A stretch of 64,000 nt of DNA from an uncultured Actinomycetota bacterium (GCA_963761655.1 CAVXHI010000010.1:137400-201399), one strand, 5' to 3'; positions 1-64,000 are shown, counted from the stretch's first letter. Numbers and translations are program-made. Notes: generated by a model from the letters alone, not told the origin.

Positions 1-1031
1 AGCCGCAGCAGCGCACCGAGGCCTCCCCGGTCAACCAGGTGCTCGCCAGCGGTCGGCCGATGCTCGTCCCCGAGGTGACCGACGAGCTGCTGCTGGCGCT
101 CGACGACGGCGACGAGCTGTCCCAGCTGTACGCCCGGCTCGGCAGCCGCAGCGGACTGGTCGTCCCGCTCCTGGCCCGCCGGCAGGTGCTCGGCGTCGTC
201 TCGCTGGTCAGCTCCGAGAGCGGCCGCACCTACGACCACTCCGACCTCTCGCTGGCCGCCGACCTCGCCCGCCGGGCCGCCCTGGCCGTCGACAACGCCC
301 GGCTCTACGAGCGCGAGCACGCGGTGGCCGAGCAGCTCCAGCGCAGCCTGCTGCCGGACCTGCCCGAGGTCCCCGGCCTCGACGTCGCCCCCGTCTACCT
401 GCCCGGCTCGACGGCGGCCCAGGTGGGCGGGGACTGGTACGACCTGTTCTCGCTGCCCGACGGCGTCCTCGGCGTCGCGATCGGCGACGTCATGGGCCAC
501 GACCTGCAGGCCGCCGCCTCCATGGGGCAGCTGCGGTCGGTGCTGCGCAGCTACGCCTGGCAGGGCAGCACCCCCGCCACGGTGCTCGCCTCCCTCGACG
601 AGCTCGTGCAGGGCCTGCACATGGCCGCCCTGGCCACCGCCGTCTACGCCCGCCTGACCCTGCCCGACGCCGGCCGCCCGGGGCTGCTGCGCTTCGCCAA
701 CGCCGGCCACCTGCCACCCGTGCTGCGCCTGCCCGACGGCACGACCACCCTGCTCGACGGCGCACCGGGCCTGCTCGTCGGTGCGGCGCTCGGCACCGAG
801 CGGCTCGAGCACGAGGTCGAGGTCCCGGCCGGGTCGGTCCTCCTGCTGTGCACCGACGGCCTGGTCGAGCGACGCGGCCTGGACCCCGACGACGGCCTCG
901 AGCGGCTGCGCTCCGTGGTGGAGGCGTCGGGGGCCGCGACCGCCCGCGGGCTGGCCGACGACGTCCTCGCCGCCCTGGCCGCCGACACCCTCGACGACGA
1001 CGTCGCCCTGCTGGTCGTCCGCGTCCTGTGA
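1..1031 (+). CDS. GAF + SpoIIE/PP2C (RsbU-like) serine phosphatase, probably 5'-truncated by the window edge
   Basis: GAF-like [19 protein letters not shown], then PP2C motifs [34 protein letters not shown]; frame is open back to the window start. Confidence 0.9.
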
Positions 1032-1822
1032 AGGTGGACCTGGGCCTGCCCGAGGTCGCGCCCGACTTCCCCCGCGACTGGCTCGAGTTCGTCGACCCGG
1101 CCGACCCCGCCCACCTCGTGCGGGCCGACCTCACCTGGCTGCTGTCGTCGTGGACCTGCGTCTACGGCAGCGGCTGCGCGGGCGTCGTCGAGGGGCGCCC
1201 CGACGACGGCTGCTGCAGCCACGGCGCCTTCTACAGCGACCCCGACGACGAGGCCCGGGTCGCGCGGTTCGCCCGGCAGCTCAAGAAGAAGGACTGGCAG
1301 CACGCCGACGTCGGCCGCCGCGAGGGCATCAGCGAGGACGACGACCTCGAGGGCGAGCCGGCCCGGCGCACCCGCGTGGTCGACGGCGCCTGCGTGTTCC
1401 TCAACCGCCCGGGGTTCGCCGGCGGGGAGGGCTGCAGCCTGCACGCCCTGGCCCTGCGCACCGGGCTGCACCCGCTCGAGACCAAGCCCGACGTCTGCTG
1501 GCAGCTGCCGGTGCGGCGCGAGCAGGAGTGGGTGGACCGGCCCGACGAGACCCGGGTGCTCGTGACGGCCCTGGGCGAGTTCGACCGTCGCGGGTGGGGC
1601 CCGGGCGGCGCCGACCTGCACTGGTGGTGCACGTCCTCACCGGTGGCGCACGTCGGGGCCGAGCCGCTCTACGTCACCTACGGCCCGGAGATCGCCGCCC
1701 TGCTGGGGCAGCCGGCGTACGACGAGCTGGTCCGCCTGCTCGCCCTGCGCGGCCCGGCCGGTCTGCAGCACCCGGCGACGACGGCGGCCCGCGAGGCCGG
1801 CCTCCCCGCCGACCCGCGCTGA
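1028..1822 (+). CDS. Conserved Cys-rich actinobacterial protein, possibly Zn/Fe-S binding
   Basis: GTG at 1028 overlaps the upstream TGA (GTGA); Cys motifs [35 protein letters not shown]. Confidence 0.75.
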
Positions 1823-1949
1823 CCCCCTGACCCCCCGCTGACCCCCGCTGCCCGCCCGCTCGCTGCCCGGTGATCTTCCGCACCTGGTGGTCGACACGCC
1901 GTGGCGGACCGCAAGACGGGGACGCTCGCGAAGGAGCGCTCCCGCTGGC

Positions 1950-2630
1950 TCAGGCCTCGAACTTGTAGCCCAGCCCCCGCACCGTCACCAGGTGCTGCGG
2001 GCTGCCCGGGTCGGGCTCGACCTTGGCGCGCAGCCGCTTCACGTGGACGTCGAGGGTCTTGGTGTCCCCCACGTAGTCCGCCCCCCAGACCCGGTCGATG
2101 AGCTGTCCGCGGGTGAGCACCCGCCCGGCGTTGCGCAGCAGGAGCTCGAGCAGGTCGAACTCCTTGAGCGGCAGCGACACGGGCGCGCCCGCGACGGCGA
2201 CGGTGTGCCGCTCGACGTCCATCCGCACCGGCCCGGCCGAGAGGACCGCGCCGGCGGCCTCCTCGGGCTCGGCGCCCCGGCGCAGGACCGCCCGCATCCG
2301 GGCCAGCAGCTCGCGGGTCGAGTAGGGCTTCGTCACGTAGTCGTCGGCGCCGAGCTCGAGGCCCACGACCTTGTCGATCTCGCTGTCGCGGGCCGTCAGC
2401 ATGATCACCGGCACGGACGACCGCTGCCGCAGCTGCCGGCAGACCTCGGTGCCGGACAGCCCCGGGAGCATGAGGTCGAGCAGCACGAGGTCGGCGCCGC
2501 CGCGGTCGAACTCCGCCAGCGCCTCCGGGCCCGTGGAAGCGACCGCCACCTCGAAGCCCTCCTGCTCGAGCAGGTAGCTGAGCGGGTCGGAGAAGGACTC
2601 CTCGTCCTCGACGAGCAGCACGCGGGTCAT
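1950..2630 (-). CDS. regX3: OmpR-family response regulator RegX3
   Basis: MTRVLLVEDEESFSDPLSYLL...LLDLMLPG...GADDYVTKP...GDTKTLDVHVKRLRAK; coupled to sensor kinase, next to phoU and gpmA. Confidence 0.93.
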   Translation of the reverse strand: MTRVLLVEDEESFSDPLSYLLEQEGFEVAVASTGPEALAEFDRGGADLVLLDLMLPGLSGTEVCRQLRQRSSVPVIMLTARDSEIDKVVGLELGADDYVTKPYSTRELLARMRAVLRRGAEPEEAAGAVLSAGPVRMDVERHTVAVAGAPVSLPLKEFDLLELLLRNAGRVLTRGQLIDRVWGADYVGDTKTLDVHVKRLRAKVEPDPGSPQHLVTVRGLGYKFEA

Positions 2631-3757
2631 CTGTCCTCCAGGTCGGGGGCGGCCGGCAGGTGCAGCGTGAAGGTCGACCCGTGCCCCTCCGAGCTCCACA
2701 CCGTCACCTCCCCGCCGTGGTTGGTGGCGACGTGCTTGACGATGGCGAGGCCCAGCCCGGTGCCGCCGGTGGCCCGGCTGCGGGCGGGGTCGGCCCGGTA
2801 GAAGCGCTCGAAGACGCGCTCGAGGTCGGACTCGGCGATCCCGATGCCCTGGTCGCTGACGCTGACCTCGACCGCCGACTGCTCGCAGCGGACGGCGACG
2901 GCGACCCGGGTGCTGTCCGGGCTGTAGTGCACAGCGTTGTCGAGCAGGTTGGCGAGCGCGGTGACCAGCTGCTGCTCGCTGCCGAGGACCGTGAGGCCCC
3001 GGACACCACCGCGGACGATGTCGATGCCGCGGGCGCTCGCGACCACGCGGGCCCGGTCGACGGCCTCGGCGACGACGCTGTCGAGCGGCACCCGGACGGG
3101 GTCGGGCAGCGGGTCGGCGCCCTGCAGCCGCGACAGGTCGATGAGCTCCTGCACGAGGCGGGCCAGCCGCTCGGACTCCCGCTGCACCCGGCTGCCGAAC
3201 CGCCGGACCGCGACCGGGTCCTCGCTGGCACCGACGAGCGCCTCGGCGAGCAGCCCCATGGCCCCGACCGGGGTCTTGAGCTCGTGGCTGACGTTCGCGA
3301 CGAAGTCCCGGCGCACGGCCTCGACCCGCCGCGCCTCGGTGACGTCCTCGAGGAGCACCGCCACCGTGCCGTCCCCGACCGGGGCGAGCCGGGCCCGGAA
3401 CACCGCCGGGGCGCGGCCCGGCGTGGCGAACGGCGCCTGCAGCTCGGTCTCCTGGGGGGTGCCGGTGCGGCGGCTGTCGTCGACGAGGCGGCGCAGCTGC
3501 GGCAGCGCCGCGAGGACGCCGCCCTGCACCAGCCCCAGGTCGTCGGCGGCGCGGTTCGCCAGCAGGACCTCGTGCGAGACGTCGACGACGAGGACGGCCA
3601 GCGGCAGCGCCTGCAGGACGTCGCGGGCCCCGGGCACGGGGGTCGCCGTCGGCGCGACCTCGACCGGGACGGTGCGCCGGGACCGGCCGACCGCGAAGCC
3701 CAGCAGCGCGGCGACCAGCACCGCGAGAAGGGCCGGCAGCAGGTCCACCTGCCGCAC
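2627..3757 (-). CDS. senX3: Sensor histidine kinase SenX3
   Basis: N-terminal TM; H-box FVANVSHELKTP, N-box NLLDNA, DQGIGI, FERFYR, GGTGLGL. Confidence 0.92.
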   Translation of the reverse strand: MRQVDLLPALLAVLVAALLGFAVGRSRRTVPVEVAPTATPVPGARDVLQALPLAVLVVDVSHEVLLANRAADDLGLVQGGVLAALPQLRRLVDDSRRTGTPQETELQAPFATPGRAPAVFRARLAPVGDGTVAVLLEDVTEARRVEAVRRDFVANVSHELKTPVGAMGLLAEALVGASEDPVAVRRFGSRVQRESERLARLVQELIDLSRLQGADPLPDPVRVPLDSVVAEAVDRARVVASARGIDIVRGGVRGLTVLGSEQQLVTALANLLDNAVHYSPDSTRVAVAVRCEQSAVEVSVSDQGIGIAESDLERVFERFYRADPARSRATGGTGLGLAIVKHVATNHGGEVTVWSSEGHGSTFTLHLPAAPDLEDR

Positions 3758-3851
3758 AGTAGGACCGGGGGAGCGGCGGGACGGCCCTGCGGCGCCCCGT
3801 GTTCACCTGCTGTGCACCTGTCGTGCAGACCGCCCTCGCTAGGGTCGCCCC

Positions 3852-4505
3852 ATGCGTGACGCCTACCACGACGAGCTCGACGCCATCTCCGCCTCCCTCG
3901 TGGAGATGACGAACCTCGTGGGGTCCGCCATGAGCCGTGCCACCACGGCCCTGCTGGACGCCGACCTGCAGCTCGCCGAGACCGTCATCGCGGCCGACCT
4001 GACCGTCGACGAGCTGTACCGCTCGGTCGAGGAGCGGGCCTTCGACCTGATGGCCCGCCAGCAGCCGGTCGCCAGCGACCTGCGCACCCTCGTCACCAGC
4101 CTGCGCATGGTCGCCGACCTCGAGCGCATGGGCGACAACGCCGTCCACGTCGCCAAGGTCGCCCGACGCCGCTACCCCGGGTCGGCCGTCCCGCCGGCGC
4201 TGCGCTCCACCGTGCTGAAGATGGGCCACGTGGCCGAGGAGATCGTCGCGAAGGCCGGCAGCGTCATCGCCGGGCGCGACCTGTCGCTCGCCGCCGAGCT
4301 CGAGAGCGACGACGACGTCATGGACGACCTCCACCGCCGGCTGTTCTCGACGATCCTCGACGACGAGTGGACCGACGGGATCGAGGCCGCCATCGACATC
4401 ACGCTCTGCGGCCGCTACTACGAGCGCTTCGCCGACCACGCCGTCTCGGTCGCCCGCCGGGTCGTCTACCTGGTGACCGGCGAGCGCGCCGTCACCGCAG
4501 GCTGA
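3852..4505 (+). CDS. phoU: Phosphate signalling protein PhoU
   Basis: ARQQPVASDLR, DLERMGD, ERFADHAV; TAGGGT -10 element just upstream of ATG (leaderless). Confidence 0.95.
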   Translation: MRDAYHDELDAISASLVEMTNLVGSAMSRATTALLDADLQLAETVIAADLTVDELYRSVEERAFDLMARQQPVASDLRTLVTSLRMVADLERMGDNAVHVAKVARRRYPGSAVPPALRSTVLKMGHVAEEIVAKAGSVIAGRDLSLAAELESDDDVMDDLHRRLFSTILDDEWTDGIEAAIDITLCGRYYERFADHAVSVARRVVYLVTGERAVTAG

Positions 4506-4656
4506 GCAGCACCGCCAGCACGATCAGCCCGGCTCCGCCCGTCCCGCCGACGAGCAGCACCGTCCGCAGCGTGCCCGGCGGGAAGTAGCCCTCCCGGGCG
4601 GGCTCCTCGATGCGCCGGGACGGCGACACGTAGCCCGGGCGCTTGCGGTGCGGCAC
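4492..4656 (-). CDS. Small membrane protein (54 aa), not in the ORF track
   Basis: GTG...TGA: MPHRKRPGYVSPSRRIEEPAREGYFPPGTLRTVLLVGGTGGAGLIVLAVLLSLR; C-terminal hydrophobic helix; fills the gap after gpmA. Confidence 0.5.
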   Translation of the reverse strand: MPHRKRPGYVSPSRRIEEPAREGYFPPGTLRTVLLVGGTGGAGLIVLAVLLSLR

Positions 4657-4692
4657 GTCAGTGGCCCCCCGTCATCAGTGGCCCCCCGGTCA

Positions 4693-5439
4693 TCAGTGGC
4701 CCTGGGCCGCCACCGCGGCGGCGGCCGCCGCGGCCGCCTCCGGGTCGAGGTAGGTGCCGCCGGGGACGGTCGGGGCGAGGGTGTCGTCGTCGAGGTCGTA
4801 GCGCAGCGGCTGCCCGGTGGGGATGTTCAGCCCGACGACCTGCTCCTGGCTGAGCCCGTCGAGGTGCATGACGAGCGCCCGCAGCGAGTTCCCGTGGGCG
4901 GCCACCAGGACCGTCTCGCCGGACCGCAGGTCGGGCACGACCGCGTCGTACCAGTAGGGCAGCAGCCGGTGCACGACGTCCTGCAGGCACTCGGTGCGGG
5001 GCACGAGGTCGCGGGCCAGCAGGGCGTAGCGCTCGTCGGTGCTGACGTCGTAGGGGTTGTCGGGGGCGATCGGCGGCGGCGGGACGTCGTAGGAGCGGCG
5101 CCACTCCATGAACCGCTCGTCGCCGTACTGGTCGCGGACGGCCTTCTTGTCCTTGCCCTGGAGGTCGCCGTAGTGGCGCTCGTTGAGCCGCCAGTGGCGC
5201 TTCACCGGGAGCCAGTTCCGCTCGCAGGACTCCAGCGCGATGTTCGCCGTCCGGATCGCCCGGGTCATCAGCGACGTGTGCACGACCGTCGGCAGGACGC
5301 CCTCCTCCTTGAGCAGCAGCCCGCCGAGGCGCGCCTGCTCCTCCCCGACCTCGGTGAGGTCGACGTCGACCCAGCCGGTGAACAGGTTCTTCTTGTTCCA
5401 CTCGCTCTCGCCGTGGCGGAGCAGCACGAGGGTGGCCAT
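4693..5439 (-). CDS. gpmA: 2,3-BPG-dependent phosphoglycerate mutase
   Basis: [38 protein letters not shown]. Confidence 0.97.
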
Positions 5440-5496
5440 CGGACGATCGTGCCGCAGCCCGGCAGGAGTCCGGCGTCGGGGGTCGAACACTGACGG

Positions 5497-8146
5497 ATGC
5501 GCCCTGTCGTCCCCGCCCTCCTCGGCACCACCCTGCTGGTGTCCGCCGCCGCCCTGTCCGGGGCCGCGTCGGCGTCCTCGCCCGCGACGAGCCCGCTCAC
5601 CGTCCCGCGCTCCGGCTCGGTCGACCGCGTCCTGGACCGGGAGCGTCAGCCCCGGCGTCGACTCCGGCGGCTGCACGACGTCGGTGGACGCGACGAGCGA
5701 CCACCACGCGCTGTCGTTCACCGTGCCGTCCGGGCTGTACAGGACCGTGCAGACGAAGGTCACCGTGTCGATCGACGCGCTGACCGACAGCGACCTCGAC
5801 CTGCTGGTCACGGACCCGAGCGGCGCCATCGTCGCGAACGTGGCCTCGGGCGGCGGCGACGAGACGGCCGTCTTCCCCGACCCCGGCCCCGGCACCTACG
5901 ACGTCACGGTCTGCGCCGGCACGCTGCTGCCCGACGACTACACGGCGAAGGTCGTCGTCGCCAGCAGCGCCCGCCCGACGGCGACGGCGGCCAGCGGCCC
6001 GGCGAACGTGAAGGCCGACGGCCTGCTGTCCTTCACGCCCGCCACCGTCGTCGACCCCGTCCTGTTCGGCGGCGAGCCCGGCCTCAACGCCGACCCGACG
6101 GACGCGAAGAGGTACTTCGTCGACTGGCCGATCGGCGCCAACCAGACCGGCGTCCTGTACCGCTCGCTCGACGGCGGCGTCTCCTTCCAGAAGCGGTACG
6201 CCGACGCGCTCGACCTCGCGACGGCGGGCGCGGCCTGCCAGGGCCGTCAGGTCCCGATCTGCCCCGCCGGCGGCGGCGGCGACACCGACGTCCACATCAA
6301 CCCGACCACCGGCTCGACCTACTTCTCCAGCCAGGTCTCGCTGGCGAACGAGGCCATCGGCACCTCGGACGACCACGGCACGACCTTCCCGGCCGCCCAG
6401 GTCGACACCGCCGTCGCCAAGGGCCGGTCCGGCGTCGACCGGCAGTGGATCTCCTCGTTCACGGGCACCAAGGACGTCTACCTCAGCTACCACGTGCCGC
6501 TCGTCGGGCAGTTCGTCCACCACAGCGGCCAGGACGGCGCGCTCGGCACCTGGGACGACCCGGGCGTGCCGCAGATCGTCGGCGTGACCCAGAGCGGCTC
6601 GCAGGTCGCCGACAACGGTCCGGGGATCCACGGCACCCAGGCGGAGAAGGCCGGCAAGCGCCGGGCGCTCTACATCGGCTACCTCGGCACCACGCTCGTG
6701 CCCGGCGGCACGGCCGGCTTCAACGTCGCGGTCTCCACCGACGGCGCCAAGACCTTCACCAGCCACCAGGTCCCGGGCAGCGAGAACGCCCGCAACTTCA
6801 CCGTCGTCACGGTCGACCGGGCCGGCAACCTCTACGCGACCTGGACCGACAGCAGCGACCAGATCACCTACCTGTCCACCAGCAAGGCCGACGCCGGTGC
6901 CAACCGCACCGCGCCCGGCTCGGTCTGGAGCAAGCGCGTCCCGGTCTCCGGCGGCGGCCTGAAGGTCACGATCTTCCCGAACGCCGCCGCGGGCGACCCC
7001 GGTCGGGTCGGCATCGGCTTCTACGGCACCAGCGCCCCCGCGGCCACGCCCGACGACGTCGAGACCGGGCAGGGCGGTTGGTACCCGCACGTCAGCGTCA
7101 GCACCGACGCCCTGTGCCAGTGGGCCGCGAACCCCTGCGCCAGCCCGACGTTCCACCAGTCGCGGATCGCCGAGCGCCCCAACCAGGACGACAACATCTG
7201 CACCTCCGGGACGACCTGCCTCGCCACCGGCGGCAACCGCAACCTCGCCGACTACTTCGACATCACGATGGACCAGGGCGGCCACCTCGGCTTCGTCTGG
7301 AGCGACGGCAACAACGCGACCAAGCAGCCCTACGTGAAGGTCGCCCGCCAGACGTCCGGCCCGTCCCTGCTGGCCGGGGGCAGGACCGCCTCGCAGCCCG
7401 TCCGCCGCAACGGCCAGGCCGACGCCGCCGGTGACGCCGTCTACCCGTTCGCCGGCAAGCTGGTCGAGACCTCGCCGAACCGGCCCTCCCTCGACCTGCG
7501 GGGCACGACCGTCCGGCTCAAGGACGCCACCACGCTCGAGGTCCGCATGAAGGTGGCCTCCACGAAGCTCGGCGACGTCCCGACGCCGTCCACCCAGGCC
7601 GACGGCACCACGCTCATCGACGCCGCCCGCTACGTCACCCGGTTCGAGGCCGGCGGGAACGCCTACTACGTCGAGGCCACGGTCCCCCGTGGCGGGACGC
7701 CCTCCTACGGCGCCGGCACGGTGAACGACGCGCAGATCATCAGCAACCCGGGTGCGACCCGCAACGGCTACGCCAACAGCTACGTCCCGCAGGCCGCCGC
7801 CACCGGCCGGGTCGAGGGCTCGGACATCGTCGTCGAGGTGCCGGCCAAGACCGTCGGTGCGGGCAAGGGCGCGAAGCTGGTCAGCGTCGGGTCCTACGCC
7901 CTCCTGACGAGCGCCCTCGCCGACGAGACCAAGCAGCTGCTGACGCTCCCCCTCGTGGTCGACAGCACGCCGACGTTCTCGACGACCCTCGCCCTGCCCC
8001 GGGCCGCCGCCGCGCCCGTCTCCCGCCCGACGACGACGACCCCCGGCACGGGCACGCTCCCGACGACGGGCCTCCCGGCCGGGATGGCCGTCGCCGGCCT
8101 GGCCCTGCTGGGGGTCGCGGCACTGGTCCGCCGCCGGGCGGTCTGA
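5497..8146 (+). CDS. Large sortase-anchored secreted protein (PPC-like domain, Asp-box/BNR propeller-like region, LPTTG anchor); one frameshift near 5622
   Basis: Signal peptide [26 protein letters not shown] in one frame continues into the 5183 ORF; [11 protein letters not shown]; Asp-boxes [24 protein letters not shown]; LPTTG + TM + RRR. Confidence 0.8.
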
Positions 8147-8296
8147 GCCAGGCGCGCGACTCGGTCCTGGCGCGGGCCCGGGCGACCTCGCTCGCGTCGA
8201 GCGCTGACGCTCGACAGGGCCTCGAGCGGGACGCCGCTCTCCCGCCTGATGACGCGAGCTGGCACCTGCTCTGACCTGCTGTTTCTCGTTCAGAAC

Positions 8297-8318
8297 TGTC
8301 GGACCCGGGTCGTAGGTT
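8297..8318 (+). promoter_or_regulatory. PafBC/RecA-NDp-type DNA-damage promoter
   Basis: TGTCGG-ACCCGGGTCG-TA-GGT-T fits TGTCGG-N10-TA-N3-T exactly; ATG follows 6 nt later. Confidence 0.75.
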
Positions 8319-8324
8319 CGGGGC

Positions 8325-9688
8325 ATGTCAGGGACGTTGTTCGGGTCGACGCGGAGCGAGTGCGCGGCGGTCCGCGCGGCTGCTCGGGCGTCGGCGGTGG
8401 CGTTCGTGGCGGAGCAGCGGGCGCTGGTCGCGCTGTGGCAGGTGTCTGCGCCGGAGCACCGGGAGTTCGTCTCCGGTGAGGTCGCCTGCCTGCTCCACGT
8501 GTCGCCGCAGACCGGGGCGGACCGGCTGGGGCAGGCGCTGCGGCTGGTGTCGTTCCCCCGGCTGCTCGCGGCCCTGGAGGTCGGGCTGCTGGCGGTGCCG
8601 CACGCCCTGGCCCTGCTGGCGGAGGTCGAGCCGCTGTCCGCTCCGCACGCCGCGGCGGTCCTGGCGGAGGTCCTGGACGGTCCGGTCGACGACGACGGGC
8701 TGCTGGACGGGACGCCGTCGCAGCTGCGGGCCGCGGCCCGGCGGGCCGCGATCACGGTCGACCCTGCTGCGGCCCGGCGCCGGCACGAGGCCGCCCGTCG
8801 GACCGCCGGGGCACGGTTGCGGCCGCAGCCCGACGGGATGGCCGACCTGGTCCTCGGGCTGCACCGCGGTGGAGGGCGCGAGCGTGCTGGCGGCGTTGCG
8901 GGGCCGAGCGGCGGCGATGACGTTCACCGAGGAGCTCACCGAGGGGCAGAAGCAGATCGCCGCGCTGTTGCACGCCCTGGGGTGCGACCGGGTGGGCGTC
9001 CAGGCGGTGATCGAGTGCCCCGTCGAGCAGGCCGTCGACCTGCACGCCCTGGCCGCCGCCCCGGTCTGGACCGTCGGCCTGGCGATGCCCGCCGCCGTCG
9101 CCCTCGGGCTGTCGGACTGCCCGGCGGTGCTCGCCGGGTACGGGCCGATCGGCGCGGACCAGGCCCGGGCACTGCTGCCGCAGGCCGATCTGGTGAAGGC
9201 GTGCGTCGACAGCCGCACCGGCGAGGTCCTCACCGCCGAGCCGCCCCTCCGGCGGGCGAGCCTGGACCAAGGGCGACCCGGACCGGGCCCGGGCGCTCCG
9301 CCGGGCACTGGTCGAGATGGCGACGACCGCCAGCACGCTCCCGGACCTCACCGAGCCCGGCTACGTCCCGTCCGCAGCCCTCGGCCGGCTGGTCGACCTG
9401 CGCGACGTCACCAGCGTGTTCCCCGGCGACAGCACCCCCGCCCGACGCACCGACCGCGACCACCGCCTGCCCTGGCCGCTCGGCCAGACCGACCCGGGCA
9501 ACCTGCAGAGCCTCAGCCGGCACTGGCACCGCGCCAAGCACACCGGCTGGACCTCCCGCACCACCGACGACGGCACCATCCGGTGGAGCAGCCCCGGCGG
9601 CGGCGTCTACCGACGACGACCGCATCGGACGGCTCCACCACCCGTGCCGCCCGACGCGGCACTGCCGCCTCTGCCCGGTGCGCCGTAG
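8325..9688 (+). CDS. DUF222 (13E12-repeat family) HNH-signature protein, frameshifted near 8860 and 9280
   Basis: DUF222-like N-terminus, LAGYGPIGADQARAL; HNH-like C-terminus LRDVTSVFPG...DRDHRLPWPLGQTDPGNLQSLSRHWHRAKH with Zn-ligand Cys positions degenerate. Confidence 0.75.
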
Positions 9689-9708
9689 CCAGCCCTAGCC
9701 TGCGTCGC

Positions 9709-10227
9709 ATGACCGACGACTGGGTGCCTCCACCAGTGGAACCGCCGCTTCCCCCGCCGTTGCGGCTGGATGGGCTGACCCTGTCCTACGGGGACGAGCA
9801 GACGGTCGCCATCCAGGTTGAGGACGGTCTGCTCAATCTGCGGATGAAGCACGACGACCCGGAAGGCGAACTTCGCTTCGACTTCGCCCGGCTGCTGCTA
9901 CAGACCGGCAGTTGGCACGCGGTCCTCGGGACGGGGGCGCAAGACCACTTCATCAACCTGCGGGTTCGCGTCAGCCAGCAGCCGCCTGACGATGAGCGCG
10001 GCTGGCAGGCACAGGACGAGGTGGTGTTGGAGGGCGCGGAGGCGTACCTCGCCGTGGAGTCGCTCTACCGCCACGAGTACGTGAGGTGGGCACTCCCTGA
10101 AGACGGACCGTGGGCCCTCCGTACTCGCTGCCGAGGGCGAGACCGGGGGAGAACGACGGACGGCACGGCCTTCACGCCAGAAGACCGCGAAGAGTGGCTT
10201 CTGGACCTCTGGCCCGCTCGACGGTAA
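9709..10227 (+). CDS. Hypothetical protein with atypical codon usage
   Basis: ATG preceded by TAGCCT -10; more A/T-ending codons; ends RCRGRD...EEWLLDLWPARR. Confidence 0.65.
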   Translation: MTDDWVPPPVEPPLPPPLRLDGLTLSYGDEQTVAIQVEDGLLNLRMKHDDPEGELRFDFARLLLQTGSWHAVLGTGAQDHFINLRVRVSQQPPDDERGWQAQDEVVLEGAEAYLAVESLYRHEYVRWALPEDGPWALRTRCRGRDRGRTTDGTAFTPEDREEWLLDLWPARR

Positions 10228-10487
10228 GTCCCGCTCACGGTGATCGCGACGGGCGAGGCGCTCCCGCCGGACGCGATGGTCCCCGTGGTCGGCCGGACCC
10301 GCGCGGGTGCGCTGGGCAGCGGCGCCGCCCCCGCCGGACTCGTCACCGGCTGCGCCGTCGGTGGTCCGCCGACGGCGCTGGCGCTGGCGGTCCTGCGTCG
10401 CGCTCGGACTGCTCCAGGCGGTCCCGGTCTGTGCGGTGGCTCGGAGAGGAGGCCGAACCGGACGGGCCGCTCGCGCGTGGAGCAGGC

Positions 10488-11633
10488 ATGAGACGCCTGC
10501 CCCTCCTCGTGCTCGCCGGGGTGCTGACCGCGGTCGCCCCCGCCGCCACGTCCGCCTCGGCCGCGACGCCCTCCTACGGCCCGGTCGTCACGGCCTGCGT
10601 CGAGAAGGTCTCCGCGCTGCCCTCCGGCCGCGTCTACGGGGCGGGCGACTGCGGCCGGGGCGCCCGGCTGCTGGTCCGCGATCCCGGCGGTGCCTGGCGC
10701 TCGGCGGCGACGCTGTGGCCGGGCTACCGGGTGGAGGCCCTGGCGGCCGACGCCACGGCGTCGTTCGTCGTCGTGTCGTGCGACCGGCTCGAGCCGCCGT
10801 GCGAGGCGGGCGGGCCCTCCGGCGCGGGCTACCTCATCGGCAAGGTCCCCCACGGCGGCACGCGCAGCGCCCTCACCCGGCTCGGCGCGTCCGAGACGAC
10901 CGGTCCGGCCGACGTCGTCGCGAAGGACGGCCGCTGGTTCGCCGCCTGGACGCAGACCTTCCCCGACCGCGACCGTCCGGGCAGCGGCAGCCAGGAGGCG
11001 CACTGGGCCACCACGATGGGAGGCACCCGTCGGGGGACCTTCCCGCCGGCGACGGACGAAGCACCCGGCCGCGTCTTCACCAACCAGCCCTCGCTCGCGC
11101 TGGCCCCGTCCGGCGTGCGTGCGGCGTACACGAGCTACCGGCCCGACGACGCGTCCCCGACGAGCCGACTGCTGCTCGACGACGTCACGACCAGCGGGGC
11201 GGGCGTCCCGACGCCGTACCGGCCGGCAGCGGGCGCCGACGTCTCGTTCGTCCGGCTCGTCGTCTCGGGTGGCACGACCCTGCTGGGCTGGGCGGCGGCC
11301 GGGCGGCCGTTCGTGGGGGTCGGGGGACGCGCCGTCGCCCTGCCCTTCCGCGGCGCACCCGACGCGCTGACGCTCGCGGCCTCCGGGGGCCGGCTGTTCC
11401 TCACCACCGGCGAGTGCTTCGGCCAGCCTCGCACCGGCACCACGAACCACGTGTACGCCCGCGTCCTGGACAGCACCGGCCGCCTGCTCTCGAGCACGGA
11501 CGTCGCGGGCGTGCCGGTGCCGTCCTGCCCGGCGTCCGTCGGGGTGCCGACCGGCGCGACCGCGGCCCGCGGCGTCGGCACCGTCGCCCTCGGGCTGAGC
11601 AGCAGCCAGCGCCGGGTCGCCACCTCGCGCTGA
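10488..11633 (+). CDS. Secreted hypothetical protein, beta-rich
   Basis: Signal peptide MRRLPLLVLAGVLTAVAPAATSASA; GGAG-like RBS; host-like codon bias. Confidence 0.7.
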   Translation: MRRLPLLVLAGVLTAVAPAATSASAATPSYGPVVTACVEKVSALPSGRVYGAGDCGRGARLLVRDPGGAWRSAATLWPGYRVEALAADATASFVVVSCDRLEPPCEAGGPSGAGYLIGKVPHGGTRSALTRLGASETTGPADVVAKDGRWFAAWTQTFPDRDRPGSGSQEAHWATTMGGTRRGTFPPATDEAPGRVFTNQPSLALAPSGVRAAYTSYRPDDASPTSRLLLDDVTTSGAGVPTPYRPAAGADVSFVRLVVSGGTTLLGWAAAGRPFVGVGGRAVALPFRGAPDALTLAASGGRLFLTTGECFGQPRTGTTNHVYARVLDSTGRLLSSTDVAGVPVPSCPASVGVPTGATAARGVGTVALGLSSSQRRVATSR

Positions 11634-11692
11634 CCGACGGCGGCACGGACCGTCAGCGGCATGAAACGGCCGGGTCCGGACAGGAACCAGGC

Positions 11693-12469
11693 GTGCACAC
11701 CCTGCGGACCGGTTCTGGTCGTCCCCTCGTCCTCGTCCCCGGCGTCGGTGCGGACACCGGCACCTGGAGCCCGGTGCTCGCCGGGCTGGAGGCGCAGCGG
11801 GAGGTCGTCCGGCTCGACCTGCCCGGCTTCGGGAAGACCCCGATGCCCCCGGGCGACTACACCCTCGCGGGGCTGGCCGACGCCCTCGAGGCCCACCTGC
11901 GGGCCGAGGACCTGACCGGGGCCGACCTCGTCGGCAGCTCGATGGGGGCCCGCCTCGTGCTCGAGATGGCCCGCCGCGGGGTCGGCCGGAGCGTCGTCGC
12001 CCTCGACCCGGGCGGCTTCTGGAGCCCGGGGCAGAAGAAGGTCTTCGGGGCGACCCTCGCCGCCAGCGTCGCCCTGGTGCGCGCCCTGCGACCCGCCCTG
12101 CCCGCCCTGCTGGCCACCCCGGTCGGGCGGACCGCGCTGCTCGCCCAGCTGTCGGCGAAGCCCTGGGCGGTCGACCGCGACTACGCCGTCCGGGAGGTGC
12201 AGGGCCTGGCCGACTCCCCCGGCACCAGCCCGGCGATCAGGGCCCTGTCGACCGGGCCCGACCAGGAGGGCGCGCCCGCGGGCGCCCTGCCCGGACCCGT
12301 GCTCGCGGTCTGGGGGTCGCAGGACCGCGTCACGCTCCCCAGCCAGGCCGCGACCCTGCAGCAGCGCTTCCCCGACGCCGTCGTCGAGGTGTGGAAGGGC
12401 TGCGGGCACTTCCCGCACTGGGACCAGCCGGCCCGGACCGTGGAGGCGGTGCTGCGCCACACCGCCTGA
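11693..12469 (+). CDS. Alpha/beta-fold hydrolase
   Basis: DLPGFG, GSSMG nucleophile elbow, GSQD, GHFPH. Confidence 0.88.
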   Translation: MHTLRTGSGRPLVLVPGVGADTGTWSPVLAGLEAQREVVRLDLPGFGKTPMPPGDYTLAGLADALEAHLRAEDLTGADLVGSSMGARLVLEMARRGVGRSVVALDPGGFWSPGQKKVFGATLAASVALVRALRPALPALLATPVGRTALLAQLSAKPWAVDRDYAVREVQGLADSPGTSPAIRALSTGPDQEGAPAGALPGPVLAVWGSQDRVTLPSQAATLQQRFPDAVVEVWKGCGHFPHWDQPARTVEAVLRHTA

Positions 12470-12470
12470 G

Positions 12471-13181
12471 TCAGCGCAGGTGCTCGCCCAGGAAGCCGAG
12501 CGTGCTCGTCCAGGCGGCGGACGCGGCCGCCTCGTCGTACATCGACGGGGCGTCCCAGTTCGAGAACGCGTGGCCGGCGTCGTAGCGCTCGAGGCGCATG
12601 CCGGGGCGGCCCTGCACGGCGGCCTCGACCTCGGCGACGTCCGCCTGGGAGATCCACGGGTCGCGGTCGCCGTAGTGGAAGAGCACCGGGCAGGGGACGT
12701 CGTCCAGCATCCCGAGCAGGCCGTTGTTGCCCGAGCCGTAGTAGCTGACGGCGGCGTCGAGGCCCTTGCCGTCGACCCGGCTCCTCGCGGCGGCCAGGAA
12801 GGCCAGCGTCCCGCCGAGGCAGAACCCGACGGCGCCGGCCGTGCCCGTGCACTCGGGCAGGGACAGCAGCTGCGCGTGGGTCGCCGACACGTCCTCCGGG
12901 ACGGTGTCCCAGTCCAGCCGCCCGACCATCGCCATGCACTCCTCGAGCGAGGACTCGTCCTTGCGCTCGAACCCGGGCTCGATCCGCCAGAACACGTCCG
13001 GCACGAGCACGACGAAGCCCTCGCGGGCCAGCCGGTCGGCCAGGCCGCGCATGTTGTCGTTGACCCCGAAGATCTCCTGGAACAGCAGGATCCCGGGGCC
13101 GGGGCGGTCGGGGACGGCGCAGTGCGCGGAGAAGGTCCGCCCGTCGGAGGCGGTCACGGTCTCGGTGCGCGTCGTCGTCAC
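12471..13181 (-). CDS. Dienelactone hydrolase family protein
   Basis: QEIFGVN, GFCLGG, SYYG, AGHAF. Confidence 0.92.
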   Translation of the reverse strand: MTTTRTETVTASDGRTFSAHCAVPDRPGPGILLFQEIFGVNDNMRGLADRLAREGFVVLVPDVFWRIEPGFERKDESSLEECMAMVGRLDWDTVPEDVSATHAQLLSLPECTGTAGAVGFCLGGTLAFLAAARSRVDGKGLDAAVSYYGSGNNGLLGMLDDVPCPVLFHYGDRDPWISQADVAEVEAAVQGRPGMRLERYDAGHAFSNWDAPSMYDEAAASAAWTSTLGFLGEHLR

Positions 13182-13198
13182 GGCGCGACCCTAGGGCC

Positions 13199-13717
13199 CT
13201 ACCTGCGGACGTCGCGCCGGGGCGCGCGGTCCGGCGTCCCGGCGGGGCGGCGTCCTGCACCGTCCATCCGCACCTTGGCCGCGAGGGCGTCGTCGCCGTC
13301 GAGCGCCGGTCCGTAGGCCAGGGCCTGGAGCTTCGGGCCGTCCGCCTCGAGCAGGTCGTGCACCTCGCCGAGCACCCCGTCGAGGCCGCGGTCGGACAGC
13401 GCCTCGAGCGGGAGGGACCCGACGAGGAACAGGTCCCCGACGTCGTCGGTGGCGTAGTGCACGGTCCGCAGCCCGAGGTTGCGGCGCAGCAGGTGGGCGT
13501 GGACCCGGCCTGTGTCGGCCCCGGTGATCATGTGCATGACGAAGGCCTCGAGCTGCACCGCCTGCTCCCCCGCGACGAGCCACAGCCAGGTCCGGGGGCG
13601 CTTGGCGCCGTGCAGCTCGACGACGTACGCCCCGGCCTCGACCCGCTCGAACGGGACGGCGAGCTCGGTCAGCAGGTGGAGCAGCTTCCCGTCGAGGTGC
13701 CAGACGGTGCCGTTCAC
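13199..13717 (-). CDS. YbjN-domain protein (second paralog)
   Basis: VVELHGAKRPRTWLWLVAG...LLRRN...DDVGDLFLVG; GTG overlaps the upstream TGA. Confidence 0.75.
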   Translation of the reverse strand: MNGTVWHLDGKLLHLLTELAVPFERVEAGAYVVELHGAKRPRTWLWLVAGEQAVQLEAFVMHMITGADTGRVHAHLLRRNLGLRTVHYATDDVGDLFLVGSLPLEALSDRGLDGVLGEVHDLLEADGPKLQALAYGPALDGDDALAAKVRMDGAGRRPAGTPDRAPRRDVRR

Positions 13718-14211
13718 GCGTCCGGGCTGGCGAACCGGGCGAAGGCCGCCAGGTTCGCGGTCGACTCGCCGTTCTTCTCGCGCCAGGCCCACTCCCGCTT
13801 GATCGAGCCGGCGAACCCGAGCTCGAGCAGGGTGTCGAAGGTGGAGTCGGCGTACTCGAGGACGGCGCCGAGGATGCGGTCGACCTCGTCGGGGGTGATC
13901 GACGGCAGGGGCAGCCGCCCCACGAGGTAGACGTCGCCGACGGCGTCCATCGAGAAGGCCACGGCGTACATGCGGGCGTTCCGGCGCAGCAGGAAGCGCT
14001 GGAACTCCTCGTGGTTCTCGTCGGGCTTGCGGCAGACGAACGCCTCGACGAGCAGCGAGTGCGCCCCGGCGACCAGCCAGACGTTGGTGAAGAGCTTGTG
14101 CGTGCCGGGGAGCTTGACGAAGAACGAGCCCTCGGACGGCGAGTGGAAGTCGAGGGCGTTCTCGAGCAGGGCACCCTCGATCACCCCGTGGATCTCACTG
14201 TGGACGGTCAC
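13714..14211 (-). CDS. YbjN-domain protein (usual mshA neighbour)
   Basis: LPGTHKLFT...[12 protein letters not shown]...LLRRN...[16 protein letters not shown]...[10 protein letters not shown]. Confidence 0.85.
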
Positions 14212-15500
14212 GAGACCGCAGCCTGCCGTGCCCGCTCGGCGAGCGCACTCCGGTAGGTGGTGAGCAGCCCCGACGCCGTCCGGCCCCAGGAGAAGCCGGC
14301 GGCGTGCTCGACGGCGCCCAGGGACAGCAGCGGGCGCTCGCGGACGGCCCGGGTGAGCGCGGCGGCCCAGTCGTCGGAGGAGTGCCCGGGCACCAGGATC
14401 CCGCTGACGCCGTCGCGGACGGTGGTGCGCAGGCCGCCGACGTCGGTGGCGACGACGGGCGTGCCGCACGCCTGGGCCTCGAGGGCCACCAGGCCGAACG
14501 ACTCGTTGTGCGAGGGGACGGCGACGACGTCGGCCGCGGCGTACCAGTCCCGGAGGCGGTCGCGGCCCGACGGGGCCTCGAACCGGACCGGGAGGTCGAG
14601 CTCGGCGGCGAGCGCCCGGAGCAGCTCGGGCTCGCCGCCGCCGTTGCCGCTCGGACCGCCGACGACCGCGACGACCGTCCGCGCGCGCAGGGCGGGGTCG
14701 AGGCGGGCGGCGGCCCGGAGCAGCACGTCGGGCGCCTTGAGAGGCTGCAGGCGCCCGACGAACAGCAGCAGGACGGCGTCGGGCGGGACGCCGATGCTCG
14801 TCCTGGCACTCGTGGCCTCTCCCGGCCGGAAGTGCTCCAGGTCGACGCCGGGCGCCACGGTCACGACCCGGCGGGCGTCGGCGTCGTACAGCTCGACCAG
14901 CTCGCGGGCCTCGTCGGCCGTGTTCGCGACCAGGCGGTCGGCGGCGGCCACGACCTGCTCCTCGCCGACGACGCGGCGCAGCGGCTCGGGTGCGTCCCCG
15001 ACCGCGAGCGCGAGGTTCTTGACCTTGGCCAGGGTGTGCGCGGTGTGGACGAGCGGGACGTCCCAGCGCTCGGTCGCCAGCCAGCCGACCTGCCCCGACA
15101 GCCAGTAGTGCGAGTGGACGACGTCGTAGAAGCCGGGCTCGTGCCGGGCCTCGGCGCGCAGGACGCCGGAGGTCAGCGCGCACAGCTGCGACGGCAGGTC
15201 CTCCTTGCTCATCCCCTCGAACGGGCCCGCCGTGAGGTGGTGCACCGTCACGCCGGGGACGACCTCGACCGACGGCGGCAGGTCCGAGCTCGTCGCCCGG
15301 GTGAAGACCTCGACCTCGACGCCGAGGTCGGCGAGCCGCTTGCTGGTCTCGAGGACGTAGACGTTCATGCCGCCGGCGTCGCCCGTGCCGGGCTGCTCGA
15401 GCGGGGACGTGTGGACCGAGAGCACGGCGATGCGACGCGGGTGCAACGTGGACAGGTTCACGGTCCACCTCTCGGTCTGGGGTCCGGACGACCCAACCAT
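14208..15500 (-). CDS. mshA: D-inositol-3-phosphate glycosyltransferase (mycothiol synthesis)
   Basis: [57 protein letters not shown]. Confidence 0.96.
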
Positions 15501-15523
15501 GCCCGTTCCGGCATGCTTCCCGC

Positions 15524-16252
15524 ATGCGGACAGCGGTGGTCACAGGGGCGAGCAGCGGCATCGGGGCGGCGACGGCCCTGCGGCTGGCCGCCGAGGGCTG
15601 GACGGTCGTCGCGGCGGCCCGCCGGCTGGACCGGCTGGGGGCGCTCTCGGCGCAGCACCCGGGCATCCGCCCGCAGGCCCTCGACGTCACCGACCCCCGC
15701 TCGGTCGAGCAGCTGGCCGACGCCGTGGAGGCGTGCGACCTCGTGGTGGCCAACGCCGGTGGCGCCCTGGACCTCGCGCCCCTGGAGACCGCCGACGTCG
15801 ACGCCTGGGCCCGGATGTACGACCTCAACGTCCTCGGCACGGTCCGGACGGTCCAGGCGCTGCTCCCGCAGCTGCGTGCCTCCCGCGGCCAGGTCGTCAT
15901 GACCGGCTCGACCGCCGGGCGCTGGGCCTACGAGAACGGGGGCGGCTACGTCGCGGCGAAGTTCGCGGTCAGGGCGCTGCGCGAGGTGCTGCGGCTCGAG
16001 ACGGTGTCCTACGGGGTCCGCGTCAGCGAGGTCGCGCCCGGGATGGTGCAGACCGAGGAGTTCAGCCTCACCCGGTTCGCCGGTGACCGGGAGAAGGCCG
16101 ACGCGGTCTACGCCGGCGTCGACGCCCTGACCGCCGACGACGTCGCCGACGCCATCGTCTGGGTCGCGTCCCGGCCGGCCCACGTGAACATCGACCTCGT
16201 CCAGCTGACGCCGCAGCAGCAGGCGGCGTCCTACAAGGTCGACCGCCGGTAG
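15524..16252 (+). CDS. Short-chain dehydrogenase/reductase
   Basis: [13 protein letters not shown] catalytic YxxxK, PGMVQT. Confidence 0.92.
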
Positions 16253-16337
16253 GTGCCCGGCGTCATGATCGACGGATGCTCGAACAGCGATCCGCACGCC
16301 GGGCGCTGTCCCAGGCTCCGTTGATCAACGGTTCCGC

Positions 16338-17159
16338 GTGAGCCCCAAGCGCTACGCGGCCGGCCGCGCCCGCACCCTGGGCCTGCCCACCCGCGGGACG
16401 ACGGCGCCGAACCGGCTGCGGCGGGTCGACCGGTGGCTGGCCGCGGTCCACGGGGAGCTCCTGCGCAGCGCGGAGACGCCGCTGGTGGTCGACCTCGGGT
16501 ACGGCGCCACCCCCGTCACGGCGGTCGAGCTGCGGGAGCGGCTGTCGGCGGTCCGGCCCGACGTCGAGGTGGTGGGCCTGGAGATCGACCCGTCGCGGGT
16601 GGCCGACGCGCAGCACGCGACCCGGCCCGGCCTGTCGTTCCGGCGGGGCGGCTTCGAGCTGGCCGGGCTGCGTCCCGTCGTCGTCCGGGCGCTGAACGTC
16701 CTGCGCCAGTACGACGAGGCCGCCGCCGCAGAGGCCTGGCAGACCCTGCTGGCCGGGCTCGCCCCCGGAGGCCTGCTGGTGGAGGGCACCTGCGACGAGC
16801 TGGGGCGGCGCGCCGCCTGGGTGGCCCTCACCGCCGACGGGCCGCAGACGCTGACCCTGGCCGCGCACCTGCCGACCCTGGACCGGCCGTCGTCGCTGGC
16901 CGAGCGGCTGCCGAAGGCCCTCATCCACCACAACGTCCCCGGCGAGCCCGTGCACGCGCTCCTGGCGCAGCTGGACGACGCCTGGGACCGGTCCGCCCCG
17001 TTCGCGACGTACGGGCCGCGTCAGCGGTGGGTGGCGGCCTGCGGGCTCCTGGACGGCGTCGACGCGCGCCGGGCCCGGTTCGGGGAGCTCACCGTCCCCT
17101 GGGAACGGGTCCGGACAGCAGGAGAGGCCGTCCCCCGCAGCGGGGACGGCCTCTCCTGA
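16338..17159 (+). CDS. Class I SAM-dependent methyltransferase
   Basis: TRGTTAPNRLRRVDRW, VVDLGYG, GLEIDP, EGTCDELGR. Confidence 0.85.
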   Translation: MSPKRYAAGRARTLGLPTRGTTAPNRLRRVDRWLAAVHGELLRSAETPLVVDLGYGATPVTAVELRERLSAVRPDVEVVGLEIDPSRVADAQHATRPGLSFRRGGFELAGLRPVVVRALNVLRQYDEAAAAEAWQTLLAGLAPGGLLVEGTCDELGRRAAWVALTADGPQTLTLAAHLPTLDRPSSLAERLPKALIHHNVPGEPVHALLAQLDDAWDRSAPFATYGPRQRWVAACGLLDGVDARRARFGELTVPWERVRTAGEAVPRSGDGLS

Positions 17160-17172
17160 CGGGGTGCGGGGA

Positions 17173-17595
17173 CTACTCGGACAGCAGCAGGGCGAGCTCG
17201 GCGTCGAGGTCGACGACCTCCTCCTCGGAGCCCGTCGGCACCGCGAGGTAGGTCTGCTGGAGGAACTCGACGAGGGCGTCGCGGTCGATCTCGAACAGGG
17301 CCGAGCCGGAGGGGGAGGCCATCGCCAGGTTGACGACGCGGGCGCCACCGGAGGCGGACGGCCACACGCGGACGTCGCCCTCGCCGACCGTCGTGGCGAC
17401 GCCGTCGGTGAGCAGCTGCCGGGCGAACATCCACTCGACGGTGCCGTCGCCGTCGGCGCCGGTCTGGAAGGCGACGCGGACGGCCCACGGGTCGGCCGAC
17501 TCGTAGCGCAGGCCGGCGAGCACGGGGAGCGAGGGACCGCCGGGGACGACGAGGCGGAGCTCGAGCTCGGTCTGGACGGAGGCGATGCGGGTCAT
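17173..17595 (-). CDS. ssgB: SsgA-like family (SALP) cell-division regulator, SsgB-like
   Basis: LRYESADPWAVRVAF...VEWMFARQLLTDG...GEGDVRVWP...SPSGSALFE...FLQQTYLAVPTGSE. Confidence 0.85.
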   Translation of the reverse strand: MTRIASVQTELELRLVVPGGPSLPVLAGLRYESADPWAVRVAFQTGADGDGTVEWMFARQLLTDGVATTVGEGDVRVWPSASGGARVVNLAMASPSGSALFEIDRDALVEFLQQTYLAVPTGSEEEVVDLDAELALLLSE

Positions 17596-17790
17596 GTCGG
17601 AGTCCCTCGGGTCGGTGGTGCTGCTGCGGTGTGCGGCGACACCCGGAGCAACGAGGCCCGGCCGGGGGAGACACGGGCAGCCACGACTCTCACCCCAGCG
17701 GGTGACGCGCAGAACGGGGCAGAGCCGGACACATCCCGGCGTACTGGCGGGGTACTCGTCCCCGCATGACGATCCGACAGGAGCTCCCCC

Positions 17791-18036
17791 GTGGCTGACG
17801 ACCTGGTCCTGCTGCGCGGCGGCAGCCGCGACGGCGAGTCGACGACCGTGGCCGACGGCGTGCGCCGGCTGCTCGCCGCCTCGGTCGCCCCCGGCCTCAT
17901 CGACGTCTACGAGGCGAACGGCGAGACCCAGCACGTGCCGGGCAACGACACCGACGCCCTCGTGTTCGTCCACGCCGGGCAGGAGCCGGTGGGCGACACC
18001 GCCCCCGAGATGCTCCACCCGCCGCAGGGCCACTGA
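17791..18036 (+). CDS. Small hypothetical protein
   Basis: AGGAG RBS, 81 aa, host-like codon bias. Confidence 0.65.
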   Translation: MADDLVLLRGGSRDGESTTVADGVRRLLAASVAPGLIDVYEANGETQHVPGNDTDALVFVHAGQEPVGDTAPEMLHPPQGH

Positions 18037-18049
18037 CAGCCGGGCGCCA

Positions 18050-19072
18050 CTAGGACGGCGCGGGACGCCGCCGCAGCACCACCAGCACCAGCCCGGCCAC
18101 CAGCAGCACCACGGCCACGCTCGCGGCCGCGACCACGAGCACGAAGGTCTTCGACACACCACTCGAGCCCGAGCGGACCCCGTCCGCCTGGACGCCCTGA
18201 CCGGCAGCGCCGGCCTGTCCCTGCCCGGGCGGGGCCAGCGTGGCTTCGCCCGAGAAGCTGACCGGCGTCAGGCCCGCCGCCGTGAGCCCGACCGTGATCC
18301 GGTACGACCCCGGCACCAGCGCCTCGGGCCAGCGGACCGGGTAGTGCAGGGGGTCGCCGGGCAGCAGGGTGTCCAGCGCGCGCCGCTCGGTCCGGTCGTA
18401 GCCGGCTCGCTGGACGCGCACCGTCATCTGCGGGCGGGCCAGCCGCCGGCCGGTGTTGTCGAGGCCGACGACGACGACCGGACTGCCCGTGCCGGCGAGC
18501 GGCTCCAACGCCGCGCCCCGGACGGCGAGGGCTGTCGGGGCCGGCCCGGCGACCCGAACGAGCGCCCCGATGACCGAGCGGCCGACCGTGGTGACCTGGA
18601 GGGGTCCGGCACTGCCGGCCGATCCCTGGACGTCCTGGAACGCGAGCCCGGCCAGGTGGTCACCCGGCGTCGCGCCGGCCGGGACCTGGACTGTGAAGGG
18701 GACGACCACCCGGCCGCCGGAGGGCACGGTGACCCGGGAGGAGCCCAGGCGGATCCAGTCCGCCGCGTCGGACGACGGGGCGCCCGCGTCGCGGTAGGAC
18801 GCTCCGGAGGCGTCGGCGGTGACGGCGTCCACGGCGGAGACCGCGTAGGTGGCGTCCCGGCTCTCGCCGTTGGTGACCACGACACCGTTGGCCAGCCGGC
18901 TTCCGGGCGCGGTGGACCAGGTGAAGTAGGAGCTCTCGGCCCCCAGCTCGGAGGTCGGGCGCTCAGGCGACAGGCTGATGCCGCCTCCGGGTGTCTGTCC
19001 CACGGCTGCGGCGCCGCCCGTCCCGAGGAGGACGAGCGACGCCGCGAGCAGCGTGCAGGCAGTGCGGGTCAG
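18050..19072 (-). CDS. DUF916-like (WxL-interacting) cell-surface protein with C-terminal TM anchor; probable CTG start
   Basis: YFTWSTAPG...VVVTN...VDAVT...VPFTVQVPAGATPGDHLAGL...NTG; signal peptide LTRTACTLLAASLVLLG after AGGAG; TM + RRR. Confidence 0.72.
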   Translation of the reverse strand: MTRTACTLLAASLVLLGTGGAAAVGQTPGGGISLSPERPTSELGAESSYFTWSTAPGSRLANGVVVTNGESRDATYAVSAVDAVTADASGASYRDAGAPSSDAADWIRLGSSRVTVPSGGRVVVPFTVQVPAGATPGDHLAGLAFQDVQGSAGSAGPLQVTTVGRSVIGALVRVAGPAPTALAVRGAALEPLAGTGSPVVVVGLDNTGRRLARPQMTVRVQRAGYDRTERRALDTLLPGDPLHYPVRWPEALVPGSYRITVGLTAAGLTPVSFSGEATLAPPGQGQAGAAGQGVQADGVRSGSSGVSKTFVLVVAAASVAVVLLVAGLVLVVLRRRPAPS

Positions 19073-19085
19073 AGCAGTGCTCCTG

Positions 19086-20162
19086 TCAGGGCCCGGTCAC
19101 CAGGGAGACGACCCAGGTGGACGAGTAGTTGCCCTTGTAGGCCTTTGCCGGCAGGGCGATCGAGAAGCCGGGTGTGATGGTCTGGTTGCCCATCCCGCTG
19201 TCCGCGGCAGCGGCGAACACCCTCGTCGCGGAGGCACCCAGGATACCCGTGAGCGTGCTGTTCACCGCCGGGGCGCAGTCGACGCCGGCCGCGCAGACGC
19301 CTGCAGCCGGGGAGGTGAAGGTGACGGCCGAGCCCGGCAGCGCCTTGCCAGCGCTGTTGGTGAACGGCGTCGCGGCGATCTGCACGTTCCAGCCGGCGCC
19401 GGTGCCGCGCGCGTCGCTGACGAGCAGCGGGAGGCTGCCGGTCGCGGTCTTGTTGCCGCCGTCGAGCGTGACGCCGCTGATCGTCGGTGCGCCAGGAGCG
19501 GCGCCGAAGCCGATCTCACCGCCCTGCACGTTGAGGGGGGCGGTGACCACCGGGTCGGGCACGGTGACCTCGACACCGAAGACCGCGTCCTCACGCGGCC
19601 CCTCCCAGCCCTCGATGATGTCGACCGGGTAGATGTTGTAGGACGCGCCACTGGCGTAGTCCGTCGACGTCGTCGCCCAGCTGAGGTTGGTAGACGCGCA
19701 CTGACCGTTGCCTGCCTGCTGCTCGACCTGCACGAGCAGTCCGTACTTCGTCCCCGCGACCACCGACGGCGCGTCGGCGTCCGCGAACGTCAGCCGCTTG
19801 ACGACCTGGTCGCCGGAGACGGAGCTGTAGCCGGTGGCTCCGAGGTCGGTCTTCGGCTTCCCGCTGGCCGTCACGTCCGTGATCCGGTAACGGACCACGC
19901 AGGTGGCGTTCACGGTCGACAGCACCGCGGTGGCGGCAGCGACGCGGCCGGAGTGCTCCGCCACGAACGTCTGCGCCAGCGTCCACACCGCGGGGATCGG
20001 CTTCGAGCTGAGCTGCCCGGTCACCTTGCTCGACAGGTTGCCGGCGTCCGGCAGGGTGCCTCCGGCGGAGGCGGCGCTGCCGAGTGCGGTCGCGGCGAGC
20101 ATTCCGGCAAGGCCGAGCACGGCGGTGGCGGCGCGCGACCTGCGGATCAGGGTGCGGCTCAT
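19086..20162 (-). CDS. Secreted WxL-domain protein
   Basis: Signal peptide; C-terminal VSDARGTGAGWNVQI...LPAKAYKGNYSSTWVVSLVTGP typical of WxL domains; GGAGG RBS. Confidence 0.75.
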   Translation of the reverse strand: MSRTLIRRSRAATAVLGLAGMLAATALGSAASAGGTLPDAGNLSSKVTGQLSSKPIPAVWTLAQTFVAEHSGRVAAATAVLSTVNATCVVRYRITDVTASGKPKTDLGATGYSSVSGDQVVKRLTFADADAPSVVAGTKYGLLVQVEQQAGNGQCASTNLSWATTSTDYASGASYNIYPVDIIEGWEGPREDAVFGVEVTVPDPVVTAPLNVQGGEIGFGAAPGAPTISGVTLDGGNKTATGSLPLLVSDARGTGAGWNVQIAATPFTNSAGKALPGSAVTFTSPAAGVCAAGVDCAPAVNSTLTGILGASATRVFAAAADSGMGNQTITPGFSIALPAKAYKGNYSSTWVVSLVTGP

Positions 20163-20363
20163 GAGGTCCTCCAGGGGGACGCGGCTCGTGGGCGCTGGGT
20201 GCGCACCTGCGACGAGGCCGTCGTCGTCGTCGCCGACTCTCGGGCAGACGCCTGGCGGACACGATGGTCATCGCGGGTCCGTCTCGTCAGGCGCCGTCGT
20301 CAGGTCGCGTCCGATTTGCATGACCCGTTCGGGTGAGGCCCTCGACGGACCGTGAAGAGGCGG

Positions 20364-21117
20364 CTACGGACCGCTCAGTAACTCGCCCACCAGGACCCGC
20401 AGCCGGGTCCGCTCCCGCACCACCGCGCCCGGCCGGTCGAACACCACGAGCCGGGCGCGCGGCAGGACGGCGGCGAGGTCTCGGGCGACCTGGGCGGGGT
20501 GCAGCGGGTCGCCCTCCTGGGCCAGCAGCAGTACCTCGGCCGTGACGGCGCCCAGCACCGAGCGGTCGGCCACCGGGACGGCGTCGGGCAGCGCGCGCAC
20601 GACGTCGGAGAACCCGGGCGACGCCGCCAGGTGCGCGGCCCGGGCGGCGAGGTACTGCCGCACGCCCGGGACGTCGTGCAGGTCGGCGGGCAGCTCCTCG
20701 GCCACCAGGGCGGCGGCGGTCTCCGCGTCCCCGGCGTCGAGGGCGTCGGCGAGCGCGACCCGGCTGCGGACGGCGGCGTCGTCGCGCGGCCGGTCCAGGG
20801 CCGCGGGCAGCAGCAGCACGACCCGCGCGAACCGGTCCGGCCGGCGGGCCAGCAGCGACAGCAGCGCGCCTGCCCCCATCGACACCCCGAGCGCCTGCGT
20901 GGCGCCGGCGTCGTCGGCGACCTGCTCGAGGTCGCGGCCCAGGACGTCGTAGTCGAGGCGCGGGCCGGCCGGGACGCCGCCGTGGCCGCGGGCCACCGGG
21001 AAGACCCGGGTGCCCGGGACCCCGCCGACCAGCGGGCGCGTCTCGGCCGAGGAGGCCCCGAGCCCGTGCGCGACGACGGTGACCGGCAGGCCGCGTGCCG
21101 GTGACGAGCGGGGTCAC
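20364..21117 (-). CDS. Alpha/beta hydrolase, frameshifted near the N-terminus
   Basis: AHGLG, GVSMGAG, GDPLHP; start overlaps the DUF2516 stop. Confidence 0.75.
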
Positions 21118-21414
21118 CCGTAGGGGCCGCTGCCCGGGCGCATGCCGCGCACGGCGGGCTTCACGTCGACGAGGTACACGATGCAGGCGACCGCGACGAC
21201 GGCGCCGACCAGGCCGAGCACGCCGACGCCGAGCAGGCAGGCCAGCACCGACGACGCCGGTGATGCCGAGCCAGGCCGGCTTGGTGAGCTTGCCCGCCGC
21301 CGGGAAGGCGGGCGCGGACTGGCGCAGGCAGTCGACGAAGGCGCAGACCGCGAGCACCAGCAGCCCGAGGTCCAGCACGAACAGCAGCAGCGACGACGGG
21401 TCCAGGAGGGTCAC
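21114..21414 (-). CDS. DUF2516-family small membrane protein (one frameshift)
   Basis: AFVDCLRQSAPAFPAAGKLTKPAWLGI...VYLVDVKPAVR; usual position downstream of hbhA-like gene. Confidence 0.8.
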
Positions 21415-21444
21415 CCCTCCAGTCTGCCGGGAGCCCCCGGACAG

Positions 21445-21484
21445 CGCGCGACCCCCGGGCCTCGAGGGCACCGGGGGTCGCGCG
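21445..21484 (-). terminator. GC-rich stem-loop downstream of hbhA-like gene
   Basis: CGCGCGACCCCCGG...CCGGGGGTCGCGCG 14-bp perfect stem. Confidence 0.65.
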
Positions 21485-21503
21485 GACTGCGGGAGGGGGC
21501 GTA

Positions 21504-21995
21504 CTAGCCGATCTTGGCGGCGGCGTCCTCGACGGCCTTCTCGCCGGCCTTGACGGACTTCTTCGCGGCGGTCGCGGCGGCCTCGGCCTTCTTCACGGCC
21601 TCCTTGCCCTCGGCGATGGCGGCCTCGGTGGCCGGCTGGCGCCGGATCTGGGTCACGAGGCGCTCGCCGCGGACGGCCAGCTTCGCGTAGAGGTCGGTGG
21701 CCTGCTCGGTCGCCTTGGCGACGCGGGTCTCGACCTCGCCGCGCAGGCCCTTGACCTGGGTCGGGAGGGTCTTGACGACGGTCGGGACCTCGGCGAGGCG
21801 GGCCTGCGCCTTGGTGACCTGCGCCTGGACGTCCGCGGGGACCTCCTTGACCTGCTCGATCGCGAGGTCGGCGAGACCCGCGACGGCGAAGGCCGGCTTC
21901 TTGACCTCGTCGAGCGAGACGGTCGGGAGGTTCTTGATGGTGAAGCGGCCGGTGACGGTGTCGCCGGTCTTCTTGACGTCGGTGGTGACGGTCAT
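21504..21995 (-). CDS. HBHA-like coiled-coil protein
   Basis: KPAFAVAGLADLA...YAKLAVRGERLV, Ala/Lys-rich tail; XRE-hbhA-DUF2516 synteny. Confidence 0.7.
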   Translation of the reverse strand: MTVTTDVKKTGDTVTGRFTIKNLPTVSLDEVKKPAFAVAGLADLAIEQVKEVPADVQAQVTKAQARLAEVPTVVKTLPTQVKGLRGEVETRVAKATEQATDLYAKLAVRGERLVTQIRRQPATEAAIAEGKEAVKKAEAAATAAKKSVKAGEKAVEDAAAKIG

Positions 21996-22495
21996 GAGGT
22001 GCCTCCAGGGGCGGTCGGGGTGGTGCTGTCGGTGGTCTTCTTGGTGCTGCGCCGCGCCTTGGCAGGGGCGGCCGGGGAGGGGGTCGCGACCGGTCGGTCG
22101 GCGACTCCCGGCTCGGCCTCCGCGAGGGTCGCGGCGGCCTGCTCGGAGAGCGTCAGGGCGGCGTTCTCCTTGCGGAAGCTGTCGTAGATCTCGAGCAGCA
22201 CCTGCTTCTGCCGCTCGTTGAGGCCCTCGTCCGCCAGCAGGGCGTCGACGACGCCGCTGCTCTCCCGGTGGTCGAGGATCCCGGCCTGCACGTAGAGCGC
22301 CTCGGCCGAGATGCGCAGGCCCTTGGCGATCTGCTGCAGGATCTCGGCGCTGGGCTTGCGCAGACCCCGCTCGATCTGGCTGAGGTAGGGGTTGCTCACA
22401 CCGGCGAGGGCGGCGAGCTGGCGCAGCGAGATCTGGCTGCTGGCCCGCTGCTCACGGATGTAGTCGCCGAGGTGACGGACGGGGATGCCTGCCAT
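21992..22495 (-). CDS. XRE-family HTH transcriptional regulator
   Basis: LGDYIREQR...SLRQLA...VSNPYLSQIERGLRKPSAEILQQIAKGLRISAE. Confidence 0.92.
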   Translation of the reverse strand: MAGIPVRHLGDYIREQRASSQISLRQLAALAGVSNPYLSQIERGLRKPSAEILQQIAKGLRISAEALYVQAGILDHRESSGVVDALLADEGLNERQKQVLLEIYDSFRKENAALTLSEQAAATLAEAEPGVADRPVATPSPAAPAKARRSTKKTTDSTTPTAPGGTS

Positions 22496-22626
22496 GCCGG
22501 GACTCCTTCCGCGCTGCCGTCGAGGTGGTGACGAGGACGCTATGCCCCCGTGCTAACTCCTGCAAGCGCTTCTGCTAGCACTCGCGGGTGACCTCCCCCA
22601 CAGGCCCGGCTCGGTAGGTTCGGCGC

Positions 22627-23565
22627 ATGACGCCCTGGCTGCGCGGAACCGCCGTCGTGCTCGGGCTCGCCGTGGCGCTCGTCGCCCCGTCCCCCAGCGA
22701 GGCGGCGGGCGGGGGGCGGGTGGTCGAGGGCTCGGACCGCTACCTGTTCATCTCCCAGGACTGGACCGTCGCCTGCCAGGACCGCGCCCTGGCCCGGCAC
22801 GCCGCCGGCAACGCCACCGCCCTGGCGGGCGCCCTGCGGCGCAGCGGGCGCGAGGCCCTCGTCGTCCTGGGCCCGGACAAGTCGAGCGTCGTGCCGCACC
22901 TGCCCGACGCGGTGCCGGAGCGCCCCTGCGCCGCGGCCTCCCGGACGGCGCTCTGGGCCGGGCTCACGGCCGGGCCCGACTTCCTCGACCTCCGGCCCGC
23001 CCTGCGCGACGCCGGCCGCGGGGTGCAGGTCTACTGGCGCAAGGACACCCACTGGACCCCCACCGGCGGGGCCGTCTACGGCCGTGAGCTCGCCCGGCGG
23101 CTCGACCCCGCCCTCGCCCGGCGGCTGCAGACCCGGCCCGCCACCTGGCGCCGCGACGGCGACCTCGCCCGGGTGCTCGGCCGCCCCGACGCCGAGGAGG
23201 CCGACGGCCTGCAGCTGGTCAACCCGGGCGTGCGGGTGCAGGAGCTCCCGCGGCTCGACATCGGCATGGGGCAGCCGGCCCGGCACACCCGCGCTATGGC
23301 GTCCCCAGGGGCCCGGGTCCTGCCCGGCCGCACCGTCTTCGTGGGCGACAGCTTCGACGACACCGCCGTCGAGCAGCTGGCCCCGCTCTTCGAGGAGGCG
23401 CTGTTCTTCTGGCCGGGCCTGCACGACAGCTCGATGCCGACCGTCGTCCGGCAGCTCGTGGGCGCGGACCGCGTGGTCGTGGAGTCGGTGGAGCGCTTCG
23501 GCCGGAGGTACCGCATGTTCGACGACGAGGCCGTCCGCGCGGCCCGGGCGCTCCCGCAGAGGTGA
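22627..23565 (+). CDS. Secreted AlgX/AlgJ-type SGNH O-acetyltransferase-like protein
   Basis: Signal peptide; YLF, PDKS, KDTHWT (DxH), GDLA, VGDSF, ESVER. Confidence 0.78.
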   Translation: MTPWLRGTAVVLGLAVALVAPSPSEAAGGGRVVEGSDRYLFISQDWTVACQDRALARHAAGNATALAGALRRSGREALVVLGPDKSSVVPHLPDAVPERPCAAASRTALWAGLTAGPDFLDLRPALRDAGRGVQVYWRKDTHWTPTGGAVYGRELARRLDPALARRLQTRPATWRRDGDLARVLGRPDAEEADGLQLVNPGVRVQELPRLDIGMGQPARHTRAMASPGARVLPGRTVFVGDSFDDTAVEQLAPLFEEALFFWPGLHDSSMPTVVRQLVGADRVVVESVERFGRRYRMFDDEAVRAARALPQR

Positions 23566-23635
23566 CCGGCTGCACGGTTCCGGGGCCCGTCGGTCGGGCA
23601 AGAAGAGGGGCAGTCCGAGACGACGGGGAGCAGCG

Positions 23636-24523
23636 GTGAGCGGGACGCACGGGCAGGAGACCGGTCAGGTCGTCGTGCTGCCGCTGGCGCCCCTGCCCCG
23701 CGCCGCGTCCGACGCACGCCGCGCCGTCCGCCAGGCCCTCGGCGGCACCGTCCACGAGCCGCGCCTGGACGACGTCCAGGTCGCGGTGTCGGAGCTGGTC
23801 ACCAACGCCGTCCTGCACGGTCACGAGCCGATCAGCCTGCGGGTGGTCTCTGACGACCTGCGCGTGCGCCTCGAGGTCCACGACGCCAGCCCGCTCTCGC
23901 CGTCGTTCACGATGCTCGACCCGGCGGCGGTCACCGGCCGCGGGCTGCTCCTCGTGGTCAGCCTCGCCGACCGGTGGGGCGTGGAGCCCGGAGCGGACGG
24001 CGGCAAGGCGGTCTGGATCGAGTTCGACGCCGGCGAGCAGCCGGAGCCGTCCTACGACCTCGACGACCTGCTCACCTCCTGGGGCGAGGACCTCGACGAC
24101 CCCGCGCAGGAGGTCGTCAAGGTCGTCCTCACCGAGCTCGACACCGCGCTGACCGCCCGGTGCGAGGCGCACGTCGAGGCCCTCCTGCGCGAGCTCGCCC
24201 TGGTGGCACCGAGCGACGACGCCCCCGCCGATCTCCGCCTCGTCGCCGAGCGCGTCGTCCAGGCGGCGACGGGTGTCGAGGCGCTCCGAGCGGAGGTCAA
24301 GCGCCAGCTGTCGCGTGCCGTGCTCGACGGGCAGGAGCGGGTCGACGTCGTCCTGCGCGTGACCCGCGTCGACGCCGACACCGTCCGGCGGTTCGCCCGC
24401 GCCGTCGACGAGGCCGACCGGCTCTCCCGCCAGGGCCTGCTGCTGACCGAGGCCGCGCCGTACGCGCTGTCGGAGGCCCGCTCCTCCTACCTGCGCCGGC
24501 TCGTCGCCCAGCTCGCGAGCTAG
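23636..24523 (+). CDS. RsbW-like HATPase_c (anti-sigma/Ser-Thr kinase) protein with extra C-terminal domain
   Basis: VSELVTNAVLHG, EVHD, GRGLLLV, WGVEP...GKAVW. Confidence 0.82.
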   Translation: MSGTHGQETGQVVVLPLAPLPRAASDARRAVRQALGGTVHEPRLDDVQVAVSELVTNAVLHGHEPISLRVVSDDLRVRLEVHDASPLSPSFTMLDPAAVTGRGLLLVVSLADRWGVEPGADGGKAVWIEFDAGEQPEPSYDLDDLLTSWGEDLDDPAQEVVKVVLTELDTALTARCEAHVEALLRELALVAPSDDAPADLRLVAERVVQAATGVEALRAEVKRQLSRAVLDGQERVDVVLRVTRVDADTVRRFARAVDEADRLSRQGLLLTEAAPYALSEARSSYLRRLVAQLAS

Positions 24524-25282
24524 TCGCCCGCCGGCAGGTCCAGGCCGGCGATCTCGTCGGCGAGCGACGCCGCGATCGCCGACGCCATCGCCGTGCGGAA
24601 GCTCGCCAGCAGGGCCTGCGCCGCCACCGGCTGCAGGCTCTCCATCAGCGCCTGCATCCGGCCCCACTCGTCCTCGGGCGCGCCGCGGTCGGCGAAGTCG
24701 CGCCAGAGGGTGTCGCGGAACATCCCGACGTAGAGCTCCGCGGCCCGCTCCACCAGCTCGACCACCTGCTGCTGGGCGTCGACGACGGCGACCGGCGGGA
24801 TGCCGAGGCGCACCACCTGGAGGCCCGGCGGCGAGCAGGGTGGGGTCCAGGACGCGCAGCCGGTCGTCGGCGAGCCGCTCGACGGCGCCCATCTGCACGA
24901 GCTGGTCGATCACGCCCGGCTCGGTCCCGACGCCGGCCCGGGCCGCCAGGGTCCGCAGGTCGGTCTCCTCCGGGGTGTCCGGCAGCCAGGGCGCCATCAG
25001 GGTCCGGTGCAGGGCCAGGGCCGCCCCGCTGCCGCCCCCCGCGCGGCCGGCGAGGGTCTGCTCGATCTTGGCCAGCGTGTAGCCCTCGGCGAGCATCTCC
25101 CGCACGAGGGCGAGCCGGTCGACGTGCTCCTCGCCGTACCAGCCGGTCCGTCCGACCAGCCGCGGCGCGGGCAGCAGGCCGCGGGCGGCGTAGGCCCGCA
25201 GGTTCCGGACCGTCAGGCCGGTGCGGGCGGCCAGCTGGTCGATCGTCATCTCCCCCGCGGGGAGGTCGTCCGGGGTGCTCAC
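24520..25282 (-). CDS. MerR-family transcriptional regulator (frameshift near 24830)
   Basis: MTIDQLAARTGLTVRNLRAYAARGLLPAP...YGEEHVDRLAL...GYTL; continues as VRLGIPP in another frame. Confidence 0.85.
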
Positions 25283-25461
25283 CGGGTGGAGTCGGCCCCG
25301 TCCGGCGACTCGGCGTCCGCTCCCGCCCCGCCCCGGTGCTTGCGGCGGTCGGCGACGACGATGCCCACGAACACCCCGACCAGGACGACCATCGGGATCA
25401 CGGCCGGCAGGGCCTCGACCAGCGCGTGGTGCGCCAGCAGGTCGGCGTACGGCGTCGTCAT
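25279..25461 (-). CDS. Small membrane protein (60 aa)
   Basis: MTTPYADLLAHHALVEALPAVIPMVVLVGVFVGIVVADRRK; 4-nt overlaps with both neighbours. Confidence 0.7.
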   Translation of the reverse strand: MTTPYADLLAHHALVEALPAVIPMVVLVGVFVGIVVADRRKHRGGAGADAESPDGADSTR

Positions 25462-27296
25462 GCGGTGCTGGGCCGCAGCGCGGTCCGGGGGGCCTTCGTG
25501 CCGCGGGGCGTGCGCGGGGCCGGGCCGCCGCGGGAGACCCGCTCGACGCCCCAGGCCAGGGCGGCGACGAGGGCGAGGCTGCAGAGCGCGACGACGAGGC
25601 TCGAGGCGCCCCACAGCCAGGACGGCACGTCGAGGTTGCGCTCGCGCTGCAGGATCTCGATCTCGGGCCGGAGGGCGCGGGTGAACGCCGCGGGCGCCGC
25701 CACCTCCCCGACGCCGATGGCGCTGTCGGCCGGGAGCCAGACCGGGAGGGCGGACAGGTCGCGCCCGTCGTGCACGCGCAGCAGGGTCTTGAAGTCGGGC
25801 CCGCTGACCGGGACCGGCTCGGTGGTGCGCCAGGTGTCGGGGCCGGTGCGCTCCAGCCGGTCGACGACGAGCTTGCTGCCGCCCTGCCAGGCGGTGATCT
25901 GCACCCAGCTCGGGTCGTCGGCGTAGCGGGCCGGGAGGGTGACGGCGGCGTCGACGTAGCGGATGCCGTCGCGGGTGCCGGCCTCGGTGAGGGCCATCTG
26001 GACCTGCACGCCCTTCGGCACGGTGGCGAGCACGCCGTTGCCGACGACGAGGGCGATGGCCGCGAGGCTCCCGGCGTACAGCAGGCGCGAGGTGCGGGCG
26101 GCGGGCAGCTCGCCCTCGAGGCCGAGCGCGAGCAGCGCGCCGATGAGCCCGCCCGCGACGCCGGAGACCAGGGCCATGAGCGTGCCCTCGACGGCGATGT
26201 CCGAGCCCCAGGGCAGGGTCATGAACACCTGCGACCAGAGGCCCTCGATGCCCGTGCCGAGGGTGCCGACGACCGCGCCGGCGACGGCGCCGAACAGCAG
26301 CGGCCGGGCGACCAGCCGGGCGGCGACGAGCTCGACGAGCACCGCGCTGCCCAGGTAGAGCGGGAACCGGGGCGTGACCTCGTCCCAGCCGAACCCGACG
26401 GCGATGCTGATCAGGCCGTGGACGACGACGAAGAAGGCGGCCGCGGCGAGCGCCCCGCCCTTGCCCGTCCAGAGCCGGGCGGCGACGAGGGCGACGCCGG
26501 CGGCGGCCGCGATGAGGGCGGGCTGCAGCACGAGGCGGAACTGCGGGACGCCGAAGTCGAACTCGCCCTGGAAGACCGACAGGCCGATCAGCAGGCCGCC
26601 CATGGCGAAGGCGCGCCGCACGAACTCCCTGATCCTGTTCGGCTCGAGCTCCTGGCCCGCGCCGCCCTCCTTCTCGAGGACGAGCATCCCGACCAGCGAC
26701 AGGCCGGCCCCGCCGATGAGCATGAGGTGGGTCGGGCCCCACAGCGTGACGTCCTGGCCGAACAGGCGGTGCCAGACGTCGTCGAGGGGGAAGCCGAGCA
26801 GCGCGTACGCGCCCGCGCCGGCGAGCAGCAGGCCCCCGACCGGGGCGTACCAGCCCTCGGTCACGCGCACCGACGCCGGCCCGGGCTTCTCGCCGCCGAG
26901 CGGGAGGCTGATCGCCAGGACGCCGCCGGCGAAGATGCCGAACAGGCCGAACAGGATCAGGTAGTGCGCCGGGTTGGCCAGCGGACCGGAGTCGCGACCC
27001 TGGTCGATGTGCAGGCTGATGTCCCAGTACATGCCGAGCAGGGCCGTCAGCAGCGAGACGGTCGTGAAGACGGTCGGCAGGGCGACCCAGCCGGGGGCCC
27101 CGAGCGCCTTGCCGGTGCCGTCGGCGGCCCGCTGCAGGAAGGTGGTGCGGCCGGACCGGTGCAGGTACACGACCGCCAGCAGCGTGACGGTCAGGGCGGT
27201 CCCGATGGCCCCGGCCAGGACGACCTCCCCGAGGGCGGCCCCTCCGGCGGGCTTCTCGGCGGTGGCCTCGGTGGCGGCAGCCAGCAGCGTCGTCAT
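25458..27296 (-). CDS. Polytopic membrane protein with two D-x3-H...H motifs
   Basis: Many TM helices; WDISLHIDQGRD...NPAH and DDVWHRLFGQDVTLWGPTH. Confidence 0.8.
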   Translation of the reverse strand: MTTLLAAATEATAEKPAGGAALGEVVLAGAIGTALTVTLLAVVYLHRSGRTTFLQRAADGTGKALGAPGWVALPTVFTTVSLLTALLGMYWDISLHIDQGRDSGPLANPAHYLILFGLFGIFAGGVLAISLPLGGEKPGPASVRVTEGWYAPVGGLLLAGAGAYALLGFPLDDVWHRLFGQDVTLWGPTHLMLIGGAGLSLVGMLVLEKEGGAGQELEPNRIREFVRRAFAMGGLLIGLSVFQGEFDFGVPQFRLVLQPALIAAAAGVALVAARLWTGKGGALAAAAFFVVVHGLISIAVGFGWDEVTPRFPLYLGSAVLVELVAARLVARPLLFGAVAGAVVGTLGTGIEGLWSQVFMTLPWGSDIAVEGTLMALVSGVAGGLIGALLALGLEGELPAARTSRLLYAGSLAAIALVVGNGVLATVPKGVQVQMALTEAGTRDGIRYVDAAVTLPARYADDPSWVQITAWQGGSKLVVDRLERTGPDTWRTTEPVPVSGPDFKTLLRVHDGRDLSALPVWLPADSAIGVGEVAAPAAFTRALRPEIEILQRERNLDVPSWLWGASSLVVALCSLALVAALAWGVERVSRGGPAPRTPRGTKAPRTALRPSTA

Positions 27297-27306
27297 GCCG
27301 CCACCA

Positions 27307-27324
27307 TGACACTCATCGATGTCA
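27307..27324 (-). promoter_or_regulatory. Palindromic operator TGACA-N8-TGTCA within a sigma70-type promoter
   Basis: Minus strand TTGCAT-N17-CATGGT, then ATG 6 nt later; the palindrome fills the spacer. Confidence 0.6.
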
Positions 27325-27335
27325 CATGCAAGGGC

Positions 27336-27491
27336 CTACCGCTCGGCGTCATCGTCCTCGCGTGCCTTGCGCCGGGCCCGCCGTTCCAGCAGGACCAGGC
27401 CGACCACCACGAGCAGCGGCACCCCGACGCTCAGCGCCTCGGGCGCACCTCCGCCGTGGGCGAGCAGCACGACGCCCGGGTGCCCCGTCAC
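27336..27491 (-). CDS. Small membrane protein (51 aa)
   Basis: VTGHPGVVLLAHGGGAPEALSVGVPLLVVVGLVLLERRARRK; GTGA overlap with the asparaginase stop. Confidence 0.6.
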   Translation of the reverse strand: MTGHPGVVLLAHGGGAPEALSVGVPLLVVVGLVLLERRARRKAREDDDAER

Positions 27492-28447
27492 AGGGCCGCT
27501 GTCACCTGCTCCGTCAGCAGCCCCGACGCCCGCACCTCGCCGACCACCCGGCCGCCGCCCAGCACCGGCACCTCGGCCACCGCGCCGACGTCGACCCCGA
27601 GCACGCGCAGCGCCGCCGCGAGCACGGGCATCCGGGCGCGCGCCGCTCCGTCCTCGACCTTGAGCGCGACCGCCCCGACCCCCGGGACCGCCACCGCGTA
27701 GACGCCCTCGGCGCCGTCCTTGGCCAGCAGGCCGGGCACCGCGCGCATGACCGCCGTGACGTCGCGCCCGGTCCCGCCGACGAGGTCCGGGTGCGTGCGC
27801 ATGACGTCCGCGACCCGGCGCTCGGGCGTCCCCTCCTCGGCCTCGACGAGCCGCAGGAACGCCCGGGCCAGGCCCGGCAGGGTCAGGGCGTGCTGCGGGG
27901 CGCCGCACCCGTCGACCGCCACGTGCCGGACCGGCTCGCCGGCGAGCTCCCCCACGGCCTCGCGGAGCAGGACCTGCAGCGGGTGGTCGTCGTCCAGGTA
28001 GCCCTCGGTGGGCCACCCGAGCTGGGCGCAGGTCTGCAGCATCGCCGCGTGCTTGCCCGAGCAGTTCATCGTCAGCGCCGACGCCGACCCGCCCTCGGCG
28101 AGGAGCCGGGCGGCGACGTCGTCGTCGAGGGGCAGCATCGCGGGGCAGCCGAGCGCGGCCTCCCCGACGTCGCGGAGCATGCCCCGCACCACCTCGAGGT
28201 GGGCCGGCTCGCCGCTGTGCGACGCCGTCGCGAGCGCCAGCTCCTCCGCCGTCCCCGGCACCCAGCCGGCCCGCAGCATCCCGACCGCCTGCAGCGGCTT
28301 GTTCGACGAGCGCGGGAACACCGGCCGCGTCAGGTCGCCGAGCGCCAGCGGCGTCGTCCCGTCCGGGCGCACGACGACGACGCTGCCGGCGTGGGTGCCC
28401 TCGACGTACCCCGAGCGGACGACCTCGGCGAGGACGGGGAGGGTCAG
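27488..28447 (-). CDS. L-asparaginase II family protein
   Basis: EVVRSGYVEGTH, PRSSNKPLQA, ASHSGE, NCSGKHA, DGCGAP, KDGAEG; apparent CTG start overlapping the rsiG stop. Confidence 0.88.
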   Translation of the reverse strand: MTLPVLAEVVRSGYVEGTHAGSVVVVRPDGTTPLALGDLTRPVFPRSSNKPLQAVGMLRAGWVPGTAEELALATASHSGEPAHLEVVRGMLRDVGEAALGCPAMLPLDDDVAARLLAEGGSASALTMNCSGKHAAMLQTCAQLGWPTEGYLDDDHPLQVLLREAVGELAGEPVRHVAVDGCGAPQHALTLPGLARAFLRLVEAEEGTPERRVADVMRTHPDLVGGTGRDVTAVMRAVPGLLAKDGAEGVYAVAVPGVGAVALKVEDGAARARMPVLAAALRVLGVDVGAVAEVPVLGGGRVVGEVRASGLLTEQVTAAL

Positions 28448-28995
28448 GCGGGACCCTCGGACAGCAGCGCCGACACGTCGGCCTCGCCGTCCCGGTAGCG
28501 GCGGGTGATCTCGGCGCTGCACGCGTCCATGACCTTCTGGACCTCGCGGCGCTTGCCCGAGAGCTTCTGCTCCTCCTCGCTCAGCACGCGCATCGCGTGG
28601 GCGAGGTCGTCGGGCGTGCGGGCGCTGACGTCGGACAGGTCGATGTCGGCGACCAGGGCCTCGACGTAGCGGCGGTGGCTGTCGACGCGGCTCGGCTCCA
28701 CCGTGCTGTGCCGACCGAGGCCGTGCGCGGTGCCCCGGGGCTCGTCGGCGAGGATGCCGGCGAGGTCCTCGACGAGGTTCTTGCCGCTGCCCTCGCGCCG
28801 GTTCAGCTCGGCCCGCAGGACGTCGAGGCGGCCCTGGATGAGGCGCCGCAGGTAGGACAGGTCGACCTCCTCCTGCTCGGCCTCGCCGCGCAGCCCGCGG
28901 ACGTCCTCCAGCGGCGCCGCGCCCAGCCCGGACAGGTAGTCCTCGGACAGCACCCGGTCGATCCGGCGGGTGCCCTTCACGGGCTCGGGCGTCAC
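28444..28995 (-). CDS. rsiG: RsiG/AmfC-family c-di-GMP-binding anti-sigma factor
   Basis: Two exact E-x3-S-x2-R-x3-Q-x3-D motifs (EVDLSYLRRLIQGRLD; EQKLSGKRREVQKVMD); C-terminal EITRRYRDGEADVSALL. Confidence 0.9.
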   Translation of the reverse strand: MTPEPVKGTRRIDRVLSEDYLSGLGAAPLEDVRGLRGEAEQEEVDLSYLRRLIQGRLDVLRAELNRREGSGKNLVEDLAGILADEPRGTAHGLGRHSTVEPSRVDSHRRYVEALVADIDLSDVSARTPDDLAHAMRVLSEEEQKLSGKRREVQKVMDACSAEITRRYRDGEADVSALLSEGPA

Positions 28996-29070
28996 GGGCT
29001 GCTCCTCGATCGGTCGCGCAGGGGGGGTAGCGCCTCCATCGTGTCAGACACGTGCGACACGCCGAACGGC

Positions 29071-29098
29071 TCAATCTGCGCCGCGCTGCTGCCGAGGC
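29071..29098 (+). promoter_or_regulatory. Candidate sigma-WhiG/sigma28-type promoter of the DUF4388 gene
   Basis: TCAA-N16-GCCGAGGC, 37 nt upstream of the GTG, which has a GGGAGG RBS. Confidence 0.6.
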
Positions 29099-29135
29099 TC
29101 CCTGTGCAGCCGCAACGACGACAGGGAGGTCGCAC

Positions 29136-31941
29136 GTGCTCAAGGGCGACCTCGCCGTGACGCCGCTCGCCGACGCCCTCGTCCAGCTCTCCGGCGGCGC
29201 CGCGACCGGCTGCCTGCGCGTGCTCGACCCCGTGGGCGAGGAGGCCAAGGTCTACCTGCGCGGCGGGTCGGTCTACGCCGTCCTCGTGCCCGGACGCCGC
29301 CCGCAGCTCGGCTCCCGCCTGGTCAGCTCCGGCACGCTCGCCCCCGAGGCGCTCGCCGAGGCCCTCGAGGCCCAGCGCACCGAGCTCCAGGGCTGGCGCC
29401 TCGGCGAGCTGCTCGTGCACCTCGGCTACGTCGACCAGGAGGTCGTGGAGGCCTTCGTCCACGAGCAGGTCCTCGCCGCCACCTGCGACCTCGTCTCCTG
29501 GACCTCCGGCACCTGGCGCTTCCGCCCCAACGAGCGCACCCGCGAGGACGTCGCGCCGCCCGTCGACGTCCCGACCCTGATGGCCGCCGTCGCGCACCGC
29601 ACCGCGTCCTGGACCTCGATCGTCGCCGTCGTCGACGGTCCCGACGCCGTCCCCGTGCTGTCCGCCTCCGGCGGAGCCTCCTCCGAGACCGTCGTCGGTC
29701 CGGACGCGTGGTCGCTGCTGTGCAAGGTCGACGGCGTCCGCACCGTGGCCGAGCTCTCCCGCGACTGCGGCTTCACGCTGTACGAGGCCGGCCAGACCGT
29801 CCACGAGCTGGTCGACGCCGGGCTCGTGGAGATGTCCGACCCCTCCTCCGCGGTGGAGGAGCCCGCCCCCGCCTTCCTGCCCGGTGACCTCGCCTCCCGG
29901 CTGACGGCCGCCTTCGCGCCCTCCACCCCCGACGTCGCGCCCTCCGCCCCCGCCGAGCCCGTCGACGTCGCCGCCCTGATCTCCTCCGCTCTCCGCGAGC
30001 CCCCGGCCGACCCGCTCGACCAGGTGTCGGCCGCCCTGTCGGCCCTGCTCGGCCCGGGGCCGTCCGGCGAGGACGCCTTCGTCGTCCCCGCCCGCCGGAC
30101 GCCGGTCAAGACGCCCGAGCAGCTCGCCGCCGAGCAGGCCCGGGCGGAGAAGACCGAGCGCGACCGGCTGCGCCGGTCCCGCGACGCCGCCGAGCTCGCG
30201 GCCGCCCAGGCGGACCTCGAGGCCGGCCGGCTCGCGCAGCAGCAGGAGGCCGAGGCTGCGCTGGACGCGGACCACGTCGCGGAGGTCGTGGACCTGCAGG
30301 CGGCGCGCGAGGCGGCCCGGGTGGCGGCTGCCGAAGCGGAGCGGGTCGAGGCGGAGCGCGTCGAGGCGGAGCGGGTCGAGGCGGAGCGGGTCGAGGCTGA
30401 GCAGGCCGCGGCCGAGGAGCAGGCCCGGCTCGAGGCGGAGCGAGTCGCCGCGGAGCAGGCCGCCGCCGAGGAGCAGGCACGGGTCGAGGCTGAGCGCGTC
30501 GAGGCTGAGCGCGTCGAGGCTGAGCGCGTCGAGGCGGAGCGGAACGCGGCCGAGGAGCAGGCCCGGCTCGAATCCGAGCAGGCACGGGCCGAGGCGGAGC
30601 GAGTCGCGGCCGAGCAGACCGCCGCCGAGGAGCAGGCACGGGCCGAGGCCGAGCAGGCCGCCGCCGAGGAGCAGGCACGCCTCGAGGCCGAGCAGGCCGC
30701 AGCCGAGGAGCAGGCACGCCTCCAGGCCGAGCAGGCAGCCGCCGAGGAGCAGGCACGCCTCCAGGCCGAGCAGGCCGCCGTCGAGGAGCAGGCACGCCTC
30801 CAGGCCGAGCAGGCCGCAGCCGAGGAGCAGGCACGCCTCCAGGCCGAGCAGGCCGCAGCCGAGCAGGCACGGGCCGAGGCTGAGCGAGTCGCGGCCGAGC
30901 AGGCCGCGGCCGAGCAGGCGCGTCTCGAGGCCGAACGAGTCGCGGCCGAGCGAGCGGCGGCCGAGCAGGCCCTGGCGCAGGAGCAGGCGCGGCTCGAGGC
31001 CGAGCGGGCCGCGGCGGAGCAGGCGCGGGCGGAGGCCGAGCGGATCTCCGCGGAGCGGGTCGCCGCAGAGCAGGCCGCTGCCGAGGAGCAGGCACGGCTC
31101 GAGGCCGAGAGGGCAGCGGCGGAGCAGGCGGCGGCGGAGCGCGCCCGGCTCGAGGCGGAGAGGGTCGAGCAGGCCCGCGCGGCCGAGGCCCTGCGGGTCG
31201 CCATCGAAGCGGAGCGCCAGCGCGAGGCGGAGCGGCTCGCCGAGGAGCAGGCCCGCCACGAGGCCGAGCAGCAGCGCCTCCAGGCCGACGCCGCCCAGCG
31301 CCAGGCCGAGGAGCAGGCCCGCGCCCAGGCCCAGGCCGCCGCGGACGAGCAGGCCCGTCTCCAGGGCCGAGGAGCAGGCCCGCGCTCAGGCCCAGGCCGC
31401 CGCGGACGAGCAGGCCCGCCTCCAGGCCGAGGAGCAGGCCCGCGCTCAGGCCCAGGCTGCGGCCGAGCAGATCGAAGCCCAGCGCCTCGCCGAGGCCCGT
31501 GCGGAGGCGCAGGCTCTCGCCGACGAGGCAGAGGCGCGTGCCCGCGCGGAGGAGCAGCAGCGCCTGGCCCAGCAGCAGGCCGACGAGCTGGCCGCCTCCA
31601 CCCAGCCGGTCGGCCCGCCCGTCGACCACGAGCAGGCCTTCGCCGCCTTCGCCGAGCTCCGCGCCGCCGCCGACAGCGCCCCCGAGGTGCAGGCGGACGA
31701 GACGCCGGAAGCCGACCAGGTCGAGCCCGCGGTCGAGGACGAGCCCTGGCAGCAGCCCTGGGGCGCGGAGGAGACCGACACCGCCTCGCTGCTCCGCGAG
31801 CTCTCGTCGCTGGGCCTCGACGACGACGCCCCGCCGCCCCCGCCGGTCCGCCCGCCCTCCCAGGCACCGACCCGCCCGACCTCGTCGGCGGCCACGGCAG
31901 CGGCGGGCAAGAAGCGCAAGGGCCTCTTCAGCCGCAGCTGA
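29136..31941 (+). CDS. DUF4388/PatA_N-like protein with long E/A/Q/R coiled-coil stalk (frameshift near 31365)
   Basis: LKGDLAVTPLADALVQL...TGCLRV...LGSRLV...LGELLVHLG...WTSGTWRF; repeats AEQAAAEEQARL; tail DTASLLRELSSLG...KKRKGLFSRS. Confidence 0.75.
30330..31460 (+). repeat. Intragenic tandem repeats (15-nt EAERV, 39-nt AEQAAAEEQARLQ and 60-nt units)
   Basis: GAGGC(G/T)GAGCG(C/G)GTC arrays and GCCGAGCAGGCCGC(C/A)GCCGAGGAGCAGGCACGCCTCCAG arrays. Confidence 0.85.
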
Positions 31942-32093
31942 GCGGCAGGCGCGCCGGGTCGTCAGACCGGGTGCAGCCGGACCTCGTGAGCTGGTGAAGG
32001 CAGAGCGCCCTCGGCGGCCGGCGCCACGGAGGAGGACAGCCTGCGGGTCACCTCGGAGTCGAAGCGACAACGCAGTGCGGTCTCGCGCGCCCG

Positions 32094-33017
32094 TCAGAAG
32101 CGGAGCAGTCCGGCTCTCGCCGCTGCCGCAGCTCTCGCCGGCGACACCGGGGCGTCGTCGGCCGGTGCCGGGTCGACTGCGGCCGCGACGCCTCCGGCGA
32201 CCAGCTCGGCGTCGTCGGGGACCTGCCGCTTGACCAGCGCGAGCGCCACGGGCCCGAGCTCGTGGTGCCGCGCCGCCGTCCCGACGAACCCGACCTCGCG
32301 CTCGCCCATCAGCACGGGAGCACCGTGCGGGGGGAGCTCGCTGTCGCTGCCGTCCAGGTGCAGCAGCACGAGCCGGCGGGGCGGCCGCCCGAGGTTGTGC
32401 ACGCGGGCGACCGTCTCCTGCCCGCGGTAGCAGCCCTTGTCCAGGTGCACCGCCCCCGACAGCCAGCCGACCTCGTGGGGCAGCGTCCGGTGGTCGGTGT
32501 CGAGCCCGAGACGGGGACGCCGGGCGGCGACCCGCAGGGCCTCCCAGGCCAGGACCCCGGCGACCGGCCCCTCCCACGCCTCGAGGTCCTCGGGGGCGAG
32601 GAGCCCGCGCGACGTCCACACCCGCTCAGGGGAGAGCTGCACCGTCACGCGGAGCATGAACTGCATCCTCTGCAGGAACGCGACCAGCGCGGGGCCGGTG
32701 CCGGGCTCGACCACGACCCAGGTCGTCTCGCCGTCGTCCTGCAGCACGAGGTGGTGCTCGACGTGGCCCTGCGGTGAGAGCACCAGGCCCTCGACGGGCT
32801 CGGGCCCCAGGCCCAGCACGTGCTGGGACAGCAGGGAGTGCAGCCAGGTCAGCCGGTCCGGCCCGTCGACGCGGACGACGTCGTGGTGGGACAGGTCCAC
32901 CAGCGCCTCCCCCGCCTCCAGCAGCCGCTGCTCCCGGTAGGGGTCGCCGTAGTGCCCGGCGACGCCGGCGTCGGGCGGGTCAGCGGGGACGGCACCGGGA
33001 CGCGACAGGAGGCTCAC
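32094..33017 (-). CDS. ygfZ: Folate-binding YgfZ/GcvT-family protein
   Basis: HYGDPYREQR, signature KGCYRGQE. Confidence 0.93.
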   Translation of the reverse strand: MSLLSRPGAVPADPPDAGVAGHYGDPYREQRLLEAGEALVDLSHHDVVRVDGPDRLTWLHSLLSQHVLGLGPEPVEGLVLSPQGHVEHHLVLQDDGETTWVVVEPGTGPALVAFLQRMQFMLRVTVQLSPERVWTSRGLLAPEDLEAWEGPVAGVLAWEALRVAARRPRLGLDTDHRTLPHEVGWLSGAVHLDKGCYRGQETVARVHNLGRPPRRLVLLHLDGSDSELPPHGAPVLMGEREVGFVGTAARHHELGPVALALVKRQVPDDAELVAGGVAAAVDPAPADDAPVSPARAAAAARAGLLRF

Positions 33018-33033
33018 GACCCGCCCAACGCGG

Positions 33034-33063
33034 CGCGGCCCCCCGGCATGCCGGGAGGCCGCG
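33034..33063 (-). terminator. Stem-loop downstream of the three-gene surface protein cassette
   Basis: CGCGGCCCCCCGG-CATG-CCGGGAGGCCGCG. Confidence 0.6.
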
Positions 33064-33076
33064 TCGACGAGCAGGA

Positions 33077-34138
33077 CTAGCGGATCCGGACGCGCACCTT
33101 GGGGCTCGTGCCGGCGGCGTTGTCGTTGTCGACCCCGGTGCCGGTGAACAGGTCGTAGGTGGCGTTGCTGCCGAAGGTCCGGGTCACGTTGTAGGTGCCC
33201 GTGGAGCTGACCCGGGCGCGGCTCGCGATGACGCGCTTGCCGCCCGGCGGCTGGTAGAAGACCGTGACCAGCTGGCCCTTGCGCTTGGGCAGCGTGCTGC
33301 CGGTGAAGCGGTAGGTGCGGGTGCCGGTCCGGGTGACCTTGAGGTTGAGGTCGGTGCGGACGGTGAGGACGGTCGTCTCGCTCATGACGCCGCCGCTGAG
33401 CACGTAGAGGCGGGTGTTGCCGCTCGGGCCGACCTCGAAGCTGAAGTCGCCGTTCTCGTCGGCCTCACCGCTGCGCACCAGGACGTAGTCGGTGCTGGGG
33501 CGGCTGTAGGCGTAGAGCTCGACGGCGGCGCCGGGCTGGGCCGTCCCGGTGACCAGCGACTTCTGCTTCGCGGTGATGGTCGCGGGCGTGACGTCGACGG
33601 TCGGGGTGGCCGCCTGGGCGGGGCCGCTCGGGCTGGGCGTCGTGCTCGCCGTCGGGGTGGCCGAGGCGCTGCCGCCGCCGCCCGGGACGACGCAGGGGAC
33701 GCCCGGCACGGGGATCGGGCAGGCCGCGGGGCTGGTGGTGGGGCTGGCGCTGCCGGACGGCTGCGGCGTCGTCGTGGCACTGGGCGAGGCGCTCGCTCCA
33801 CCACCACCGCCGGGCGGGGCGAGGCAGGTGCCGTCGACGGGGACCTCCAGCCCCGGGCACGCGGTGGCCGAGGGACTCGCGGACGGGCTCGTCGTCGGGC
33901 TGCCGGTGGCGCCCGTGCTCGGGGTCGTCGTCGGCGAGGCGCTCGCCCCGCCACCGCCGGGCGGTGCCAGACAGGTGCCCGCGACCGGGACCTCGACGCC
34001 CGCGCACGGCGTCGCCTCGGCCACGGGCAGACCGGGGACGAGGGCCGACGTGCCGGCCGAGGCGCTGAGGGTGGTCCCGGCGACGGTGGCAGCGACGACT
34101 GCTCCGACCAGGCCGATCACGAGGCGAGGACGACGCAC
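33077..34138 (-). CDS. Secreted protein, paralog 3 (Cys-loop repeats, PTS linkers, shared C-terminal domain)
   Basis: GGAG RBS + GTG; signal peptide VRRPRLVIGLVGAVVAA; AYSRPST...GPSGNTRLY...YRFTGSTLPKRKGQLVTVFY. Confidence 0.8.
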   Translation of the reverse strand: MRRPRLVIGLVGAVVAATVAGTTLSASAGTSALVPGLPVAEATPCAGVEVPVAGTCLAPPGGGGASASPTTTPSTGATGSPTTSPSASPSATACPGLEVPVDGTCLAPPGGGGGASASPSATTTPQPSGSASPTTSPAACPIPVPGVPCVVPGGGGSASATPTASTTPSPSGPAQAATPTVDVTPATITAKQKSLVTGTAQPGAAVELYAYSRPSTDYVLVRSGEADENGDFSFEVGPSGNTRLYVLSGGVMSETTVLTVRTDLNLKVTRTGTRTYRFTGSTLPKRKGQLVTVFYQPPGGKRVIASRARVSSTGTYNVTRTFGSNATYDLFTGTGVDNDNAAGTSPKVRVRIR

Positions 34139-34175
34139 GGGCTTCTCCAGGGGTTCGGGGTGGGCTGAGTGTGGC

Positions 34176-36155
34176 TCAGCCGAGGACGGCACGGAGCCGG
34201 TTGCTCTCGTTGCCGGCGTTGTTGATGTCGGTGCCCGTGGCGGTGAACAGGGTGACGGTGCCGCCGCCGGAGAACCTCCGGGTGACGTCGTAGGTCCCCT
34301 TGGCCGACACCCGGGCACGGGCGGCGATCACCCGGCTGCCGCTCCCGGACGAGTAGAAGACGGTCACGAGCTGGCCCGACCGCTTGGGGAGCGTGCTGCC
34401 CGTGAAGCGGTAGGTGCGGACCCCTGTCCGGACGACCTTGAGGTTGATCGACGTCCGTACCGTCAGGACGACGCTCTCGCTGTCCTGCCGGCCGCTGCCG
34501 TCGACGCGCGTGGTGCGGACGAACAGGCGGGTGTTGCCGCTCGGCCCGACCTGGAAGCCGATCGTCCCGTCCTGGGTCGCCACCCCCCGCCGCACCACGA
34601 CGTACCGGGTGCTGGGCCGGCTGTACGCGTGGAGCTCGACGATCGCTCCGGGGAACGTCGTCGCCCGGACGCCGACCCCCTCCTGCGAGGTGATCGTGCT
34701 CCGCTCCAGCGTCACGACCGGCCGGACCGTGGCGGTCGCGGTGCTGGGCGGCGGGGACGGCGCCGCCGCGACGGTGTGCGTCGAGGAGTCCGAGCAGGTC
34801 CCGGCGGGCGTACCGGAGGTCGCTCCGGTACCCGCGCCCCGGGCCTGCGTGCACTGCGTCCTGGACGGCTCGTCGAGCGCGACCTTGACGATCTGCGTCC
34901 CGGCCTCGCCGGCCGTGGTCAGCACCGTCGCGGTCGCGACGCCGGTGTCGTCGGTGACGAGCGCGGTCGCGGCGAGCTGTCCGGGCCCGACCTCCGTCGC
35001 GGTGAGGGCGGCCCGGCGCACCGCTGCCCCGGTCGCGGCGGTGACCGTGGCGCGGAAGCTGCGGGTCTGGCCGGACACGGTCGTCGCGGCCGACGGCGTC
35101 AGCTCGACGAAGCGGGCGAGCGAGGCGTCGACCGGGGCCAGCGTCGTCGTGCGGGTGATCTCGTCCTGCGGCTCGGAGGGGTCCGGGCCGACGGTCCCGC
35201 CCGCCTGCTGCACCCAGACCTGCAGCGTGTCCGTCCCGGTCCTGGTACCGCCGAACGTGCAGGTGGCGACCCCGGCGTTGCTGCTCTCCCCGCACCCGGA
35301 CCGCACCTGGTCGGCCGGCGCGGCGTTCGGCCCGCTCCCCACGCGGAGCAGGGGCGTCACCCCGGCGACGACGTCGCCCGAGCCGTTGCGCAGCGTCACG
35401 GGGATCGTGGTCGTCGCGCCCTGCTGGGCGGAGGCGGCCTCGGGCTCGGCGTCCAGGCTCCGGACGGCCTCGACCGCGGCGTCGGAGCCGGGGAGGCCGC
35501 CGTTCGAGAAGGTGGCCCGCCCCTCGGTGAGCAGCTCGCCGGTGTCGGCCGTGCCGTTGCTGTTGCGGTCCAGGAAGGCCTCGACCCGGGCGCCCCCAGC
35601 GGTCAGCCCGGCGACCCCGATGCGCACCACGCCGCCCGAGTAGCCGTACTGGGCGACGTCGACCCCGGTGGGGTTGTTGCTGTTCGGCGTCTGGCTGGGG
35701 GCGGCCCCGGCAGCGTCGGCGGCGACGTCGGGGTTGCCGCCCGACGCCGGGCGGGCCGGGTTCGGGGTGACGCTCGGGCCGGGCGCGTAGGACTGCGTGC
35801 TCCCCGGCGTGGCCAGCGGCCCGACGGCGGTCCCGGCGTTGGTGTACGTCGCTCCCGAGGCCGGCGGGGTGGTCTCGGGGGTCGTGCAGAAGTCGACGTC
35901 CTGGCTCGGGCCCTCGGGCAGCTCGGTCAGGCGCACGGTCGCCGTCGCGGCGTCGGTGGCCTGCACGCCCCGGGCGTCGACGGGCTGCAGGGTGACGACC
36001 AGGCAGGTGCCGGCCGCGCCCGCGACGGACGACAGTCGCAGCGCCGTCGTCGCGTCGGCCTGCGCCGGGCCGGCCAGGAGGGCGACACCGGCGACGACGG
36101 TGGCAGCCGCGGTCGAGAGCGAGACGGCCAGCCGGCCGGAGGACGAGCGGGTCAT
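34176..36155 (-). CDS. Secreted protein, paralog 2 (Ig-like domains, DxNxNG Ca-loop, shared C-terminal domain)
   Basis: GAGGAG RBS; signal peptide ending AQA; DRNSNGTADTGE; AYSRPST...GPSGNTRLF...YRFTGSTLPKRSGQLVTVFY. Confidence 0.82.
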   Translation of the reverse strand: MTRSSSGRLAVSLSTAAATVVAGVALLAGPAQADATTALRLSSVAGAAGTCLVVTLQPVDARGVQATDAATATVRLTELPEGPSQDVDFCTTPETTPPASGATYTNAGTAVGPLATPGSTQSYAPGPSVTPNPARPASGGNPDVAADAAGAAPSQTPNSNNPTGVDVAQYGYSGGVVRIGVAGLTAGGARVEAFLDRNSNGTADTGELLTEGRATFSNGGLPGSDAAVEAVRSLDAEPEAASAQQGATTTIPVTLRNGSGDVVAGVTPLLRVGSGPNAAPADQVRSGCGESSNAGVATCTFGGTRTGTDTLQVWVQQAGGTVGPDPSEPQDEITRTTTLAPVDASLARFVELTPSAATTVSGQTRSFRATVTAATGAAVRRAALTATEVGPGQLAATALVTDDTGVATATVLTTAGEAGTQIVKVALDEPSRTQCTQARGAGTGATSGTPAGTCSDSSTHTVAAAPSPPPSTATATVRPVVTLERSTITSQEGVGVRATTFPGAIVELHAYSRPSTRYVVVRRGVATQDGTIGFQVGPSGNTRLFVRTTRVDGSGRQDSESVVLTVRTSINLKVVRTGVRTYRFTGSTLPKRSGQLVTVFYSSGSGSRVIAARARVSAKGTYDVTRRFSGGGTVTLFTATGTDINNAGNESNRLRAVLG

Positions 36156-36189
36156 GCGGCTCCTCGGGGGCCGGGACGGGCCGTGGCCT

Positions 36190-36216
36190 GCGCCCGGGGC
36201 GGGAGGCCCCGGGCGC
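36190..36216 (-). terminator. Intra-operon hairpin after the first cassette gene
   Basis: GCGCCCGGGGC-GGGAG-GCCCCGGGCGC 11-bp perfect stem. Confidence 0.6.
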
Positions 36217-36226
36217 GTGGCGCGGA

Positions 36227-38209
36227 CTAGCGGATCGTCGTCCGGACGCGGTTGCTGTTGTTGGCCTCGTTGTCGTTGTCCCGGCCGGTGCCGGTGAACA
36301 GGACGAACGTGCCCGTGCCGCCGAAGGTGCGCGTCACGTTGTAGGTGCCCTGCTCGGTGACCCGCGCCCGGCTGGCGATCGTCCTCGCCCCGCTGCTGTT
36401 CTCGTAGAACACGGTGACGAGCTGGCCCCGGCGCTTGGGCAGCGTGCTGCCGGTGAAGCGGTAGGTGCGGGTGCCGGTGCGGACGACCTTGAGGTTGATC
36501 GACGTCCGGACCGACAGGACCACCGTCTCGGGGTTCCTGACCGTGACGCCGCCGCGCGTGCTCTGGGCGTACAGGCGGGTGTTGCCGCTCGGCCCGACCT
36601 CGAAGGCGTAGGTGCCGTCGCTGTCGATGACGCCGGTGCGCACGCTCTTGTACTGCGTGTTCGGCCGGCTGTACGCGAAGATCTCGATCGTGCTGCCCGG
36701 CGTGCCGGTGCCGCTGACGACCGACTTCTGCGAGGCCGTGATGGTCGACGGGGACACCGTCACCGTGGGGGTCGCCGGCCGCGTGTCCACCGTCTGCGTG
36801 GCCGACGGCGTGGGCGACGGCGCTGCGGGGGTCACGGTGTAGCAGTTCGTGCAGACCGGGGAGGCGACGCCGTCGGTGCGCGTGGCGGTGACGTTCCGGT
36901 CACCGACAGCCGTGCCCGGGGCGACCGAGAAGGTGGCCTTGAGCTGGGTGTCGCTGAGCAGCTGGACGGCCGTGGTGGTGACCCCGGCGCCGCTGACGTC
37001 GACCCGGGTGCCCTTGGCGAACCCGGTGCCGGTGACGACGAAGCTCTTGGTGGAGCCGACGGCCTGGCTCTTGTCGGTGCCGGCGGTCGCGGTGTCGCTG
37101 TCCAGCGAGGTCACCGTGGTGACCCGGCTCGGGGCCTGGTCGACGGTGAAGGTGCAGCCGCAGGAGTTCGAGCTGCCGTCGGTGTTGCGCACGACCGGCA
37201 GGTAGCGAGCCGGCGCGGCGTTGCGGAGGTCGAAGTCGGCCGTGTACGTGGTGGCGGTCGGCGTCGAGACCAGCGTGCCGCGGATCGTCAGGGCCTCGCG
37301 GGTGCTGGACCCCGGCTCGGCCGTGTACTGCAGGAACGGCGTGCCGGTCTGGCTGAGCCCGGAGCCGGTGAAGACCACGCGGGTCAGGGCCGGCCTGACG
37401 GCGGGGTCGTTGTTGCCGCCGGGCGGGTTCGTGCTGGTCAGCGGGGCGCCGTCGACGAAGAAGCCGCGCGACAGGGTCGTGGTCTTGCCGTTGAGGTTGG
37501 TGACGCGGACGTCGCGGGCGCCGGTGGCCGTGCCGGGAGCGACGGCGACGCGGCGCTTGAGCGCGGTCTTCGTCGTGATGCCCTCGGCGCTCTCGTCGAC
37601 GTCGACCGTCGCGTTGTCGTCCGCGGGGGCCGTCACGGTGATGCCGCGGTCGACGGTGCTGGTGCCCGGCACGAGGAACTCGACCGTCGTGCCGCGCTCG
37701 AAGAAGTCTCCGGAGAGGGTGACGGGGGTGGCGCCCGAGCCCGTCTGCACGCCGTTCGGCGACAGGGCGGTCAGGACGAGGCTCGGGTCCGCCTGGACCA
37801 CGAAGCAGGACGGGCAGTCGACGGTCTGCATGAAGGCGTTCGTCGTCGTCACGGCGTAGGTGCCGGCGTCGATCGGGCCGTCGAGACCGAGGCCGTCGCC
37901 GGCGTCGCGGAAGTCGACGGTGGAGGTGCCGGTGGTGGTCGACCCGCTCGGCATCCCGGGCGTGATGGTCGCCGTGAAGGTGGACGACGGCTGGCCGACC
38001 CGCGTGAACGTCGCCGTCCGGCCGGGGGTGAACGGCGTCCCGTTGGCGTTCGGCGCGAACATGAACGTCAGCGCCTTGCTCTCGGTGTTGAAGGCGCTGT
38101 TCGGGTTGACCGTCAGACCGGCGGCCGAGGCCGAGGTGGCGAGGAGCACGCCGGCACCGACGGCGGCTGCCGTCAGGCCGGCGAGCAGGGGCAGAGAGCG
38201 CAGCTTCAC
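36227..38209 (-). CDS. Secreted protein, paralog 1 (IPT/TIG-like Ig repeats, shared C-terminal domain)
   Basis: AGGAG RBS; signal peptide ending ASA; VTLSGDFF and VVTGTGF Ig-type strands; DCPSCF, SCGCTF, VCTNCY; AYSRPNT...GPSGNTRLY...YRFTGSTLPKRRGQLVTVFY. Confidence 0.82.
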   Translation of the reverse strand: MKLRSLPLLAGLTAAAVGAGVLLATSASAAGLTVNPNSAFNTESKALTFMFAPNANGTPFTPGRTATFTRVGQPSSTFTATITPGMPSGSTTTGTSTVDFRDAGDGLGLDGPIDAGTYAVTTTNAFMQTVDCPSCFVVQADPSLVLTALSPNGVQTGSGATPVTLSGDFFERGTTVEFLVPGTSTVDRGITVTAPADDNATVDVDESAEGITTKTALKRRVAVAPGTATGARDVRVTNLNGKTTTLSRGFFVDGAPLTSTNPPGGNNDPAVRPALTRVVFTGSGLSQTGTPFLQYTAEPGSSTREALTIRGTLVSTPTATTYTADFDLRNAAPARYLPVVRNTDGSSNSCGCTFTVDQAPSRVTTVTSLDSDTATAGTDKSQAVGSTKSFVVTGTGFAKGTRVDVSGAGVTTTAVQLLSDTQLKATFSVAPGTAVGDRNVTATRTDGVASPVCTNCYTVTPAAPSPTPSATQTVDTRPATPTVTVSPSTITASQKSVVSGTGTPGSTIEIFAYSRPNTQYKSVRTGVIDSDGTYAFEVGPSGNTRLYAQSTRGGVTVRNPETVVLSVRTSINLKVVRTGTRTYRFTGSTLPKRRGQLVTVFYENSSGARTIASRARVTEQGTYNVTRTFGGTGTFVLFTGTGRDNDNEANNSNRVRTTIR

Positions 38210-38302
38210 GGGACTCCTGTTCGAGGGCGCGGCCCGGACAGGGGTCGCTCACTGACTACGACGCTCCGACGCCGCCGCGGTCGCCTGACCGTGAGCCGGA
38301 CG

Positions 38303-38746
38303 CTATCCGACAGGTCCGACACAAGCCCGACAACGGCCGAAGACGGTCAGGTGCCCGAGGTCGACGACGAACCCGCGCCGACGCTCCAGCTCCTCCGCGA
38401 TCCCGACGACGGCGGACCGCTCGACCTCCTCCACCCCGCCGCAGTCGCGGCACACCAGGTGCAGGTGGTCGTCCTCGGCCGCGACCGACCAGGTGGGGCT
38501 GCCGTGCCCGAGGTGCGCGTGCTGGACGAGCCCGAGCTCCTCGAGCAGCTCCAGGGTCCGGTAGACGGTGGAGATGTTGACGCCGGCCGCCTTCTCGCGG
38601 ACCGCCGTGGCGATCTCCTCCGGCGTGGCGTGCCCGAGCGTGCCGACCGCCTCGAGGACGAGCTGCCGCTGCGGTGTCAGCCGGTACCCGCGCGCACGCA
38701 GCTCGGCCTGCCAGTCGTGCCCCACTGCCGGCACGGTGCGACCCAT
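38303..38746 (-). CDS. nur: Fur-family regulator, Nur-like
   Basis: DWQAELRARGYRLTPQRQLVLEAV...HATP...NISTVYRTLELLEELGLVQHAHLGHG closely resembles Streptomyces Nur; HLVCRDC, GRCRAC. Confidence 0.8.
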   Translation of the reverse strand: MGRTVPAVGHDWQAELRARGYRLTPQRQLVLEAVGTLGHATPEEIATAVREKAAGVNISTVYRTLELLEELGLVQHAHLGHGSPTWSVAAEDDHLHLVCRDCGGVEEVERSAVVGIAEELERRRGFVVDLGHLTVFGRCRACVGPVG

Positions 38747-38764
38747 GGGGGCAAGACTAGGTCC

Positions 38765-39565
38765 GTGACAGTCCTCGTGGTGCTCGGTCCCGACGGTCCC
38801 GTGCTCGCCGATCCCGGGGCCCCCCTGCTCCGCGCCGACGACGCCGGGGTGCTGCGCGGGGAGTCGGTCTTCGAGACGCTCCGGATCGTCGACGGACGGG
38901 CCGCTTTCCTGGCGGCGCACCTGGCCCGGCTGGGGGTCTCCGGCTCACGGCTGGCCCTGGACGTGCCGTCCCTCGAGGACGTCGTCGCGCTCGGGCTGTC
39001 GGCCTGGCCCGACCCCGACGGCGTCCTGCGCCTGGTCGTCACCCGCGGCGGGACGGCGTACGCGCTGCTCACCCCCCTGCCCGCTCCGGTGACGTCGGTG
39101 ACCGCGGTCGTGCTGACGCTGGGCGTCCCCGCGGCCGTGCGTGCCGAGGCGGCCTGGCTGCTCGGCGGCGTGAAGTCGACGTCGTACGCCGTGAACATGG
39201 CGGCGCTGCGGGAGGCGCAGGCGCGGGGCGCGGACGACGTCGTGTTCGCGTCGTCGGACGGCGAGGTGCTGGAGGGTCCGACGTCGACGTGCGCGTGGGT
39301 GACCGGCGGCGTCGTCGTCACCCCGCCCGCGGCCGACGTCGGGATCCTGCCCGGGACGACGCTCGACGCGACCCTCGCGGCCTACGACGGGCCGGTGGAG
39401 GTGCGGCGCGGGACGGTCGAGGAGCTCCGGGCGGCCGACGAGGTGGTGCTGCTGTCGTCGGTGCGCGGGGTGGTGTCGGTGACGGCGCTGGACGGCGTGG
39501 CGGTGCAGGCGGGGCCGGTCGGGAGAGCGCTGCAGGCGGCGTTCCAGGCGGCGCTGCGTCCCTGA
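38765..39565 (+). CDS. Class IV PLP aminotransferase / aminodeoxychorismate lyase-like
   Basis: RGESVFETLR, HLARL, VKSTSYAVN, EGPTS, GILPGTT, SSVRG. Confidence 0.88.
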   Translation: MTVLVVLGPDGPVLADPGAPLLRADDAGVLRGESVFETLRIVDGRAAFLAAHLARLGVSGSRLALDVPSLEDVVALGLSAWPDPDGVLRLVVTRGGTAYALLTPLPAPVTSVTAVVLTLGVPAAVRAEAAWLLGGVKSTSYAVNMAALREAQARGADDVVFASSDGEVLEGPTSTCAWVTGGVVVTPPAADVGILPGTTLDATLAAYDGPVEVRRGTVEELRAADEVVLLSSVRGVVSVTALDGVAVQAGPVGRALQAAFQAALRP

Positions 39566-39571
39566 CGCCGT

Positions 39572-39915
39572 GTGTACGGGTCGCCCACCTCCTGGCGGAC
39601 CCCGCGCAGCTGGCCGTCACGCCCCCGGTGGCGATGGAGCTGCTCGCCGGTGCGCGGGACGAGGCCGGGCTCGCGGCTCGGGAGCGGCTCGTCGCCGGGC
39701 TGGCCCGGCTCGACCTCGTGCCGGAGCTGGACCTCCCGGCCGCAGCGACCGTGCTCCGGGCGGCCCGACGGGGCGGACGGACGGTCCGCGGGCTGCTCGA
39801 CTGCCTCATCGCCGTCGTCGCCCTGCGGCACGGCGCGGTCCTGGTGCACCGCGACGCCGACCTGGCGGCGGTCGCCTCGCTCCTGCCCGGGCTCGAGGCC
39901 GTCGACCTGCGCTGA
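39572..39915 (+). pseudogene. N-terminally truncated PIN-domain (VapC-like) gene
   Basis: MELLAGAR...DCLIAVVALRHGAVLVHRDADL; lacks the N-terminal DTS motif and has no antitoxin. Confidence 0.65.
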
Positions 39916-39965
39916 GCGCGGCCAGGCGGCGCGACCGGGTCACGGGGATGGCCCGAACTCGTCAG

Positions 39966-39993
39966 TCCAGGTCTGCCGCCCGAGGGCCGAAGA
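39966..39993 (+). promoter_or_regulatory. Candidate sigma-WhiG/sigma28-type promoter of the diguanylate cyclase
   Basis: TCCA-N16-GCCGAAGA, ending 7 nt before the GTG. Confidence 0.55.
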
Positions 39994-40000
39994 CCAGAGG

Positions 40001-41509
40001 GTGACCCGTGCCCCCGGCTCCGCCACCTGGCGAGACGCACGCCTGTGGGACCGCACGGCCGACCCCCGCCAGACGGCAGGCCGGCTCGCGGCGGTGCTGT
40101 TCCTGCTGGCCGGCATCACCATGCTCAGCACCGTCAGCTTCCTGCCCGACGACGTCGACCTCGCCGCGGTCTGGGCGACGGCGGCCACCACGCTGGTCAC
40201 CTCGCTGGTCCTGCTGCTGCTGCCGTGGACCCGGTTCCCCCGGTGGACGACGGTGCTGCCGCACGTGTGGGGCCAGGTGCTCATCGGCGGGGCGCTCGGC
40301 GCCTGGGCGGGCGCGACCAGCCACTACCTGCTGTTCTGGGCCCTCGCCGCCCTCTACGCCGGGCTGACCCAGCCGCCGCGGTCCTCGCTCTACCTCGCGC
40401 CGGTCACGTTCGGCAGCGCCCTGGTGGCCCTGGCCGGCCGCGAGCCGTCGTCCAGCGCCGTCGACCTCGTGGGCGCGGCCCTGCTGTCGGTGGTGGTCGG
40501 GGAGGTGCTGTCGGTCAGCACGGCCCGGTCCGAGACGGCGTCGTCGTCGACCCAGGCGCTGCTGCAGGCCGTCACGGCGCTGCACGAGGCCGGGACCGAG
40601 ACGAGCGCGGCCGACCTCGTCGCCGAGCTGGCGCACACGCTGCTGCTGCCCGACGCCGCGATCGTCATGGTCGCGACGGCGCCGGGCTCCACGCTCTACG
40701 CCAACCGGGGGCAGCGCGGCCTGGAGGCGCCGCTCGGCTCGCTCGTCGTCGACGTCTCGGCCCGCTCCGGCATCGGCCTGGCCCTGCAGGAGGGCCGGGC
40801 GATCTTCGTCGAGGACGCGATGATGTCGCCGCTGCTGGCCCGCTCGGTGGTGGCGCGGATGGGCTTCGCGTCGGCGCTGTTCATCCCGGTCCCCGGGGAG
40901 GGCGGCTACCTCGGGTGCGTCGTCGTCGGGTGGGACGAGCGGCAGACGGCGCTGGACCAGTTCGGCCAGCAGGTCGTCTCGCTGCTGTCGCACCAGGCCG
41001 GCGCCCTGCTCGAGCGGCTGCGCTCGGTCGGCCGGCTCGAGGTCCAGGCCTCCACCGACGCCCTCACCGGCCTGGCGAACCGGCGGGTCTTCCTCGAGGC
41101 CCTGGACCGGCTGCGCCCCGGCGGCGCCGTCGTGTTCCTCGACCTCGACCACTTCAAGCGGCTCAACGACACCGCCGGGCACGCCGCCGGCGACGACGTC
41201 CTCGTCGCGTTCGGCAAGGCGCTGCGGTCCTGCGTGCGCGAGGGCGACTGCGCGGCCCGCTACGGCGGGGAGGAGTTCGCGCTGGTGCTGCCGAGCGCCG
41301 CGTCGGTCGACATGACCGCGGCCGCGCAGGTGGTGGTGCAGCGGCTCATGGACCGCTGGGACGGGCCGGTGACGTTCTCGGTGGGGATCGCGACGCACCG
41401 GCAGGGCGACGCGCCGTCGACGACGCTGGCGCGGGCGGACGCGGCGGTCTACGAGGCCAAGGCCAACGGGCGCGACCAGGTGGTGCTGGCGGGCGCGGTC
41501 CGGGTCTGA
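40001..41509 (+). CDS. Membrane-bound GAF-GGDEF diguanylate cyclase
   Basis: N-terminal TMs, GAF-like region, TDALTGLANRR, DLDHFKRLND, I-site REGD, RYGGEEF. Confidence 0.93.
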   Translation: MTRAPGSATWRDARLWDRTADPRQTAGRLAAVLFLLAGITMLSTVSFLPDDVDLAAVWATAATTLVTSLVLLLLPWTRFPRWTTVLPHVWGQVLIGGALGAWAGATSHYLLFWALAALYAGLTQPPRSSLYLAPVTFGSALVALAGREPSSSAVDLVGAALLSVVVGEVLSVSTARSETASSSTQALLQAVTALHEAGTETSAADLVAELAHTLLLPDAAIVMVATAPGSTLYANRGQRGLEAPLGSLVVDVSARSGIGLALQEGRAIFVEDAMMSPLLARSVVARMGFASALFIPVPGEGGYLGCVVVGWDERQTALDQFGQQVVSLLSHQAGALLERLRSVGRLEVQASTDALTGLANRRVFLEALDRLRPGGAVVFLDLDHFKRLNDTAGHAAGDDVLVAFGKALRSCVREGDCAARYGGEEFALVLPSAASVDMTAAAQVVVQRLMDRWDGPVTFSVGIATHRQGDAPSTTLARADAAVYEAKANGRDQVVLAGAVRV

Positions 41510-41532
41510 GGTCGAGTTCGGCGCCACCACGA

Positions 41533-42128
41533 CTAGACCGAGGATCGCGGCGGCCTCCGCCATCGCGCGTCGTGGGCGACCAGCGCTGCCAGCGGAGCGA
41601 CGCGGACTGCGCAGGCCAGAGTGCACGGCGTCGAGGCTGCGCAGGACCTGAGGTCCGAGCGTGCCGGCGAGGTCCAGCAGTCGGCGTCGAGCCGGACGAG
41701 GGCGAGCGCGTCGAGCAGCCGCTCCGCCGCCGTCAGCGGAGCGACGCGCGCTGCGCAGGCGCTCGCCACCCGACGACGGGAGCGGCAGCGAGGTAGGTCG
41801 GAGCGTCTCCGTCTCGTCCTCCGCACCAAGTAGCTTCACCAAGGCGCTGGTGCCGAGGCAGACGGTCACCGCTCGTCAGCGCGGAGCGCGGACAAGACCG
41901 CGGTGGCGGACACGGCTGTGACAGCGGGTACGACGTCGAGCAGGTCACCCGTGCCCTCGACGACGAGCCCGGCCTCGACCAGGTCCCGCCACGGGAGAGC
42001 CGGGACGAGGCGGACGACGAGCCGGCCCCCGGTCGGTCACCTCGACGCTCCCGCCTGCCTCGACGAGGGCCAGGTAGCTGTGGCCAGTGCCTGGCGTAGC
42101 CGCACGCACTATAACACGAACCTCCATG
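41533..42128 (-). pseudogene. Phd/YefM antitoxin + VapC PIN toxin pair, multiply frameshifted
   Basis: Antitoxin YLALVEAGGSVEVTDRG; toxin VCLGTSALVKLL...LRSLDAVH...AMAEAAAILGL. Confidence 0.65.
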
Positions 42129-42195
42129 TGCTGGCAGGCAGCACCTCCCAGCACAACCGGGCGCCCACTGGCTGCTTCGTGCCTCGTCTCACGTA

Positions 42196-42210
42196 CTAAC
42201 TCTGAGTGAC
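42196..42210. promoter_or_regulatory. Candidate BldD box
   Basis: CTAACTCTGAGTGAC fits NTNACNC(A/T)GNGTNAN at every defined position. Confidence 0.55.
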
Positions 42211-42220
42211 TCCTCATAGC

Positions 42221-42248
42221 TAAAGATGACTAGAGCGGATGCCGATCT
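42221..42248 (+). promoter_or_regulatory. Candidate sigma-WhiG/sigma28-type promoter at the start of the polysaccharide island
   Basis: TAAA-N16-GCCGATCT; GGAGGAG RBS and ATG at 42281 downstream. Confidence 0.68.
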
Positions 42249-42280
42249 GGGGTGTGCCTACCCGCGCCCGGAGGAGTCCC

Positions 42281-43155
42281 GATGGCCCAGCTCACTCTCG
42301 CCCGCTGCCCCACGGTCACCGGTAAACGCCATCGAGCGCGCCCATGCAGCTCGTGCCGGCGCTCGTACCCCTCGACAGCTTCCGCTGCTAACGTGCGGAT
42401 CGACGGCTGCACGCTGCAGGACGCCGTCCGCCTGCTTCTGCGGCGCTCGCGCTCAACCAGCGGCTCCGCGTCGACCTGTGCAACGCCTACACGATCGCCC
42501 TCGCCGAGCGTCGCAGCGACTACCAGCGCTCGTCGAGCGCAGCGCGCCGAACCTGCCGGACGGCACGCCGCTCGTGTGGGTCCGCCGAGACCTGGGCGTC
42601 GACGTGCAGGCGGCCACCCGCGTGCTGTTCCTCAGTCGTCGACCAGGTTTGGACTCTGCGTGAGGGCGTCGGCGGTTCCCGGTCCTTCGTTCACTACTTC
42701 TACGGCGGGTCCCCCGAGCAACGCGTCATTGTCCTGGTCGAGGAGCTGAAGGAGACGCGTCCCGGACGCGGTCGTCGTCGGACAGGAGAGCCCGCCCTTC
42801 CGCGAGCTCAATGAGGTCGAGCGCCTGGAGACCAGGCAGCGGCTCATCGACAGCGGGGCCGACGTCGTCTGGGTCGGCCTGGGCACACCCCTGGGTCAGG
42901 ACGTGGTGGGTGACGAGTTCGCGTAGTCTGCGCCGGCGGCTTCGCGCCCGTCGGCGTGGTCCTTCCACTGGATAGCCGGCACGAAGACGATGTCCCCCTC
43001 GGGATCGAGGGGACCGGGCTCGTGCTTGCCGTACCGGCTGGCTTGCGAACCTCGGCGCCGCTGGCCTGCTGCTACCTCTCGGCAACGTCCTCTTCCTGCT
43101 GGTGGCACAGCGACGTAGCCACCGCGTGCCTGCGCGTGCTCAGATCGGGCGGTGA
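42281..43155 (+). CDS. WecB/TagA/CpsF-family glycosyltransferase (multiple frameshifts)
   Basis: Fragments CNAYTIAL, NLPDGTPLVW, HYFYGG, ESPPFREL, ADVVWVGLGTP. Confidence 0.72.
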
Positions 43156-44367
43156 CCCGCCTGCGAGTGCTCGTCGCTCCCCAACTGGTACGTCTCGCGC
43201 AACCCCTCTGGGGAGAACGTCGTGGTCGACGCCGAGGGTGGCGCTGCTGCGAAAGCGCGGCCACGAGGTGGTCGAGTACCAGCGGAGCAGCGACGAGTCG
43301 AGGGCGGGGCGCTGGGCCCCTGGGCTCGAGCCGCGCTCTCCGTCGCAGCGGTCCGCAGCCTCAAGTGGCGTCCGGCGACGTCGCACGCCTGATCGCTCAT
43401 CACCGACCGGACGTGCTGCACCTGCACAACCCCTACCCGGTCCTTCTGCCCCCCGGGCGCGGGGGTACTCGGCCCGACAACGCCGGCATCCTCGTTGTGC
43501 AGATGGTCGACATTTGATCGGCACAGCTGCATGAAGGGCACGCTCTACCGCGACGGCAGGCCGTGCGAGGAATGCGTGGGCAAGACGCCGCTGTCCGGGG
43601 TGTGGCACGGCTGCTACCGGGTCTGCGCGCTCAGCCTTGCGGTCATGGCCGCCTTCCCTCACGGCGCACCGGGGCACGCGGGCGTCGGTGGAGCGCGACC
43701 GGGTGACTGCACGGAGTTCATGGGGCTACCGGCTTGCCCCGGGCTGGCTTCCCCCGACACCGGGCTGGCGTTCCGGCCGCAGGCCGTCGCCTATCCTGGT
43801 TCCCCCCCGTGCGGCTGGGCAGGGGCGCCGTGTTCGTCGGACGGTTGGACGACGAGAAGGGCGCGGGCCTCCTGCTGGACGCCTGGGAGCGGGTCGGCGG
43901 CAGGCTCCCGGCCGGCGCACTGGCGGCCTGGAACTGCTGGAATACGGGCCGCTCGGTGCCCGCGCTGCCGCGGCAGCAGCATCTGGCACTGGCGTGGAGT
44001 GGCGGGGCCGACAGCCAGCGAATGAGCGTGTAGCGAGCGCTGAAACAGGTTGCCTCGCGGTCGTTCCCTCCCGCTGCTACGAGGGAGCCCCCGTCGTGCT
44101 CCAGAACGGAGGCGCTGGCCGTCGGTCGGCCGCTCCTGGTCACCTCGGGGTGGCGTCCTGCCCGAGCTGGGGGCAGACGCCGCCGCCGTCTCCACCCCCG
44201 AGGCTGCGGCGCTCGCCGGCGTCGCCCTTGTCACCGCTCTCGGCCGGGACGACACGGGCCTTGCGCACCAAGCCGCCGCCGCTCGCTCCCGCTACCTGCT
44301 GCGACACACGGAAGAAGCCCTCGGCGCCCTGCTCGAGCTGCCCCTCCGACGACGTGCCAGACGGTGA
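43152..44367 (+). CDS. GT4 glycosyltransferase (multiple frameshifts)
   Basis: GENVVV, RPDVLHLHNPYP, RHSCMKGTLYRDGRPCEECVG, FVGRLDDEKG, VVPSRCYEG. Confidence 0.68.
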
Positions 44368-44378
44368 GGTAGGTAAAG

Positions 44379-45400
44379 GTGTACGACGTCGACGGGCTCA
44401 ACCCCTATGGGCGAGAAGTCGGCCTGCTCATCGCGGGACAGCCCAACGGGTGCTCGCGTTTCTCCGTCCTCGACACGGGCTTGGTGGCCCGACGGGTTGC
44501 GGTGCTGGCCCCTGCGCGTTCCTGCAACTTCGGGGGAGCCGCAACGACACAGGCGCTCCGGCAGTTGGCCGGCCTGCTGGTCGTCGCCTGGAACGCCCTC
44601 GTCCAGCGACGCACCGTCGTCGTTTGCCTCGACTCGCGACCTGGAAACGACGACGAGTCGGTACGCGCTGCCGTCGCCCGGCTCGGCGGACGGGTCGTGG
44701 TCGTCGCCCATGACCCCGAGCCCAAGAGTCTGCTGTCTCGGCGGCAGCTCTTGGGCCGCTCACTCCTGTGGCGGGCAGCGCACCGCCTGCTCACGCACGG
44801 CCCCGTCCTAGCGACCCAGGCCAGCGCCATCGCGGGCCGGACCGCGCTCGAGGTACCGCACCCGCCGTTCTGCGGCTGGGCGGCTCAGGTCTCTCCACGA
44901 CAGGCGAGCGACACGACGCGCTCGTGCTGGTCGGGCACCTCCGACCCGCAGAAGGGCATCGACCGGCTGCCTGCGCTGCTGAGCCTGCTGTCCGACGCGG
45001 ACCGCGAGCGCTGGCACGCTGTCCTTTGCCGGACGCGGAGACCTCGCAGGAACGCTCGCGAAAAATCTCTGCGCTAGTGCTGGTCGTGCGCGAGCCGAGC
45101 AGCGGCCTCCTCCCGGACAGCGAGCTGGGCGGCAGCCCTGGCCGCGGCCGACGTCCTGCTGGCTCCGTACCGCTCGGCGAGCGCCTCTGGCAGCGTGGTG
45201 CTGGCGCGGAGCCTCGGGCTGCGCGTGCTGGCCTACGACGCGGGTCCCTGCGCGACGTGTCCTCCCGCCGTCCTGGTTGGTGCCACCGCAGGACGAATCT
45301 GCCTTCGCCGAACGCCTGACTGCGTTGCTCCACGGGGACCGGAGCGAGGGCAGAGCGGCCTGGACGAGTGGCGGCAGCGCAGTGTCAGCGCTCTGGGTCG
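44379..45400 (+). CDS. Probable glycosyltransferase (frameshifted, end approximate)
   Basis: VAHDPEP, QKGID, DVLLAPYRSASASGSVVLARSLG. Confidence 0.55.
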
Positions 45401-46501
45401 GGATGCTCGAGCTGACCTGGCGCCAGAGGAGGGCCAATCGCTCGGCGAGGACTCCGGGCGAGATCCGGGCGAGCTACCTGCTCGCGCGCCTGGCTCGCCA
45501 GAAGACGACGCTCCTCGGGGTGCTCCAGCAGGTGCCTCAAGACGGCCGCCAGCGCCTCGACGTCGCCTCCTCGTGCACGATGACCCCGAAGCGACCCACC
45601 ACCTCAGGGAGCGCCCCGCTGTCGCTGACGACGACGGGCGTGCCGGCCCACATCGCCTCCACCACGACGCGCCCGAACTGCTCGACGACGTGCTCGAGGG
45701 TCCGGCTCCTTGGCACGACCAGGACGTCGATCGACGCAAGGTAGGCGGGCACGTCGCCCGGCGCGCACAGGCCGGACCAGTCCACGTCGACGCCGAGGCC
45801 TTCGGCCACTCGACGCAGCGCCCCCTCGCCCGGCGTCGCGTCTGTGATGGCGACCGGGAAACCAGCCCGACAGCGGTCCGTCGATGAGCAGGCGGTTGAT
45901 GCCCTTCTGGTGATCGAGGCGGCCGAGGAAGCCGATCCGGGGCCGTTGTCGGGAAGCGTCCGCCTGCGGCAGCGGGGCGGCACCACGGCGGGGACGACCA
46001 GGCCCGGCGTGCTGCTTGGCAGCCCGTGCTGCTCGGGCCAGGGCGAGGCCCCGGGCGTTCCAGGAGCCACAGCTGCGCCTTGGTGCGCTTCAGGTTGCGC
46101 CGTGCCAGTCGAAGCCGGACAGCGTCCTCGACGCGCCTGCCGTGCCGGAACAGGTTGTCCGCTCCGTGCAGCACGACCGGTACCGGCAGGCCCAGAGCCC
46201 GTCCCGCCACCACGGACCAGCACTCGGCGTGCACGTGCACGACGTCGGGTCGGACCTGGCGCACCAGCCGACGGAGCCCGTCGTAGTGCCACCAGATCTG
46301 CCCGCGGCCGCCAGCCAGGTCGCGGGTCCGCAGCAGCGTGGACGGAGCGAAGGCCGGCTGCTCCGGCTCCGAGCGGAACACCTCGAGCGGCGGCACTCGG
46401 GCGCTCGCCACGAGGTGCAGGTCGACGACGCCGGCGGCCGCTTCCCAGACCGCCCACGTCGGGGGCTCGAGCACGTTCGTGACGACGAGTACCCGTGTCA
46501 C
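45380..46501 (-). CDS. GT4 glycosyltransferase (frameshifted, end approximate)
   Basis: RPDVVHVHAE, DVLVVPRS...EQFGRVVVEAMWAGTPVVVSDSGALPEVV. Confidence 0.72.
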
Positions 46502-47607
46502 GCGCCCAGGACCGCCGTCGTCAGCGTCTGACCGATCACGCGCCAGTCGTAGCGCCGCACCGCCTGCCTGCCGGCGTCGGCGAGCGCCTGTCGGCGCGCT
46601 CGGTCGACCAGCAGACACTCCACCTCTGCAGCAAAGGCAGCCGGCCCCGACGCGACGACCACGTCACGCCCGGGCTCGAGGTCCAGGCCCTCGATGCCCT
46701 TGGGCGTGGCCAGCACAGGTCGTCCGGCACCGAGCGCCTCCAGGACCTTGAGACGCGAGCCCCCCCCGCTGCGCAACGGCGCAAGCACGAGTGCGGCCCG
46801 CTCGAGGTGCGGGGCCACGACCGGGACCTCGCCGAGGACCTCGACGGAGGAGTGCGACGAGAGCCGTGTCGGCAACTGGTCCGCAGCTCGTCCGACGACG
46901 GTCAGGACGCGGCCGGGAAGTCGCGGGGCGATCTCCTCGACCCACCAGGCAACGGCCTCCACGTTGGGTGCGTAGTCCAGCGCACCAACGAACAACAGGG
47001 TTCCGAGCTGTGGGACGGCCGTCACGCTGGGCGGCAGATCGGCACCGTTCGGCACCACGGTGCACGCCACATCCAGGAGGTCGGCGTCCCGCTGCGTGGT
47101 CACCACCGGCACGACCCCAGGCCGTCGCACCGCTCGACGCTCCGCCCGTCGGCGGGCCACAGCGTCCAGTTGCTGCTCGGCCGATCGCCAGCCCCTTACA
47201 GGTCCGCAGCGCCCGAGATCCGCCTCGGCGTTGTGCAAGCTCAGGACGTGACGAGCGGGCGGCGCGTACGGCGTCGTGTCCAGGTGATCGAGCACGACGA
47301 CCGCCCCGTTGCGTGCAAGGCCGGCGACGACCCGGGCGGCGGCGGGGTCCCATGCACGAGCCGTACCGAGCGGCCACAGACGTCCCGCGGCCAGCAGCCG
47401 CGCAGGCACGCCACTGCGGCCGGCGTGGACGTGCACCTGAACGGCACCGGTGGCGTCCTGCAAGGCCTTCGGCTCGTCGACGCCTGCGATGGACACCAGG
47501 TGCAACTCGCTCCTCGCGGCGAGCGCCTGGGCGAGGCGGAGTGTCCGCACCGTCCCCCCGCTGCGCGGGAGCGCGTGCACCTGGGCGCTCACCAGGACCG
47601 TCCGCAC
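46498..47607 (-). CDS. GT4 glycosyltransferase
   Basis: VVPNG, FVGALDYAPN, PLRSGGGSRLKVLEALGAGRPV, YDW. Confidence 0.85.
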   Translation of the reverse strand: MRTVLVSAQVHALPRSGGTVRTLRLAQALAARSELHLVSIAGVDEPKALQDATGAVQVHVHAGRSGVPARLLAAGRLWPLGTARAWDPAAARVVAGLARNGAVVVLDHLDTTPYAPPARHVLSLHNAEADLGRCGPVRGWRSAEQQLDAVARRRAERRAVRRPGVVPVVTTQRDADLLDVACTVVPNGADLPPSVTAVPQLGTLLFVGALDYAPNVEAVAWWVEEIAPRLPGRVLTVVGRAADQLPTRLSSHSSVEVLGEVPVVAPHLERAALVLAPLRSGGGSRLKVLEALGAGRPVLATPKGIEGLDLEPGRDVVVASGPAAFAAEVECLLVDRARRQALADAGRQAVRRYDWRVIGQTLTTAVLGA

Positions 47608-47712
47608 GCCCTGTCCTCCGTCCGACCGTGTCCGCGCCCGAGGGTAACGCTCAGGTCGATGAGACTCTCGACCGAGCAAAGACCTGGGCTCGAACCTGCC
47701 GCGAGGAGCCGC

Positions 47713-48587
47713 GTGGACGACGCCAGCCCTGCCGTGACCGCGGTCCTGCTCGACCTACCAGCGAGCAGCGGCCCTGCGCGAGAACCTGCCTCGCCTGCTG
47801 GCTCTGACCGGCGTCGATCGAGTGCTGGTGGTCGACGACGGCTCGACGGACGAGACGGCCCAGGTGCTTGCGGAGATGGCGGGCCCCAGACTGGTGGTGG
47901 TTCGCCACCCGATCAACAAGGGGCTGCCGGCCGCACGGAACACGGGGGCAGCAGCAGCGGGGCACGCCTTGGGTCGTCTACCTGGAGGACGACTGCGGTT
48001 TCCCCCCCGACTGCGTACCGCAACTCGTCGCTGGAAGCCGAAGCCACCGGCGCTGCGATCGTCGGCGCCCCCTGGTTCGGGGTGTCGGAGGAGCACGTGG
48101 CCGAGGAACGTGCACGCCAGTTTCCGACGCGCTGTCCCTCCGGGTGCAGAGCCCGCCATGGACGGTTCCCGACGGGCCCGTCGAGACCCCTTTCCTGCCC
48201 GCGCTCGCTCTGGTCCGGCGGGACGTCGTGCTCGAAGTCCGGCAGACGACGAGGGACTGCGGGGCAACGCCTGGCGCGAGGAGACGTCCTTCTTCACCGC
48301 TGCTGCCCGCGCAGGACACCGGGTCGTCCTCAGCCCGCCACGGACCTGCAGCTGGCAGGCCGGCACCTTCACCGGTGGCGCCCGGTCAGGGGTCCTGCGG
48401 TACGAGTACTGGACGTGGCGCAACAACTGGCGTTTCCTTCGACGACACGGCGCCTGGCTGCACGCGCAAGGCATGGTGCGGACTCCCTGCGCTCGAGCAG
48501 GCGTCGTTCTGCTGGTCACGGCGCCGCGACCTCGTCGGTCAGGTGCGGGCGCGCCTTGCCCCGCTGGTCCGAGGCCCTCGCGGATGA
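47713..48587 (+). CDS. GT2 glycosyltransferase (frameshifted)
   Basis: VLVVDDGSTD, NKGLPAARNTG, YLEDDC, GNAWREET. Confidence 0.75.
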
Positions 48588-49657
48588 GGGTCGTCTTCAG
48601 CAACAACTACGACGCCCTGGGCGGTCGGCGTGGGCAGCTGGTGCGCGAGGGTGTGTACCCCGGACAGCACCTCTACGGGGCACGTACGCTCTGCCCGTCG
48701 CGCCGGCATGGATGTGGCCTGCACTGCACACGACTCGACGGCAGCTCTGAGTGCGGTGTCGCGCCGCCTCCGCATGCGGGCAGGCGACCTGCGCGACGAG
48801 GCCGCTGCCGTCCGAGCGGTAACGGGCGGAGGCGTGCTGCTGGCGGCCGAGCCGCTCCACGTCGCCGGGCTGGCCGTGCTGCGCTCGCTCGGGCTGCTGC
48901 GGACCCCCCTCGTCGTGGTCTTCCACCAGGTCGCCCCCGTCACGCCGTGGTGGCGGCGCGTGGTCGCCGGCTGCGACGTGATCGTGTGCCTGAGCCAGGC
49001 CGTCCGCTCCCAGCTCCTTCGCGATCACTCCCGCAGCCCCGACGACGTCCGCTGGGGACCGTCGGGGGGCCGGATCTGGAGTCGCCCGTCTCACGACCGG
49101 CGGGGGCGGCCGGGGGATCTGGTGGTGAGTGCCGGCAAGACCGAGCGCGACACGGAGTCCGTGGTCGAGGCGTTGAGGCAGACCGGGCTTCCGGTCTCGG
49201 TGTACGGAGCTCGGCCTGCAGGTCTGCCCCGCGGCGTGCTGCCCCTGCACGCGGCAGCACCCCCGCCCGCGACTTCGCAGGCGCGGACCAGCTGACCTAC
49301 CTCGACGCTCTGGCAGCCCTGCGCCGCGCCGCAGTGGTAGCCGTGTGCAGCACGACATCCGCACGGCTGACCGGACTGTCCGAGGTGGCGGACGCGCTCG
49401 CGCTCGGGCGGACCCTCGTGGTGACCGACAGCCCTTGGCTCGACCTGGACCTCACCGGACTCGGGTGCGGAAGCTCAGTCCCGGTGGGCGATGTGGACGC
49501 GCTCGCGCGAGCGCTGGGCAGTACTGGACGCAGGACCCGGAGCGGCGGGACGCAGCCGGCGCTCGTGCGCGCGAAGCCGCGGAGCAAGGCTGGAACGCTG
49601 AAGCCTTCGGGCATGTCGTTCTTGCAGGCCGTCGTAGACGCGGGAGAGCGACTGTGA
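48584..49657 (+). CDS. GT4-like glycosyltransferase (frameshifted)
   Basis: YPGQHLYG, SAGKTERD, GLSEVADALALGRTLVVT, VPVGDVDAL. Confidence 0.68.
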   Translation: MRVVFSNNYDALGGRRGQLVREGVYPGQHLYGARTLCPSRRHGCGLHCTRLDGSSECGVAPPPHAGRRPARRGRCRPSGNGRRRAAGGRAAPRRRAGRAALARAAADPPRRGLPPGRPRHAVVAARGRRLRRDRVPEPGRPLPAPSRSLPQPRRRPLGTVGGPDLESPVSRPAGAAGGSGGECRQDRARHGVRGRGVEADRASGLGVRSSACRSAPRRAAPARGSTPARDFAGADQLTYLDALAALRRAAVVAVCSTTSARLTGLSEVADALALGRTLVVTDSPWLDLDLTGLGCGSSVPVGDVDALARALGSTGRRTRSGGTQPALVRAKPRSKAGTLKPSGMSFLQAVVDAGERL

Positions 49658-50440
49658 TGCCTCGACTGGCTCGACGTGTGCTCGCGAACGCGCATCCGGA
49701 CCGTCTCGCCGAGCGCCTGGCTGAGGCGCTCCAACGCCGCGAGGAACGGCGCCTCCTGGCCGTCGCCCGAGGCGGACGCGACGTCTGCTGGGTCGACGAG
49801 GACCCTGAGCCGCTGGTGACCGTCCGCATCACCACCTACAAAAGAGCGGAGCTGCTGGTCGACCTCGCCCTGCCGTCCGTCCTGGCGCAGACCTACGGAC
49901 GGCTCGAGGTGCTTGTCGTGGGTGACGGAACGGACGCTGCGACCGACCGCGCCATGGCTGCTGTTCGGGATCCCCGCGTCCGGTACGTCAATCTTCCCCG
50001 CTACCCCACGAGCGCATCGACCGCGCACCAGCGTTGGGCCACGTCAGGGTTGCGCCCTGCCAACACGGCCCTCTCCCTCTGCTAGCGGCTCCTGGCTCGC
50101 CCCGTGCGACGACGACGACGAGTTCACACACGACCACGCTCGAGGCCCTGCTCCGGGAGGCGCAGCGCCGCAGGCTCGAAGTCCGTGTGGAGCGACAGCC
50201 TCGTAGTCCGTCACGGGACGGTGATCGGAGGGCCGGCCCTGTCGAGTGAGACCATCACGCACGGTTCACTGCTGTACAGCCTGGGCTTGCGCTTCTTCCA
50301 CTACAACCCGACGTGCTGGCGGCGTGGCGAGCCGTTGGACTGGAACCTGTGGCGCCGGATGGCGGCGGCCGGGGTGCGTACCGGTTACCTGGAGCAGGTG
50401 ACGTACAAGTACCACAGCGCCGCGAAGGAGGGCCTTCTGA
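49657..50440 (+). CDS. GT2 glycosyltransferase (frameshifted)
   Basis: PLVTVRITTY, SVLAQTY, LVVGDG, APCDDDD, DWNLWRRM. Confidence 0.72.
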
Positions 50441-51375
50441 GCGTTCGCCCGCAGGTCAGCGTGCTGGTCCCGGTCCGGAACGGGGAGCGCTTCCTACCGC
50501 CGGCACTGGCCAGCCTGCAGGCTCAGCAGGTGGACCTGGAGGTCCTGGTCGTCGACGACGGCTCCACCGACGGCGGCGTTGCGCTCAGTCCGCGACCTCA
50601 GGGACGTGCGCTTCACGGTGCACGTCCAGCGGCCCGCAGGCATCTCGACGGCACTGAACCGGGCAGCGACTCTGGCTCGGGCTCCTTACCTGGCCCGCAT
50701 GGACGCCGACGACGAGTGCGCGCCCGAGCGCGGCTGCAGCGGCAGCTGGCCCTGCTCGAGGTCGACCGCGGCCTGGTCGCGGTCGGCAGCTCGTTCGACG
50801 TCATCGACGAGCGCGGGAGCGGTGACCGGTGCCCGCACAGTCGCCCTGTGCGACCGCGAGCTGCGGGCCCAGCTGCTCTGGCAGAGCCCGTTCTGCCACG
50901 GCTCCGTGGTCATGCGCGCGGACGCGTTGAAGCAGGTGGGAGGGTACGAAGTCGGTCGCGAACCGGTGGAGGACTACGACCTGTGGGTCCGTCTCGCGCA
51001 GGTGGGTCGGCTCGCTGCGGACCCGGCTCGGCTCTACCGCCATCGGACGCACGAGGACGCTGTCTCGTCCTCGCGCAGCCGCGAGCAGGCGTCCGGAGCC
51101 GACGGTGTCTCCCGCGAGGCTGCTGTTCGGCTGTCGTTCCCGCGCGAGGGCGCCGACGCCTGGACGCGTCGACGCACGACCTCCTGCCAAAGCGGGACCC
51201 GACCACCTCGCGCTGCACGACGAGGTGCACCGAGAGTCTCGCGCTGCGCCTGCTGCGCGACCGCCGGCCCGGCGACGCGGCCGACGAGGCCCGGCGCCTC
51301 GTGCCCGTCCGCGGGGTGAGCGCCCGCACGGCCGTGAGGGCGGTAGCCGCGGGCTTGGCCGGCCTCCGGCCCTGA
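50437..51375 (+). CDS. GT2 glycosyltransferase (frameshifted)
   Basis: VSVLVPVRNG, VVDDGSTD, ARMDADD, HGSVVMR, EDYDLW. Confidence 0.75.
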   Translation: MSVRPQVSVLVPVRNGERFLPPALASLQAQQVDLEVLVVDDGSTDGGVALSPRPQGRALHGARPAARRHLDGTEPGSDSGSGSLPGPHGRRRRVRARARLQRQLALLEVDRGLVAVGSSFDVIDERGSGDRCPHSRPVRPRAAGPAALAEPVLPRLRGHARGRVEAGGRVRSRSRTGGGLRPVGPSRAGGSARCGPGSALPPSDARGRCLVLAQPRAGVRSRRCLPRGCCSAVVPARGRRRLDASTHDLLPKRDPTTSRCTTRCTESLALRLLRDRRPGDAADEARRLVPVRGVSARTAVRAVAAGLAGLRP

Positions 51376-51412
51376 GCACCTGCGAAACGCGCTGCCCCGT
51401 CTCTGGACCGCG

Positions 51413-52590
51413 TCAGCGACTACCGACGGCCGCGTAGATCGCGAGTCGCGCCAGGGCGGCATGCTCGGGCGCGAACAGGTCGCGGGCCTGCTCGCGGGCC
51501 GCCCTGCCGGCCGTCACCGCCGCACCCGGGTCCTCCAGCCACGGCCGTAGCGCTCGGGCGATCGCCTGCACGTCACCCACCGGGGTAAGGGTCGTGCCCC
51601 GGAAACCCGAGCCGTCCAACTGCTCCGAGATCCCGGTCCCGTCCGACACGACCACGGGCCGACCGGAGGCGATGGCCTCGGCCGCAACCATGGAGAAGCT
51701 CTCGTGCCGACTAGGGACGACCACCACGCGAGCGTCGGCGTACTGCGCCGTCAGCGAGTCCCTCCCCACGTGGTCCGAGAACTCGACGGTGACGCCGAGC
51801 CGGCGAGCGCGCGCTGCCAGGAAGGCCCGACCGTCCGCACCATCAGGTCGAGTGCAGGACGTGCCAACGAAGCGCACACGAAGACCGGGCACCTCCTCGC
51901 GGAGAAGGGCGACGGCGCTCAGCGTGTCCTCGGGTGCTTTCTTGACCTCGAGCCGACCGACCTGCAGCACCAGGGGGTCGGCCGCGCAGGCCGTCGGCAC
52001 CTGTGTCCACCGTGCGAGGTCGAGCGGACTCGGGACCGTGCGCACACGATCAGGCCGGCTGAGACCCGCCCCGGCCAGCGCCCGCCGCGAGGCCGCCGTG
52101 ACCGCGTCTGCGCGCCTGACGACGCAGCTCTCCAGCGAGCCGCGGCCCGAGCGTCCCGTCCGGCCCGCAAGCCGTTCTCGGCGATCACCTGCCGCAGGCT
52201 CGTGTGCAGGTGCACGACGTGGACAGGCGCCGCCCTACGTCCGAGCAGCAGGCTCTCCGCGAGCCACTCCGGCGCCTCGAGAGTCGGGCCGCAACCGCAG
52301 CTCGCGCAACGCGAAGCGGACGGCCAGCGCCCCGGCCGCCCTCGACGACGTCAGCGGCCCGTTGAGCGGACCGAGCTTCTCGGGCAGTCTCGGCTGGCCG
52401 AACCGGTGGACGCGGACGGGCCCGTCGCGGTCGTCGTCCGACGCTGGCCGGGGATGCAGCTCAGGACGTGCACGTCGCAGCCGACGCCGGCGAGCGCCAG
52501 CGCGTTGGCGCGCACCCAGGCCGCAATCCCTCCCCAGCCGCTCTCCGGCGGGTACTCCTTGCTGACGAACAGGACGCGGGGCGCGGGCAC
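51413..52590 (-). CDS. GT4 glycosyltransferase (frameshifted)
   Basis: VLFVSKEYPPESGWGGI, GRLEVKK, PSRHESFSMVAAEAIASGRPVV. Confidence 0.75.
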
Positions 52591-52595
52591 CGGGC

Positions 52596-53815
52596 TCAGG
52601 TCTGCCAGGAGTAGTCGACAAGCACCGGCCCGGCGATGACATCCCCCATGACTCCCGCCTGCGCGTCGTACCCCTCGGGGACGACGCGCACCGTGAGGGC
52701 CTCGACCCAGGTCATGTACTGACCGTGGCCCGTCTCGTTGAAGACGTCGCAGTAGACGAAGTACACGCGCGGTCGAAGAGGGAGGCTGTCCAGCCGCAGG
52801 CGGCACTCCCACATCCCGTCGACGAGGTCCGGCGCCATGCCGTCCAGGAGCATCGAGCACTGCACTAGCAGGCCCGGCCGTCCGTCTGTGATCCCGACGT
52901 TCACGTGAGGCCGCCGAACAGGCCCGTCCCGCAGCGGAAGCGGAGGCGGAGCTCCAGGCCCCGGCCGGGAAGGAACGAGCACCATTCCTGGCCCGACAGG
53001 TCGTGGCAGGTAGCGTCGACCAGCTGCATCACCCCTTCGCCTCTCGGTCCCGCTGAGACCCGCTCACGCTGGGTGTCGAGGTGCTGGAGGTAGTCGCCGA
53101 GCACCTCACGGACCGGCGCTCCGCCTTGACCTTGCCGTCCACGAGCAGGACCCCGCGAGAGCAGAGGCTCTCGACCGCCGCCAGGTTGTGACTGACGAAC
53201 AGCAGTGTGGTCCCGCCGCGGACCAAGGCGCTCATGCGCTCGACGCAGCGTGTCTGGAACGCAGCGTCGCCGACGGCGAGGGCCTCGTCGACGACGAGAT
53301 GTCCGGCTCGAGGTGGCTGGCGATGGAGAAGCCCAGCCGGAGTGCATGCCGCTGCTGTAGTACTTAACCGGTCTGTCCATCGCCGACTCGATCTCGGCGA
53401 AACTGACGATGTCGTCGAACCGGCTCGCGATCGTCTTCTTGCTCAGCCCGAGGATGGATCCGTACAGAGCGATGTTCTCCCGGCCCGTAAGCTCCGGGTG
53501 GATTCCCGAACCGACCTCCATCAGCGCGCCCACGCGCCCGCGCACCCTGACAGCCCCGCTGGACGGGCGCGAGATACGGGTGATGAGTCGCAGCGCTGTC
53601 GACTTGCCGGCGCCGTTCGGGCCGATCAGCGCGTACGACTCACCCTCGCGCACCTCGAAGTCGACGTCGGTGAGCGCCTGCCGGACAGGTGCTCTCGGCG
53701 TCCGTCGCGAGGCGATCGGATGGGCGAGCCTCTCTCGCAGGCTGTTGTAGCGCTCGCCTGAGCGGGGGTACCGCTTGCCGACCCCCTCGAACTTGACCGC
53801 GTAGTCGGTCGAACC
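52596..53815 (-). CDS. wzt: Polysaccharide ABC exporter ATPase with Wzt_C-like C-terminal domain (frameshifted; start approximate)
   Basis: [33 protein letters not shown]. Confidence 0.82.
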
Positions 53816-53822
53816 GGAGCTC

Positions 53823-54702
53823 CTAGGTGAGGTCGGCGAGCTGGGACTCGAGGCGCTGGAAGACCAGTACGCCGAGCAGGGCGAGGAGACACGAGGTGAC
53901 GGCGCTGGCAGCGACCAGCGGCCAGTCCGGCCAAGCGCCTACGGCGAGCACGCGCCGGAGCGCGTCCAGGGGACCCACGAAGGGGTTCGCGAAGGCGTAG
54001 ACGACCCGGAGGTAAGCCGGGACCTTGGTGAGGGGAAGGCGACCGGGCTGGCGAAGAGGAAGAACTGGATGAAAGCCGGCAGGGCGTACCGCACGTCGCG
54101 GAAGTAGACGTTGACGGCGGACAGCCCCAACGCCAACGCGGCGGCCGGCAGACCCAGGAGGACCAGCACGAGCGGGAGCGTGAGGAGCGGCAGGCCGAAG
54201 GGGTCCCCGCCGAGGATCGCGACCAGCGGGACTGCCAGGGCCAAGGCGACGAGCAGGTCGGCGTACGAAGAGCCGATCGCGCCCAGGACGGGCGCCTCCC
54301 GCGGAAAGTACACCTTGCGCAGGAGGTTGGACTCCGCCACGAGGGCGTTCGCACCTGTGCTGAGAGCGCTCGAGATGAAGTTCCAGCCGACCAGCACGCT
54401 GACCAGGAAGGCCGGGTAGCCGCGCCGCCGCCGCCGAATCCGCTGAGCCGGCCGAAGAACAACAGGAACGGCAGGAAGAGCATCAGCGGCTGGACCAGTG
54501 CCCAAGCGACGCCGAGCGCGGCCTCCTTGTAGCGGACCTGCAGGTTTCGCCGCGTGAAGCTGCTGACGACCTCGCGGTACTCCCACAGCTCGGCCACTGC
54601 CTGCCGGGACCCGCGTCGACTGTCACCGGTGTACACGGACTCGGTCAAGCGGGTCGCAGGACGGTCGTCACGACTCGCGCCGCGGAGGGGGACGGCGACC
54701 AT
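53823..54702 (-). CDS. wzm: Polysaccharide ABC exporter permease (frameshifted)
   Basis: LWEYRE...VRYKEAALGVAWALVQPL, LLRKVYFPR, NVYFRDV, FASPV. Confidence 0.82.
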
Positions 54703-54793
54703 GTCAGCCTCTGGACTTCGCGCCAGGAGGACGGCTGCCGATGACACACTCGGTCGACGCGCACGACGGTGTGTGACAGGAGGTGACCAGCGC

Positions 54794-56241
54794 GTGCTGA
54801 CGAGAGACCTGACTGTGCAGCATGTCCCTGTCTTCGACCGGACCACCGAGCGCTTGAGCCGTTGGGCACCGCCGTCTGCAGCAGTGCTGCTTCTCGTCGC
54901 GTCCTTCCTGCTCGCCTCGGGCAGGATCACGCCGCTGCTTGTGCTCACCGGCGTCGTGCTGCTGACCACCGTGCTCGCCCGACCCCTGCCCGCGGCCCTG
55001 GTCCTGATCGGTTGTCCTGCTTCGTCTCGTCCCCGACCCCCTTCGCGGTCGACGCCGTGGGCGTGCGGACCGACCTGGGGCAGGTGCTGGGCTACGCGCT
55101 CCTGCTGTGGCTGCTCGTGCGCGGGCTGTCCACCCGCCCCGGTAGCCCTGCCGGTGGCGGGCCGCTCGTCCTTCTGACCGGAGCCATGGTCGTCGGCGCG
55201 CTCGTCGGCCTGGCCGGCGGAGGCGACCCGTCGACGGTCCTCGGACAGCTCAAGGAGTACCTGCTCTACCTGCTGGTGGTCCCGCTGCTCGCACTGACGT
55301 CAGACGGCCGCGGCAGTGACGCGCTCGAGCGCGCGGTGACGTCGACCTGCACCGCCGGTTCGGCCTACGTCTGCGCCTCCGCGGCGACCGGGGGGGTGCT
55401 GCCGGTCGTCAGCCCGGACGTCGAGGTCAACACGCTCGGCGTCCTGGTGGAGGCGCAGCGCATCCGACCAGCCATGCTCCCGCTCCTGGTCGGGGCGGTC
55501 CTGCTCCTGTCGGCGCGGGTGGTGGCTCGCGGCTGGTCCACGGGCCGGGTCGCCCAGGCGGTCCTGTACGCGCTGGCGTTGCTGTTCTCGCTCAATCGCA
55601 GCTACTGGGTGCCGCTGCTCGTCCTGCTGCCCGCTCTGCTGCTCGCCTGTCCCGGCCGCACGGTGCCACTGCGCACCCTTCGAACGACCGCCGTGCTGGT
55701 GCTCGGGGGGCCGCTCCTCACGCTGGCGTTGCTGAGCGGTGCGCTCGGTCCCACGACAGGAGCCGCGGTGGAGAGGTTGGCGAGCGTCGGTTCCTCTCAG
55801 ATCACCCGTGACCCGTCTTACACGGACCGTCAGGAGGAGTACGGGCACGCCTTCGAGGCCCTCGCCGCCCACCCGGTGACAGGTGTGGGACTGGCCCGCC
55901 CGTACGGCGCGCGCCGTCCCGTCTACGACGGACTGAAGGGCCTGGTCGTGTACGAGGACCGCATCTTCAGCCACAACGGACTGCTGCAGGCGCTGCTCCA
56001 CGGTGGGCTGCTCGCCCTCGCCGCGCTCGGCTGGCTCGCCGTCGCAGCCGTCCGCAGCGCGCTGGACAGCGTGCGGCGGGGCGGACCCGGTGACGGCCGC
56101 CGGCTCGCTGGCTCGTTCGCGTTGCTGGCGCTGTTCCTGATCAGCCTGCTCAACACACTGCTGGCCTACCGGCCGGCGACGGTCGCAGTCTGTGCGGCGT
56201 TCGTCCTGGCACGCGGACCTGTGGAGGAGGCAGATGTCTGA
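54794..56241 (+). CDS. O-antigen ligase/polymerase-like membrane protein (frameshift near 55015)
   Basis: Multi-TM; SLNRSYW, HPVTGVGL, SHNGLLQ. Confidence 0.75.
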
Positions 56242-56920
56242 CGCGCTGGCGGAGAAGGCCGCCCGCCGCGCCCTCGTAGAGCTGCGTGACGTGCGCTGGA
56301 GGGCTGCCCGGGCAGCCCTGGTGCTCCGGCTGCGGCTCCTGGCGCTGGAACGCGGCGCACAGGTCGACGTCGAGATCGCGCCCGACGTCATCGTCCTGGG
56401 ACGAGTCACGGTCGAGGTCAAGCACGGCGCACGTGCCCGGCTGCGCATCAACGGAGGAGGGGTGTGGGAGGGCGGGGTGCACGTCGAGCTGCAGGACGGC
56501 GGCGACCTGCAGGTCGACGAGGGCGTCACCGTCCGGTCCGGCACGAAGCTCATCGTGGGTGGCCTGCTGCACCTGGGAGAGGCCACGCTGCTCAGCTGGT
56601 CCTGCGGCTCTCTGCAACGAGCACATACACATCGACGGCGCCGATGTGGCCCACGACGTCACATCCTCGACCTCCGGCACTTCTTCGACGGCGTGAACCG
56701 CCAGTCGGAGAACATCGAGACGCGTCCCGTCCACGTGGGGCGCGACACCTTCGTCGCCACGCAGGCCGTTCTCCTTCCTGGAGCGCACGTCTCGGAGCAC
56801 AGCATCGTCGCGAGCGGGGCAGTCGTGTCGGGTCGGCACCCGCGAGGCGGCCTGCTGATCGGCTCACCGGCTCGTTGGCAGCCGCTGCCGGGTCACCTGG
56901 ACCGCGTCGCCGCTCCGTGA
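56234..56920 (+). CDS. Hexapeptide-repeat (left-handed beta-helix) acyltransferase
   Basis: PVHVGRDTFVATQAVLLPGAHVSEHSIVASGAVV...GSPAR. Confidence 0.78.
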   Translation: MSDALAEKAARRALVELRDVRWRAARAALVLRLRLLALERGAQVDVEIAPDVIVLGRVTVEVKHGARARLRINGGGVWEGGVHVELQDGGDLQVDEGVTVRSGTKLIVGGLLHLGEATLLSWSCGSLQRAHTHRRRRCGPRRHILDLRHFFDGVNRQSENIETRPVHVGRDTFVATQAVLLPGAHVSEHSIVASGAVVSGRHPRGGLLIGSPARWQPLPGHLDRVAAP

Positions 56921-57521
56921 ACGCCCTGCAGATCCTCGCCTCGCTCTTCGGCTGCGGTGGCGGACCGTCCTGCTCTGCGTCGTCGCCGGCTGTCTGGGCA
57001 GCTGTGTAGCGGTCCTGCGCACGCCGACGACGTACGCCGCCGACGCCAAGCTGCTGCTGGACCTGTCGGGTGGCAACGACGCCGCGAGCGCCGCGGACGA
57101 ACTCCAGCTGCTCGCCCGCCTGCTCCCCCGGTATGCGGTCGCGGCCACGTCCGTGGAGGCGACGGACCGGGCCCGCCGCCTCCTCGGAGACGTCCCGCTC
57201 TCAGCCCAGGTCTCGTTGGCCGTCGAGCCGGAGCCTGGAACGCTGCTGCTGCGCTTCACGGCAACGGGCGCGTCACGGCAGGAGGCACAGGCGGTCGCGG
57301 CAGCGGCCGTGTCCGCCTTCATCGACACCGCACCGCCCGCGGGACAGGGGCCCGGGCTCGCCCTCCGCACCCGCGTCGTCGATGCCCCGCTGGCGAAGCA
57401 GTCCCGGAGCAGCCCTCAGCCGGTCCGCAGCGTCCTGCTGGGATGCGGGATCGGCCTGTTGGGCGGCCTGGTGACGGCGAGGTTCCTGGTCGGAGTCGCC
57501 GGGCCCTCAGGCCCAGGCTGA
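56917..57521 (+). CDS. Wzz/CpsC-like chain-length determinant-like protein (frameshifted)
   Basis: TPTTYAADAKLL, EPEPGTLLL, VVDAP...SPQP, C-terminal TM. Confidence 0.6.
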
Positions 57522-57603
57522 CGTCACGTCGGCTCAGACCGAGGGCGTCACGGCGCTGGGACCCGCGCCGCAGAACATGCACCAACGTGCCCCTGCGCAG
57601 GTC

Positions 57604-59412
57604 TCAGCGTCTGCGCTGGACGATCGACACCTGTTCCGGCTGCAGCAGGGGCTGCGCCCGGTAGCGCAAGGGCACCTGAGGATCGACGGGCTGGAAACGT
57701 GGAGCCTCAGGTCCGTCGTCTGAACCGGCTTCAGCACGACCTCGGTCGACAGCACGGTGAGACCCGACTCGACCTGGGACGTCATGGACAGCGGTCGGCC
57801 GTCGAGGGTCGCGCGGTCGAGCTGGGCGCCCTTCCCCAGGTACACCGACACCCAGGTCTTGTTCTCCCCCCTCACGAACGGCGCACCGGACGGCAGGTCG
57901 CCGCGGACGGTCACGTACTCCGGCAGGCCGACGGAAGGCGCGTCGTTGCGAAGGCGGACGCCCACGTCGGCCTCCTCCTCGGCCTGCAGCCCAGCGCCGA
58001 TGTCCACCCGCCGACCGGTCACGGCACCCCGGTAGGAGATCCCCCGGTGCAGGTAGGTGTCCAGCTTCCCGCCGGCCAGGTTCTGCGTGACCACTTGCAG
58101 GAAGCCGGATCGGTCGGCGGGCAGCGCCCCTCCGACAGCAGTGCCCGCCAGCTGAGCCTGCAGCCGCGGGTCCGACGCTCGGACCAGGAGGTGCCCGCTG
58201 CCTGCCGCCTTGCTCAGACTCTCGGCCAGCACGCGGACGTCGGCCCGTCCCTCGTCCAGGGCGCCGAACACCTCGCGCACCAGTTCGGTCAGCACGAGGT
58301 TGCGCTCGTCGTTGCGCTCGATCGGGTACTCGGCGTAGAGGTCGCGGGTCAGGGTCTTCACGACGTCGACGGCTCCGATCTGCCGGCCGCGGAGCTGGAC
58401 GGGCCCGGTGGCCTCGAGGACAGCGGCAAGGGTGACGGGGTCGACCGCCACGACTCCGTCGACCTTGGCGACGTGGGTGCTGTTCCACAGGGCGCTGAGC
58501 GTGCGACCGGCAGTCGGGAAGTCCGGGGTCAGGGTGGCGTTCTGCCAGTTCCGTGTCGCCCCGAGCGCTCCGTAGCGTCGGGCGAACTCCTGCGGCACAG
58601 GGAAGGGCGAGTGCGGCAGGTCACGCAGGTCGTCGTTCGCGCCGACCTGACCCAGCTGCAGCCGGCCGTGGTCGACGGTCACCAGTGCGTACGCACCGAC
58701 GATGCCGCCGGTGGCGCGCGCCTCCGCCGGGTTCTGGAGGCCACCAGGTACCGACGAGGTCCGGACCGGCCCAGCAGCTCCGGCAGCACCTGCGCCCCCT
58801 GGTCGGCACCTCGCAGGACGCGGTAGAGGACCCTGGCCTGCGCGAGCGCGTCCCGTCGCACGCCGCCGAGCGGACCCCCTCCTTCCTTGTCGAGCAGCGC
58901 GACGGCGCGTGCGCCGGCCTGCGCGGCGGACGAAATCTCGGGGCGCAGGACCTCGATGACCGCGGGGTCGACGACGGCTCCTGAGCCCCGTCCGCGACCC
59001 AACTCGCGCTGCACGCGCAGCAGTGCGGGGGCGGCCCGGCTGCTGAGCAGCACGGCGGCCTGGCTGATGCGCTGCAGGTCGTCCGCGGGACGGCCGACCA
59101 CGGGCAGGGGAGACAGTGCGCGCAGCACCGGGCCGAAGGCAGCAGCCCGGGCCTCTCGCGAACGAGCGGCCGCGTTGGCGAACGCCTCGGCAGCCTTCTC
59201 CTCACGACCGGCATCCAGGTCCTCGACTGCCTGGTGGACGTCCTGCCGGGCGCCTACCAGGGCCGTGCCGGCCCGGTATGCCTCCCACCCGCCCGCGGCG
59301 CCCGCCAGCGACAGCAGGACCAAGGCCGACCCAGCGGCGCGCTTCGGCCACCTGCGGGCTACGACGACGCGACCGTCCGGGGGCGGCGGCGCGGGCAGGA
59401 CCGTGCCGTCAC
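57604..59412 (-). CDS. DUF4012-domain membrane-anchored protein (frameshifted; ends approximate)
   Basis: GPRRYLV, QNPAEARATGG, TPDFP, DGVVAVDPVTL, GGKLDTYL, QPL. Confidence 0.75.
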
Positions 59413-60016
59413 GAAGCCGGGCGGCGCCGAAGAGGGTGCCGGTGCGCCGCAGCCTGCAACGCGGTCCCGGCGAGGAGGAGTCCCAGCCCGAGGACTGCTG
59501 CTCCGAGCAGCCAGTCGGCCCCTGTACGAGGCAGCGAACGTCCCCGCGGACCGCTTCCCCCGGCGCCCTCGGACGTTCCGCCTTCACCAGAAGAGACGGC
59601 CAGCCCGGTCACGGTCACCACGGACTCGACGACCAGGCGGCCGCCGCCCCGACCGGTCCCGGCGGCGGTCAGGCGGTGCTGACCGACCTTGCTCGCACTG
59701 TCGAAGCAGACCTCGCGAGAGAAGGAGCCGTCCTCGCGCGCTCTCACGGTGCTGTCGTACTCGCCGTTGTCCCGGATCGTGACAGGGGTGCCGGCGCGGA
59801 AGCCGTTCCCGCTGAACACCGTGCACTCCCCCGGATCGACACGGCCGGCACTGACCTCGCTCGTGCCAGTAGCGGGGTCAGGCGGGTACACGCTCTCCTG
59901 CGCGGCGGCCACGGGTAGAGCCACGGCAGGCGGCGCCCGATGACAGACACCAGCGCGAGCACGAGCGCAGACAGCACGGCGGCCACCGGGGTGGAAGGGC
60001 GACCGGACAGGCTCAT
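59409..60016 (-). CDS. Small sortase-anchored protein (LPRTG); frameshift near 59935
   Basis: GAGGAG RBS, signal peptide, YPP, one Ig-like domain (FSGNGFRAG...DGSFS...GQHRLTAAG), LPRTG + TM + basic tail. Confidence 0.75.
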
Positions 60017-60051
60017 GGATCTCCTCAGGCGTACCGGTTGGTCTCGTGGAG

Positions 60052-60079
60052 GAGTCGGCAGCGCGAGGTCTCCGCTTGA
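60052..60079 (-). promoter_or_regulatory. Candidate sigma-WhiG/sigma28-type promoter of the LPXTG-DUF4012 unit
   Basis: Minus strand (C)TCAA-N16-GCCGACTC inside a 67-nt intergenic gap. Confidence 0.62.
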
Positions 60080-60083
60080 GGTG

Positions 60084-61594
60084 TCAGTGGGTGGAAGATC
60101 CCTGCTCGCCCATCTTGACCGCATCCTCGACGGCTGGAGAACGCCCCTGCAGGCCCTCGACCGGCGGCGCGCTCTCGGCGTCGACCTCGGAGTGCTGTTC
60201 CCGGCGCAGCAGGCGGGCCAACGCCGGACGCCCCGATTCCCCCCTCTGACGGCGGTCGCCGTAGGCGGCGTAGGCGGCGTACGAGCCGTCCATCGATCCT
60301 TGAGGGACCCCGTTCAGGACGTGACCGACGACGCGGGCCGCCACACCGTCGAGCCGGCGCCGCGCCTCGACCGCCTGATGGCGCCCCGTCCGCCCGGAGC
60401 GCACGACCATGACGACAGCGTCCACCGCCGTGCTCAGGAGCACGGCGTCGGTCACTGGGAGCACAGGCGGCGCGTCGACGACCACGACCTCGGCGGTCGC
60501 ACGGAGGTGTCCGAGCAACGCTCTCATGGCCTGAGACCCGAGCACCTCGCTCGGATCGGGAGGCAGCGGTCCGGCGCCCAGGACGCGTAACAGGCCATCT
60601 CGCCAGGGCAGGAGCGCTTCTTCCAGGGGGAGCTGCCCGGTGAGGACGCTGGTGATGCCGACCCCACTGGGAAGGTCGAGGAGCTCCGTAGCGCGCGCCC
60701 GGCGGAGGTCGGCGTCGACCAGGACCACGCGACGTCCGTCCTGGGCGAGTGCCAGAGCCAGGTTGACGGCCGTCGTCGTCTTGCCGTCCTCGGGCTCGCC
60801 GACGTGACGAGCAGCGTGTGCACCGGCAGGTCGGGGTCGAGGTAGAGCAGGGCTGTCCGCAGCGAGCGGTAGGCCTCGGCCGCCGGCCCGAGGCGGTCGT
60901 CGGCCACCGTGCCCGGGAGCAGCTTCTCGGGTCGCAGGTCGGGGACGCTGCCGAGCAGCGGCGAGTCCGTGACCTCGGCCGCCTGTTCAAGGGTGCGCAC
61001 GCTGCGGTCCAGTGCCTCGAGGAGCAGGGCGAGCAGCAGGCCGGCGGCGAGCCCGAGGACGGCGCCCAGGCCGATGTTGAGCACGGGGCGGGGAGACACG
61101 GGGGTGGCGGGCAGCGCAGCCCTGTCAATCACCCGGGCCTGCACGCGCCCCTCCCTTCCCGCATCCGGCCCCGCGACCAGGTCGACGAGGACGAGTGCCG
61201 CCGAGTCGGCCACGGTCTGCGCCCGGACGGGGTCGTGGTCGTCGGCGGACACGTCCAACAGGAGCGTCTCCGGCTGGGGTGTCACCTGCAGCCGCCGCCG
61301 GACATCCTCGACGTCGTCAGGCAGCTTGAGCCGGTCCTTGATCTGCTGCGCCGCCGAGCGCGACATGCCGATCTCGGCATAGCTCGCAAGCAGTTGCGTC
61401 GACAGCTGGACGCCCTGAAGTGCCTCCTGCGTGGTGCGGGCGGCCGGGAAGTCCACGATCAGAGAGGACGTCGCGCGGTAGGTGACAGGGGAGGACCGCG
61501 TTGCGAGCGCGGCGGAGGCGACGCCGAGGAGCAGGCACACGAGGATCGCGGACAGCCGGACCTTGAGCAGTCTCAGGACTGCCGTCAACTCCAC
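60084..61594 (-). CDS. Polysaccharide co-polymerase / tyrosine autokinase (Wzc/CpsCD-like; frameshift near 60790)
   Basis: Wzz-like N-terminus, PVSPRP, AEAYRSLRT, GKTTTAVNLA, VDADLRR, VDAPPVLPVTDA, Tyr cluster SYAAYAAY. Confidence 0.85.
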
Positions 61595-61633
61595 CGCCGC
61601 AGCGTAACCACGGCGGGACTTAGCCTGGCTGGG

Positions 61634-62293
61634 TCAGCCGAGTCCCGGCAGGGCGCCGACCGCCTGCGCGTGCCGGAGAGCGGCCACCAGGCGCTGGCCC
61701 AGAAGGCGCTGCTCCGCCGCCGAGGGGCTCGCGTCAAGGGCCGTCGGCAGGGAGGCAGCCCAGCGCGACCCGATGGGGTCGACGAAGACCGCCCCCACCT
61801 GCTCAGCGGCGTCGCGGAGCACGTCGCGGTCCTCGACGAGCGACCGCCCGTCCAGCCCGAGTGGTGCGATCAGCACGATGTCGACGTCCGGGTCCGCGGC
61901 ACGCACACCCCGGACAGATGCCGCGCCCCGGTCCGCCTGGCCGGCCTCGCTCTGCAGGACGACGAGGTCGCGTCCTGAGAGCGCTGGCCGCAGCGCCGTA
62001 CCCGCTGACAGAGGCAGCAGCGGCACGAGGCGCCACCCGAGTGTTCTCCCGGCCGCCGCAACCTGGCCCACCGGCACGCGGTCATCGGCGAGCAGCAGCA
62101 CCGAGGCGACTGCCGGACGCGGGGAGGGTGCGGCCGAGACGGCGGTCGCCGTCGGCGGAGGCACCGCGACGGCCGTGACCGCTGGACGTGCCGGTCCGGG
62201 CGCCGGCTCGCGGAGGACGACGTCGGCGGCGAGCAGGACCGTGCCGGTGGTGAGCAGCGCGAGCAGGAGGTCCCGCACCCGGTGGCTGGTCAT
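61634..62293 (-). CDS. Membrane-anchored SGNH-like protein, apparently degenerate
   Basis: N-terminal TM, Pro/Ala linker, LRDAAEQVGAVFVDP; catalytic GDS and DxxH not evident. Confidence 0.5.
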   Translation of the reverse strand: MTSHRVRDLLLALLTTGTVLLAADVVLREPAPGPARPAVTAVAVPPPTATAVSAAPSPRPAVASVLLLADDRVPVGQVAAAGRTLGWRLVPLLPLSAGTALRPALSGRDLVVLQSEAGQADRGAASVRGVRAADPDVDIVLIAPLGLDGRSLVEDRDVLRDAAEQVGAVFVDPIGSRWAASLPTALDASPSAAEQRLLGQRLVAALRHAQAVGALPGLG

Positions 62294-62302
62294 GGCAAGA
62301 GC

Positions 62303-62500
62303 CTAGAGACGTGTGCAGCCTCGCGGGGCCTGAGCAGTCCGGCGCACGACCAGGTCCCGTGACTGAAGGCATGAGAAGCGGTCGGCCGGTGTCCCGGTCC
62401 GGAAGGTGTCGAGTGCGACGACCTCGACGCCGTCGTCGAGCAGGCGCTCGCACAGGTGCGACCCGAGGAGACCATCACCACCCGTGACGACCGCCCGCAT
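62303..62500 (-). pseudogene. N-terminal fragment of an NAD-dependent sugar epimerase/decarboxylase
   Basis: [21 protein letters not shown]...VALDTFRTG; no room for the rest of the gene. Confidence 0.65.
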
Positions 62501-62510
62501 GAGCGCGAGG

Positions 62511-62627
62511 CTAGGGGGTCTCCTCTGTGGCCTCGTCAACGAGGACAGCCTCGCTGTCCGGGCCGAGGGCGAGGTCGAGCAGCAGCGAGAGCGGGATGCC
62601 GCTCGCGAGCAGTGCCATGGGGGTCAC
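62511..62627 (-). CDS. Small hypothetical protein (38 aa)
   Basis: GGAGG RBS + GTG; [38 protein letters not shown]. Confidence 0.55.
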
Positions 62628-63015
62628 GGGTCCTCCAGAGGGTCGGTGCAGTACTGCTGCATCGGCCCACCCTCGACCTCGGGTCGAGGTCCGAACGGGT
62701 GACACGAGAAACGCGTGGACAAGCCCCGGGAGGCCGTCTTACGCTCGTCGCACACAGAGAGGAGGTGATCCAGAAATTCTTACTTCTGGGACTCGTGAGG
62801 TGGCTGTCCGCTAGGACGCCGTAGCAAGGAACGACCGGATCACCTGCGCTGCGGCGTACGGCGAATCCACGACAGGCACCAGTGACCCCGGGTGCGGCAC
62901 TCGTCCCGCCGCCCTCGATCGTCAAGCTCCGGCCCTACCCCCGGCGACGATCGTGGAAGTACCCGGGGTCTCGCCGTGCCCGGAGCCAGGAGGCGGCTGT
63001 GGCAGCCTGCTGGGC

Positions 63016-64000
<985 letters not shown>

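Follow-up and report, generated by a model that had tools for sequence, protein, structure and literature searches.

A basic C-terminal domain common to three tandem secreted proteins of an uncultured Actinomycetota bacterium: a candidate cell-wall anchoring module

Going by the catalogue in PMC5817068, nearly all known modes by which proteins are held on Gram-positive cell walls were described in Firmicutes, with a few cultured actinobacteria besides. Table 1 of that paper includes SLH, GW/SH3-8, LysM and WxL among the non-covalent wall-binding modules of monoderms; several of these modules are basic and recognise wall polymers, and according to the same review surface arginines are conserved in SLH and CWB2, and CWB2 triplets hold surface proteins of Clostridioides difficile non-covalently on the anionic polymer PSII. 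CWB2, known from the C. difficile Cwp/SlpA family and also from wall proteins of actinobacteria and Bacillus, is a terminal module common to many paralogous secreted proteins with differing heads (proteases, amidases, adhesins), while SLH (PF00395), GW/SH3-8, LysM and WxL are likewise modular and attached to unrelated secreted proteins. Many exported proteins that are otherwise unrelated are destined for the cell surface by a signal at their very C-terminal end, either LPXTG/sortase or the C-terminal domain of type IX secretion. In this study we describe a C-terminal domain (CTD) that resembles all of these in its modular use. The window, which is the whole stretch of 64,000 nucleotides analysed here (GCA_963761655.1 CAVXHI010000010.1:137400-201399), contains the following features, with positions counted from its first letter:

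32094..33017, minus strand: gene of a YgfZ/GCV_T-type folate-binding protein (Pfam GCV_T and GCV_T_C), flank
33077..34138, minus strand: gene A, ~353 aa, from open reading frame and translation; signal peptide, Pro/Thr/Ser/Gly-rich region with Cys-containing repeats, CTD
33080..33604, minus strand: CTD of gene A, residues 239-413 of the long open reading frame, from the alignment; pI 10.0
33281..33328, no strand assigned: 48-nt block, copy 1, identical to 36431-36478; codes for TGTRTYRFTGSTLPKR
34176..36155, minus strand: gene B, 659 aa, from open reading frame and translation; signal peptide, head without a catalogued family, linker, CTD
34179..34721, minus strand: CTD of gene B, residues 479-659, from the alignment; pI 11.6
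36227..38209, minus strand: gene C, 660 aa, from open reading frame and translation; signal peptide, IPT/TIG-like repeat head (residues ~30-470), Pro/Ser/Thr linker, CTD
36230..36769, minus strand: CTD of gene C, residues 481-660, from the alignments; the copy used for the AlphaFold model; pI 11.0
36431..36478, no strand assigned: 48-nt block, copy 2, identical to 33281-33328
38303..38920, minus strand: gene of a FUR-family regulator (Pfam FUR, 85.1 bits), flank

The open reading frames, translations and alignment confirm what the initial annotation had read from this region, namely three co-oriented genes with signal peptides, unrelated N-terminal parts and a common C-terminal domain, and the motifs that it quoted are visible in the alignment. 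The identity of the two 48-nt blocks also holds, and they encode the most conserved core of the domain. The reading frame of gene A is open up to 34318, and translation probably begins with the GTG at 34138, because GGAG precedes this codon and a hydrophobic signal segment follows it directly; the length of the protein is corrected to ~353 aa from the 413 aa of the long reading frame. Gene A also holds an internal direct repeat of 69 nt (33801-33869 and 33948-34016, 80% identical). A single hydrophobic segment was found in each of the three proteins, near its N-terminal end (a 19-residue Kyte-Doolittle window is at or above 1.6 solely at residues 4-16), and the same window finds no C-terminal membrane segment in any of them. 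Pairwise BLASTP among the three heads detects no similarity (best E 4.1). The cassette is conserved in two genera and adjoins ygfZ also in genomes G236, G235 and G244, whereas in G057, a relative without the CTD, fur and ygfZ are direct neighbours 108 bp apart, which is consistent with the nur/ygfZ neighbourhood that the initial annotation gives for Streptomyces. A scan for promoters and terminators gave none exceeding shuffled controls. A search for related loci with the CTD alignment returned five loci; two are full-length relatives that share a contig in a MAG of an uncultured Actinomycetota bacterium (the cassette copy of G235), and the remaining three match unrelated MAGs over short stretches with E of 1e-4 to 5e-4.

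The CTD is ~175-180 aa long in all three genes, and over 180 columns the gene C copy is 60% identical to that of gene B and 67% identical to that of gene A, with a mean column identity of 77%. Its pI has a median of 11.1 and exceeds 9 in 98.8% of 165 copies, and its net charge has a median of +12, with Arg making up 10.9% of residues versus 1.0% for Lys, whereas the heads are mostly acidic (median pI 4.8). Arginines at positions 35, 44, 65, 97, 101 and 147 are conserved in at least 82% of 151 copies; since just three positions are at least 40% acidic, most of the conserved arginines cannot sit in salt bridges. The AlphaFold model of the gene C copy (pLDDT 97.3) is all-beta and is made of two tandem Ig/fn3-like beta-sandwiches with halves at ~1-88 and 90-180, a layout that agrees with the Ig/fn3-like structural class, in which two seven-to-nine-stranded sandwiches superpose on solved Ig/fn3 pairs. 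The best whole-model structural match is the tenascin fn3 pair 1qr4_B (Z 11.6, rmsd 2.7, 163 aa); further matches include the adhesin extender 6xi3 and the Bap C region 7dm0, and 210 chains reach a Z of at least 8. The fold, as predicted, is a generic tandem Ig/fn3 pair, and likeness in such a fold tells no function. The PDB sequence search matched designed Symfoil beta-trefoils only, over ~36 residues with E 4e-5, which we judged to be a chance motif match, the CTD model not being a trefoil.

No family of Pfam or NCBIfam reaches its cut-off on the CTD in the three proteins, nor does any Pfam family in 16 CTD copies, and for the well-scoring members of the CTD family these collections give no match to a characterised family with another role. 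The sub-threshold Pfam matches are all to generic Ig-like families: Big_6 reaches at best 21.4 bits against a cut-off of 27.6, on the CTD of gene C, with weak matches on the first half of the domain in 4 of 16 copies (best E 7.8e-5); CarboxypepD_reg reaches 22.4 bits against 32.3 on another CTD protein of this genome, and bMG3 12.6 bits against 34.9 on gene A. Together with Big_3_5, SdrD_B and fn3 pairs, these families share the predicted fold of the CTD; however, generic Ig-like domains are internal repeated spacers, whereas the CTD is a fixed two-domain unit, terminal and strongly basic, with conserved motifs of its own. Protein collections list CTD proteins, all from MAG sources, just as 'hypothetical protein' or under names derived from their heads, and no description of the domain was seen among the papers listed in our literature searches. 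A search for sequencing runs listed none.

The described wall-binding modules differ from the CTD in sequence and architecture. PF04122 (CWB2) has no match at E<=1 in the three proteins or the 16 CTD copies and was not found anywhere in this genome. CWB2 consists of three ~90-aa repeats, which are alpha/beta and form a pseudo-trimer, whereas the CTD is predicted to be one all-beta Ig/fn3-like pair; moreover, CWB2 can be N-terminal in these genomes and the CTD is always C-terminal. SLH, LysM, WxL and SH3-type families likewise have no Pfam match at E<=1 in the three proteins or the 16 copies, and WxL and WxLIP_PGBD match other genes of the window, so that the scan is able to detect such domains. 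Unlike these repeat arrays the CTD is present as a single copy, and its fold differs from the helical fold of SLH and the beta-alpha-alpha-beta fold of LysM. A regular expression run over all ORFs for an LPXTG-type tail (motif, hydrophobic span and basic tail) gave 33 hits in this genome, of which ~25 are convincing, and none in genes A, B and C; the genome encodes two sortases, but this system is separate from the CTD proteins, which have neither motif, membrane span nor basic tail. Models of type IX secretion sorting domains in Pfam and NCBIfam have no match on the three proteins, and in contrast to sorting domains no partner enzyme was found near 17 copies of the CTD.

The expectation that an HMM built from the three C-termini should recover many secreted proteins which are unrelated to one another and carry the domain at the C-terminal end exclusively was borne out in this genome and in a library of 1.84 billion proteins. 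Here the domain is carried by 17 ORFs, 15 of which end within 13 aa of it, and the only recurring neighbours of these 17 copies are other CTD genes. Among genomes of the same family 38 of 78 carry the CTD, with up to 22 copies per genome, a spread that, with the cassette in two genera, is not that of one recent duplication. The library holds 1857 CTD clusters at E<=0.001; each protein has a single CTD, and in 162 of 167 the domain stops no more than 15 residues short of the C-terminus, so that it is not an internal one. The 30 residues before it have a median P/T/S/A/G content of 80%. Distant relatives occur in other actinobacterial families, where the last copy lies no more than 11 aa from the stop in 7 of 8 loci; in the same loci 10 of 12 copies are basic, with pI 8.0-11.8, and the two remaining copies are at the low end, with 8.0-8.2 and 5.3 respectively.

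The heads joined to the domain are diverse, most of them being enzymes that act outside the cytoplasm or repeats of an adhesin-like type. In this genome they include subtilase S8 with PA, M6, M14 and DUF11, and in the library S8, M14, M28, sedolisin, amidase, DUF4394 with Calx-beta, Rv2525c-like, GHL15, GSDH, fn3, Big_1 and TIG; a family was assigned to 38 of 68 library proteins scanned, and none of these families covers the CTD above cut-off. Homologues of the gene B head also end in the CTD in 23 of 25 cases. The labels IPT/Ig and Ca-loop given earlier to the heads are provisional. TIG/IPT holds in the case of gene C for the homologues P0010, P0168 and P0098, which reach the TIG cut-off, but not for the gene C protein itself, on which NCBIfam CoaZ_rpt_PGGG (NF058597) scores 29.2 bits (E 7.2e-7, residues 377-450), just under its cut-off of 30.

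It is on homologues of the gene C head that CWB2 replaces the CTD. The 16 closest homologues of this head end in the CTD in 10 cases, in three PF04122 CWB2 repeats (140-165 bits) in 5, and in another triple repeat in 1; a complete CWB2 form is present in G247, a member of the GTDB family to which this genome also belongs. A maximum-likelihood tree of the heads requires at least four changes of module type, three of them between CTD and CWB2, and constraining the six CWB2 forms to a single group lowers the log-likelihood by 91 units (p-AU 1e-82), the group having been chosen after the tree was seen. Exchange is documented for this single head family. The CWB2 set of G258, with 22 ORFs or fragments spread over 11 regions, gave no BLASTP match at E<1e-10 to the CTD proteins of this genome. 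S53 peptidases with CTD and with CWB2 were considered as a second case and set aside, as they are just 30% identical. The third module seen on a gene C head homologue is an unnamed triple repeat. The exchange with the wall-binding CWB2 on homologous heads lends indirect support to the reading of the CTD as an anchoring tag.

Across genomes, the 18 with at least five CTD genes comprise 17 without a CWB2 repeat and one with a single repeat, and the seven with at least nine CWB2 repeats have 0 or 1 CTD gene each. G183, the sole genome of genus g5 without the CTD, carries nine CWB2 repeats, and three genomes (G167, G247 and G259) have both modules. Presence and absence of CTD and CWB2 are not significantly anticorrelated (3/35/8/32, Fisher p=0.19), and these genomes are kin rather than independent. 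A Spearman correlation of copy numbers among genomes with either module (rho -0.58) was discarded, since selecting on 'either' forces a negative correlation. The co-occurrence with TagA/WecG (PF03808) that the initial annotation had put forward was not seen, the gene being present in 10 of 38 genomes with the CTD and 6 of 40 without (p=0.27), and TagF-type PF04464 has no match in this genome, which is 86.7% complete. Neither did the suggested link to the nearby polysaccharide island (42-64 kb) find support, as the island DNA is not conserved even within the same genus; when 42001-62000 was compared with 78 family genomes, matches were confined to an ABC ATPase segment and a segment at ~60.3-61.2 kb, in what is a weak test with three candidates scored per genome.

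On balance we lean towards the CTD being a lineage-specific, non-covalent cell-wall anchoring module that would bind an anionic envelope polymer. The proteins would be exported through Sec by their N-terminal signal peptide, the flexible Pro/Thr/Ser-rich linker would separate an acidic functional head from the rigid C-terminal Ig/fn3-like pair, and the conserved Arg-rich surface of this pair would bind the polymer, for which a secondary wall glycopolymer is the likeliest candidate; genes A, B and C would then form one conserved cassette of such surface proteins. The equivalence with CWB2 that we propose rests on charge and module exchange. Against an anchoring role counts that a further anchor is not strictly needed beside two sortases and ~25 LPXTG-type ORFs. 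The CTD might instead steer secreted proteins to external anionic material, such as the walls of other microbes, plant or fungal polymers, extracellular DNA or humic and mineral surfaces, in the manner of a carbohydrate-binding module (CBM) and not towards the wall of the producer. We regard this as unlikely: although a catalytic head, a Pro/Thr/Ser linker and a C-terminal beta-sandwich are also the plan of actinobacterial CBM hydrolases, many of the heads are hydrolases and no producer-side polymer gene co-varies with the CTD, such different enzymes together with non-enzymatic Ig/TIG repeat proteins would hardly have one external substrate, the domain is without a conserved aromatic platform (Trp 0.4% of residues), and the module with which it swaps on homologous heads is a self-wall anchor.

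That exchange bears also on the proposal that the CTD is an inert structural domain, either a stalk, a folding aid or a protease-resistant cap without a specific ligand, with its charge offsetting the acidic heads, since the domain is replaced by wall-binding repeats and not simply lost. Ig/fn3 pairs are indeed common as spacers of surface proteins, the best structural matches are stalk repeats and the sub-threshold Pfam matches are all generic Ig-like; yet spacers are internal and vary in number, whereas the CTD occurs once, at the end, in 162 of 167 proteins and keeps specific arginines in most copies, which makes an inert role improbable. An oligomer or S-layer-like lattice driven by the CTD among its carriers is very improbable in our view, because up to 22 different heads per genome are unlike one lattice protein and no dominant paralogue was identified, even though the tandem cassette is kept in two genera and multi-copy surface families with one common module recall Cwp/SlpA of C. 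difficile (PMC5817068). Least probable of all, we think, is a sorting or pro-domain that a dedicated system for export, attachment or maturation would recognise before it is cleaved off. The strictly C-terminal position and the many protease heads are reminiscent of the Ig-like C-terminal domains of type IX secretion and of the C-terminal pre-peptidase domains of secreted proteases, and the second half of the CTD model can be superposed on the C-terminal domain of PorU (6za2_B; Z 10.6, rmsd 2.3, 91 aa), yet this match is tied with many unrelated Ig folds. Moreover, no partner gene recurs near the 17 copies, non-protease heads are common, a domain of 175-180 aa in which over ten basic positions are conserved goes much beyond known sorting tags, and CWB2 is a binding module, not a sorting signal.

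In summary, the CTD is a large family for which neither Pfam nor NCBIfam has a model, and its behaviour in an uncultured lineage is anchor-like. Modules of this kind are already well known, and the function of the CTD is a predicted one; nevertheless, with a name for it hundreds of 'hypothetical proteins' could be annotated as predicted surface proteins, and the domain would offer a candidate tag for protein display, a candidate affinity handle for these organisms' wall polymer and a natural system for studying anchor swapping in surface proteomes. More tentatively, we speculate that the CTD is the protein half of a new wall-anchoring system, in which its Arg surface would read one anionic secondary wall polymer and strains would switch their sets of surface proteins among the CTD, CWB2 triplets and the third triple repeat as wall chemistry changes, a proposal that we consider possible but doubtful. 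If it is true, the type of module would provide a genomic read-out of the type of wall polymer in organisms that have never been grown.

Three co-oriented minus-strand genes with signal peptides, unrelated heads (the gene-specific parts N-terminal of a linker) and a common C-terminal domain (CTD) had been described in the initial annotation, and our ORF, BLASTP and alignment analyses agree with this observation, except that gene A is shorter than claimed. The genes are as follows.

36227-38209, minus strand, gene C, 660 aa
34176-36155, minus strand, gene B, 659 aa
33077-34138, minus strand, gene A, with an ORF open to 34318 and a GTG start at 34138

GGAG precedes this GTG, where the signal peptide of gene A begins. 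The DNA of the region has a G+C content of 72-78%, and the sole hydrophobic segment of each protein lies at residues 4-16, with none at the C-terminus. The heads lack pairwise BLASTP similarity (best E 4.1), and the CTD, of about 175-180 residues, stands at the end of all three proteins, with 60% (gene B) and 67% (gene A) identity to gene C and a mean column identity of 77%. The 48-nt identical block reported earlier is indeed present and codes for the conserved CTD core. The cassette lies between a gene of YgfZ/GCV_T type and one of the FUR family, and the trio is also kept between fur and ygfZ in two genomes of the same genus (G236 and G235) and in one of genus g75 (G244); the fur-ygfZ spacing is 108 bp in G057, a genome without the CTD, and about 1.9 kb in G141. 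The cassette CTDs share 44-70% mutual identity versus only 35-40% identity to the other CTD copies of the genome; they are an old subfamily rather than a recent duplication. Another contig of the genome carries a second tandem trio of CTD genes.

A profile HMM built from the three window CTDs was searched against this genome (4.10 Mb, 11 contigs, 86.7% complete) and found 17 CTD-bearing ORFs, in 15 of which the CTD ends within 13 residues of the stop codon. The two exceptions are a weak match (E 1.5e-6) and an ORF with a 211-aa tail resembling read-through. In the latter (locus L021, contig C3 of this genome, 27524-29161, minus strand), the residues beyond the CTD resemble the antisense of a neighbouring gene and could stem from loss of the stop codon or from misassembly. 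Three further CTD ORFs, on contigs C3, C2 and C8, have no in-frame signal peptide and may contain upstream frameshifts. In a library of 1.84 billion protein representatives, a 16-copy profile gave 1857 matches at E<=0.001, 692 at <=1e-10 and 222 at <=1e-30. Placement was examined in 167 proteins, comprising 150 among the library matches listed, protein-collection relatives and the window's own proteins, one of which is counted under two ids. The CTD ends no more than 5 residues before the C-terminus in 152 of them, 6-15 residues before it in 10 and earlier still in 5. The expectation that an HMM would recover many secreted proteins with a C-terminal CTD was therefore borne out (15/17 ORFs of the genome; 162/167 proteins).

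Within the GTDB family, the CTD occurs in 38 of 78 genomes, with 1 to 22 matches each at E<=1e-10; an unpublished genome, G175, enters these tallies solely as a genome without a match. It is present in 4/4 genomes of the window's own genus (g1), 8/9 of g5, 2/2 of g75, 12/20 of g4, 9/23 of g2, 2/2 of g3 and 1/4 of g73, and in none of eight further genera. A sample of the order gave matches in 14/201 genomes, nearly all of the same GTDB family, and a sample of the phylum gave weak full-length matches in 14/400 other genomes (E 1e-9 to 1e-15). Eight of these distant loci were retrieved. In 7 of them no more than 11 residues separate the end of the last copy from the stop, a tandem pair of copies occurs in 3, and of the 12 copies 10 have a pI of 9.5-11.8, the remaining two having pI 8.0-8.2 and 5.3. 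Some CTD variants (library proteins P0169, P0170, P0172, P0200 and P0201) have 15-30 extra residues, Cys among them, inserted in their second half at about profile positions 121/122; this insertion splits the HMM match in two.

The CTD has no above-cut-off family in Pfam (2025 copy) or NCBIfam (release 20), whether the three whole proteins or 16 isolated copies are scanned. Sub-threshold matches cover its first half only and are to generic Ig-like families (Big_6 in 4/16 copies, CarboxypepD_reg in 2/16). A profile search of PDB sequences matched designed trefoils over only about 36 residues, and these were discounted. Relatives in protein collections are named 'hypothetical protein', come from MAGs labelled Frankiales, Frankiaceae, Mycobacteriales or Actinomycetota bacterium, and have no precomputed Pfam domain in the CTD region. 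No published description turned up in the literature listings searched. By these sequence comparisons the CTD lies outside every family tested.

The heads of gene C type carry the most telling evidence. A query with residues 30-470 of gene C found 21 homologues, and the 16 nearest (E<=1e-43) end in the CTD in 10 cases, in a triplet of the CWB2 wall-binding repeat (PF04122) in 5 and in a third module in 1. The CWB2 forms (P0168, P0173, P0174, P0175 and P0177) have three PF04122 repeats of 140-165 bits followed by a Pro/Ser-rich tail, P0176 has a different triple repeat at its end, and the signal peptides are similar across the three forms. A complete CWB2 form is found in G247, a genome of the same GTDB family. 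The module types are interleaved in a maximum-likelihood tree built from 19 heads: one clade (100/99 support) unites CWB2 and CTD forms, another (98/96) joins a CWB2 form to the third module, and at least 4 changes of module type are needed, 3 of them between CTD and CWB2. Forcing the CWB2 forms into one clade costs 91 log-likelihood units and is rejected by an AU test (p 1e-82), for a group named after the tree had been seen. Among 25 gene B head homologues, 23 carry the CTD, 1 the third module and 1 neither. No exchange was found on other heads: none is shared between 22 CWB2 ORFs or fragments of G258 and the CTD proteins of this genome, and S53 peptidases with the CTD and with CWB2 are only 30% identical. 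It is established that CWB2 triplets hold proteins non-covalently on PSII, an anionic wall polymer of C. difficile (review PMC5817068).

The third module, which takes the place of the CTD on heads of gene B and gene C type, consists of three tandem repeats of about 110 aa, C-terminal and uncatalogued (locus L053, contig C2 of this genome, 1037103-1038131; also P0176 and P0190), with the motif ...LDTR...LNVT.T...GF..YP.G...PGTSNVNF...QTQANEV...V.LF...H.I.D.VG. and no Pfam match at E<=1. Its triplet layout is reminiscent of CWB2 and SLH. It occurs in at least 9 ORFs of this genome, all outside the window, 7 of which terminate about 16 aa or less beyond it, and in 50/78 family genomes, together with either the CTD or CWB2.

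At the genome level, CWB2 is found in 11/78 family genomes and is absent from this one. Genomes with the CTD number 3 with CWB2 and 35 without, and those lacking the CTD 8 and 32, respectively, a presence-absence distribution that by itself is no proof of anything (Fisher's p 0.19). The 18 genomes with at least 5 CTD genes have no CWB2 repeats, save one with a single repeat, and the 7 genomes with at least 9 CWB2 repeats have 0 or 1 CTD genes; nine CWB2 repeats occur in G183, the only g5 genome that lacks the CTD. This separation of heavy users is no more than suggestive, because the genomes are related.

What does the CTD do? Its AlphaFold2 model (pLDDT 97.3, pTM 0.85, 53-row alignment) is all-beta and consists of two sandwiches, one spanning about residues 1-88 and the other 90-180. 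The Foldseek and VIA-align matches are all generic, either tandem Ig/fn3 pairs or single Ig domains: tenascin 1qr4_B (Z 11.6, rmsd 2.7, 163 aa), the adhesin extender 6xi3, the Bap C region 7dm0 and, for the second half only, the PorU C-terminal domain 6za2_B (Z 10.6). The fold carries no functional message, since 210 chains superpose on it at Z>=8. The CTD is strongly basic: its median pI is 11.1 (above 9 in 98.8% of 165 copies), its median net charge is +12, and Arg makes up 10.9% of residues versus 1.0% for Lys. A conserved cationic surface is likely, judged from conservation rather than model coordinates, because among 151 aligned copies Arg is conserved at >=82% at positions 35, 44, 65, 97, 101 and 147 and basic residues at >=70% at positions 88, 113, 122, 136 and 160, with acidic residues reaching >=40% at just three positions. 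None of the 167 proteins has two full CTD copies.

The heads are acidic (median pI 4.8, 113 proteins), and the 30 residues preceding the CTD have a median of 80% Pro/Thr/Ser/Ala/Gly. Above the Pfam cut-off the heads include S8 with PA, M6/InhA-like, DUF11 and M14 in this genome. The library scan covered 68 of 95 proteins of at least 400 aa and assigned a family to 38 and none to 30; the families assigned are S8, M14, M28, sedolisin pro-domain, amidase, DUF4394 with Calx-beta, Rv2525c-like, GHL15, GSDH, metallophosphatase, NIDO, fn3, Big_1, Big_7 and TIG. The most economical explanation, towards which we lean, is that the CTD is a candidate non-covalent cell-envelope anchor. The strongest rival, a module that binds an external target, is unlikely; an inert stalk or cap is improbable, a self-assembly module a little less probable still, and a cleaved sorting domain or pro-domain the least probable, by a little.

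The suggested link between the CTD and the 42-64 kb island (glycosyltransferases, ABC ATPase, Wzy_C, DUF4012, sugar dehydratase) found no support, the island DNA not being conserved even within the genus, which is a weak test. Neither did the proposed co-occurrence with TagA, as TagA/WecG occurs in 10/38 genomes with the CTD versus 6/40 without (p=0.27). No TagF-type gene was found in the genome, and no neighbour gene recurs around the 17 CTD copies. Other features of the window are listed here.

5174-8146, plus strand, ORF of 990 aa with a typical LPXTG-type sorting signal at its end (TLPTTG, a hydrophobic span and RRR)
18053-20267, minus strand, adjoining genes for a WxLIP_PGBD-domain protein (18053-19096) and a WxL-domain protein (19089-20267)
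29052-31997, plus strand, DUF4388 protein, about 980 aa, whose very long repeat region is rich in Ala, Glu, Gln and Arg (AEEQARLEAE...)
42741-43067, plus strand, TagA/WecG fragment (34.3 bits to PF03808, positions 61-166) interrupted by one TGA and one TAG

The TagA/WecG fragment lies at the border of the polysaccharide island, whose G+C content is lower, and has the appearance of a disrupted remnant. Surface-protein pairs of the WxLIP_PGBD/WxL kind have been described chiefly in Lactobacillales and Bacillales (PMC5817068); the host here is actinobacterial. At 29052-31997 all overlapping frames are open because of composition.

With the sorting-signal ORF at 5174-8146, both anchoring routes would be present in the window. 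The genome encodes two sortases along with about 25 LPXTG-type ORFs; the CTD would therefore be an additional route and no substitute for sortase anchoring. Its proposed working is similar to that of CWB2, SLH and GW modules, but the CTD is instead made of a basic Ig-like pair. The CTD is a new family; the kind of system that it may represent is already known.
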